A stretch of 63,093 bases of DNA, the filler included, from Octopus bimaculoides (taxonomy: Eukaryota), in NCBI RefSeq assembly GCF_001194135.2. It is 3 parts of 2 records of this genome, joined end to end, with 100 filler letters (N's around TTAATTAATTAA, not from the genome) between each part and the next. Parts side by side here need not be neighbours in the genome. Positions count along the whole stretch, not along the records: positions 26,330 to 54,139 come from NC_068990.1; 2 more parts are not named here. One strand, written 5' to 3'. The position numbers and the translations under genes were made by a program. The notes beneath the pieces are model-generated. The model was not told where the DNA came from. It made no database searches and worked only from the letters and a program-made list of their open reading frames with translations. Below are positions 1 to 63,093 of this stretch, piece by piece. How positions within the stretch are numbered: the first letter of the stretch is position 1; each line of letters opens with the position of its first letter.

Positions 1-158
1 TTTTGCAAAGAGCTTTAAATCATCCATGTAAATGAGATGATTTATATTTTTATCAAATATTTTATAACCATACTGTGCATCATTGAGCAATTTTGAGAGC
101 GGTATTAGGGCTAGACAGAAGAGGAGTGGTGATAGTGAGTCACCCTGGAAAATGCCAC

Positions 159-234
<76 letters not shown>

Positions 235-288
235 AAGAAGAAGAAGAAGAAGAAGAAGAAGAAGAATGAGGATGATGATGATGATGAT
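159..288. repeat. Compound microsatellite (TTA)n-(AAG)n-(GAT)n
   Basis: Directly visible consecutive trinucleotide runs; these produce the spurious poly-L/R/M ORF at 83..292. Confidence 0.95.
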
Positions 289-289
289 A

Positions 290-512
290 TGACGGTTATC
301 TGGCAGAATCGTTAGCACGCTTGGCAAAATGCTTAGTGGTATTTCGTCCGTCTTTACGTTCTGAGTTCAAATCCTGCTGAGGTCTACTTTGCTTTCCACC
401 TTTCGGGATCGATGAAATAAGTACCAGTTGAGTACTGGGGTCGATGTAATCAACTTAGTCCCTCCCTACAAATTTCAGGCCTTGTGTCTATAGTAGAAAA
501 TTATTATTATTA
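290..512 (+). mobile_element. tRNA-derived octopus SINE, family A (head ggcgagctggcagaatcgttagcacg)
   Basis: A-box-like tggcagaatcgtt and B-box-like gagttcaaatcc; colinear with copies at 8231-8457, 23863-24060 and 30372-30810; ends in a (TAT)n tail. Confidence 0.85.
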
Positions 513-599
513 TTTGATGAAAACTCTCAGCTATTTTGTTGGGTATGATGGAAAGTCTCAGCTGTCCATGGCCAGCAAACTAAGGTGACACTTGTTTAC

Positions 600-890
600 T
601 GCTTCAGGAACCCTGCGAAAATTCTTGCAGTTCTAAGCAATGCTGATTTTCCGATTGATGTGCATTCTATCTCATCTTCCGACGGGTCTCAACCAGAGAA
701 CTAAGGCACGTATATGAGATGGAGAGAAACTTCATGAGAATGTGGACGGTTGATGTCAACACATTTTTTTGAATCTCATAGATTGTTTGTTTCCCAGGGA
801 TCTGGTAAAAAAAAATTGTCAGTACCTACCTTGATCATTCCCAAAGCGCCTACAACAAAAGAGATGGTTCTGTTTTTTTAATTGCCAGTT
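600..890 (-). mobile_element. Degenerate 3' ends of R4/Dong-like (RLE) non-LTR retrotransposons
   Basis: Minus-strand frames give FVVGALGMI...QIPGKQTIYEIQKNVLTSTVHILMKFLSI (715-870) and KSALLRTARI (600-655), resembling the conserved PVVVGALG...IQK..L..T.ILR..L C-terminus of RLE LINEs; frameshifted. Confidence 0.5.
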
Positions 891-2332
891 CTTAAGGTGA
901 GGTAATTAGTCACTGCCATAGACATCAGTATTTTACTGGTACTGGTATTGTTCGTTGCTCTAAGAAGTTCTTGGAGTGATGAAGGCTGAAGCTGGCTTCT
1001 GTAGAAATTGAACTTCGAACATAATATCGCATGACATTTTTTAAACGCTCTAAAGATTGTGGCGGCTCCTCCGCTTTAAAGAATAAAATGATGATTTCAT
1101 TGCTCACTACTTTAAATGTGTTAGCACCCACTTTACTATTTGCTTTTTGGCGCAGCAGTCATCCTTGGACATTTTTCTCCAGTCGTTCTATTATCATTCA
1201 TCGTGTCGAGGCTTATTTATTATAACCAAAAATAGTTTCGACAATTTGTCAGATAGAATCAAAAACAAGAAAATTAAATAATCCATCTTGCATGTAACAT
1301 AATTTGAATACGCAGCCTTCTGATTTATCTGGGCTTACGAGTTTTCAGTTTTACTAGCAATCAGAATATCATCAATTTAAACCTAAGCGAACGATTGGCT
1401 TGCCTGTTAACATGTGATCAATAACAGGGCTTGACGGTTTGTGTAACTTATCTCAAGACAAATGACATTGCAAGAAATTCAAATTGGCAGAATACAAAAG
1501 AAAACTTTGTTGTTGTTTCGAAGTAGAATTTTCTAACATTGACTGATGGACATCAGTCAATGTTTCCAAAAGAAATAGACGCAGACGATTTGAATCGCCG
1601 ATGCCAATTCCCAAGTTTCAACCATTTTATTGAACCATCCAGTTCATTTATTGTGCGTATACATTATTTATGTTTGTGTTGCTTTTTGGTACAGCACATT
1701 GGTCTTATATCCTACACGCCTCCATTATCTCAGTATTCTCATGGTGTTACTTTTATTCTTGTTTATCCCCTTATATCTGATTAAGCATACCTATGATCAA
1801 AGGTGTTCCATCCACGACAAAACTGTGTTTTGTATGTATGTCTGTGTGTGTAGTGATATGTTTATATAAAAATATATAAAAAATATATATAAAGGAGGCC
1901 ACTAGGTGGACTGCTAATGTGCTAGAAGAAGATCACATGTCAAGTGTCTGCTAAGACCGAATAATTCTCAAAGGGAATTTAGCGAAGCAACGATAAAGTA
2001 AATCGAGCAAGACCAGTGAAAATTACACAAAAAAATACAATTATCTGTAAATATATGTTTCGAAATCAATATTTTCTTACCGAAAATATCTGTTTCTCAT
2101 CAGTACAGACCGTTGGATAGATACAATTTAGAGAATCGCACACTAAGTTGTACACCACAAGGAAAGCATGTGTATGCGGTTCTAATAAATTATACATTGC
2201 GGTAAGATTCAAAAGTCCTCGTTTTTGCGCGCTAAATCCGGAAATATCTCCGCAGAATTCCACATGGAATATACTAACTCTGAGAATTTGGTTATAGTTA
2301 ATTAAATTAAACAATTAAACAAATTAAACAGT

Positions 2333-2388
<56 letters not shown>
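2333..2388. repeat. (GATA)n microsatellite
   Basis: Directly visible. Confidence 0.95.
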
Positions 2389-2872
2389 TAGAATGATATT
2401 GTCCAAAGCTGCTTTCCTATGAGAGACGGTAGGATGTAACTTAAAGTAGGTTTTTTTCTGTTACTTCTAGACCACAAAGAAGCTTCCTCGTTTGTTGTTT
2501 ATGATCAATGTTACAATGAATAGCATAAACATACAATTGGTACTTAAATAGGAAGTAGAGACCTCCAGCCTGTGTCTAGACAAATAGTTGGGCCTGCCTG
2601 AAAATAAACAGATTGAAGAAGATATCAGTTGAGGTGATATACAGTACTTTGTCGCTGAACTTGCGTGACGAAATAATCTAAATTAACAGCAGATCGCGAG
2701 AAAACATCAGATACTTTATTGCACGTTTCTAATGTTTTCACACGAGTAATCAATAAAATGTCAATTCAAGGAATCGGCGTGCAGTGAGATGCTGTCGCAA
2801 TGAAAGCAATGAAAAGGCATCAATATGTATCATATTAAATCTTAAGCAAGATATTAACTATCACTACAATGT

Positions 2873-2940
<68 letters not shown>

Positions 2941-4292
2941 NNNNNNNNNNNNNNNNNNNNNNNNNNNNNNNNNNNNNNNNNNNNNNNNNNNNNNNNNNNN
3001 NNNNNNNNNNNNNNNNNNNNNNNNNNNNNNNNNNNNNNNNNNNNNNNNNNNNNNNNNNNNNNNNNNNNNNNNNNNNNNNNNNNNNNNNNNNNNNNNNNNN
3101 NNNNNNNNNNNNNNNNNNNNNNNNNNNNNNNNNNNNNNNNNNNNNNNNNNNNNNNNNNNNNNNNNNNNNNNNNNNNNNNNNNNNNNNNNNNNNNNNNNNN
3201 NNNNNNNNNNNNNNNNNNNNNNNNNNNNNNNNNNNNNNNNNNNNNNNNNNNNNNNNNNNNNNNNNNNNNNNNNNNNNNNNNNNNNNNNNNNNNNNNNNNN
3301 NNNNNNNNNNNNNNNNNNNNNNNNNNNNNNNNNNNNNNNNNNNNNNNNNNNATATATATATATATATATATACACATACATACATACATACATACATACA
3401 TACATACATACATACACGCACGCACATTTCTATCCTACAGACGTTGATCATGTTCTTATGTACACACACACTCAACAAGCATACATGCGTGTGTATTAAT
3501 ATTTTGAATGCATTTAATATGTACCTTTCAAGTGGTTATGCAATAAATTGTTATGGAGATAATTATCCTCTACAGTCATTACAAACGAAATGCACAGGTA
3601 GTTTCAAATTTGCCCTGTATGTAATAGTCTCCTTCAATAAGGACACAGAAGACGTAAAAACAAAAGACAGAAAGAAAGAGATAAAAGGGAGTGATAAAGA
3701 AAAGAGATAAAAGAAAGCGTAGATATATAAATTATCAATGGAGATGTGAGTAAAGCTAACGTAATTATAAAATAAGGTTGTAAATAAATGAAGAGACAAT
3801 CAGATTCAACTACAGAAGGGAAAGAAAGAATAATATATTATACTGCGAAAGACAATTTTTAAAGTAGTTAAAGAATTTCTGCATTGTTCTCAGGACGACA
3901 TGTCGTCTTTAACCCTTTGCTTCTCTTGTGTACCACATATGAAACGCAGGACATATTTCCCGTAGTCCATGCATTATATATGATACATATTACCAATTTT
4001 TTCAACCACAAGAGTGACTTGGAACTTGTGAAAGGAAAGCTTTATATTACTCAGAACTTTTGAAGAAGGGGCTAAGCTTGAACACAAATATGGACGTTTA
4101 GGATAAATATATGAAAATGTTTTGGCCATGCAAAGTACTTATCAAGCTATGGCTCTGCTGTTAAGATGTAAAGTCGTACATTGAACTAAAGATAAACTTG
4201 CTATTCGGATATACTGCAGAATAAAGTTGGGGAGTGTTGCATATTAGCTTATCAGAAACGTACAATGAAAAGGTAGCAATAATACTGTTATA

Positions 4293-4377
<85 letters not shown>
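4293..4377. repeat. (AAT)n microsatellite
   Basis: Directly visible. Confidence 0.95.
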
Positions 4378-4378
<1 letters not shown>

Positions 4379-5089
4379 GATATTTCGACAGCAAGCCTGT
4401 CTTTGTCGAGTTCAAAATAAAGTGATAAAATTTTCAAAATTATAGAAATTTAAATCTAAAATATGAACGAGAGCAACCAACGTTCACATGCTGATGGAAT
4501 GACATCAGCAGTCTTTAAGTTTCAATTCTATAACTGGCGAAAAGAAAAAGAGAGAAAAGAAAAGAAAGAAAAAAGAAAAGGAAAATTAAGAATATTTTAT
4601 TTTTTCCTCTTGTGCATGGTGTTAATAACCCGCAAATATATTTCTCGGGCATTTTGAGTATTGAAAGTGTAGCAGATTCAGGATATTTTTTGAGTATATG
4701 CAGAAGGATGAGGCTAAGGAGGAGGACGATGACGACGACGATGATAATCGTCACTCCCGTCGATTTCGACATATGAGTGCTTGAAGGAAAGGCTTTTTTA
4801 AAAAAAGGATTAGAAATATAAGAAGCTGTGTCTAATTGCTCTGGAAGTGTGAATGTAATTTGAGTTCAGGTATGGGTTTTGCTATGGAGTCATCATGATG
4901 ATTTTGATTTTGCCCGGGATTAGACAAACATGCCTGTTGGTTGCAGGATATAATTCTTTTATTGTTTTGTTTCTTCAACTCGAATTGTTAGACGCACCAT
5001 GACATATTTTACGCCACTCAGATCGATTTAGGTAATAACTCTTTCAAGTTGTTAAATTAAGCTGTAGGGAGTTTAGTGATTATTTCAAC

Positions 5090-5499
5090 TTACCCTTACA
5101 CCGTAGCAAGGGTCTTCCTTTACTGCGGAATCTCTCTGCTTGGCCATACAAAAGAATTTTCGGCATGAGATCATCTTGTATTCGAACACCGTCCTGCCCA
5201 CCTGCACTGAATTCTCAACAGCATACTTTACGATACTGGCGATACTACATTTTTCTAAAATGTTGACATTTGGCATCTTATCTTGTCACTTTATGCTGCA
5301 GATATTGTGCGGGCAGCATATGTGAGGGGTTTCAAATATCTGTAGTAGTCTGTAGCAGTAAGTCCATGCTTCCGCCCCGTACAAAAGTGCATTCAACATA
5401 CAAAATATCACTTTTCAAACTGACACCATGTTCATCCCACAAACGATAGGGACGTTTTCCAAAAGCCCTTGTAGCCTTAGACAGTCTAACATTGATTTC

Positions 5500-5502
<3 letters not shown>
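5090..5502 (-). mobile_element. RTE-clade LINE fragment (region C-terminal to RT), decayed
   Basis: Minus strand reads EINVRLSKATRAFG..RLWDEHGVSL, then PNVNILEKCSIASI and GRPLLR, matching the RTE/BovB post-RT pattern; contains frameshifts. Confidence 0.75.
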
Positions 5503-5539
<37 letters not shown>

Positions 5540-6223
5540 GCACAAGGCCACAACTTTATTCAACAGAATATCTGAACAGCACAAATGGTTGTCTCTAATT
5601 CAATTTATGATCTTACTGCTTAATACCATAGAAATGGCCTAAGTACTTTATTGTATTTGAAACTACCGTGTTCCAGAGAGAAAGGCAGAAGTAATTTTCC
5701 TTCCCTAAAAATTGTCTTGTCCTTGGCAGTGTAGTATATTATTCGTTCTTTTCCTCCTTTGGCTGAAGCTTATTCTCTGCTTATTTATTTATATTATATT
5801 ATGTTAAGTTATTCCATCCTATCTTTCCTTTTGCCTCATGTATATTTAACTTGTTCTAGTTTCTTCCCCCTTTCTTTCAATAGGGTTTTCTATGGTTAGA
5901 TATGACTTATATAATCTACTTTCTATGAGAGTAAATTTGAAATTATCATTTATTTTGCTTTTAATGACTGAAGAAGATGACTATTTGTGTAATAATTCGT
6001 CACATAAGCACTTGAAACGTACGTATTAAATTCCCTCAAAATATCAATATTTGGTTGTGTCATTATTCAAACATGATGTGATTCTTGTTTATAACACTCC
6101 AGCTTATCCCATCTTGGACAATGCAAGTACAACGCAGCTCGAGTATAGGCGTGGAATGTTGATCGACACACTGAGTCAGAAATAAACTCTAATATGCATT
6201 CAACAAAACAGTATACTTTGATG

Positions 6224-6260
<37 letters not shown>

Positions 6261-6403
6261 ATAAACAAAGACGCACACATATATGTGTGAGGAGTGTGTG
6301 AGAGTGTGTGTGTGGGGGGGGGCGTGTGTGTGTGTTTATATATGAAATAACAGAGCACGCAATACGTGTTATGGAGTTTACATCTTTGCAAAAGTATTTG
6401 GAC

Positions 6404-6550
6404 TTAGCGGTTCGGCAAAAGAGACCGATAGTATAAGTACTGGGCTTACAAAGAATAAGTCATGGGATCGATTTATTCACCTAAAAGCGGTGCCCCAGCA
6501 TGGCCGTAGTCAAATGATTGAAACAAGTAAAAGAACAAAAGAATAAAAGA
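6404..6550 (+). mobile_element. 3' half of CORE-type SINE, family B
   Basis: ttagcggttcggcaaaagagaccgatag...caagtaaaaga is colinear with 13960-14092. Confidence 0.85.
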
Positions 6551-8230
6551 ATATATACATAAACACACACACACACATACATACATACATACATACATAC
6601 ATACAGATACACATACAGATACATAGACATGTGAGTGTACATAAGGGGATGTGTACTTGTTAGTGTATCAAGTGTTATTGTCTTTGTTGTTTTTATCATA
6701 TTTATGGTATATATTTTTTAATTTATATATATATATATATATATACAAGTGAGTTGACAAACGAAAGACGGGCACTCAGCCAATTTATTGGGAGTTACAT
6801 GTATGAACCAATTCAAATTCAAAACAGCTGACGACTAGCATCACGCTTGAAACTCAAGAGTACCAACGAATTTGAATCAAACTGCTTTGCTCCCTCCATC
6901 CATCCATATATATATATATATAATTATTACAAATTAATAATCAATTTCCTTCATCAGTACTGTATTTCAGTAGTAAATTCGACTATGCTAGCAAACCCTG
7001 CAAGCATGGACGGGTAGTTCCACACTGACACAGATCAGGAAGCACAACTGAATTCACCTCGGTCAGCCAGTTAGAACTGTGCTTCCTGATCNNNNNNNNN
7101 NNNNNNNNNNNNNNNNNNNNNNNNNNNNNNNNNNNNNNNNNNNNNNNNNNNNNNNNNNNNNNNNNNNNNNNNNNNNNNNNNNNNNNNNNNNNNNNNNNNN
7201 NNNNNNNNNNNNNNNNNNNNNNNNNNNNNNNNNNNNNNNNNNNNNNNNNNNNNNNNNNNNNNNNNNNNNNNNNNNNNNNNNNNNNNNNNNNNNNNNNNNN
7301 NNNNNNNNNNNNNNNNNNNNNNNNNNNNNNNNNNNNNNNNNNNNNNNNNNNNNNNNNNNNNNNNNNNNNNNNNNNNNNNNNNNNNNNNNNNNNNNNNNNN
7401 NNNNNNNNNNNNNNNNNNNNNNNNNNNNNNNNNNNNNNNNNNNNNNNNNNNNNNNNNNNNNNNNNNNNNNNNNNNNNNNNNNNNNNNNNNNNNNNNNNNN
7501 NNNNNNNNNNNNNNNNNNNNNNNNNNNNNNNNNNNNNNNNNNNNNNNNNNNNNNNNNNNNNNNNNNNNNNNNNNNNNNNNNNNNNNNNNNNNNNNNNNNN
7601 NNNNNNNNNNNNNNNNNNNNNNNNNNNNNNNNNNNNNNNNNNNNNNNNNNNNNNNNNNNNNNNNNNNNNNNNNNNNNNNNNNNNNNNNNNNNNNNNNNNN
7701 NNNNNNNNNNNNNNNNNNNNNNNNNNNNNNNNNNNNNNNNNNNNNNNNNNNNNNNNNNNNNNNNNNNNNNNNNNNNNNNNNNNNNNNNNNNNNNNNNNNN
7801 NNNNNNNNNNNNNNNNNNNNNNNNNNNNNNNNNNNNNNNNNNNNNNNNNNNNNNNNNNNNNNNNNNNNNNNNNNNNNNNNNNNNNNNNNNNNNNNNNNNN
7901 NNNNNNNNNNNNNNNNNNNNNNNNNNNNNNNNNNNNNNNNNNNNNNNNNNNNNNNNNNNNNNNNNNNNNNNNNNNNNNNNNNNNNNNNNNNNNNNNNNNN
8001 NNNNNNNNNNNNNNATTTCCCTGCAGACATCGACTGAAAGATAGTTAAACCGATCATGAATTCTATTAGTCCCACCCGTCGCAGACAGCCAACGAAGTGC
8101 GTGGACACAGCTCCTCTTTCATATTCAACAATAAAGAAATCAACAATATTCTTTACAACAAAAAGACATTCTGTGTGCTAAACACAAATACAAAATAGAG
8201 CTTCACATATGTATAAACTGATAAACTGAA

Positions 8231-8457
8231 GGGCGGCGAGCTGGCAGAATCGTTAGCACGCCGGGCGAAATGCTTAGCGGTATTTCGTCTGCCGTTACGT
8301 TCTGAGTTCAAATACCGCCGAGGTCCACTTTGCCTTTCATCCTTTCGGGGTCGATTAAATAACTACCAGTTACGTACTGGGGTCGATGTAATCGATATAA
8401 TCCCTTTAACTGTCTTTATTTGTCCCCTCTATGTTTAGCCCCTTGTGGGCAATAAAG
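8231..8457 (+). mobile_element. Full-length family A SINE with probable target-site duplication
   Basis: Complete head-to-tail copy ending gggcaataaag; tataaactgat occurs at 8212-8222 and 8467-8477. Confidence 0.9.
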
Positions 8458-8853
8458 CAGTATGTATATAAACTGATCATAAATTCCATTGGTCCCAACC
8501 GTCTCAGACGACCAGCAAAGTGCATGGACGCAGCTCGTCCCTCATATTCAGCTATAAAGAAATCAACAATATTCTTGATAAAAAGACATTATGTATGTGT
8601 TATGTCTTAAGCTACTGCTATCTGGCACCTTCGGATGATCGCTACTCGACTGCTCTTCGTCAGCTACTCAACTGTCAGTCCACTGTTAGTCAACTCCTAC
8701 CAAGGTCAGACTACTTCTATTTATATGTCTTGGTCGAGCCTACTTCTTCGCTTGGGGGCATCGACACAACAGTATGCTAAATACAAATGCGGTAGGGCCC
8801 CACATATGTAATCTAATGTGTCGAAAAACTTCAATCAACTGCAATTAGATAAG

Positions 8854-9030
8854 TGCAGAAGTGGCTGTGGGGTTAGAAGTTTTCCTCCCATTCACATGAT
8901 TCCAGGTTCAGTCTCACTGCTTGACACCTGTGGTTAATATCTTATCCTATACGCTCAGACCGAGGACCGACTAAATCTTTGTGAATGAACTAATAATATG
9001 GAAACTAAGAGAAGCATGTCGTATATATTA
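8854..9030 (+). mobile_element. Degenerate 5' half of family B SINE, running into microsatellite and gap
   Basis: gtggctgtgggg...ggttcagtctcactgc...gaagcatgtcgtatat aligns by eye to 13619-13780. Confidence 0.65.
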
Positions 9031-9042
9031 ATATATAATTGT

Positions 9043-9076
<34 letters not shown>

Positions 9077-10089
9077 NNNNNNNNNNNNNNNNNNNNNNNN
9101 NNNNNNNNNNNNNNNNNNNNNNNNNNNNNNNNNNNNNNNNNNNNNNNNNNNNNNNNNNNNNNNNNNNNNNNNNNNNNNNNNNNNNNNNNNNNNNNNNNNN
9201 NNNNNNNNNNNNNNNNNNNNNNNNNNNNNNNNNNNNNNNNNNNNNNNNNNNNNNNNNNNNNNNNNNNNNNNNNNNNNNNNNNNNNNNNNNNNNNNNNNNN
9301 NNNNNNNNNNNNNNNNNNNNNNNNNNNNNNNNNNNNNNNNNNNNNNNNNNNNNNNNNNNNNNNNNNNNNNNNNNNNNNNNNNNNNNNNNNNNNNNNNNNN
9401 NNNNNNNNNNNNNNNNNNNNNNNNNNNNNNNNNNNNNNNNNNNNNNNNNNNNNNNNNNNATATATATATATATATATATAAGTTAAAAATAATGTTCATT
9501 ACATACACATTGTCCAATGTACCCTTCTTTATTTATATTGATATCTTGTGTTTTTAGTGAGAGTTGTCAGCTATTTTGACCAAGGGAAGCGATGGCTTGG
9601 ATACTTCCTCATGAAGGTCAGGGTGTGTTGCTTCTTTTTGGCCCAAATCATTTCTGATTTGATAAGAACCGTTCATTGGAAGGGTGTATCTCCTTAGCAC
9701 GATAGCTTTTACTTCTGGAGGCTCTGAATTACGTAATAGTTGTAACGCTAGCAGATGGAGTGTGCAAAAAGGCATAACACTGGCATCTAGATGTCAATCT
9801 CTCCATCCTGAAGACGAAGGCCGGATTTATGGTACTGGTTCTATTTACGGTACTTTTGACTTTTTGCGCAATTATTACGTAATTCTGAGCATCCAGAAAC
9901 GGCTGTCGGGCCTGAAATACCATACCCACTCATTTTAGTTTTCTGTATCCTTTGTACATCATGTTAATCTGTTCTGTAAATATATAAATATCTATATTCT
10001 TATACATGAATTTTCATCTGAATGATTTCAGTTTTTGTTTCTCTTTCTATATATATCTATTTCTATATACATTTTTACATGTATATGTG

Positions 10090-10144
<55 letters not shown>

Positions 10145-10562
10145 CTGTGTCTGTGTCTGTGTCTGTGTTTCTGTGTATTTGTGTATGTATGTATATATAG
10201 TTTATATATCAAGCCCAAGAGTGTTTATTTGTTTATTTGCATCATTATCTCCTTATCAAATCGTCTGGATTCCTCTTATGATCACTCTTTACCTTTACTG
10301 TTTACCTTTACTCAAATCATTTGAGCTCTACTATGTTTTTTTCTATATTGAGCATGTCTGGATCTTACCTATTTATTCTATATATATATATGTATACATA
10401 TATATATATAGTGAGAATTTACAAAAACAAAAACAGAAAACGAAGACGGGTGTGTTAACAACAAATAAGTGTATTAGTTTGACGCTCGGGAATTGAGAAA
10501 GTCTTTTACGTTTCGAGCCTATGCTCTTCGACAGAAAGGAACACAGAAATAAACAGGGCGAG

Positions 10563-10607
<45 letters not shown>

Positions 10608-11320
10608 NNNNNNNNNNNNNNNNNNNNNNNNNNNNNNNNNNNNNNNNNNNNNNNNNNNNNNNNNNNNNNNNNNNNNNNNNNNNNNNNNNNNNNNNNNNNN
10701 NNNNNNNNNNNNNNNNNNNNNNNNNNNNNNNNNNNNNNNNNNNNNNNNNNNNNNNNNNNNNNNNNNNNNNNNNNNNNNNNNNNNNNNNNNNNNNNNNNNN
10801 NNNNNNNNNNNNNNNNNNNNNNNNNNNNNNNNNNNNNNNNNNNNNNNNNNNNNNNNNNNNNNNNNNNNNNNNNNNNNNNNNNNNNNNNNNNNNNNNNNNN
10901 NNNNNNNNNNNNNNNNNNNNNNNNNNNNNNNNNNNNNNNNNNNNNNNNNNNNNNNNNNNNNNNNNNNNNNNNNNNNNNNNNNNNNNNNNNNNNNNNNNNN
11001 NNNNNNNNNNNNNNNNNNNNNNNNNNNNNNNNNNNNNNNNNNNNNNNNNNNNNNNNNNNNNNNNNNNNNNNNNNNNNNNNNNNNNNNNNNNNNNNNNNNN
11101 NNNNNNNNNNNNNNNNNNNNNNNNNNNNNNNNNNNNNNNNNNNNNNNNNNNNNNNNNNNNNNNNNNNNNNNNNNNNNNNNNNNNNNNNNNNNNNNNNNNN
11201 NNNNNNNNNNNNNNNNNNNNNNNNNNNNNNNNNNNNNNNNNNNNNNNNNNNNNNNNNNNNNNNNNNNNNNNNNNNNNNNNNNNNNNNNNNNNNNNNNNNN
11301 NNNNNNNNNNNNNNNNNNNN

Positions 11321-11355
<35 letters not shown>

Positions 11356-11619
11356 TACACACACAGTGCGTGCTTTTCTGAAATGACCAGAAATAGCACT
11401 GTCACTCTAAACATGAGTGAGGGTTAGGGTTAGAGATCAACTGGGAGCTTGACACGTATGCGTATAAAGCTATATACACACGTTAAATATATGTATAATA
11501 CCAAAATCATACGCATACGTAAAACTAGACACATAAAATGGGCTAACAAGCAATTTCTATGCTGTCAATCGTCTAGCCAAATTTTCTTCAAATCTATCCC
11601 TAATATACATATATATATA

Positions 11620-11775
11620 TGACGGGCTTCTTACAGTTTCCATCTACCAAATTCACTCACAAGGCTTCCCTCGGCCTGTTGCTATAGTAGAGAACGCATT
11701 CCCAAGGTGTCACGCAGTGGAACTAAACCCGGAACCATGTGGTTGAAGAGCGAGCTTCTTACCATACAGTCGCGT
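11620..11775 (-). mobile_element. 5' half of family B SINE
   Basis: Reverse complement of the 13619-13780 head (gacgggcttct...cccaaggtgtcacgcagtggaactaaacccggaaccatgtgg). Confidence 0.8.
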
Positions 11776-11854
11776 CGTGCATACATACATGCACACACAC
11801 ACATTACACACACACATTACACACACACACGCACACACATATTCTTTTATTCTT

Positions 11855-12061
11855 TTTTATTCTTTTACTTGTTTCAGTCATTTGATTGCGGCTATGCTGG
11901 AGCATCGTCTTAAATGATGTTAGTCGAATAAATCGTCCCCAAGACTTATTCTTTGTAAGCTTAGTACTTATTCTATCGTTTATTTTGCCGAACCGCTATG
12001 TTACGGGGACATAAACACACCACGCATCGGTTGTCAAGTGATGGCGGGGAAACAGACAGAC

Positions 12062-12096
<35 letters not shown>

Positions 12097-12310
12097 NNNN
12101 NNNNNNNNNNNNNNNNNNNNNNNNNNNNNNNNNNNNNNNNNNNNNNNNNNNNNNNNNNNNNNNNNNNNNNNNNNNNNNNNNNNNNNNNNNNNNNNNNNNN
12201 NNNNNNNNNNNNNNNNNNNNNNNNNNNNNNNNNNNNNNNNNNNNNNNNNNNNNNNNNNNNNTATACGACGGGCTTCTTCCAGTTTCGTTCTGCCAAATCT
12301 ACACACAAAC
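11855..12310 (-). mobile_element. Family B SINE spanning an internal (TA)n and an assembly gap
   Basis: 3' half at 11855-12065 and part of the 5' half at 12262-12310, both reverse-complementary to 13619-14092. Confidence 0.8.
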
Positions 12311-13149
12311 CATATACGTGTATATATAATATATATGTGTATGTGTGTGTTGATATCAATCATAAGTTCGCTATCAATTGCATGTTGTTTGAACGAGCGG
12401 TTTACAAAAGTTTCAGAAAATATTACAATGTTTAGATAATTAATTTGATGGTAAAATTAATCCATGAGTATAATTACAGATATGATTTCGGCAATCCGGG
12501 GGTAATATTTTTAAACAATGGGCTTATCTCTGTGTGATTGTAGGTATTACTTTTTGATATTTTTGTTTTTGATTTTACATTGTTTACGGACAATAACATC
12601 CTTGGTAATAGCTTTCTAATAAGTCAATCGCCGACTCGATAAATTTTTGACAGTATGGGTCAATGAATGTACAACAGTAGCACTTTTATTTATATATTCG
12701 TTTTTGCTGATGTTTACATCCTTTCCTTCAAAGATACATATAAGTGACAGATACACATAAATAACACACACAATGTTTATCTATATCAGCCAGTTGCTGA
12801 ATTTCACTCAGCATATAATGTTAGTGGATACTTGCTACTGATGAAGCTCAAAGATGCAGAAATCTGTATTTAGCAATGTACCTGCTGAATATTTTCCATC
12901 TGTTGCTGATATATTTCTGTGTTGCTTTTTTTTTAAACACTATATGTCTATAAGGGATGCTTCTTTTTTTTAGATAAGTACTGTAGTTTAGAATGCTTTT
13001 AACAGTATAGTTTCTTAATGCATTATAAACAGATTGCTAATTTGAACTAATACTGTTTCCATCACTAATAATGAATGAATGAATGAATAAATGAATAAAT
13101 GAATGAATAAATGAATAAATGAATGAATGAACATATATATATACATATT

Positions 13150-13470
13150 ATCGTCATCGTTTAATGTCCGTCTTCCATGCATGCATGAGTAGGACGGTTG
13201 ACAGGAGCCGGCCAAGTAGAAAACAACCCCAGGCTACTGTGTCCGTTTTGGCAGTGTTTTTACGGTTGGATGTCCTTCCTAACACCAACCACTCTTCAGG
13301 GTGGACTCAGTGCCTTTTACGTGGCGCTAGCACAGGCGAGGTAAGTTTTGGCATGATTTTTACAGCTGGATGCCCTTCCAAATGCCAATCACTTCACAGT
13401 GTGGACTGGATGCTTTTTACGTGGCACCAGCACTGGCAGGGTAACCAAGTAACTCGCAAGAAAGGAATTA
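13150..13470. mobile_element. Interspersed repeat with internal ~110-bp tandem duplication (ggatgcccttcctaacgccaacc motif; SINE or LINE 3'-end derived)
   Basis: Two colinear units tttttacggttggatgtccttcc...ttttacgtggcgctagcacagg and tttttacagctggatgcccttcc...ttttacgtggcaccagcactgg. The family assignment is from recall. Confidence 0.55.
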
Positions 13471-13618
13471 TGAGAAAGGCAGGGGCATAACAGACTTCTG
13501 TAGTTTCTCTCAACGAAATTATCACTCACAAGGCATTGATCAACCTGGTGCTATGACAGAAAACAGTTGATTAAAGTGCTACACTACAGGATTGAACTCG
13601 GAACTATAAAGTTGCACC

Positions 13619-14092
<474 letters not shown>

Positions 14093-14356
14093 TATACACG
14101 AGTTCCAGTAAAGAAACAGACACTGCTTAAGATACTTGAGCCAAGAATTTAATCAACTTTAGCTGTTGTTTATCCCTAGGTCAGTCTTGATCCAGTAGGC
14201 TTATGATCAAACGCATTCCTGTTGTGATCATCCTTTACTTTTCCTTGTCATGGTCCATTTGACCACATTATTCCATGTGTAGTTATTCTTAAGAGGGAGG
14301 GAGAGAGAAAGACAGAGACAGACAGACAGACAGACAGAGAAAGATGTATATATACA

Positions 14357-15050
14357 TTCGCTGATGACTCTAAGCTCCAAAAAACTATCAACGAAGAAGA
14401 AGACCGAACTGAACTCCAGTCTGATTTACATGCTGTGAGTCAATGGGTAGGCAAAAACAAAATGCAACTAAAGAGGGAAAATTTGAGCTGAGGCATTTTG
14501 GAAGAAAGACTATGCTAAAACAGCCATACTCACTTCCTTCAGGGGAACCACTTACAGCATCTAATAATATCAGAGACCTGAGAGTAGTTGTTGATAACAG
14601 TCTCAGCTGGAGTACCCACATCAACAATAAGCTCGATATAGCTCGTATGATGAGCTCCTGGATCTTTCCGGTCCAGACAACAAGGTGTCAGTGTCATCAT
14701 TCCTCTTTTCTCCTCCTTTGTACGGCCACACCTTGAATACTGCTACCTGCTGTGGTCTACCCATACAAAACAAAACATTTCGAAAATTGAATCACTCCGG
14801 TGATCATTCACTAAGGGGATGACTGATCTCAATTATTGGGACCGCCTTAAAACATTGAAATTCTATTCTTTCCAGCGCCGCCGTGAGCGATACATCATTT
14901 GTACGATGTGGACAATATACCACCAGCATTGCCCACACGAGCTCAATATTGGCTTCAAAATTCAGCCAAAGCTAGGACCACGGGCCAAATGTCCCCTACA
15001 CAATTCAGAATCACAACACATAAATACACTGCAACACAATTTCTTTTAAT
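14357..15050 (+). mobile_element. CR1/L2-clade LINE fragment (RT C-terminus to ORF2 end), decayed
   Basis: FADDSKLQKTINEEEDRTELQSDLHAVSQW..NKMQL, KFELRHFG, DLRVVVDNSLSWSTHI and NYWDRLKTLKFYSFQRRRERY in successive frames. Confidence 0.85.
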
Positions 15051-15088
15051 AAAATTTAATATTTGATATGTGTTTGTATATGTATGCG

Positions 15089-15154
<66 letters not shown>

Positions 15155-15156
15155 GC

Positions 15157-15735
15157 ATATTGAAAGCAAGAAAGAGGAGAAATATTGATGTATAAACAAT
15201 TTATTTGTATGATAGAAAGATATTGAATTTTTTTGTAATAACAACACAAATAAGTTGTACAATTCTAAAAGAAATGGCAGATGCGAAAAACCTACATATG
15301 TGTTTCGATTCATGCCCCTATGTGATACGTAATTCTAAGCATTTGGTCATATGCTAAGAATTGGTATCATTTTCAACTATATGGGGCAGAATCTCATCAG
15401 GTTTTTAATAGCTTTTTAAGAGTTTTTTGTATGCGTCCTTTCAAGAAATATGTTAACCTTTGTTCTATAAGTTCTTAAAACACTGACGAGATTCTGTCCT
15501 ATATAGTTGAAAATGATACCTATTTTTAGCATATGACCAAATGCTTAGAATTACGTATCACCTAAGAGCATGAATCGAAACATATATGTAGGTTTTTCGC
15601 ATCTGCCATTTCTTTTAGAGCTCTACAACTTGTAATTTATTTGTATTGTTAGTATATAAAAAATTTCAACAATTTTATATCATACAAATAAATTATTTAT
15701 ACATCCATATTTCTCCATTTTCTTTCTTTCAATAT
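15157..15735. mobile_element. ~580-bp foldback / MITE-like element with ~260-bp inverted arms
   Basis: 15157-15415 is reverse-complementary to 15465-15735 with only scattered mismatches (e.g. ctaaaagaaatggcagatgcgaaaaacctacata / tatgtaggtttttcgcatctgccatttcttttag); no coding capacity. Confidence 0.85.
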
Positions 15736-15885
15736 TAATAATATGTATTACAATAATAATCCCTAATATATCATCGAGACTTTCTCCTTATATAATAGTG
15801 ATTAACCAGTGGAATTTTGGGGGTTATTTAATCCCTAAAGTGGATCTAACACCCTCGAATTGACTGTATACAAAGGCATACATAC

Positions 15886-15931
<46 letters not shown>

Positions 15932-16417
15932 GTCATTATCAATAGAAGGTAGCAGAATCTTAGAGGTTTTAATATATTGTTATCTTTTCAGTTGTATTAT
16001 CAAACTTTGCGTCAAAACCTGTCTTCTGTCTTAGTGGAATTATGTCAAAATGTAAAACACGTTAGCTATTGTCGTCTTATAATGTGAATATTGCCTAACT
16101 TAGGACAAAGAGTGTAATTTCTGGCCTCTGTCTCTTCGAGCAACGATAAAATAATACCAACTTTTTACTCTGCAGCCGCATATTGCTTATATTCACTTTT
16201 ATCATTTCCATTGGGTCTTTTTATTAGTGATGTTGTTCTTTTTCAGTTATAAGATTCCCCCTGGTGCTAAACATTTTGTGGTGCCCTCTAATGTACTACT
16301 CGATCTGCTATAAGTATCAACCAAATCTTTCTCGAATACTTTTCCAAAAAAACAAAAGACATATTAAATAACGTTGGCATAATTACAATGCTAGAAAACA
16401 AATTAAATTGGATTGAT

Positions 16418-16505
16418 AAAACTGATTGGTAAAATTGAGTAGCAAAACTGATTGGCAAAACTGATTGGCGAAACCAATTGGTAAAACTGATTGGTAAAAC
16501 TCAAT
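16418..16505. repeat. 13-bp minisatellite (aaaactgattggy), ~6.7 copies
   Basis: Units start at 16418, 16431, 16444, 16457, 16470, 16483 and 16496. Confidence 0.85.
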
Positions 16506-16807
16506 ATCAATTTGTAATCTCCAAAGAATCGAAATTTTTTTAAAGCTATGTATTATATTAAAATAAGAAAGACAATCAAAATATATAATCATTGAGTCCC
16601 TATGTATGAGAATTGAACATTTTGGTCAAGTCTGTGGCGTCTTTATTCACAGTTTTGCTCAATATATTTTGATCTGATGCTAAACACCACCAACCAGAAA
16701 ATGTTTCGTTTCTTCCTTTTCAGAAGCGAACCACTCTAAAATCCACTCATTGCTCATATCTTCCACACTGACAATCAATCTGTAGTAGTTAAACCTGAAC
16801 ATCAGCC

Positions 16808-16811
<4 letters not shown>

Positions 16812-16904
<93 letters not shown>

Positions 16905-16933
16905 GAGAGAGAGGTGGGGACAGACCAACAGAC

Positions 16934-17012
<79 letters not shown>
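16812..17012. repeat. Compound (CA)n-(GATA)n-(GACA)n microsatellite
   Basis: Directly visible; lies at the 3' end of the minus-strand RTE fragment. Confidence 0.9.
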
Positions 17013-17014
<2 letters not shown>

Positions 17015-17039
17015 TATTTCTACATCCAATAGACAGCCA

Positions 17040-17550
17040 GATGACTTCATTCATCTCTGGTCACAATGCGCTTCCATTCTTCCTTCGATTGCGCCCTTCT
17101 CTTCCAATAGGCTCGAAGTTTTTACAGTATCATCTTTCCATGGCCTTAGAGATCTCCCGAGACGTGTCTTCTGATCTCTTGGATATCACTCGACAACTGC
17201 ACGGACCCACTTGCTGTCTGTTGCCTTTGCTGTACGTCTGGCCCCACGGAATTCGGGAGCTTGTGTTTTTAGTGTTTCTCAGTCACATCGCTCATTTTAC
17301 TCCCCTCACGATTTATCTCGTTTCGGATATGCTCCGCAATAAAATCACTAGTACGGCGCTTTCCATGATCACCTGTGTTGTATCAAGTGAATGATCTTCC
17401 TTCTTCGTAATTTCCCATGTCTTACTTATGTATAAGAGGTCATGTAGGATTGAGCAAGTGAAACGATTGTCAAATAGGGCTAAATCCATCTGTGCCTTGA
17501 GCACGTTTTAAATCGACGCAAACGCCTTCGTTTCTGGTGTGACATGAGCA
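17040..17550 (-). mobile_element. RTE-clade LINE 3' fragment, decayed
   Basis: Minus strand: LLYISKTWEITKKED..TTQVIMESAVLVILLRSI, then ATDSKWVRAVVE*YPRDQK..GRSLRPWKDD, the typical RTE ORF C-terminus with stops and frameshifts. Confidence 0.8.
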
Positions 17551-19294
17551 GATTTGGTTACTATATTTAGCATGTCAGTAGACTGCACGGAGGCGACTCT
17601 TTCATTAACACGTATAAATTATACACATATGAGGTGGACACAATTGATTATATCTCTTACCTATCAAAAGATATTCTGTATAATATGGCAGTTAATATGT
17701 ATGAGAGAAAAACAAACATCGAAAGGAGCATCTTACTGAATATTCATACCCTATCTTTACTTTTAAATATTTCGAAAGAGCTGAAAGAAAGAAAGAAAAA
17801 ATAATCTATTGTTAGTGGAAAATCGTACTAGGAATAAATTGGCATTCATTGTAGTCAATTATTTTTACTAAAAATGAAAGAAAAACATTGGCTCCCTGTC
17901 TACACAAAATAAAACATTATCACTCATATGAACTTGATTATCACGCGGTCTTTGATGCTGATATTGTAGTTATTGTTAATTTTGTTTCAAACAAACGAAA
18001 TTGATTCTCATATTATCTGATAAAGTGAGCGCTCTTTAAATAGTAAAAAGCCCCGTATACATGTAATGTAAATGTGTGTTAGAAGATAACATATTCAATG
18101 TAGCGGTCCAAAAGAAAAATGTTTAATTTTACGGACACAATTATTGCTGCGCAGTTAAAAGGTTCACTTCGCAGATGTATCGATTCAGGTTCGATACAAA
18201 TACGCAATACCTACGGAAAGTGTTTGCTGTCATGGTCTCAGGTTGACCAAAACCTTGTGAATAAAGTTTTCAGGTCGAAACTGTTTGGAAGCCATCGGAT
18301 GGATTAACTGTGGCATATTAAATGTCATCTGGTTTAATACCACTGTCTGGTCCTTGAGTGTCATTAGCGGCGTACATTCTGTTGGAATCATTCAGACCAG
18401 GTCTCCAACCAGTTATCGAGATCCTCTGACGAATGTATAACACTGTAATGAAAAGAATTATCAATGCTAATGATAATGTATGTTAACAGAAGCAAGGGAG
18501 ATAACTGCAAAATCCTTGTAATTCATTACTATACAGCAAGCGACACATTATTTAATTAGGTATCTCTCTGTCAACAACAACTTTGAACAACAAATTGAAA
18601 TAGGTCTCTGCTTACTGGTATACAATTGATGTATAATGATTAACGGGATATGTTGTTGCTTAATCCCTTCTGTCATCAGATGCGTCTTCAACCGTCTCAA
18701 ATAGTAGTGTGTTGTTTGAAGGAAATTTAGCTGTTATCTTCAGCGGTCGAACGTCTACATTGGAACCCCCTTATTAATTCCATGTAACTAGTTTGGCTAC
18801 CTGATGTGACATCCTTGATGACTTGTGACGAGTACGATTGATCAAGGCGGGGCTGATTGGTGTGGTAGGTTTAATGTTCTAGCGGGTGTCAGAGTGTACA
18901 GTGTGATATCTTCCATAACGTGGTTGGTGTCGCATAAATAGCATGGTTGGTATATTTAATATGGTCAGTATAATATTGTTAAAGTGTTGCTGTGATTGAT
19001 ATTCTGTCATCTTTTAAATATTCTACAAAAAATTTTCATTAAATCAACTGAAACAACAAACATTTTCTTCTCATTGTAACCAACTTCTCTGATTGGCTCT
19101 TCTGTAAAAAAAACAATTGGATGCTATATAAAGGAGTCAGCTAATCAGAGAAGTTACTTGACTGTTTATAAACTTTTATAGAAGAATTTCCTATCAATAT
19201 CCAATTATTGTAAACTTTTGTTCCAACGAATAAATGATATTTATCTCAAATGCGAGTTATAGTCTAATTCCATTTCCATCTTAATGCTATTCTC

Positions 19295-19445
19295 AGGCAG
19301 CGATTTGGTAACGTCGTTAAAGCTTCGGATATAATGCCTCACGGTATTTGTTCCGATTCCCTACATTCTGAGTTTGAATCCTGCTGTAGTCAACCTTACC
19401 TTTTATTTTGGGATCGATAAAAAAAACAACTAATCCCGGGTCGTG
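19295..19445 (+). mobile_element. Old degenerate family A SINE
   Basis: aggcagcgatttgg...ttctgagtttgaatcctgctgtagtcaacc...gggatcgataa is colinear with 290-512. Confidence 0.55.
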
Positions 19446-21243
19446 TATTATCGGAAATGTAAGAACGTTGGACTAGATGCTCTTGCAATATTCGTTCCGT
19501 TTCTCTGAGTTCTGAGTCCAAATCCTATCATGTCTTTTATGAGTGTTCAGCCAAAACCGTCATCTGGTTCAATAACACATTCTTCTGAAGTTGATAAAAT
19601 AAAATTCCTGTGCTTTTGTCTTTGCAATTAATTCTATTTTCTTTGCAGCAGCAGTTGGCGAATTTCCTTCAACTTGGTCAATCTGGTAGGTATCTAAGAG
19701 ATCAGTAGTGAATTTTTTGCTCTCTTTCAGAATAGANNNNNNNNNNNNNNNNNNNNNNNNNNNNNNNNNNNNNNNNNNNNNNNNNNNNNNNNNNNNNNNN
19801 NNNNNNNNNNNNNNNNNNNNNNNNNNNNNNNNNNNNTTAAGTATTCTAGTGTGACAATATTTTAACAAAATGACGGTACCTTTTTTAATTATAATGTTAC
19901 TTTGAAAATCAAAATCAAATAGTTTTTAATATTCAAATTTTATCCTTAGCTAAAATATTTCAATAATTTTTAATATTCATATTTTATCCTTAGCTGCAAT
20001 ATTTCAAGTAAAAATTTTCTTGTTCTGCGCTGTACCAGATGTACTAAGTTGTCCTGAACTTTTCCAAGTCTAATAACTTGTCCTGTACTTTTCCAGTTTT
20101 ATAATCTTAAGAATATTATTTCTCTTGCTCGAATTTTTCAATGTAATCCATGTTTTTTCCAGGCTATGTTATTATGCTAATTAATAACGTGTCAAATGTG
20201 TCAATTAGCGGTGTCGTTGACAATTTTTTCCTTACCTCAAAGACGCCGGTGACATATATCAAAAGTTCCCTTATAGCACTATATTCATAAAAAAGTATAG
20301 AACAATATTATCACCCTAAAATTTGAGAAACAAACACTCATAACTTTTTCTTTTAAAACTTCATTGCATGAGATTGATACCATGAAATTCCTCGAATTGA
20401 GCTCTATAATTTAAGTTTAATTAAAGTATAGTTTGTTTTTAAAATGAAAAAGTTAATTATGCTTAAATCTAAAGTTTTTCCTTGTATTTTTTTTTTTTCA
20501 TATTTTACCTCACAACTTTTTTGATACAAATTTTTGTTGCGTGGGACCAAAGCTATGAAATTCTTCATGCTTTCTTCTATCATTGAATCTAAGATAAATA
20601 TATTTGGCCTTTAAAATAATGTTATTTAGAGGTAAACTTGATTGTTGGCGTTACTTACTCTCCTATAAAAATTGCTACAAATTTTGATGCAAATTTTTTT
20701 TTCTACTGAACCAAAGCTCAACTTTTTATGCCAAAATGTAACTAGGCCCCAGTCCTCTTCAAAAATGTCAACAGTTTTCAATTTGGTTAAGAACTGAATT
20801 AGCAACAAGCTCTGAAAGATTCTGCGTGTGAGTAAATTGTGGCCTTATGAATATTATTCAACTACTACCGTAGTTGAATGATAAGGATCGTGACAATTAA
20901 TTGCATGCTCATTGTGTAAGCAGGTCTATTTCACAGTTGTCCTTTTAGGAATATGAAATTACTAGGAGGAGTGGATTCCCAGTCCCTTCGTTCCCATTAT
21001 GCTCGTAAATTAATTCTGAAGTAGATTCATCATAACAAAATGTGAACAAGATAGAGTCCATCCGAAGGACATACAAATTCTTTCGACCCAATTTCATTCT
21101 CACAAACTGGGCGAATGAGGGTCCGCGGGAAACTTGGCTTGCTAGAGATGCCACGCTTTAGGATCGAACAGTGCACCTCATTATTATGAAGGGAACTTCT
21201 TAGCCGTTTCCTCACTCTCCGTCTATACACACACATACACATA

Positions 21244-21283
<40 letters not shown>

Positions 21284-21759
21284 GTACACACTCGTGTATA
21301 TATATANNNNNNNNNNNNNNNNNNNNNNNNNNNNNNNNNNNNNNNNNNNNNNNNNNNNNNNNNNNNNNNNNNNNNNNNNNNNNNNNNNNNNNNNNNNNNN
21401 NNNNNNNNNNNNNNNNNNNNNNNNNNNNNNNNNNNNNNNNNNNNNNNNNNNNNNNNNNNNNNNNNNNNNNNNNNNNNNNNNNNNNNNNNNNNNNNNNNNN
21501 NNNNNNNNNNNNNNNNNNNNNNNNNNNNNNNNNNNNNNNNNNNNNNNNNNNNNNNNNNNNNNNNNNNNNNNNNNNNNNNNNNNNNNNNNNNNNNNNNNNN
21601 NNNNNNNNNNNNNNNNNNNNNNNNNNNNNNNNNNNNNNNNNNNNNNNNNNNNNNNNNNNNNNNNNNNNNNNNNNNNNNNNNNNNNNNNNNNNNNNNNNGC
21701 TATATAAACATGCATACATATATCATACGAAGTATCTAACATTCATTAGATACTTATAG

Positions 21760-22913
21760 GAACATTTTACACAGTTCGATATTGTCGAACTTTACCCGTC
21801 AATATCTAGGCCTTTGTTTCTAAAAGCATTAGACTTCGCCGAGCAGTATGTCGCTATCGATAGCTCGGAAATAAATATTACCCTGCATGGAAGGAAATCT
21901 CTTCTTTATTACAATGATTCCACGTGGGTCAAAAAGAGTGAGGATTCTCTATTCGATACGCTGATGGGGGCATATGATGAGGCGGAGTTGTGTATGTTTG
22001 TAGGAACTTATATTTTGCATAACCTGCATCTAGAATTCCCTTTTATAGATGCAGGATTAAACAGAAATGACGGTCTTTTATTCACCCATAATTTAAACGG
22101 CCATGAGTTAGATAAACTTAGGAAGAATCTGATCGCTTTCTTCCAAAGAATGGGTTTACAGATTACGATAGAAAGTAACCTTAATAACGTAGATTTTTTA
22201 GATATCAACTTGGATTTGCAATTACATAAATTTAAACCCTACCGCAATCCTAATGGAAAGCTATGTTATATTAGCAACGAATCAAGTCATCCACCCTTGA
22301 TTCTTAAGAACCTAGTTAGTAATGTAGGAAGGCGAATATCATCAATTTCTTTTGATGAAACAGCATTTCAAAATGCCGCACTGTACTATAATAATGTATT
22401 AATGAAAAGTAGATTCTCGGAGAATCAATCTAGCCATAAGTTCAATAGAATTTTTAATAGGAGAACACTGCAAATTAGCTATTCTTGTTGCAAAAACTTC
22501 CCCTCTTTTATTAATCTGCATAGCACGAAAATTATTACGAACAACCATAGTGCTGAATCTAATCTGAAGAACTGCAACTTCAAAGATAAGACTTGCTGTC
22601 CGTTGGAAGGTAAATGTCTTGAAAACGGAATCGTTTATGGAGCTAAAGTGCAAGTGAATGTCTCACAAGAATATAAAACTTACACAGGGGTTTCGGAAAA
22701 TTCATTCAGGACTCGGTGTTATTCCCACCGAAATTCTTTCCGATACCCCGAGAATATGATAGCAACTAGTCTTGTAAAGCATCTCTGAGAAATGAAAAAG
22801 GATGACACCCGTCCTTTCAATGTAACCTGGGAAATTCTAGAACATCATCATACAGACATGGAGCTTATAAAAGACCCATGAAATGTAATTTTCACCTTTC
22901 AGAAAAGTTCATC
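21760..22913 (+). mobile_element. Penelope-like element fossil: reverse transcriptase plus GIY-YIG endonuclease
   Basis: Open frame from 21760: FDIVELYPSI, FDTLMGAYDEAELCMFVG, GLNRNDGL (mutated YRDD), DFLDINLDL, KPYRNPNG..YISNESSHPP, Cys linker CNFKDKTCCPLEGKCL, IVY...KTYTG..ENSFRTRCYSH. TGA at 22786 replaces a Trp; the frameshifted end reads PMKCNFHLSEKFI. Confidence 0.9.
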
Positions 22914-22916
22914 AGT

Positions 22917-23076
22917 GGAGGCGCAATGGCCCAGTGGTTAGGGCAGTGGACTCGCGGTCATAGGATCGCGGTTTCGATTCCCAGACCGGGCGTTGTGAGT
23001 GTTTATTGAGCGAAAACACCTAAAGCTCCACGAGGCTCCGGCAGGGGATGGTGGCGAACCCTGCTGTACTCTTTCA
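22917..23076 (+). mobile_element. tRNA-derived SINE head (family C), truncated by gap
   Basis: ggaggcgcaatggcccagtggttaggg (A box) and ggtttcgattccc (B box), followed by a non-tRNA body; inserted at the end of the PLE coding region. Confidence 0.8.
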
Positions 23077-23761
23077 NNNNNNNNNNNNNNNNNNNNNNNN
23101 NNNNNNNNNNNNNNNNNNNNNNNNNNNNNNNNNNNNNNNNNNNNNNNNNNNNNNNNNNNNNNNNNNNNNNNNNNNNNNNNNNNNNNNNNNNNNNNNNNNN
23201 NNNNNNNNNNNNNNNNNNNNNNNNNNNNNNNNNNNNNNNNNNNNNNNNNNNNNNNNNNNNNNNNNNNNNNNNNNNNNNNNNNNNNNNNNNNNNNNNNNNN
23301 NNNNNNNNNNNNNNNNNNNNNNNNNNNNNNNNNNNNNNNNNNNNNNNNNNNNNNNNNNNNNNNNNNNNNNNNNNNNNNNNNNNNNNNNNNNNNNNNNNNN
23401 NNNNNNNNNNNNNNNNNNNNNNNNNNNNNNNNNNNNNNNNNNNNNNNNNNNNNNNNNNNNNNNNNNNNNNNNNNNNNNNNNNNNNNNNNNNNNNNNNNNN
23501 NNNNNNNNNNNNNNNNNNNNNNNNNNNNNNNNNNNNNNNNNNNNNNNNNNNNNNNNNNNNNNNNNNNNNNNNNNNNNNNNNNNNNNNNNNNNNNNNNNNN
23601 NNNNNNNNNNNNNNNNNNNNNNNNNNNNNNNNNNNNNNNNNNNNNNNNNNNNNNNNNNNNNNNNNNNNNNNNNNNNNNNNNNNNNNNNNNNNNNNNNNNN
23701 NNNNNNNNNNNNNNNNNNNNNNNNNNNNNNNNNNNNNNNNNNNNNNNNNNNNNNNNNNNNN

Positions 23762-24060
23762 ACCAGTTTCGCACTGGCGTGGATGTAATCGACTTAATCC
23801 CTTTGTCTGTCCTTGTTTGTCCCCTCTATGTTTAGCCCTTTGTGGGTAATAAAGAAATAAGAAACGTTAGCACGCCGGTCGAAATGCTTAGCGGTGTTTC
23901 GTCTGTCTTTATGTTCTGAGTTCAAATTCCGCCGAGGTTGATTTTGCCTTTCTTCCTTTCGGGGTTGATAAATTAAGTACCAATTGCGCAGTGGATCGAT
24001 CTAATCGACTGGACTCCTCCCAAAAAATTTCGGGCCTTGTGCCTAGAATAAAAAAGAATT
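23762..24060 (+). mobile_element. Tandem family A SINEs (3' end of one copy followed by a second copy)
   Basis: 23762-23860 matches the 8365-8457 tail; 23863-24060 matches the body of 290-512. Confidence 0.85.
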
Positions 24061-24231
24061 TATTGTGTAATTTACTCAATTCAACATTAGAATATTATAT
24101 ATACCAGTTTGTTTGCGTATATACGTTATGACGTATATATTTATCATGATGTGAAGATGTCTCTATCTATATACATATGTGTGTATGTATGTATTGTAGG
24201 TGTATATATATATATATATATATATATATGC

Positions 24232-24262
<31 letters not shown>

Positions 24263-25086
24263 ATATATATATGTATATATTTATATATATATATATATAT
24301 ATATGGCGGGGGGCATGTATTTGCGTATATATTTGTATATCTGTATGCGTATCTATGTGTTTGTGTGTATACTTGTATTTATGTAGGTACGTAAGTCATT
24401 TTCTGTGTACGTTTCGCAAGCTCAACGATGTGTCTAACTTTCGTTAGACACCTATAGAAACGCCAATCATTTTACTCTATCTATTTCCCCTTTCTCTAAT
24501 TTTCCGTTTCTTTTTCTTTTATTTCTTTTTCTTCTTTTCCATTTTACTTTTTCCCCCCACTTGTTATTCTCTGATTTTTTTTTCCCTTTTCTTTCTTTCG
24601 CCTGTTTCAACTAAATTCTATAAGCATACACCAGAAGGTTTTATGCGCGTGCGAGTGTGTGCGCGCAAACATATATAGGCGTTTGTATATATGTTTTCCC
24701 TATATATGTCTGTATATGTATGCAACCATAAACACTAAACCTACGCCTGTATGTTTAGTGTATATATGTATATTATTTATTGTTTGGTATGTGTGCATAT
24801 TGCTAAATGTATATGTATTTTAGCGTAAAAGTTTTTTAAACGGATATATCTTTCAATTTATTATTATTTTTACAACTAACTATTTACCCTGGGTATTCAG
24901 AGCTTTTTCCTTCTACATAAGTTATTTGTGATGTAAGGTTTTCTTCGATTTTTATAATAATACGATTTTAAACAGCAATTGTCATTTAATGAAACCGGTT
25001 ATTATAAAGACTGTTAGGTGAAAGGACCAATGAAACAAAACCATTTTGAAATGTGTATCTAACAAAGTAATTATATTTCTACATAT

Positions 25087-25252
25087 AGGCCAGGAGTGGC
25101 TGTGTGGTAAGTAGCTTGCTTATCAACCACATGCTTCCGGGTTCAGTCCCACTGCGTGGCACTTTGGGCAAGCGTCTTCTACTATAGCCTCGGGCCGACC
25201 AAAACCTTGTGAGTGGATTTGGTTGACGGAAACTGAAAGAAGCTCGTCGTAT
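25087..25252 (+). mobile_element. 5' half of family B SINE, running into (TA)n and gap
   Basis: Near-identical to 13619-13772. Confidence 0.9.
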
Positions 25253-25999
25253 ATATATATATATATATATATATATATNNNNNNNNNNNNNNNNNNNNNN
25301 NNNNNNNNNNNNNNNNNNNNNNNNNNNNNNNNNNNNNNNNNNNNNNNNNNNNNNNNNNNNNNNNNNNNNNNNNNNNNNNNNNNNNNNNNNNNNNNNNNNN
25401 NNNNNNNNNNNNNNNNNNNNNNNNNNNNNNNNNNNNNNNNNNNNNNNNNNNNNNNNNNNNNNNNNNNNNNNNNNNNNNNNNNNNNNNNNNNNNNNNNNNN
25501 NNNNNNNNNNNNNNNNNNNNNNNNNNNNNNNNNNNNNNNNNNNNNNNNNNNNNNNNNNNNNNNNNNNNNNNNNNNNNNNNNNNNNNNNNNNNNNNNNNNN
25601 NNNNNNNNNNNNNNNNNNNNNNNNNNNNNNNNNNNNNNNNNNNNNNNNNNNNNNNNNNNNNNNNNNNNNNNNNNNNNNNNNNNNNNNNNNNNNNNNNNNN
25701 NNNNNNNNNNNNNNNNNNNNNNNNNNNNNNNNNNNNNNNNNNNNNNNNNNNNNNNNNNNNNNNNNNNNNNNNNNNNNNNNNNNNNNNNNNNNNNNNNNNN
25801 NNNNNNNNNNNNNNNNNNNNNNNNNNNNNNNNNNNNNNNNNNNNNNNNNNNNNNNNNNNNNNNNNNNNNNNNNNNNNNNNNNNNNNNNNNNNNNNNNNNN
25901 NNNNNNNNNNNNNNNNNNNNNNNNNNATATATTAAATATACGCATATTTATGTGCATATACTTTTACTTGTGATTATATATTATTCATATGTATATATT

Positions 26000-26229
26000 A
26001 TGCTGAGACCCCCTTCGGGCATGACTGACCATGGGATTGCACCTAGAAAGTTAACCTCCCAAGCACAAGTTTGGCCAAGGTTATTTATGGGAGACCAGCA
26101 GTCGCCCATGCATACCAGCCTCAACTCTCCAAGCCACCAGTGTTGTCCAAGGGAAGGGCAAAGGGGCTGATACAGCTTGGCTGCCTGTGACGTCACAACT
26201 CGTTTCTACAGCTGAGTGAACTGGAGCAC
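26000..26229 (-). mobile_element. SINE-like repeat (3' portion), truncated at the scaffold join
   Basis: Reverse complement begins gtgctccagttcactcagctgtagaaa, resembling the central domain that follows the tRNA head in the copy at 47677-47800. Confidence 0.55.
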
Positions 26230-26330
26230 NNNNNNNNNNNNNNNNNNNNNNNNNNNNNNNNNNNNNNNNNNNNTTAATTAATTAANNNNNNNNNNNNNNN
26301 NNNNNNNNNNNNNNNNNNNNNNNNNNNNNC
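26230..26330. other. Artificial scaffold-join spacer (N44-TTAATTAATTAA-N45)
   Basis: A 12-mer giving stops in all six frames sits inside an N run; the same construct recurs at 54140-54239. Confidence 0.9.
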
Positions 26331-26332
26331 CC

Positions 26333-26947
26333 TCAGAAAAAGCAGAATCTGAAAAGTCCAAATCTCCTGTGACATCAGAACCTACTAAAACACCTGTATC
26401 TCCTGCCGCTTCAGAAAAAGCAGAATCTGAAAAGTCTAAATCCCCTGTAACCTCAGAACCAGGAAAGTCTCCTGTACCCTCAGAGAAAGCAGAATCTGAG
26501 AAATCACAATCTCCTGTGACCTCAGAACCTGCTAAGTCCCCTGTATCCTTGGCCCCTTCAGACAAAGCGGAATCAGAAAAGTCAAAATCCCCCGTTACCT
26601 CAGAACCTGCAAAATCCCCAAAGTCCCCTATCCCCCCAGAAAAAGCAGAATCTGAAAAATCAAAGTCACCTGTAACGTCAGAAACTGCGAAGACCCCTGT
26701 ATCTCCTGCCCCTTCAGACAAAGCAGAATCTGAAAAGTCAAAATCTCCTGTCACCTCAGAACCTGCAAAATCCCCACAATCCCCTGTACCCTCAGAAAAA
26801 GCAGAATCTGTAAAGTCAAAATCTCCAGTTCAGTCACCAGCCGCAAAATCGCCTTCATCACATGTGCCCTCAGAAAATGAAGTTTTAGAAAAGTCAAAAT
26901 CATCAGTCTCTTCAGAATCTTCTAAATCCTTCAAAGCCTCTTCACAC
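26333..26947 (+). repeat. Coding tandem repeat, 78-bp / 26-aa unit (SEKAESEKSKSPVTSEPAKSPVSPAP)
   Basis: Units start at 26333, 26411, 26480 (preceded by a 69-bp unit), 26558, 26636, 26714 and 26792, with a degenerate unit at 26870. Confidence 0.95.
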
Positions 26948-29140
26948 ACAGTGGAGACAGAGTCAATGAAATCGAAACAAAGGCTTTCGCCTGAACCCTC
27001 TGAAAAATCAGAATCTGAAACCCTTAAATCATCTGTGATAGCTACGTCTCCCCACTCCCCTGTTAAATCTGACTCAGAACATTTGTCTCCTGTATTGTCT
27101 GAACAATGTATAACCGATAAATCGGATCAATCTCTTTCACCTGTGGCCTCTGAAAAACACAAATCTTCAATTACTTCTGAATCTTTAAAGTCCTCTGTGA
27201 TATCTGAGAAATCCAAGTCTGTACCAACTGCTCCCTCTGACTCAGTGTTACCCACTTCTCCCTCAGAAAAAGCTAAATCCACTGTGATAACCAAACCTGC
27301 TAAATCACCTTCTAGCCCTGAAAAAGTTATTTCGGATAAAATACAGTCATCTAAGAAAGCAACATCACCTATTCAATCTGAGGATGCAGACTATCTGAAA
27401 GACAAGTCCTTTGTAAAATCTGAACCAGTTATCTCCCCAAATATTTTGGAAAATTCGCAAAAGGTAAAGTCACCCATTAATTCTGCAAAATCTCCTGTAC
27501 TTTCAGTAAGGTATTCTTCTCCATCCCAACCAGTTTTATCTCCTGTATATTTGTCTGAATCTCTAGTAGATTTACTGCAGGAAAAGTCTACAAATGTAAG
27601 CTTACCTGCATCTGGGAGATTTACATCTACTTTATCTGAAAGTCATTCGTCTGTTGAGGCAGGAGATCAAATTAAATACCAATCACCAGCTTCTGCCGAT
27701 TCTCTCAAATCTTCTGTAGAAGATGAGGAATACATTAAAACTGCAACTTCATTAGTTCATGAAAAGTTATCTCATGATAAACCCTATACGTCACTAATAT
27801 CTGACAAAGATGCCTCCCCTATGTCTTATAGTAACGCTGAATCCTTGAAAGTTACCTCGTTTACTACTTCAGGGAAGAAAGTGTTTCCAGTCACGTCTAG
27901 TCAATCACAATACGTAACAACTAGTTCATCTGTAGTTTCAATATTAAATAGGCCTGCTGATTCATCTGATAAAGCCAACATCTTAAAACTTTCACCCTCC
28001 GCATCCACTGAATATATTCCATCTTTTAACTCAACGAATAAAACTGAACTTAAAACCTCAAGTGATAATATAATTTCCCGATCCACTGTAACAACTGGCA
28101 ATGTTTCAGATCGGATCACCTTTAACATTGAATCGAATCAGGGTAGTACATATGATAATTCTCAATACAATAAATACCAGTTACGATCTGGGTCTACTGA
28201 AGTCTCGAAATTGAATGATTCTATGAAAGTTTCATCCATTATTATACCTGACAAGCACGAGACTGAACATTCTACTTCAGTGTTAGTTTTAGAGACCGCA
28301 AGTTGCACAGTACCATTAGAAACTGGTGAGCCTTTGCTGTCTCATGTCTATTCTGAGACAGTTAAGTCCCCTTTGTTACAGCGTTCTTTTCATTCTTCAG
28401 ATTTAGAAACTTTCAAGGATACTGACACTTTTTTACAAACCAGAACAGTAGTCCATGATAAAGGTTTACTTCCCAGTAGTTCTGTAGTAGCTAGCTTTCC
28501 ATCGTGGGTGCAAAAAGAAAATGGCCAACCAGAAACATCTACATCACAAATGTTTCCCTATAAGTTGACATCTTCTTCAACCCCAGGAATTAATCAGTTA
28601 AAAATGGGCTTTGAAACTGAACACATGTATTCTGTATCTGAATCGAAATCAGCGAAAGATACAGTAAAGGAAATTAATACTTTGCTCAAATCGTCTGCTC
28701 CAGAAAGCCATTTTATAAAGCAGAGCGATGATAGCGTAAGCGAAATAGTGTATAAGACATTCAGCGAAACCTCGGCTACAGATGAGGCTGATAATTCATA
28801 TGCTGAGAGTCAACAGAATGGTTATGATTGGGGAGGAGAAAAGCGAGTATACAAAGCTGAAAGTGAGGCGGTGAGAATGATTAAAGATCCCCAAAAGGAA
28901 ATTACAATACAGCTCAAAACTACATCTAAGCATTTTAGAAGTGGCATGGATGGTATGGCTGAGTCGATGAAAACTGCAGAAACCGCTGAAGTCAGGAAAG
29001 CAGAGATGAAAAGGCCATCGGAGAATTTCACCGATGCGAGTTCAAATGGGGTGGGTGGTACGTTGAAACTGTTGGACATGTATCCTGCTTTCGATGTTTT
29101 TAATAAAAAAGATACCACAGATTTTGGTTTGCATGTCTAA
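26333..29140 (+). CDS. NF220: Giant terminal exon encoding a KSP-repeat neurofilament tail (NF220 / NF-H-like isoform), 5'-truncated by gap
   Basis: Open from the gap edge to TAA at 29138-29140 (935 codons). S/E/K/P-rich with about 16 KSP motifs. On the same strand, 5 kb upstream of the NF60/NF70-like exons. Squid NF220 is a KSP-tail splice form of the same gene. Confidence 0.8.
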   Translation, partial: SEKAESEKSKSPVTSEPTKTPVSPAASEKAESEKSKSPVTSEPGKSPVPSEKAESEKSQSPVTSEPAKSPVSLAPSDKAESEKSKSPVTSEPAKSPKSPIPPEKAESEKSKSPVTSETAKTPVSPAPSDKAESEKSKSPVTSEPAKSPQSPVPSEKAESVKSKSPVQSPAAKSPSSHVPSENEVLEKSKSSVSSESSKSFKASSHTVETESMKSKQRLSPEPSEKSESETLKSSVIATSPHSPVKSDSEHLSPVLSEQCITDKSDQSLSPVASEKHKSSITSESLKSSVISEKSKSVPTAPSDSVLPTSPSEKAKSTVITKPAKSPSSPEKVISDKIQSSKKATSPIQSEDADYLKDKSFVKSEPVISPNILENSQKVKSPINSAKSPVLSVRYSSPSQPVLSPVYLSESLVDLLQEKSTNVSLPASGRFTSTLSESHSSVEAGDQIKYQSPASADSLKSSVEDEEYIKTATSLVHEKLSHDKPYTSLISDKDASPMSYSNAESLKVTSFTTSGKKVFPVTSSQSQYVTTSSSVVSILNRPADSSDKANILKLSPSASTEYIPSFNSTNKTELKTSSDNIISRSTVTTGNVSDRITFNIESNQGSTYDNSQYNKYQLRSGSTEVSKLNDSMKVSSIIIPDKHETEHSTSVLVLETASCTVPLETGEPLLSHVYSETVKSPLLQRSFHSSDLETFKDTDTFLQTRTVVHDKGLLPSSSVVASFPSWVQKENGQPETSTSQMFPYKLTSSSTPGINQLKMGFETEHMYSVSESKSAKDTVKEINTLLKSSAPESHFIKQSDDSVSEIVYKTFSETSATDEADNSYAESQQNGYDWGGEKRVYKAESEAVRMIKDPQKEITIQLKTTSKHFRSGMDGMAESMKTAETAEVRKAEMKRPSENFTDASSNGVGGTLKLLDMYPAFDVFNKKDTTDFGLHV

Positions 29141-29231
29141 GATTTTTTTATGTTTTGCCTGGCTCTTGCACCCCTTAGATATTAGTAGTCAAGCTATCCG
29201 ATTGGTTTCTCAATTTTAATTNNNNNNNNNN

Positions 29232-29270
<39 letters not shown>

Positions 29271-29366
29271 AGGTACGCATACAAATATTTACATTGAAAA
29301 CACGACTGTGTTCTAGTTCTCTCTCTTTTATAGGTGATCCACGTTGTAGAACATACACTAGTCATA

Positions 29367-29596
29367 AATAAAAACAAACTGTCTGATATTACGTAAATCT
29401 ATAAATCAGTACACTATATTTCAAATTGTGGCGGTAAAGTGTATTCCAATCACATTAGTTCTGTCTACCTTTAAGAGGCAGTAACATACAGCCATATTAC
29501 CATTTCTCGAAAGAGAGTCTATGAAGATCTAGAAATGTTGATATTTGTGATTTAGAAATATTCCTGTAATAATAAATATTAGAAATAAATAATAAA
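29367..29596 (+). terminator. Candidate polyadenylation signals for the NF220-type isoform
   Basis: AATAAA at 29367, 29571, 29584 and 29591, with a U/GU-rich tract at ~29770-29880. Weak evidence in AT-rich DNA. Confidence 0.35.
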
Positions 29597-30371
29597 AGAA
29601 TATGGAAAAAAATGTTGGTAAAATAGATGAAACTACATCACAGTCATGTTTTCAATACATGTCTCATAAGAGAAGCTGTTTCCCATATATACATATATTG
29701 ATGTGAAACTTCTAAATTTAACGCAGTGGCAGTGTTTTGCTTGTTGCTAAAAAATATATTGTAGTATGTCATCGTGTTTCTTTTTTGTTTCTTTTTATTT
29801 CTCATTCTGTTTTTTTCTGTGCAACTTTTCAGTTGAAGTAGTGCTCTAGGTGTGTGTTTTTTTCTGTTGGGTTTTCGTGCTATTTCTGCTGAATTTAGTT
29901 TATCTACACGTAGTACGGTAGATGTTGGAATACGTGATTAAACAAGTTGAACATTAAACCCGGTTCTAAAACTACTTTCTTCCCTCATTTTGTTTTCTCG
30001 AAATAGAAAGAGTTAAAAACTAACCTCCATTCCCTAACCAATCCATTCATATCCTAATTCTTTCTCTTTTTAATTAATATCTTATTTCTAAGACTCCATT
30101 TCCTTGCTTTTCATCGTTCAGTTCTTCTGTCTCGTCCTGGTTCTTTCCTTCCATCGTAACCCTTTCTTAAAATCCCTTATTTTTTCATTAAACAATGTTG
30201 TAGATTTTAAATGGGTTTTTTGCTTAAGTTTCAACAATATTCGATGGGTTTCTTTCTATTTAAGTTCGAACAAATATAGTAGAATATTAGTTATATAAGA
30301 AGAAATAATCTTAGTGAAATGATAAAGCTGCTACCAAATTTTCTGGTTTTGTGCCCAAAATCCAAGTAACA

Positions 30372-30810
30372 AGGCAGCGAATCGGCAGAATTTTTGGCGC
30401 ATCTGATATAATGCTTAGCAGAATTTCTTCCAGGTATTTAAACTCTGAGTTCAAACCCCACCAAGTCCATTTTACCTTTTATCCCTTCAGGGTAAATAAA
30501 ATAAAGAACCAGCCAACAACTTGGTTCGGTGTCGACTATCTTTCTCCTATAAAATACTGCTGCCCTTGGGCTAAAATTTGAAACCATTATTATGTCTATC
30601 ATTAAGAAGGCAATGACCTGCATAATTGCTGACATGCCGGAGAAAATACTTAGTGGCATTCCATCTTTACGTTCTGAGTTCAAATGCTATCGATTCGAGG
30701 TGGAGATACGTACCAGTCAAGTACTGGGAGTCGATGTAATCGACTAGCACTCTCCCCACAAATTTCAGGCCTTGTGCCTATATTAGAAAGAATAATAATT
30801 ATTATTATTA
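30372..30810 (+). mobile_element. Two degenerate family A SINE copies
   Basis: 30372-30590 and 30630-30810 are each colinear with 290-512 (ctgagttcaaa...aatttcaggccttgtgcc). Confidence 0.7.
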
Positions 30811-32572
30811 AGAGTGTCGTACTTCAATTGGTAAGCTCATAGTGGAGACCTTCTGATTATACAACACTGAGAAGGTATGAATGCCACCACTTCCAAGAAA
30901 CTTTATCTTAATCACCCCAAGCCTCATTTATTTTAAGATAATATTTAATGTAGCCACAGTCTCTTTTATGACTGAGAAACACAAAAAGGTTATATAATGT
31001 GCTTATTATACAGACAAGCTCCCTCCAAGAAAACAAGTATAGTATTCAACAGTCATAATGAAAATATCACAAGATTTTGAACTTGAGTGTAGGAAAAAGG
31101 GATACTTGTTTCAAAATCGTACTTCTCCTTACATTAGAGAAGTACAATTATATGTTATCCAAAATTAGAAAAGAAAAATGCTGTTATATCTGACAATGAT
31201 GGGGTTAATCTTAGTTTAAATTTATTGGCAACTTTTAGAAATTGTTTAGGTTAAATTTTTGAAAAGTAAATTTTAAAATTAATTTGATATTCAGTGCATA
31301 TTCTATCTTTGTAAGATATATTAAGCTAAAGTCCTGAGACAGTTTTTACTTCCTATCTTAATTTATATTTCTTTTGGAAAATCACAGTTCCGATATCATT
31401 CCAAAGCGTCTTATATTTAAAACTAATAATAAAAATAGCCCGGACTCAATAAATCAAGTTGTATGACCTGGAAATAGGGAGTAGTGCCCATCACAAAATG
31501 AGAGTCTTCAGTGACGTAGGAGTTAAAACGTATCATTTATGAAGTTCATTGCAATCATATACAACAGACGTAGTGATGTCGGAAACATCTAAGTGATTAC
31601 AACGTTTAACAATATTTAATTCGGCACAATAGATTTCTGAGTAGAACTTGCGCTGGGGTTAAATTCCATCTCTCCAGTGTCAAAAAAAAAAAATACCCTC
31701 ACCGCAAAAATCTTCTATTAATTTTATTACAGAAAGTGTTAGACTAAATTACCATTCATTTGCTTAAAACATTTTACATCAAGAGTTTTAGTCGAGTTCG
31801 ACTTCGTATACTTTATATATATTATATTTTACATTTTCTGAGTTGATGATATAATTACAAGTCGAGTAAGTATTAGATCGACTAAACTGACTATCCTCCC
31901 ACCACCCACACAGAAAAAAATGAAAGCTTCCGTCTGTGTTATATATCAATATTTTAGGATAGTCTCGTTCAGTTATGCTATTCTTAAATAATAATGGATG
32001 GTATACATTGAAAGGAAATTTTTATTACACATGTTTCTTTACAAAGAAAGGAACAAATATTTTCTCTTGAAATTTTATTCATGTAGTCTTATGATAGAAT
32101 AAAATTTCAGAGGATGGTAACCTCACATATTTGCTATAATAAGCAATGTATATCTCTATATATTACGAAATTTTACATTCCTTTATTTCAATAACATTTT
32201 AACATTTTAGATATTTCCGTTTGTGTTGTCTTACATTTCTATTATTACAGCTGACTCCAAAATATGTTTTAGTTAAGGGTTTTTTTTCAGGCCCTATGTC
32301 AGATAAATTAAGCTGATTAGATTATAGTTTCTGTATTAAGGACAGAATAAATCGACGTTACACAGACATAAGAATTTTCATATAAATATTTACGCATCTC
32401 AAGGCATCTTTATATATCCATAAGTTCATAAATACACTTGTACATTTTTAGCATCTGCATATACATCTACGTATAAAAAAAGCAAAGAATCATACATTAC
32501 TTACGTACATAAGTGGAACAATATAGCACAAATATATATACCTACATATATGAATATATATACCTACATATA

Positions 32573-32651
<79 letters not shown>

Positions 32652-32767
32652 ATATATGCATCTATATATATATATTTTATGTTACGTATATATATATGTA
32701 TATATATAGGCATATATGTACTTGTATGAATATTTGTGCATGTGTGTTTATGTGTGATTAAACATGT

Positions 32768-32802
<35 letters not shown>

Positions 32803-34147
32803 GTGTGTATATGTGATTGTGTATGTATGTATATTACTATATATTTATATATATATGTATATATAAATGTAAATAGATAATATATATACATACATATATG
32901 TTAATATATATGTGTATATATATATGTATTTATGTGTATATATATATATATATACATATCTATTTATAATTACAATGGGTCTGGGAAAAATATTTCAGCT
33001 TCAATAGATTTTGCGGAAATAGATGTTTATCAAGTAACAATGAATCCCAAATATTCTCAAAATAAAATTACCTCAAAATATATAGTATTATGTAATATTC
33101 AAAATAAAGTATTATATCCTGGAAGTTTTTGTTCATATAAATTCTCCAGGTTTCTTCATGTTTATCTACTGACCAGGAAATTTAATTGAAAGTCTCTGTC
33201 TATTCCTTTCAGATTTTCACTATTAGTATCTTCTAATATTATCAAGAAATCAATTTAAGAGGTCTGAATGACGTATGCTACTGTATTAAAACATTGGAAG
33301 CCGATAGAGTTAAAATGAGAAAATGAGTTGCTCAATAATAAAAAAAAAATTATATATATATATATATACTTTCATATTCAAACGAATGTATTAACGTAAT
33401 TTGAGATGTAACGTTATATTTTAATTATTTGTTATATAACATTGCTTTGTACTATATGTTGTAAGTTTAAGAATACTACCACAGTAAATTTGATACATAT
33501 TCAGTATTAATAAATATTAAATATACTAGATGCATGTTAACCTTGCTAAATATAGAAAAATGTAGTAATAGCAATATTTATAATTATATTAAATATAATA
33601 ATAATTTGCATTCTGTTCATATATTAGTAATATAAATATGTAACTTAATTCGAAAGTAGCCCTTTTATTATATATTTTAACATTATCAATAATATATTTA
33701 AGAGATAAATCTGGAAGATAAATGCTGTTTATTTAATATATATATATATATATATATANNNNNNNNNNNNNNNNNNNNNNNNNNNNNNNNNNNNNNNNNN
33801 NNNNNNNNNNNNNNNNNNNNNNNNNNNNNNNNNNNNNNNTATATATGAATTAAAAGTTGATTCTCCTCAAACTCAGTGTTTGCTAACCAACATTCAACTT
33901 GTGTGTTCCCGTCTTCCAACTACTACATATTTTGTTTTGTTTTTCGCAAAAATATATTCAATGTATAATTTTATTATTTTTCTTATACTTTGATGGCAAA
34001 AGAAAAATGACAGAAAGAGGTAAAGACATTTTGTACAATAGGAGAAATATAATAGAGGGCTTTTAATTGATTTTTAATAACATTAAGGTATTAAGCACTC
34101 TGAACAGGCTTTGGTACTGCTCTCATTGTTACCAAAATGCATCACAG

Positions 34148-34198
34148 GCAAGTTATGGAAGTCAACAGGAAAACAGTACGTTGTGAAATAGTAACCAG
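34148..34198 (+). CDS. Candidate 51-nt cassette exon of the neurofilament gene (R-QVMEVNRKTVRCEIVT)
   Basis: cacAG acceptor at 34146-47 and CAG|GTGAGA donor; phase 2-2, the same phase as the 34320 acceptor; no stop codon; 121-nt intron to the next exon. Confidence 0.4.
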
Positions 34199-34319
34199 GT
34201 GAGAAAGAGAACGAAAGAAAGGCCAACGCACTCGAAGATTTAAAAAAATGCAGTAGGTTTTTAAGAAGACATTTTTTTCTACCTTGTTTTTTCTTTTGGT
34301 TGTTTGTTTGTGCCAACAG

Positions 34320-34432
34320 AATTGGGATGAAGCAGATAGTGGAACAAGTTGTCGGATCCAGAACTAGTGAGGCAGAAGTGCTGTCTACCATGCTCACCAA
34401 GTCATCAGAAAGCAGTTATGAGGCTACCGGTG
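34320..34432 (+). CDS. NF70: Neurofilament post-rod exon shared by NF60/NF70-type isoforms ((R)IGMKQIVEQVVGSRTSEAEVLSTMLTKSSESSYEATG)
   Basis: U-rich tract plus caacAG acceptor; G|GTGCGT donor at 34433. The peptide matches recalled squid NF60/NF70 RVGMKQIVEQVVGARPNEAEVLSSILTRSEGGYEATG. Confidence 0.9.
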
Positions 34433-35289
34433 GTGCGTATTAGAGCCAAAGTGTACAAAACGACGTGGTGCTACTCATTTATAATTATATTAGTAAAACA
34501 GAAAAATTTCAGAAGTTTGTACATATGAATATATATATATAATATATATACAAACATATATATATATTATATATATAAATATGCATTCATTTATGCGTAA
34601 TATATATGGATGTACATATGTACTTTGTATATTACCTTATACTATTAAATGTACAATAGCCTGCATACACATATGGTGGGGGTGTATATAAACCTATATT
34701 TTGATAATCACATTCTTATTTATATGTACAGTTTACTTGTCACAAGAATCCTTCAAAATTAAGTTGTTCCAACGATTCAAATCACTCAGTTTATAGCTAA
34801 CACATAGTGCAGATATATTGTAGCTTGCAGATACAGACATGTTAACAAAGTGCTTTCTACAAAACATCTTTGTCTTCTTTCTAACAACTCCTTTCTCTCG
34901 CCACAATCTAACCAGTTTTTCTATTTTCCATACTATAAATCTGGTAATAAGCGTACCATTCTTCAAAACGGTACTTTACAATTTAGTAATTTTCTTTTCT
35001 TGTGTGTGTGCTATTTTCCTTTACTCAATTATTAATTTCTGCACAAACAAAGCTATCTTCTGTAGAATTTGCTTATCTCAAGTGGAAAAAGAAATACTAA
35101 AACACACTTGTTTAGTAATTTACATGAAATTAGATTTACCTTGCATGACGCTGCAATTGGACTAAATTCTTGCACGCACTTATCTGTCCGTTCTGTGATC
35201 CTTATATCCTTCTTCGTTAGTACTATATTTCCTTCTGCGACATGTTTCCTACTCCTCCCATCTGACAGGCCAAAAATTACATATTTCAG

Positions 35290-35363
35290 GCGTAACTTCT
35301 ACGACCACTCAAGAACGTCGGACAATGAGTGAAGAAAAAAAAGTCAGCTCTACCAAGGAATAG
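35290..35363 (+). CDS. NF60: NF60-type terminal exon (GVTSTTTQERRTMSEEKKVSSTKE*)
   Basis: tttcAG acceptor at 35288-89, phase 1 and compatible with the 34432 donor; TAG at 35361-63. Matches the recalled squid NF60 end GITTTTTTSSQERRSMSEEKKSMGSSD. Confidence 0.85.
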
Positions 35364-35735
35364 GGAAAATCAACACAAAAGAAAAACAAAATACAACAAA
35401 AAGACTGATAACATAGATTTTTCATATGAACAGTTTTTACAGTAGCAACAACAATTTTTTTACAAAATGTGAAGAAAACATGAACATTACACAAAAAATA
35501 TTGGCATTGTTATTTACCGCCATTGCTGATCTTATATTTGTCTAGTAAAACAAATTGTTCAATGTGTATCGCTTTTTTGCTGGAATCGTAAAAAAATGTG
35601 CATGTAACCTTATCAATCAGGCACATTTGTGGTCTTATCTAATGAACTTATAACAAGCATATGCATTTGTCTGTATTATATATATATGCCATTAAATATA
35701 TATAGGCAACTAGTTAATATATTTAAAAAAATGTA

Positions 35736-35825
<90 letters not shown>

Positions 35826-35855
35826 ACATATGTATGTATCATATATATGTGTGTC

Positions 35856-35893
<38 letters not shown>

Positions 35894-38800
35894 CATACAT
35901 ATGTATATATATAGCTATAGGTATATATAATGATATACTGTGGTACATATGCATTGAAACATGAAATATAAGATCAATTATCAAACTAATTTTTAAAATG
36001 TCGCGCTTTGTTAATTTAACAGTATATTATTTAAGTTATATTATATATATATAATGTCTACTTATAACCCCTCTATCGCATTCGTCCTATTATAATGTTA
36101 TATTTCCCTCTCTGGCAAAATTAAAGCTACAACAGAAATTACAGAAAACACTTTTTAATATAAAACTAAAAAAACAAAAACAAATATCACCTATTTTAAT
36201 TCCCCTTCTTTATATCTTAGATTAATTAAATTTTTTATTATAAGCTTAAGTTCAAAGGATATGAAAGAAAACTGCTTACTTAATCTTTTAAGAATTATAG
36301 AAAACCGGCACGTTGAGTGAGACTACTATGAATTCGTGCTGTATTCCCGAGCGGCAGCCTAAACTTCCCTGATCTTAAATTTTAATTATAAATTCATAAG
36401 AGATATTCATGTTTAGCTATTTCTAAATATACACTGCATAAATCGACCTCTCTCAATATGGTGAGTGAAAAAGGACTTGTAGATATTACCCTTTAAAAAG
36501 TCGAACCCTTGGCACAATTTTGTATTTAACTGAAAAGAGACTTGAACATAGAAAATGAAACTAAAGGCAAACTATTTAAGAACAAACAAAAACTTTTTCT
36601 AAATTTTCCCATTTGGTCAGAGCGTTTTTTTTTCCATACCTATAAAAAATGTAACAATGAAAACAACTGGAAATAATTTTTATTCGAAAAGTGCTTTTTA
36701 TAAAAGTAGTGAAATATAGGCGCTTCAAAAGCTCTTGATATATGTATAAATATATATATANNNNNNNNNNNNNNNNNNNNNNNNNNNNNNNNNNNNNNNN
36801 NNNNNNNNNNNNNNNNNNNNNNNNNNNNNNNNNNNNNNNNNNNNNNNNNNNNNNNNNNNNNNNNNNNNNNNNNNNNNNNNNNNNNNNNNNNNNNNNNNNN
36901 NNNNNNNNNNNNNNNNNNNNNNNNNNNNNNNNNNNNNNNNNNNNNNNNNNNNNNNNNNNNNNNNNNNNNNNNNNNNNNNNNNNNNNNNNNNNNNNNNNNN
37001 NNNNNNNNNNNNNNNNNNNNNNNNNNNNNNNNNNNNNNNNNNNNNNNNNNNNNNNNNNNNNNNNNNNNNNNNNNNNNNNNNNNNNNNNNNNNNNNNNNNN
37101 NNNNNNNNNNNNNNNNNNNNNNNNNNNNNNNNNNNNNNNNNNNNNNNNNNNNNNNNNNNNNNNNNNNNNNNNNNNNNNNNNNNNNNNNNNNNNNNNNNNN
37201 NNNNNNNNNNNNNNNNNNNNNNNNNNNNNNNNNNNNNNNNNNNNNNNNNNNNNNNNNNNNNNNNNNNNNNNNNNNNNNNNNNNNNNNNNNNNNNNNNNNN
37301 NNNNNNNNNNNNNNNNNNNNNNNNNNNNNNNNNNNNNNNNNNNNNNNNNNNNNNNNNNNNNNNNNNNNNNNNNNNNNNNNNNNNNNNNNNNNNNNNNNNN
37401 NNNNNNNNNNNNNNNNNNNNNNNNNNNNNNNNATATATAGTGTCTTCGTGCTTTCTTAAAGGTTACCTTTGATCTTTCACCGGCTGTGAATAGAAATTAT
37501 CAGGAACTCTGATGATTCCATAACGGAAGCATCGGTGCATTTGACACTCTTTTCTTAACTTTTATGCATGTCTCTTGTGAAACTCACGTCTATTAGTTCT
37601 TACGAATTCAACCTAACGAGTTATCTCTATCTGTCTCTCTCAATCTCTGTGTCTCTAACTCTATCTCTCACTCCAGAGCTTCGCTGCGGGGCATTGGAGC
37701 TAACTTGTAAGCAGCACTTGTTATAATAAAACAATTCACTGCAAAAATTCTGAATCACTAACTGTTGACTTCTCTGCCCCTCATTTCTCCTCGTCTGCTT
37801 TTAAAAAAAGATACTGGTATATTAACAAATAATATTTGCTTAACGATAATACATGACTAACTAAATCAACAATAGTTTCGTTCCTTTGCAGTTGATATCA
37901 GGCCTTTTAGGGAAAATTTACCTACAAGACCTGAGTATAATTAGGGACAATGTTAATAAAGATATCCCAACTTTCCACGTTTTGGTGATAACCGAAACGA
38001 ATTATTCACATAATTCAGATTCAATCATAGAAATTGCAGCTAATTCATCATATATTAAGAAAATGCTAAGTGTTGTAAAGATGTATTGTTCAAGCTAGAT
38101 CAATTTTAAAATGTGCTTTTACTAATTTTTTTTTTCTCGGAAAAGCATATTAATAGCTTTAGTGTTATATATCCTTTGAGAAATACAACATTTCTAAGGA
38201 TGCGAATTTAGTTTCAGTAAATATAGTTAAAATGTTCCCATGCTCTCATGAAGATATCAACAAGTCTCGTACCACTATTAGTCACTGTCTGCTTCAATGG
38301 GTATTTTTGACTAAAAATATTTATAGAAATCGTACTTTCATTTTCAACTATCAACGGTTTCTATTTAATATTAAAAAGTCAAAAGAATCAGCTCTCAATA
38401 TGCTGCTGGTTTTTTCAAACAAACAAGACGCAAAAAAAAGACAAATTCTGTTTTCAGATTTTCATTAAATTATGCAATTGTATTATTACAATTGCAATTG
38501 TATTATTATGCAATTTTATTATAACGAATGTTACTTTTTATGTATTATTCTTCTTTCTAGCCAAACATTAACGATGAATGCTTTTTATTTTCCAGCCAAG
38601 TTGAGAATTTTACTTTTACATCTCATTCATGTGCTTCTAACCTATAGTTCATTGATGTTTGCTGTATAGAGGAAATGATATGCTCTTCATATTTCTTTTT
38701 TAATAGTGATAAGTGATTATGTGATTACAAGTGGCGATTTTCTTTCAACCTCCCTTTTACAATATAACCATTGTTTACATAAGGATAAAGATAACTTATT

Positions 38801-39216
38801 TGCTGAGATCTATTATTCTAATAAATCTAAGCTCTAAACGAATTAGCATAGTTTAACATACTGAAAAAAGCATATATGCAAACAAATTACCTATAATAAA
38901 GAGTAAATTGCGTGTTGGTAAGTCAGGCTACAATTTCCAGATTCAATTTCTTGAAACTGGTGAGAATATATTCCCGCTCTTATTGTAAACATTTCTGTAT
39001 ATACAAACATTGCTATAAGCGCTTGTACATTTTCTAAGAAAGTGAGGAAAGTGCAAATCATTGTGTATAAATTTCAATTTTCTTGAGATTTCTGAATTGT
39101 ATACGCAGTTATCTTGCTGCTGTGGCGTGATATTTCAAGTGAATCAACTTTCTATGAAAGTAGGTCTCACTACTGGCCAATTGAATAAAATCATATGCAA
39201 TTCCATCACTGAAGCC

Positions 39217-39287
39217 ATATCAATTTAGACGGCTGGATCTAATATCAGATTAGACGGCTGGATCTCATATCAGATTAGACGGCTGGA
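39217..39287. repeat. 25-bp tandem repeat, ~2.8 copies (atatcagattagacggctggatctc)
   Basis: Units start at 39217, 39242 and 39267. Confidence 0.9.
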
Positions 39288-40959
39288 CCCTTTTTCTATA
39301 GACACACACATGCATATACATACATACATACATACATACATACATACATACATGTATAGTGAAAGAAAACAACCATGAAAGTGTTATATCTTAGTCGTCT
39401 TAGTAGGATTCTATAGATATGTAAGTACCAGTTTCAATGTAAACCGTAGATCCGATCCGATCCGACTCAGCTAGTTCTAGGTGCGGCGTAGGTATAAAAA
39501 AGAACTTAAGTGGGGGTTTAAAATTCACAAGCGCTATTTCGGTAAAAATATTTTAAAAGTATTCGTAGATTACATCTTAGCATATAATCCAGTATCAGAT
39601 ACACACCTGTTTAAATTAAATGAAGATGGCGGAATATATGCTCTGATGCAATTTAGGAATACATAAAGTTCTACCGTTACAGCCGTCGTAAATGCCAAAC
39701 CCCATTTGTTCTTTTATAATATATATATATGTGTGTATACATACATATATATATATAGATAATCAAATCTATAATTACAGGTTAATCGGCAGAAGGAAAG
39801 AGTCATTCTTATTAGTGCAAACACGTGAAAACTCATTTATTATACGTCGCTTGTATCACTCAAACCCGTGGTCGATACATATTGAAGTGTTGAGTGATGT
39901 TTCACGCTAAGTAAAAAATGTTGCTTTCACCCGTTTTAAAGATACATACATTATTGATAGTTAACGGTGTACTTTTTAATTATGCTTCTTGCAGTAGAGA
40001 ATGATATTTATGCTCTATGTATCTGTGCAGTCGTGATTATGACAATTGAGAATATCATCCACTCGCTCAATGCGGCTGTGGTAACCACACATGAATATTT
40101 ATCTCTACGGTTGATATTCTTAAAGGCTGGCACAGTAATTAAACTGTCAAAATATTGTCAAGTATCTCTTGCGTAAATTAGTGGAATTCGTTACTATTCC
40201 ACCATACATCGTTTGAATTATTGATTGACCAAGTTCATCGAGTCTCTTGATGCTCATTGACTTGTGACTGGTTGTTTTTACCTGAGCTCTTCACTCTTGT
40301 TGACTAAAACATTTGAAGTTCTCGAGTCCAATCTACTTAAGTACAAATATATAGGCAGTGCAGATGTCGTTATTTAGTACTAGCTCAGATCCGAATGAAC
40401 AGAATTATGATCAGATGCATTCCAGCCGTAATCACCAGATCTAGTATATATCTAAAACTACAGTATCAAATCTGCTTTTCTTTCACAAGACAGTGAGATT
40501 CAATTTCAACGATAATTAGGCACTACTTCTAACAGCACAAATTACCACGTGATATTGCCCTTATAGGCTCGTTTAGTTGTACAGCACATCGTCTTCGTAA
40601 GCCAAAGTATCAACTTACTAATGATTAATGTTCCGTTACTTAGTTCCAACACTCCAATAAGAGGGACTCGGAGTGAATTATAATAATTATATAAACCGTA
40701 TCAAGTTTTTATTGCTTACCATGAGATCAGGTGTCATTCACACATCTGCTATATTCTGGTTAGGGTTTCAAACAAAGGAATTCTGTACAAAATATTTTAT
40801 CAACAAGTAAGGATGCTGTTTTGAATTAGAAAGTATTTGAGGTCAAACTTTTTAACATAACTTAATTCTGCTATAAGACCGGACAAATATATTTCGAAAC
40901 ATATAGAATGTTAAATATTTTTATCAATATTTTTATCCCAGCAAATAAGTTATTGCCTT

Positions 40960-41050
40960 ATGTATGTATGTATGGATGGATGGATGGATGGATGGATGGA
41001 TGGATGGATGGATGGATAGATGGTTGGATGGATGTATGGATGGGTGGATG
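40960..41050. repeat. (TATG)n-(GATG)n microsatellite
   Basis: Directly visible. Confidence 0.9.
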
Positions 41051-43614
41051 TGTCAGTGTATATCAGCGTGCATTTACGTTTGTGTATGTATGCATGTATA
41101 TACATGTCTCTTGCGTAAATTAGTAGAATTCGTTAATATTGCACCATACATCGTTTGAATTATCGTTTGACGAAGTATATGTATATATGATATATTATAT
41201 CATATTATATATAAATCATAGTATAATATAATATTTCATGTATATATCATTTCTTTAGTATCAAGCAATAACTGCAAAATTTGAAGATCTCTTGTTATCT
41301 TCCAAATGAAGTAGACACAAAAGTATTGTTGCTTATGTAGCACTTGAAATTGACTTAAATTGCCTCGCTTTGGTCCTCAACTCCTTGTGGAGTTGTAGAT
41401 GAACTGACGTGACGTAGGTGTCTGATTTTGACATTTTCAGAGCTGACGGAGTTCAACACTTGTCACTTATGACCAACGCAAAATATCTTTTGAAAAGTGA
41501 CAGATATAAAATATACAACGTGTTGTATCAACCAGCGTGTCGGAATGGTTGTTTATTTTCCAACCCCCAAAGTATGAAAGTCGAATTTGATTGGGCCTGG
41601 CAATCTTTCAAACGTTCTAGGAACTTGGCCTCACATTTTGTATTAGGCTGAAAAAGAAAGATGACTCAGAAAGTCTTCGTCAGAGTTAAATGTACTAAAT
41701 CTTTTGAAACTATACAAAATAAACTGCGTAAATATCGAAAGAACACCTGTGCAATAAATGAAAGTAGTTATAAGTAAATGGAGCTAATTTGCTATACCAG
41801 CTAAATACATGTACTTAATAAAATCATGGCAATAGACATAGTTTTCATGCACACTTCCTTCAGAAACGTGCTGAAGTCAAGAAATATTAATGGACTTGGG
41901 AACATGTTTCAAATTAAATGTTAGCTAATAATAAAGAAACATTTAAAGAGCAACGCTAGAAGAAAAACATCCCCGTCAGTGAGAAGCATGTTTAAAATGT
42001 GTTTCACAATCAACCTTGTTCCCTAAATATGAAAATACATGAATGTCCATTGACGTATACATGCTTATACATTTATGTACACATGTATATAAATTTATCA
42101 AAAAAGGATCAGTTTATATAGATATATTGATAAACGGCAATGCCCTTTTTATCGGGAATTTAGAATTATATAAACACAGCACAGCCATTCAAAAGATGCA
42201 GATTATGCATGAGTGAGACCCATGGAAAAGAATAAGTGAAGAAAGTGAAAGAGGGAAAAGTGTGAGATTGGAAAACCCTAGCAACATATAACAGTCGTAA
42301 TAATTATGTTGTATTTAAATAACATAAACAGTGAATCTGTATGAAAACTAAGCTAGAAAACATATCGGAGAAATGCTATTTCTCTGTCTTCTTGCCTTCG
42401 AATTTCTTTTATATCAGTAGTACATGCTGTCACAAAAAGTGTTCTTTCGGTATTTTTTCTCTCCGAAACATCAGTGAATTGGGAGATGAGAATTAACGAA
42501 TTTATTCATAGAACTATAATTCAACGCAGTCTTAAAGAAAATAAGAAACCGATGTTATGCTATCATTGCAAAAAAACATAGGTTTCGATTTGGTATATCC
42601 AGCTGGCTTTTAAGTCTGATATTATGATTTAACTTCAATATCATTCGATTTTCATTTGAAAGCATAAAGAAAACCACTCATATTTATACATTTATTTATA
42701 TCTGTNNNNNNNNNNNNNNNNNNNNNNNNNNNNNNNNNNNNNNNNNNNNNNNNNNNNNNNNNNNNNNNNNNNNNNNNNNNNNNNNNNNNNNNNNNNNNNN
42801 NNNNNNNNNNNNNNNNNNNNNNNNNNNNNNNNNNNNNNNNNNNNNNNNNNNNNNNNNNNNNNNNNNNNNNNNNNNNNNNNNNNNNNNNNNNNNNNNNNNN
42901 NNNNNNNNNNNNNNNNNNNNNNNNNNNNNNNNNNNNNNNNNNNNNNNNNNNNNNNNNNNNNNNNNNNNNNNNNNNNNNNNNNNNNNNNNNNNNNNNNNNN
43001 NNNNNNNNNNNNNNNNNNNNNNNNNNNNNNNNNNNNNNNNNNNNNNNNNNNNNNNNNTATATATATGAAATTTTACATCTATCGCATTGTATGGCAGTTA
43101 AGACCGGCTCCACTTGAGAAAGGGAGATAATTTCAAGAATCCAGAATTCCCCAAAGCTAACAAGCATTAAAGTTAAGGACACGTTTCTTTTTCGGGAGAA
43201 AAGAGGACATTCATGAACTCGCCAACCTGTGTTCTGCCTCAATAGTCGTCACTCAGACTTATTTCTCTTAACTCATGTTCCTTCAAATAATGTAAATTAC
43301 TTAAGCCATACATGTGTTCTACTCTGCATATATATCAATGTCCCTTGGCTGCTAAAGATTATGTTTGACAACTGTCGTGTTGATGAATTGTATTGAACCA
43401 GAAACACTTGTCCCTTAAGGTTCAAACAAAAATACTGTCCCTTTCACAAATAACAAATCAGATTTGAAGAATTTTTGATTCCCGTGATTATCTCCCTTTC
43501 TGATACGGAGCTGTTTTTAATTGCCTTGCGGTAATGAAGACACATCCTCTACAGTGAGAGATGAATTTTATAAATCAAAAATTTATGCTGTATAATATTT
43601 CATATACCTGTAGT

Positions 43615-43701
<87 letters not shown>

Positions 43702-44599
43702 TTATACATATCTGCATAAGTATATATAATGTATATATCAGTTATATTCTATATTATTATACATCCATGACACATTACAAACTAGTACGATTATTACATA
43801 CCTGTTCCTATAATTTGAATTGCATTCCTTAAATTTATAACTGTAGAGCCGATATTGTCAGCTCGATGTGTATTTTTGGCATCGGAATCGTTAAGGCTGA
43901 GTTTAAATCTTTCTACGAACTTTCAAAGTATCATCTGGTCTTCTGAACAACTCACCCTCTCAAATTACAAAACGTTAATCCTTTTGGCAATTCATACGGC
44001 CGATTGTTGGTCATATTCAACTCTTTTTACTTCTATATACAATAGATCTTTTACGTTTACAGTATGTGGAGATGCTTCATAAAAAATTGGAGATCTTCCC
44101 GTAATACGAAATATTCCTCAAGGGAGTATAATCTATTCAGTTTGCTTCGTCTTAGAAAATGCATTAATATAATAACTGTACACTTCTAGTTTCGGAATGA
44201 AATAATGCATGGCAACTGTACTTAATGTAGCAAATAGGCTCTAGCTTATTAGGTAAACGACCATCAGTGTTGATTCATTATAGCCTTTAATGTAATAAAT
44301 AATATTGGGATTCGTTTAGTTTTTGATCTCTTTATTAACAGTTCCTTAATGACTTCATATAATTTATGGTTATGTAATATATTCAAACAAAATATAATTA
44401 TCAATCAGATTTATGAACAATTTTGATATTTTACAATTTATGTAAATTATCTTTATCTCGTATTTCTGTATAGTGGGGGCAAATCCAAAAGTATCATAGA
44501 AGGGCCAGATTGCTCTTAAGAATGCTTACAGCATTTGATTTTCTGATTTGTCTGATCAAATGTCCTGCCAATGACATGAGTCTAGTGAAAAGTGAGATA

Positions 44600-44880
44600 G
44601 AAAATTATGATAACCTACAGTTTAATATCAACCAATAATATTCTATATTCAGACAGATAACCGACTCTTTTATTTCGGTTATAATTATCAATAATGTTAC
44701 TTGTAGCAAAACCAAAATGGCTATCACGTAGCCATAATATTTGGCAACAATAATTAAGCTGCATATTTATATGATGATCATTTATATGTTCGATCATTTT
44801 CTGAAGCTTACCAAAGTTATCTCTAAACAACGTGGATTTTGTACTCTTGAAAAACATCAGTAATAATATTTAGTTTACTT
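44600..44880 (-). mobile_element. Possible highly decayed Penelope-like RT remnant
   Basis: FFKSTKST..F..EHINDHHINMQL loosely resembles the PLE post-YxDD motif (F...LN..H.NI.FT); weak. Confidence 0.25.
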
Positions 44881-47676
44881 ACATATATTCTGAATTGTCT
44901 TGACAATTATAATTGTTTATCACTCTCATCTAACAGAATAATTGGCTAACAAATATTAATCAAAGTCTTGGTTTCTAGATATATGCTTTTCAGATAGTAA
45001 TATCTCGATTTGTAACTATAAAATTTTATACAGAATACCTGGCATAAAATGTTTTATGAATTCCCTTAAAGTTATTATGAATGAGACTTATATGTTGGTT
45101 ACTGTTTTAGTGTCAATAAATGAAACCAATCATGTGATTATAAATAATTCTGAAAAGAATAGTTTTCAGTCAATATATACTTTTTCCTTCGATAAAGTTT
45201 AATCTGCTCATTAGACATTTTAATTCAGTCGTATCTTGGTTTAATTTTAAAATATTTTATTCATTGTTTTAATCAAACTTGGAATAGAACTGATAATAAT
45301 TCAAATGATAAGTGAAGTAGTATATTTTGTCGACCTTCTTATTCATACAAGTTACAGAATTGTATTTTTTAGTTTGTCATTTTCTAGATTACTTGCAATT
45401 AGCTTCAGAAGAGGAAAATAGTTACATATTAAGTTTAATATAGCGGAGGAGATTTTTTAAAACAATTAAAATTTATGGTAGCGTATGTCCTGATAGAAAT
45501 TATGTACTTATTAAACCATTCAGAATATAACTTCAAGCACACAATGTTTTTGATAAAACTTGAAATTATAGATTGTATATTTATCTAAATTAAATTGTTT
45601 GGTTTGAGTTTAGCTTTTTGTTACGCTGCAAATATTATATATTGGCTATTATTTTTGAGGTGGCTCCTTAGATCAGAGCTACTCTATCAAGTTATCAATA
45701 ATTTAGTTGCATCGTTGAAGATACTCACAATGTATAATACAAAAGTATTATAGACTACAATATGTGAAAAAGAAGCTTATAATTGCAGACATGTCTGTGG
45801 AATGATATTCTTGGAAATTTGACACTAATGTTATTTATTAAACATTGTGCATCCTACTAAAACTTATGTAGTTTCTAGCGATTGTGTATAGAGACCCCAT
45901 TAATCATATTGTTGGATAGCATTCAGAGCAGCCATTGCAGCAGAAAGCCAGGTAAGATGTTTGTCGCTCTTTCTCCACATGTTGCACTTAATATCCAGTG
46001 TTCCTTGATCTATTTGTTGTGTTATTCTATATGCATAGTAGTTATTGTTTTCTAAATGGTAAAATTTTCTATAAATATATTTCGATATTGCAATAAATGT
46101 AATTATGATTTGTTTTCTCTAATCAGCAGAGAAATATTTGGATGGTGTCGTTTTGCTTTGTTCGTGAATGCTTATATTAATTTTTGTTTTAATTTGATTG
46201 CAACTTAATTATTTTATGCTTACGCCTATTTATTCGTACAGAATATTCAAAACTTATAAAGTAAAAAAAATAATATCACCTAAGGCCTTCAAGTAGAAAA
46301 GCATCTCTCTAATAGTTTAACTAAACAGATATTAAAAGTAACTATTTTTAGCTTGTTTTAATTCTATGTCAGATGCTGTGAAATTAAGGCCTCGATATCG
46401 ATTAAATTATGTGGAGATTAAAATCTAAATACAAATATTCAATAGTTAATAATTACTCTCTCTCTCTCTCTCTCTCTCTCTCNNNNNNNNNNNNNNNNNN
46501 NNNNNNNNNNNNNNNNNNNNNNNNNNNNNNNNNNNNNNNNNNNNNNNNNNNNNNNNNNNNNNNNNNNNNNNNNNNNNNNNNNNNNNNNNNNNNNNNNNNN
46601 NNNNNNNNNNNNNNNNNNNNNNNNNNNNNNNNNNNNNNNNNNNNNNNNNNNNNNNNNNNNNNNNNNNNNNNNNNNNNNNNNNNNNNNNNNNNNNNNNNNN
46701 NNNNNNNNNNNNNNNNNNNNNNNNNNNNNNNNNNNNNNNNNNNNNNNNNNNNNNNNNNNNNNNNNNNNNNNNNNNNNNNNNNNNNNNATATATATATATA
46801 TATATAAGCATATATATATACACATATATACATATATATATAAATATATATGTATATATATATGGATAGATAGATAGATAGATAGATTTTATCACGCGCA
46901 TTAGAAATCATTGAATAGAGGAATTAATTATGAAAAAAAGCACAATTTATCTTTTAAATATAAAGTATTATGCTTTCAGTCAGGAAAAGCAAACACATAA
47001 TCATTTGTAATTACACTAAAGTTTTCGTAAGCCTTGTTTTGTGATGTAAAAAAAATGACTGAAATTTGAAATTAATAATCTAAGAATTCAGTCGTCTTTA
47101 ATAAGTAGTTTATGTAACTCACATGAAGGCTCCTTTGGCCATTACACTTCCATTCAAAATCTAAAAATTATGCATTTGAGTGGAACACTTATATGTTCTG
47201 AATATTATTTATTAATTTTCATATATTTCCATACACGAAGCCTTTTAAGTGTATGTGCCTAAATGAATTTGAATGACACATAGATGTATATAATTACTAA
47301 ATCTAGCAAACATTATGTGCTAGTTAGCGACAGCTCGTATTTTGCTGAGATCCCCATACGTTTATCCCACTATTGTACGAGTAAAGCAAATAGAGTAAGA
47401 TATGAGAAACAGACTACACGAAACAGAGTTCAAAATATAATATCCGATGTTTACTCATCGTTATAAAATAGAAGAAAGCTACCTGATTACTTAACCGGAT
47501 ACATACAGTACCACAAATCGTACACCATCGTCTTTGGAAACAAAAGTGAGGTAGATATTGTAATCTGAAATTCACGTCTTTATGATCGTGAATTTACAAG
47601 ATTCTCACAATGATGAGTCGACTTGTAGGAGTTCGTCAGTATCTTTCTTATTCTGATAAATCGTTATTGTTATTAT

Positions 47677-47800
47677 GTGAAGGCGCGTGGCTTAGTAGTT
47701 ATGGTATTCGGCTCCCGATTGTAAGGTCGTAAGTTCAGTTCCTGACAACTCATTGTGTCCTTCAACATGACACTTTATTTTTACGTTGCACTCAGATGGC
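47677..47800 (+). mobile_element. tRNA-derived SINE 5' fragment
   Basis: gtgaaggcgcgtggcttagtagtt (A box) and aagttcagttcc (B box), followed by ttgtgtccttcaacatgacactttattt. Confidence 0.7.
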
Positions 47801-47927
47801 ATAGACTATCAAATAAACAACTCACCGCATAACTGCGTCATGATGATCTTGAATTTACATGATTCTCTCATAATGATGAGTTGATTTACAGGAATTCATC
47901 AGTATCTTTCTTATTCTGATAAATTGC

Positions 47928-47963
<36 letters not shown>

Positions 47964-50900
47964 GCAGTGTCTATACCGTGGACACTCCTTACAAGGAAAA
48001 TAGAAGAATGAAATGGGCCACTGAAAGCATATTTAGTGTGGTTTCAACATTAATTGTATTCTAAATAACACTCAAAATTAATACTCTGAGCGTTGAGAAG
48101 CATGTATACAATCGATGCAATTACTGCTTCAAGTGTTGTAGATATAAATAAACAATATTAAGCAAAATATCATAAAAGCAATCTCTCTGTGAAATCTATC
48201 AGAAATATACATTGGCATTCCTACTATTTGATTGCAATATGATAATTCGAACAGTAATATTTTTCATATGACATTTTAAAATATTTCAATGTCAGTTATA
48301 ATTCCAGCACAAAACTCAAATACATAAATGTGTATCAGTAGCAACTTTAGTATATATGGCTTAAACTTATTTTCTTATTAAAATGTACATAAAACCCATT
48401 ACTTAATATTTTCTCGGGAACATTTGGTGAAAATATACAAGCCTCTGAGTTATGTTGATAGCTTCTTTAAATAATGTAAACTGAGGCGCAGGAGCAATAT
48501 AAATATCTTCAGATAGATGCATTCATATACTACCTCTATTTTAAAGGTATTTCGTATCATGTATTGCTACGATCTTTGATAACGATTGCACTTCTTAGGG
48601 ATTAATTCATTCAAGCGTATTATGCAGAGAATGTTTCGGAAAGACACATGTCTCCGTTTCTCAAACCTGAAGATGGTTTGATGTTGTCTGTTTCAAACAC
48701 ATTGGAAAAGTTATATTGAAAGTTACCTTTCCTATGTTAAGGAAGCGAACTCTCAAGACTCTCAAATTGCTATATAAAAAAGTATGAATACCTGTTTTCA
48801 TGCAAAAAGATATTGCATGGTTATGAGGGCTAACCTCTCTGAATATACTTCATAAACGCTACCTCGAAAGTTACGGGAAAACTACCTTTTAGATTATCAT
48901 AATTATCTTGCTTCTCAGTAATTATCAATATATTTTCAATAGAACACGTATGAGTCTGAGATGTGCTCTCCTGCACTAATGTAATAGAACAGTGTTTTCT
49001 CTATCTTGAGAACTTGACATCAGCAAATCTATGGTTTGAGGCTAGCTGTAAACATTCTTGATATATGCGTATGTAGTTCTATCTTTCGATTCTAACGGAA
49101 GGATTTTCGAAGTTGACACCTTATTATTGTATTAATACTATACATGGGTATTCTGGATATTCAGCTATTCCTTCTACATTCTTGTGTCTCTATATAATTT
49201 GCTGATAACCACACATAATCTGATGCAAATGTTACCAACTTCATTTCATTCTAATCTTAGTCTCTTTGTTAAGCGAACTAAACCTTTCGTGCATATTTTC
49301 TGTAAATTCAGACTCTGAAAATAGCCTTTTATCGGAACGTGGCATCTTCATCTACTAATATAACGATACAAAGATTTTATCAACCACCTCGTGTATAAAA
49401 CACATTACAGTTGCTAGAAGTACTATGGGCCGCGATTTATGATAGCCTCCAATTAGGGACTTAACATATTAACATAGCTAAATTTTCGTCCTCAAATTTA
49501 CTTTATACATCAAGGTTAGAAAATATTTCAGAACCAACCATTTACTTTTTAAAAAACAAATGTGATCCAGAATAAAGCACTGTGCAATATCTGTTACATT
49601 GCTGCAAGAACATACTCAAATACCCTACGTCAATTTAATAAATTTAATAAACCGCAATGTTTATATATCGTCATTTAATAAACGGCAATGTTTATATATC
49701 GTCATTTACCACAACCTAAAACAGACTCAGCTATTTTAATTTAGCAAACAACTTATTGTTACTGGCCTCTTGATACAAAGGCATAACATTTTATCATCTC
49801 TACAATATCTTATACCTAGCCACAACACTGCACACGATTTCTCGTGTTTTCCCTGTAGATACAACTCAAACTGAACGCCTACCGAATGGATCACACAATT
49901 TAGAGTATCTAAGTACTTGAAGATATCATTCATTCCTTATGTCTCGTTGCTAAATTTAATGAAATATCTCAACTTCTGAAATGTATTGACATATCGACAT
50001 AAACGATGATGATTATAGAGGCAAGAATTAAAATCGCTGAAATACACAAGTGTTTTAATTACTTATAAAATTTTATTTCTGTGTGTATAAATTCATTCTA
50101 ATAAAAGAACATTAAATTAAATATCATATAATATTACAGACGGTAGACATATATAGTTATTAAAATATCTCCTGAATTAATATTAATTTAAAACAATGTT
50201 GCGCACGTGCAATGCTATATATGTTGTGTACTTCGTTGATTAGTGTTTTTTTCTCTGAAATTTTTATCATTTTAAATTCCTAATTTTGTAGCAAGCTTGA
50301 ATTCATTTATTCTGTGTTTTCTGGATTTTTTTATTTTTTTCGTTTCACTTACTTCAGAGAAATTTTTCCTTTCCTTTAAAATTACTGCTGACTGGTTGAT
50401 TATTTTCATATTTTTCAATCCATCTATTTGTCCACATTCTGATATTCTGATTTGATCATTTCCTACAACTTCGTTAAGAAGTCATCTTGGNNNNNNNNNN
50501 NNNNNNNNNNNNNNNNNNNNNNNNNNNNNNNNNNNNNNNNNNNNNNNNNNNNNNNNNNNNNNNNNNNNNNNNNNNNNNNNNNNNNNNNNNNNNNNNNNNN
50601 NNNNNNNNNNNNNNNNNNNNNNNNNNNNNNNNNNNNNNNNNNNNNNNNNNNNNNNNNNNNNNNNNNNNNNNNNNNNNNNNNNNNNNNNNNNNNNNNNNNN
50701 NNNNNNNNNNNNNNNNNNNNNNNNNNNNNNNNNNNNNNNNNNNNNNNNNNNNNNNNNNNNNNNNNNNNNNNNNNNNNNNNNNNNNNNNNNNNNNNNNNNN
50801 NNNNNNNNNNNNNNNNNNNNNNNNNNNNNNNNNNNNNNNNNNNNNNNNNNNNNNNNNNNNNNNNNNNNNNNNNNNNNNNNNNNNNNNNNNNNNNNNNNNN

Positions 50901-52913
50901 NNNNNNNNNNNNNNNNNNNNNNNNNNNNNNNNNNNNNNNNNNNNNNNNNNNNNNNNNNNNNNNNNNNNNNNNNNNNNNNNNNNNNNNNNNNNNNATATCA
51001 CATGATTTACTTTCTTTATTCTAACAATATGCTGCATTTTCATTGTAAGTCTGTTAATCACAATACCACTCCATATATCTTTAAACACAATTAATTGTTC
51101 CCCACCTTGTGAGTATCGCCCTGTATGTTTTTATTTCGTTATTTCTTACCTTCCAAAATGTGCCTATGCAAAATCATGCAAAAGTTTACATTTTGGTATC
51201 ACATTAAAAGCAAGAAATTAGATGATTTCGTCTTGAGTGGACAATGATTGGCCAAATCTGAAGCCTAATAAATGGTCAAATATGAGGCCCACGTGTGGGT
51301 ACAACGATCAGGCAGGTATGAGGAATGTAGGCCTTTTAAAGGGACATGAGCACATGTTTTCGAACATAGTGACTATATTCAAATAACTATGATGCTCGAG
51401 TTCTTATTCCGATTTAATTTATATTCACATTCATCACAATGAGGAAAGAGTCTCGACGATTAGCTCCGGTTCGTGAGCCGTTTTCAGTTTCATTATTCGT
51501 TAATATGATTTTATTCTAGCATTTATATTTAAACTGAAATATTAGAGCAGTTTGAATACTGTCACTTAACTTTGCAATATAGGTTCATGCATCCACTAAG
51601 CATATCATTTCAGGTCTTCAGTATAGGCTTATCATTTTCCATTCAAGAAGATGTTATAATTTAACTCGCTAGGTTTAAAGTGATGCTAAAATGAAACTAT
51701 TGCTTAATTTAAAAAGATTAGTTGCCGGGTATCCCCACACTATATGTAACATTTTGCATCAGTTCAGTACAACATTATCATGTCTTATTTTATATATAGC
51801 TCGTTCAACTGTTTGCTTCGGGGAAATAATATGCGTTCTCGCATTGCAATTATTATTATTTAAACCATTATTGCTTTCATTGGTTCACAAGCCCAAAAGT
51901 TTAGTTCTTGCTAATTTATGTAGCTTTAATTTATTCCACACTGCCACCATATATTTGCACACACATTCACACATACAATAATATGATCAAATAAATGCAC
52001 AAAAACACGTGTATTTATATATATATATATATATATATATGCATTATATATATATACAGGCATATACATGCATACATACATACATGTGTATATATATATA
52101 AACACTACTCTAAATACCAGAGGCTGTTTTGTTCGTTAAATGTTTTGCAGCAGTAGTTAAAATTATACTGCTATCCCTTCATCCATACACATACATATAA
52201 ATACATTCAGACCAGACACATAAATTTATATATACATATACTGTATACATATATATACACATACATATGCATTTTCATCTGTCATGAAACCATTCACATG
52301 AAATCGTATTTTTTATATCAAAACCATTTTCACATTGCTTTTCCTGTTTCACACACATTCATTGCAGTCTCGATTAAGTTGCAAATGATCGTGATTACAC
52401 TTTTTTTTTTAATTAATATTTGTTTTAATTCTCAAAGAATATATTTCTCTATCACAACTGTATCTCAAATTTCAGTGGCTTTCTTTCCCATAAGAGATCA
52501 AAATACAAAATCCTTTTTCATGATTTTTACTTCAACCTTTTCAAAGCATATCAGAGCTGTGTCAATATTATCACACACTCCCCTGAAAAAAAATGCCGTA
52601 GTTTGGATGTAAAAATTCCATACTCAATCCTTCCATTGACATATTCTCTTCTACTTTTCTTAAAGTTGAAATTTCATGTGATTATCACAAAAATTCATAT
52701 TATTTTTCACCATAGAAAACTCATAAAGAAGGATATAATGATATAAGTGATCAATGAACAGATGAGTGATGGTAAACGTTAGGAGATGATATTCAAAGGG
52801 CTACTATAGCATTGACTATGCCCACAGATTAAGAAAACATTTAACTCAGTCAACGCGCACACACGTAAACAGACACACACACACTAACATTTTAATACAT
52901 ACAAATACATATT

Positions 52914-52946
<33 letters not shown>

Positions 52947-54047
52947 AATACAGTTACACATCTATATATGTATATATATATATANNNNNNNNNNNNNNNN
53001 NNNNNNNNNNNNNNNNNNNNNNNNNNNNNNNNNNNNNNNNNNNNNNNNNNNNNNNNNNNNNNNNNNNNNNNNNNNNNNNNNNNNNNNNNNNNNNNNNNNN
53101 NNNNNNNNNNNNNNNNNNNNNNNNNNNNNNNNNNNNNNNNNNNNNNNNNNNNNNNNNNNNNNNNNNNNNNNNNNNNNNNNNNNNNNNNNNNNNNNNNNNT
53201 ATATATATCAATCGGTATACACTTGTAAGCAATATTTTAAAATTTTAATTAAAATTGTGAAAATTTTTTCAACAATCGAACTACGTTTATGAATACAAAC
53301 GTTTTGTAATTCAAATCCTGTGTGGGCTGTACTTTCGTTGATTTTGTTTTTCGAATATATTGCTTATATATATGCCGTCTGCATAAATCTTCACTGTCGC
53401 TCACTGACACGCACCAACAAATACAGATTATATACGTATGTATTTTAAGGGCACTAGTATCCGTATAGCAATACACCAGATTAAATAGTATTAAATCAAA
53501 TATTTGTTCATATTTCAATAGAAAAACTAATTACTTTGTTGAACGAGCTATGATGATAAGGATAAGGCAATAGAATTAGATAAAAAAATTATTGTGTGTA
53601 ATAGCAATTGAATATTCTTAATATTTTTATATATTAGTATTAAATATGTAAATGCAAACATGAGAGAAAAACTTAATGAAAATAGCTATTTTGATAGAAA
53701 GAACAAAATTGAAATTTTCAAGAGGCAATAAGTTTGTTTTAAAATTATTCTTCAAACTAAATAAGCATGAATGCATGTCTTCATATACTTGCCATATATC
53801 TCTTGAAAAATTCAGTTTTATTTCTTGAAATAAGGAACAAGTATTAAAAAATGCATTCTATGTAGAAATTCTTCTCCCAATCTTTTTGCATCACGAAAAC
53901 GTCGACATGTTTTTTTCTGAGAGCACGCTATGGAATTTTATTAACTACTGAACACAACCAAGATAGATTCTATTCATAACACTATATGAGAGTGTATCTA
54001 TACATATAGATATATATAAATACATATACATACAAATGTACATCATA

Positions 54048-54078
<31 letters not shown>

Positions 54079-54100
54079 GAAAATTGTACATATGTAAATA

Positions 54101-54139
<39 letters not shown>

Positions 54140-54239
54140 NNNNNNNNNNNNNNNNNNNNNNNNNNNNNNNNNNNNNNNNNNNNTTAATTAATTAANNNNN
54201 NNNNNNNNNNNNNNNNNNNNNNNNNNNNNNNNNNNNNNN
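54140..54239. other. Artificial scaffold-join spacer (N44-TTAATTAATTAA-N44)
   Basis: Same construct as 26230-26330. Confidence 0.9.
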
Positions 54240-54380
54240 CTCTCTCTCTCTCTCTCTCCATGTATGTGTGCATGTATGTATGTATGTATGTATGTATGTA
54301 TGTATGTATCTATCTATCTATCTATGTATCTATGTATCTATGTATATATGTATCTATCTATCCATCCATCTATCTATCTG

Positions 54381-54434
<54 letters not shown>

Positions 54435-54482
54435 CAACTATCTTTCTATATATCTGTCTGTCTATCTGTCTGTTTGTCTGTC
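54240..54482. repeat. Compound (CT)n-(TATG)n-(TATC)n microsatellite
   Basis: Directly visible. Confidence 0.9.
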
Positions 54483-54739
54483 TATATCTTTCTTCCCCAT
54501 ACACATACAGCGACACACTCACGCACAGACAAACAGACAAACACCATCACCACCACTCCACACACAAAGTTATAGACATTTTCCAATAGTAATATAATTC
54601 CTAGCACTGCAGGTTAAGAATTTCTTGAAATTATCCACAGTACCAGGCTGAAAGTCAACTGAACAGACCAGCCAATTGATTTTCATCATTTCTTATATCT
54701 CTTTGAGTATGTTGTCGATCTTCCAATCATTATCCCTGT

Positions 54740-55258
54740 ATAGAACGCCATAGCGGAACAGGTACTGACTGCATTACCCGACCGGCAGAGGCACTGAATG
54801 CCTCACACTACTCGAAGTGCCAGACACCCTGCCTCCAGCTATGCTTCATCCTGTACTGCAACTATGTCTAAGAAAAGAACTGCAGAAAAGCGCGTCTAAC
54901 AAACGGCGACTACACCTGCTTACTGTCAAAGAAAAGCTTGAGAGGCCGTAGCTTCAGCACATGCCTGCTCGGTAAACCCAGTCCCCCATGCAGCGGATGC
55001 TAACTGCTAATGGCCCTTCCGGCAAGCGGGACGCATCTCTTCCCCACAAATCGGAAAACAAGCATTCCATTCTGTAGATAATGGACGCGATGTAAGCATT
55101 TGCCCTCTCCGGCGATACTGACTGCAAATGGACCTTCTAGTAAGGGGCTCGTGTCCCTTTCTCTAAGATCGGAAGAACAAGCGTTCCATTCTTGTTAGCC
55201 ATGAAGCAGAGGTAGATACTACGATCAGGCAGGAGTAGTTGATAGATGCGATGTAGGG
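54740..55258 (+). mobile_element. GC-richer repeat with ~118-bp internal duplication, possibly a Helitron-derived remnant
   Basis: 55003-55073 and 55121-55192 are colinear (actgc.aatgg.ccttc...caagc.ttccattct). The Helitron assignment is recall and inference only. Confidence 0.35.
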
Positions 55259-55282
55259 TTAGAGTTATGAGTATTTTTGCCA

Positions 55283-55417
55283 TAACCTAACTCATAACCC
55301 TAACCCTAACCCTAACCCTAACCCTAAACCTAAAACCCTAACCCTAACCCTAAAACCCTAACCCACACCCTAACTCTAAAACCCGAACCCTAACACTAAA
55401 ACCCTAAAGCTAAAACC
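55283..55417. repeat. Interstitial telomere-like (CCCTAA)n array, degenerate
   Basis: A run of taaccc units with variants (taaaaccc, taactc, gaaccc). Confidence 0.9.
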
Positions 55418-55726
55418 AGTACAAACGCACGAACGATGTCATAAATAACAGTACCGCCGATAGTTGTTGTTGACAAACAACGGCACTAATTTTATTCAAG
55501 GGAAAAGATCCCATTACAGCGCACAACGTGTGGTATTCACAATTCACAACAGTAATATTAGTGTGTCAATCAAAAGAATGATGTGTGTCAAGACCTATTC
55601 TGCAGTTAATACATTTTCGATCATGGAGTACAATTTTCAAATATTAATTATAATAGAGGGTAAAAAAATCATTAATGATTTTTACCCTTTATTATAATTA
55701 TTATCATTATTATTATTATTATTATC

Positions 55727-55766
<40 letters not shown>

Positions 55767-55769
<3 letters not shown>

Positions 55770-55930
55770 CGGGCTTCTACGCACTTTTGAGCTGCCAAAT
55801 GCATACAGAAGGCATTATTTAATCGAGGGTTATTTGAGAAGAATCTTGCCTAAGGTGCCGCACAGTGGGACTTAACGTAAACCACTCGAATGCAATGCGA
55901 GGTTCTTAACCACATAGCTATGCCTGCACC
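55767..55930 (-). mobile_element. Degenerate 5' half of family B SINE
   Basis: gacgggcttct...cctaaggtgccgcacagtgggac...accacatagctatgcctgcacc is the reverse complement of the family B head. Confidence 0.65.
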
Positions 55931-56124
55931 GGCTATATTCGCGATATTTTCTGTATTCTTGAATCGTCACACAAACGAGTGGTTAATTGTCTAATCGATT
56001 CTGTATTATGGAAAGTAACATGGACCACAGCAGGAGTTGAACTTTAATCGTAGAAGAGATTACAAGTTCTTTCCTACTTCTTTAACACCATCTGGTATCT
56101 TTAACAACAATATCATTATATCAC

Positions 56125-56300
56125 TTACAAAGAAAACATCATATAAAGTTTATGAAAACCACTTCTATTTAGATAAATACACTTTCGACCAGAAGAAATG
56201 CCAAGGGCTTCGATAACACAGCTATTGATGTCTTCTGTCGAAATAATAACAGTAAGGGTGAATCTGTTTAAGATATTTGGTTTGTAATAGTTGTAGTCGG
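56125..56300 (-). mobile_element. Possible Penelope-like GIY-YIG C-terminal remnant
   Basis: FTLTVIIST..NS..IEALGI....YLNRSG resembles the PLE endonuclease end (F.IL...ILEAL.I...P.LN); weak. Confidence 0.3.
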
Positions 56301-57300
56301 AGAGTGTCGGTAGGTTTTTCGGAAAACTATGTCCCCCGCCACTGTATCTGTACACAAGTTTCAATTACTCGCCCGAAACTGCTTAACTTTCATGGCTAAA
56401 GATTCATTAGAAACGGATAGACGTGACAACTTTATACTCTTTATCGCTTTATAAATCTAATCCCTCGTGGCAAATCAGAAATCGTTCGTTTTTAAAACAA
56501 AAATAAAATGCTATGAAATAAATACTCTGTAGATTGAGACCTTGATCAGAATCAGATTTCCATTCGATAGTTGCACTTATCAAAGTTATGAATCTTCATG
56601 ACAATAATCCATGAATGTCACAACATCTCATTATATGTCAGACATTAAACAACGCTTAAAACCTTTATTGTGATATGAATTCTAGTTTTACTGATATTTC
56701 AGAACTGACCTGAGATTTAGTGTTCTTTCACAACCCTCCTCGTCGTTCTCATTGTTCTCTTTCCTTTCGGTTGTCTTTCTGTTTTCTTCCTTCTTTTCTT
56801 TCTTTCCTTGTTTATTTATTTCCCTCTTTCTTTCCAATGTCCGCTCTGTTTATTTAGCGGTTGTTTTCAAACCCAAAGCTCATAAGATCAAATTTCAAAG
56901 GAAATCTTTCCGGAAAGCGACGGCTTCAGAAACAGCATTGCTTGACCTAATAGTTCAAGGGTTGGGAATTGATCGGTTGGAGTCGCGTTTTGCCATTGTT
57001 CTCCTAAAATGATTTCAGTGAGATTCTATCACACATGCATCCTAAAGTAATATGAAAAGAATAGCGTGAAGTACATGAGAAACTGAACGGCGCCGACCGG
57101 CTAGAAGCTTTTGATCTTGCAAAGAATTTCTTTGACAGGCTATAAATCTGAAGAACCTATCTAACGTCTTACCAACACCTGCTCGATAAAGTGACTGGCG
57201 CTGCAATGATAAGAGGTAGATGACATCAGAACCGTAAATATGGACATACATATATAAACACAGACATGCGCGAGCAGAATCGTATATATCCTCACTAACA

Positions 57301-57339
<39 letters not shown>

Positions 57340-57363
57340 ACACGCGTGCACGCAGATGAATAT

Positions 57364-57417
<54 letters not shown>

Positions 57418-57430
57418 GTGTGTGTGTGTA

Positions 57431-57482
<52 letters not shown>

Positions 57483-58445
57483 TGCGTATAGATATATATG
57501 TTGCGGAGTGGTTATGTATATGCGCGTATGTATGTTTGTATGAATGTATCTATGTATATATATGTATNNNNNNNNNNNNNNNNNNNNNNNNNNNNNNNNN
57601 NNNNNNNNNNNNNNNNNNNNNNNNNNNNNNNNNNNNNNNNNNNNNNNNNNNNNNNNNNNNNNNNNNNNNNNNNNNNNNNNNNNNNNNNNNNNNNNNNNNN
57701 NNNNNNNNNNNNNNNNNNNNNNNNNNNNNNNNNNNNNNNNNNNNNNNNNNNNNNNNNNNNNNNNNNNNNNNNNNNNNNNNNNNNNNNNNNNNNNNNNNNN
57801 NNNNNNNNNNNNNNNNNNNNNNNNNNNNNNNNNNNNNNNNNNNNNNNNNNNNNNNNNNNNNNNNNNNNNNNNNNNNNNNNNNNNATATATATATATATAT
57901 ATATATATACACTCACAAATATTTATGCATTTATCTATATAAATTTACTTATGTATATATATATACATACATGTTTATGCTAAATTTATCAGTATCTACA
58001 TATATGTATATATGTGTGAACGTACATGCATTTCTGTATATGTGCATACATACACATACGTGCCTACATACTTACATACATGCATGCATACATACGTATA
58101 CATAAATACGTTCGTATATATACATGCAAATATGTATTATGATATATTTGTGCATGTTTATATGCGTGCCGTTGTTTGGGATTTTGTTATATCCTTATTT
58201 GTATGTCAGATGTTTTGTATACAAATAAATGTATAGATATATCTTTACAAATTACAGAGAAGTCCCGAAACTTTTAAGACAGGTTCTAATCAATATACGA
58301 CAAATTCATGGTATTCTCAAGTATAACTCGGGTACATGGCTTGAATGAAATAAATACAAAGAGTACAATGGTTAAATAGGTTTAGAAAATCAATTAACCT
58401 GGTAATATCTCATATTTACCGCATTTATCATCCCACGCCTTATAA

Positions 58446-58540
58446 CCACCATCACCACCACCACCATCACTACCACCACCACGACCACTACCACCAACAC
58501 CACCACCACCACCACCACCACCACCTTCCCCACCATCATC
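58446..58540. repeat. (CAC)n imperfect trinucleotide repeat
   Basis: Directly visible. Confidence 0.9.
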
Positions 58541-61349
58541 GTCGTCGTTGTCGGGTGAACCTTCAGGGAAAAAGACGGAAGCTGGTGTTATCCGAAGATG
58601 GAATCAAGTTGCAATCATTACTTTGGACTACCAAATCATCAGAAACAGAAGTTGCACTCGTAAAACTCCTACTCAACCCTTTTAATTCCTGATATCCCTT
58701 CTATTCTGTGTGAGTCGGACTTTGTCTTATATGTATATATATGTACATTTTCTGAATTAAATATATTTAATATTTTTTGTATATGGGGTTGCCTAACTTG
58801 CTTGTCCTTACATTTATATTATGTTATATTATGTTATATTACATTATATTATATCATATTATATTATATATATATATATATTGCTTTGGCATATCTGTAC
58901 TAATAACCTGTTCTTGGAACTCAATAAACATATGCTTCTCGACATAAATACCTTTGTACGAGTCTAAGTTTGTTGGTTACTGGCAATACACTTGGGCAAC
59001 TGTTGTGGTGATGATGGCTGGCTTTTACGGTAGAGATACATCTCTAAAATTGGCCTCCTATCTCTAGACAATAAGCCTGTCCTGTTCTTTAATTGCATAT
59101 AAGTTTGAAGACATCTTGAATCTAGAATTTAGCTCTCCTTCTAACGAGGTAATGGTCTTAATTGCCTTTTCGTAAATGAATCAATCTTTGGAGCTGGAAA
59201 CAATTTTAATTACTTGCGTTCCAACCTAGGTTGATGAAGCCGAGGCCTATGCTCAAGCAGCATTCTACTAACTCCACCAATCAACTCTTTTCAGCCAGAA
59301 CTAACTAAACGCTTTCTCGGCAGTTTCTACGTTATTCTTGAGGGCTGTCATTCTGCAATCCCCTGAAATGCCTAAAATTCCACTGGTCAACAGTACGACA
59401 TGCAAACGTTCCATTGCCAGAATCCACTGGTATTCATCTTATTCTACACCCATTCTTACAATAACTGTCCATCAATTCTTGGTACTTTGTTTTCATCCTC
59501 TCTTTAGCCTCTTCCAAGCTTACCTCCCAGGACACAGTTTTCTTCAGTTGAACGAACTGAATTGTTGCTCTAGAAACTAAGATGGAACCTAGTTTCAGCA
59601 AGATCTGAATGATTTACAACAGTTTAAGAAGACATACAGTTTTTTAACATTACATACACAAAAACAGACACGCGCATGCATACTATAAAAACGCACACAC
59701 ATGCATATATAATAAGCAAAATTTGTGACACAAACATTTATGCGCATATGTAGTACAGATGTAGTATACTGGATAAAATGTGATCATTTATGTTGATAAA
59801 AATGCGATCATTTGTATTGATAAACAGCATCAAGCCATTGGATTGGCAGAAGTATATTGTCATCGAACTGGATACCTTGCGTTATTTGTTCAGGATCTTT
59901 GCAATCACGTTATTGGCGCATTTGGGTACTAGACGTAAACCGTTGCCCGGTTTAAGATCACAACCAACTGGGACTTTGAGGACCTTTAGTGATGCCTGCT
60001 CTGTTGGAATCATCCAGTGTTTGAGGATACTTTACTCCCTCTCTTTCCACCAGCCTGAGATAAACCCTAAGCGGTTATAGGCCCTGCCATCACCCCCGTC
60101 TACTTTTACTTTACTTCCATTCGAGAAGGCATACAATGGTAAAAAAATAAAAGTCACTTGGCAACAACACAACTGGAGCATGTAGAAATAAAGCCTTTAA
60201 TCCTTTATTAAATGTGTATTTCTTCTCTTGGGGGATTCATTGCTATTAATCTTCTCCGTAATGACTTAGAATAAACAGTATACATCCACCATCAAAATGG
60301 GCTACACTAGAATTTATGATATTTTCCCCATTAAAAACCAATCAACACTGTGTTTTTTTACTATCGTAAAGTAAAATTGCAATTGATTTTCGGATACAGT
60401 TTCAAATTCCCATTTGGAAACCTTTTCCAGTTCACACTCTATAACAAAATAAAATCTTAACGATGCCTTATTTGGTTTAGATATCAACAATGACGGTAAT
60501 AAAATAAGCAATAATGACACGCAGATATTTGCTAGATATAACGTAGACGATATTAAAATTCATATTTTATCGTGTGATTACGATATAAAAAAAACACAAA
60601 CTTCTCTCTCATAAGAGTAAACAACCGGAGAGTTGAATATGCTTCGTAATATTTCTTCATGTGTTTTACATCCTGAATGTGTCGGTGGGTGTGTGGAAGA
60701 ATATAGTTATGATATATTGTAAAAGCATACCAGAATCAAAGCAACTGGATATCGCGTTTGTAATATACCATGTACTCTCTATAACAGTATATAGTGCATA
60801 CCAATGAAGGAGCCATAGTTCCTTTCATTGCAATCATGCTGGGATCCAGTTTTGAATGATTAAGTCAAAATAGCCGATCTCACTTCATTTTTTAAAAGTC
60901 TTGTTCTTATTCTATCGGTCCACTTTGCTGAACCGCTACATCAAAGGGAAGTAAACACGCACACACCGGTTGCTAATTAACAGAGGAAGAAACACGAAGA
61001 CGTGCACGAATACACACATACAACACACACACGTACTCTCTTTCTCTCTTACACGCGTATTTACTCTGTCTCTCTCTCCCTCTCTCACAAACATACACAC
61101 ATGGACACACATAGACGCAGACATTATCTCGTATACAAAGCATTGATTATTTCGGGTCTATATTATAAATCCCCTTGTCGAAGGGGAACTGAAGTGAGAT
61201 TAAAATCGAAACAGCGTGGTCAAGAAAAGAACTTCTTAAACACAAACTTATCTTATTTTTTTCTCAAACAAGAATGTATATTCGTATCAACCTATGTATG
61301 TATAATGATAATATTTTAAACACATGTAATTTTTTTATCAAGTTTGACT

Positions 61350-61415
61350 ACGGTAAAAACCTTGGTTCCCAACCACATGGTTTCTGGTTCAATCCCATTG
61401 CGTGGCACCTTGAAC
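61350..61415 (+). mobile_element. Short family B SINE head fragment
   Basis: cccaaccacatggtttctggttcaatcccattgcgtggcaccttg matches 13645-13690. Confidence 0.7.
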
Positions 61416-61490
61416 AATAGCTGATATTGAACAGTAACTGATATAGACGTTGTTTGGTTGATGTCATTAATCACGTTTTATATCGTAGAA

Positions 61491-61546
<56 letters not shown>

Positions 61547-63057
61547 CAGACAGATAAACAGAGACAAAGGAAGAAAGTGTGTGTGTGTGTGTGTGTGTGT
61601 GTTTTGTGGGCGAGAATAACGTAAGAGGTGCAGGAGACGTGTCTAATATCTTTCTGAGAGTTTACACTTTTTTGCAACGAAGTTTTGCAAAGGTTGTTTT
61701 TGCGACGGAATGAATTGCGATTATGTTGATGAAATTTAGGATAGCATATATTTATTGCGACTATATTAATGAGAAATTTTACTTTAATAATTTATTCAAG
61801 GTGATAAATGTTTTCTTTAGAAAATTAGTATTAATTTTATATTCTATATAAGAACGAAGAAAGTTTTAAAAAAGGTTAAATCATAATTAATATTTATATG
61901 CCATATTTCTTGATACAACAGATGGTGACAAATGTATACCTACAAAGTCAAACGTCATATGACGTAGAACATTCGAGTAATTTAATGTCAATCGTTCGAC
62001 TGCCTAGTACGTTGTCACTAGTTTCCTGAAAAATTTAATCCGATCTTCTTAGCCCTAATTACCACTGGCTGAAACAAAATAACTGTACTAATTACCTAAA
62101 ATTCACCACATATAGAGTCTGTGAAAATGTGAAGGACGCAGGCTTCACTACACAAAGGTAGTGCAATTGCTTCTCTGCTCCATCTTATGAAGGAACTGAT
62201 GTCCTCGTTCTCAGCATGAATGATTAAGTCCATAAGCAAAGAAGATCAGTATACAATGCTTCTTGAAATTCAGGTGAAGAAAAAGTAATATGATGCAATA
62301 AATTGAATTTAGTTAACTGTATAGGGTGCGACACAAAAATCTTTTTTACGTAGCCATTCTTGTGATGTAACGTTAGACAGATGGAAGCGGAGCCTTAATG
62401 TAGCTAAGGTTTATTTGCTATATTTTTTGGTATGCAATTACCATTATGTTTCGGGACGATGCAGAACATGCGTTTGTTCTTGAAATATTTATGAAGAATA
62501 GCGAATCTTCGAGTTTACTTTTGGCTGCACCATATAATGTTATATATGATCTATATATTCTATATTTCGTTCTAAAATCAGTAACGTCGTAATTTGCATA
62601 TAACATTTACATACCTATCCTTGCAGAAAATATTGGTGAGATTAATGGAATAACATTTTTCATCGCGACTTCGAGCAACGTGAAAGAATCTTACAAATGG
62701 TGAGTAACAACTACAAGCTTAGTATCAACTATCTGACTATATTTATCAATGGTATATCTTTAGTACTTATCAATCGTCACAGATCTTATAAAGAAAAGGA
62801 TAAACTGAATCCAGCAAATAATGGACATTTTATTATTTGGGATATTTTTTAAACATGCATAAACATATAATATATATGTATATATATATGTACATACCTA
62901 TATATGCACTGTTCTTGTTTTAGTTTATGCACTTTGTGTACATAAAATATCTTCCATAGATAGGTTTATAGATATTTCTTTTTACCCATGGTTTTACTCT
63001 CTGTCTCTGTCTCCCTCTATCGCTCTCTCTTTTTCGCTCTCTCACTTTCTCTCTATA

Positions 63058-63093
<36 letters not shown>

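Follow-up and report, generated by a model that had tools for sequence, protein, structure and literature searches.

A giant KSP-repeat open reading frame 5' of neurofilament tail exons in Octopus bimaculoides is a candidate terminal exon for a heavy subunit

In the squid (Doryteuthis/Loligo pealei), a single lamin-like gene reportedly gives rise, through alternative RNA processing, to the neurofilament subunits NF60, NF70 and NF220, which are said to share a head and a rod, with NF220 carrying a KSP tail. Alternative tails also occur in a mollusc cytoplasmic intermediate filament (IF) gene, that of Helix aspersa IF-A/IF-B. The lamin-like IF proteins of protostomes have a lamin-type coil 1B with 42 extra residues. 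In vertebrates, the content of neurofilament side-arms influences axon calibre and is set by three separate genes, whereas cephalopod axons attain very large calibres with one lamin-like gene only. PMC4765724 cites Szaro et al. 1991 (J Biol Chem 266:15035) and Way et al. 1992 (PNAS 89:6963) on squid neurofilaments; literature searches on cephalopod neurofilament gene structure returned nothing specific. The principle goes back to squid cDNA work of 1991-92, so the gain from the octopus locus described here is incremental.

We analysed a window of 63,093 nt of Octopus bimaculoides DNA, filler included, in which the piece under study covers positions 26330-54139 and derives from NC_068990.1. The features of this piece are collected in Table 1. 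Both assembly gaps are located in non-coding TA microsatellite; they interrupt no reading frame and leave only the lengths of the 3' UTR and the intron uncertain. A repeat scan of the piece was dominated by N runs and TA microsatellites. Neither Rfam nor a tRNA scan gave a match in the piece, and none of its ten longest intronic ORFs contained a Pfam family. Rod exons were not found within the piece, and exons for the lamin tail domain (LTD) are absent from it; we place the head and rod exons upstream of 26330 and the LTD exons beyond 54139.

Table 1. Features of the analysed piece, in window coordinates (slashes mark splice junctions).
Feature	Position	Strand	Details
Giant ORF	26330-29140	+	936 codons, then TAA 29138-29140; 5' end cut by piece edge
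Tandem repeat array	26330-26872	+	seven ~78-nt (26-aa) units; consensus PSEKAESEKSKSPVTSEPAKSPVSPA; continues off piece edge
Assembly gap, 10 N	29222-29231		adjoins (TA)n run, 82 nt past giant ORF stop; ORF untouched
First AATAAA after giant ORF stop	29367-29372	+	227 nt past stop; consensus match only, candidate
Further AATAAA copies	29571, 29584, 29591	+	downstream of giant ORF stop; consensus matches only
Assembly gap, 81 N	33759-33839		inside (TA)n, intronic, 480 nt 5' of exon A; exons untouched
Exon A, first canonical tail exon	34320-34432	+	113 nt; (R)IGMKQIVEQVVGSRTSEAEVLSTMLTKSSESSYEATG(G); phase 2 at the acceptor, 1 at the donor
Exon B, short terminal coding exon	35290-35363	+	(G)VTSTTTQERRTMSEEKKVSSTKE, then TAG 35361-35363; acceptor catatttcag/GC
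TGA used in direct rod-to-exon-B splice	35330-35332	+	frame RNFYDHSRTSDNE, then stop; annotated 455-aa isoform (P0002)
First ATTAAA after exon B stop	35691-35696	+	candidate short-isoform poly(A) signal; consensus match only

Exons A and B together are 100% identical to the C terminus of an Octopus vulgaris protein annotated as an intermediate-filament protein (CAI9729291.1, 503 aa; P0001), which reads ...LLEGEETR / IGMKQ...EATG / GVTSTTTQERRTMSEEKKVSSTKE and then stops. A Pfam Filament match (PF00038) spans residues 90-442 of this protein with an E value of 3.8e-54, and the end of the rod coincides exactly with the exon A junction. The 353-residue rod stretch maps onto 312 Pfam Filament positions, a difference that may reflect an insertion of ~40 residues. 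Exon A, bordered by the acceptor ...gtgccaacag/A and the donor ACCGGTG/gtgcgt, is also 100% identical in a 610-aa O. vulgaris isoform (P0003), and among the rod-search matches its peptide is conserved in the tails of IF proteins from molluscs and others. These matches support the assignment of exons A and B to a cytoplasmic lamin-like intermediate-filament (neurofilament) gene. A sequence-only reading of this DNA had made the same assignment and had proposed the order giant KSP ORF with its own stop and poly(A) candidates, then exon A, then exon B, with splice phases 2 in and 1 out for exon A; the order is borne out by the coordinates, and the phases were confirmed.

According to the O. vulgaris annotation, exon A is common to the 503-aa NF60-like isoform, which ends with exon B, and to the 610-aa NF70-like isoform, which consists of the rod, exon A and a lamin tail domain. 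The PF00932 match in the longer isoform (E 7.7e-6, 26.7 bits) is below the 34.3-bit cut-off, and an Argonauta homologue (P0004) has a precomputed match to the same family. Exon B, too, is one of the alternative terminal exons. At the level of the annotated proteins, these isoforms show alternative routes, either via exon A or from the rod directly to exon B. The 610-aa isoform joins exon A to LTD exons outside the piece, so that the number of alternative ends exceeds two. The earlier notion of alternative ends is upheld in part, in that exon A is shared by the light isoforms, but its two-end scheme was incomplete, as the LTD exons and the direct rod-to-exon-B splice add further ends. The locus of Argonauta hians contains four LTD exons only, and neither exon A, exon B nor the KSP block was found within 10 kb upstream of them.

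We investigated the coding character of the giant ORF. Its 936 codons, in DNA of ~36% G+C, compare with 151 codons for the longest stop-free run elsewhere in the remaining 25 kb, all six frames considered. The encoded peptide is rich in Ser (21.6%), Lys (10.6%), Glu (9.0%) and Pro (7.9%) and contains 16 KSP and 35 SP motifs. SEKSKSP/AKSP units form the visible start of the ORF, with one unit of 23 aa and a last one of 28 aa; KSP units are confined to the first ~180 visible residues, and the other ~750 are Ser/Thr-rich and not KSP-rich. Between the seven repeat units pN/pS is 0.20, which indicates purifying selection on the peptide that this frame encodes. The giant block is thus coding, and since it lies on the same strand as exon A and 5' of it, with no rod exon in the piece, it is located inside the rod-to-exon-A intron. 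A donor scan of the giant ORF revealed no usable phase-2 donor able to feed exon A, as would fit a terminal exon. An additional AATAAA is found at 29102, inside the ORF. AlphaFold modelled the last 280 ORF residues with a pLDDT of 32.9, which is weak evidence because the model was built without an alignment; together with the lack of a Pfam domain, the low pLDDT is in keeping with a probably disordered tail, as a side-arm would be.

By analogy with squid, the giant block is likely to be the alternative terminal exon of a heavy, NF220-like isoform joined to the shared rod, a reading to which we assign a probability of roughly 0.7. What makes it the best reading is that the block lies within the intron between rod and exon A, on the strand of exon A, with a stop codon of its own and an AATAAA further downstream, and that squid NF220 provides a precedent. 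The last rod exon ends two bases into an Arg codon (...GEETR), and for its donor there are several possible acceptors further downstream. In the first route, which we infer, this donor would be spliced to a giant-exon acceptor located 5' of the piece, and the transcript would end at a poly(A) site past 29140. The resulting protein would consist of the rod followed by at least 936 serine-rich tail residues with SEKSKSP/AKSP repeats, probably disordered, with a total length of no less than 1378 aa and an unphosphorylated mass of 152 kDa or more. Such a subunit would be the squid NF220 counterpart and a functional analogue of the vertebrate NF-H/NF-M side-arms. In a second route, the rod is joined to the acceptor at 34320 (exon A) and from there either to exon B at 35290, yielding the 503-aa NF60-like subunit, or, with exon B skipped, to the LTD exons beyond 54139, yielding the 610-aa NF70-like subunit. 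A third route leads straight from the rod into exon B, read in a different frame, and accounts for the 455-aa model. Both of these routes are documented by exact matches to annotated O. vulgaris proteins. The ratio of heavy to light subunits would, in this scheme, be set by the choice of acceptor and poly(A) site. Octopus nerve fibres are stained by an anti-NF200 antibody (PMC5736919). No heavy isoform is present among those retrieved; the octopus gene models probably lack one.

We compared this arrangement to squid and other molluscs. As in squid, the light isoforms of octopus share one head and rod and end either in a short tail (503 aa) or in an LTD tail (610 aa), and a decapod-like NF70 homologue (P0007) is 84% identical in head and rod and contains the same exon A peptide. 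Likewise squid-like is the presence of a KSP-repeat tail block in the same gene region; in octopus it contains seven tandem units of 26 aa and a total of 16 KSP motifs. The squid evidence consists of cDNAs, whereas that from octopus consists of genomic order, with the rod-to-KSP junction beyond the edge of the piece. In molluscs other than octopus, '60 kDa' and '70 kDa neurofilament-like' proteins are annotated as isoforms of one gene; NCBI models named '60 kDa' and '70 kDa neurofilament protein-like' are found in Haliotis, Patella, Mya and Mytilus. The tails of Haliotis and Patella branch right after ...LLEGEE(T/N)R, with some alternative tails starting directly after the rod, and the LTD-bearing mollusc isoforms share an exon A homologue, RVGL(K/R)QVVEQ.... 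The giant ORF is found at this alternative-tail site of mollusc IF genes, directly after the rod and on the same strand. This placement argues against a separate gene of the same orientation nested in the neurofilament intron, whose disordered, KSP/Ser-rich product would never be attached to the rod. Squid NF220, reportedly a rod with a KSP tail from a shared gene, speaks against a nested gene as well, as do the tandem KSP repeats, a hallmark of neurofilament side-arms. The nested gene would account for the finding that the rod-to-block join is in no annotated isoform found, that the 5' end of the giant ORF is outside the piece and that no homologue linking this ORF to any IF protein was found; we consider it unlikely.

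Homology searches with the giant block returned no convincing relative. Queried with the entire giant ORF, a word-indexed search produced 8000 candidates, none of them significant, and was saturated by low-complexity words; a chimeric query of the C-terminal 280 aa and exon A gave matches through exon A only. Among 5.8 billion clusters, and likewise among 1.84 billion representatives, no protein was found to carry the giant block or to resemble it; the cephalopod coverage of these libraries is clearly partial. An exhaustive phmmer search of the 1.84 billion representatives gave one match (P0006), to the repeat region at 30% identity, which we rejected as compositional. By its sequence, P0006 looks like a bacterial repeat protein, matched through low complexity. 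A Pfam match to DUF7251 was rejected as well (17.5 bits; cut-off 27), and there was no other Pfam match to the giant ORF. As phmmer found only a low-complexity match, homology of the tail to that of squid NF220 is not demonstrated. The giant block is absent from all five members of the only O. vulgaris cluster returned by the rod search. Among the best 120 rod matches, no protein is longer than 740 aa, tails have at most 260 residues and none contains tandem KSP repeats; the KSP block of ~0.9 kaa is so far seen only at this locus.

The giant block might also be used in part, with the KSP segment spliced from an internal donor into exon B or the lamin-tail exons, whose acceptors are in phase 1, and the TAA at 29138 being bypassed. 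The best candidate donor, CTG/GTGAGC at 28326, is indeed in phase 1 and matches the acceptor phase of exon B and the LTD exons, and in a simple log-odds scan it scores 6.1 versus 3.7 for the exon A donor; a Patella isoform (P0023) has an insert between rod and LTD. However, the frame stays open for 270 more codons past 28326, which would be unexpected for an intron at ~36% G+C, and library searches found no protein with such a junction. We regard partial use as even less probable than a nested gene. That the giant ORF is a relic or a rarely used pseudo-exon which has lost its expression is highly improbable: it is missing from the retrieved O. vulgaris isoforms and from all library proteins, but 936 stop-free codons in AT-rich DNA and synonymous differences between repeats that far exceed non-synonymous ones speak against decay.

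The putative heavy tail resembles those of vertebrate NEFH and NEFM, which are type IV intermediate filaments, in being long, rich in Ser, Lys, Glu and Pro, equipped with tandem KSP motifs and devoid of a folded domain. In vertebrates these tails belong to proteins with a short coil 1B that are encoded by separate genes, whereas the octopus tail is part of a protostome IF gene of the lamin-like type, from which it would be expressed as an alternative last exon. A Pfam search gave no match of the octopus tail to the vertebrate NF-H repeat families, and the likeness between the octopus and vertebrate KSP tails is best read as convergent.

The exon order, from KSP exon to exon A, the short terminal exon and the distant lamin-tail exons, would make the regulation of subunit ratios directly testable. 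Tentatively, and at well below even odds, a terminal exon of 2.8 kb or more, absent from the retrieved O. vulgaris isoforms, may supply octopods with a heavy subunit, with a tail that has no detectable relative and with the heavy:light ratio set by a single choice between splicing and polyadenylation. If the terminal-exon reading is true, the location of the giant exon 5' of the ancient exon A would reduce this ratio to one splice-versus-polyadenylation decision in one intron. A tail with no detectable relative in ~15 billion public proteins would then mean that KSP side-arms evolve very fast, or have arisen independently, within cephalopods. The locus would then be an invertebrate counterpart, compact and open to testing, of the three-gene system in vertebrates.

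The piece analysed (26330-54139) opens inside a giant KSP-rich open reading frame whose 5' end, with the acceptor and its phase, is cut off by the piece edge. Its 936 stop-free codons compare with a maximum of 151, over all frames, for the remaining 25 kb, where G+C is mostly 13-34%, and we thus regard this giant block as coding sequence rather than a product of chance. The tandem units at its start, which encode PSEKAESEKSKSPVTSEPAKSPVSPA, differ mainly by synonymous changes (mean pS 0.51, pN 0.10, ratio 0.20), indicating that selection has acted on the repeat peptide in the frame of the ORF. The visible product (100.7 kDa, pI 5.9) contains 16 KSP and 35 SP motifs and is rich in Ser (21.6%), Lys (10.6%), Glu (9.0%) and Pro (7.9%). 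The KSP motifs cluster in its first ~180 residues, beyond which it is Ser/Thr-rich and without repeats. No folded domain is predicted in it by Pfam or, for its last 280 residues, by a structure model.

Features of the piece 26330-54139 (window positions; a slash marks a splice junction)
Feature	Position	Strand	Details
Giant ORF	26330-29140	+	TAA 29138-29140
Tandem array	first 543 nt of giant ORF	+	seven units of ~78 nt
Exon A	34320-34432	+	113 nt; acceptor ...ttgtttgtttgtgccaacag/A; donor G/gtgcgt
Exon B	from 35290	+	acceptor catatttcag/GC; TAG 35361-35363
AATAAA hexamers	29367, 29571, 29584, 29591		3' of giant ORF stop
Assembly gap, 10 N	29222-29231		82 nt 3' of giant ORF stop; adjoins (TA)20
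Assembly gap, 81 N	33759-33839		inside intronic (TA)n; 480 nt 5' of exon A
Gap/microsatellite stretches	29222-29271, 33737-33846, 36742-37440, 42706-43057, 46483-46787, 50491-50994, 52985-53199
70-nt direct repeat	40165-40234, 41107-41176		91% identical
74-nt direct repeat	47603-47676, 47866-47939		86% identical; copies 263 nt apart

Exons A and B are short tail exons of the octopus neurofilament gene. A search with exon A retrieved the Octopus vulgaris protein CAI9729291.1 (503 aa, 'neurofilament medium polypeptide-like'), whose C terminus reads ...AAYRKLLEGEETR-IGMKQIVEQVVGSRTSEAEVLSTMLTKSSESSYEATG-GVTSTTTQERRTMSEEKKVSSTKE and which matches both exons with 100% identity each in tblastn. Its Filament rod (Pfam, residues 90-442) ends exactly at the exon A junction. 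The exon A acceptor is strong and pyrimidine-rich, and the splice phases proposed in the sequence-only reading hold: phase 2 at the acceptor and phase 1 at the donor of this 113-nt exon. Exon A is ancient, and a homologue of it, (N)R(V/I)GL(K/R)QVVEQ..., occurs in many intermediate filament protein tails from our rod search. No rod exon was found by tblastn in the piece; as exons A and B are both on the plus strand, the rod exons must lie 5' of 26330, which places the giant block, in sense orientation, within the intron that separates the last rod exon from exon A.

Three cluster mates of the O. vulgaris protein end differently. P0003 (610 aa, '[70] kDa neurofilament-like X2') consists of the rod, exon A and a 129-residue lamin-tail-like segment, to which PF00932 gives a weak match. 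P0002 (CAI9729292.1, 455 aa) skips exon A and joins the rod straight to exon B, its tail being 13 frame-shifted residues, RNFYDHSRTSDNE-stop (35290-35332, TGA at 35330-35332). P0005 (442 aa) ends where the rod ends; this stop would fit read-through of an AG/GTAA donor, a site outside the piece. Each of P0002 and P0005 may represent a genuine minor isoform or merely noise in the annotation. No lamin-tail exon was detected by tblastn within 26330-54139; these exons should lie >18.8 kb 3' of exon B, a location in gaps being less likely. In Argonauta hians, four lamin-tail exons fall within 1.6 kb, and exons A and B are both absent from the 10 kb 5' of them. The Argonauta model GAB1599482.1 (128 aa; 9992-11611 of the locus in BAAFZT010000007.1) comprises only these four exons with an internal Met start, and is a truncated annotation of the neurofilament gene.

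We favor the giant block as the terminal exon for a heavy subunit, with a probability of roughly 70%. Its position, strand and KSP tandem repeats argue for this, as does the lack of a folded domain, and the stop and polyadenylation candidates claimed for it from sequence are indeed present. A further AATAAA lies within the ORF (29102-29107), 31 nt upstream of the stop codon; if used, cleavage would occur at about the stop codon. According to Szaro et al. 1991 and Way et al. 1992, as cited in PMC4765724, squid NF60, NF70 and NF220 have head and rod in common, the KSP tail being borne by NF220, a precedent that also supports the heavy-tail reading. It is further supported by the labeling of octopus nerve fibres with an anti-NF200 antibody (PMC5736919).

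No protein containing the giant block was found in the libraries by word-indexed searches or by exhaustive phmmer (1.84 billion representatives). The sole phmmer match, seemingly a bacterial repeat protein, was rejected as compositional. Among the best 120 rod-search matches no rod-containing protein exceeds 740 aa, and the rod search returned just a single O. vulgaris cluster plus one 84%-identical protein, read as decapod. Cephalopod coverage is evidently thin, so the absence of the block from the libraries carries little weight, but these searches do not establish homology to squid NF220. For a block of this position, strand and repeat content, we hold an independent gene nested in the intron to be unlikely. 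The giant ORF contains no usable phase-2 donor to feed exon A (the best such site scores about -0.2, compared with 3.7 for the donor of exon A itself), which again fits a terminal exon. Its best donor-like site, CTG/GTGAGC at 28326, is phase 1 and could be joined in frame to the acceptors of both exon B and the lamin-tail exons, so that an isoform combining KSP repeats and lamin tail domain is formally possible; such partial use of the block seems less probable still. That the block, with its selected repeat peptide, is an unused relic is very improbable.

The two gaps nearest the giant ORF and exon A are crossed by no reading frame, and their effect is limited to 3'UTR and intron lengths, which they leave uncertain. 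Both abut (TA)n, and at most of the other gaps the translated flanks show TA/TC-type microsatellites; the gaps in general thus seem to be simple repeats that were collapsed or left unread rather than missing unique sequence. One copy of the 70-nt repeat precedes a (GGATGGAT)-type minisatellite (40908-41158; GWMDGWMD in one frame) and the other lies at its 3' end; this may be a small repeat element. The 74-nt repeat sits in a large intron or intergenic stretch 3' of exon B.

In the mechanism we propose, the phase-2 donor of the last rod exon would pick between the giant-exon acceptor and the 34320 acceptor. Use of the former, with the transcript cleaved and polyadenylated after 29140, would yield a heavy subunit with a minimum length of 1378 aa and a minimum unphosphorylated mass of 152 kDa. 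The latter leads to a second choice: splicing to exon B and its poly(A) site gives the NF60-like form, splicing to the distant lamin-tail exons the NF70-like form. Exact protein matches show these light routes, whereas the heavy route and any regulatory competition are inferred. The octopus arrangement would work like the squid NF60/NF70/NF220 system, with the tail a putative counterpart of that of NF220. Any likeness to vertebrate NF-H side-arms is best taken as convergent, since the gene belongs to the lamin-like protostome class and no Pfam profile of vertebrate tail repeats matches. What is new is modest: the genomic order of alternative terminal exons in an octopus, the apparent lack of any heavy isoform in the retrieved set of O. 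vulgaris models, and a tail without any detectable relative. Some mollusc intermediate filament genes branch into alternative tails right after the rod, where the giant block lies: a Patella isoform has an insertion at this point, and in a Haliotis '60 kDa NF-like' isoform an SP-containing acidic tail begins directly after ...EGEETR. In the H. cracherodii '60 kDa NF-like X3' protein the acidic tail following ...LLEGEETR has RSRSPEEE and DKSPGDKK, suggesting that an alternative SP-bearing exon at this post-rod position may be older than the cephalopods.
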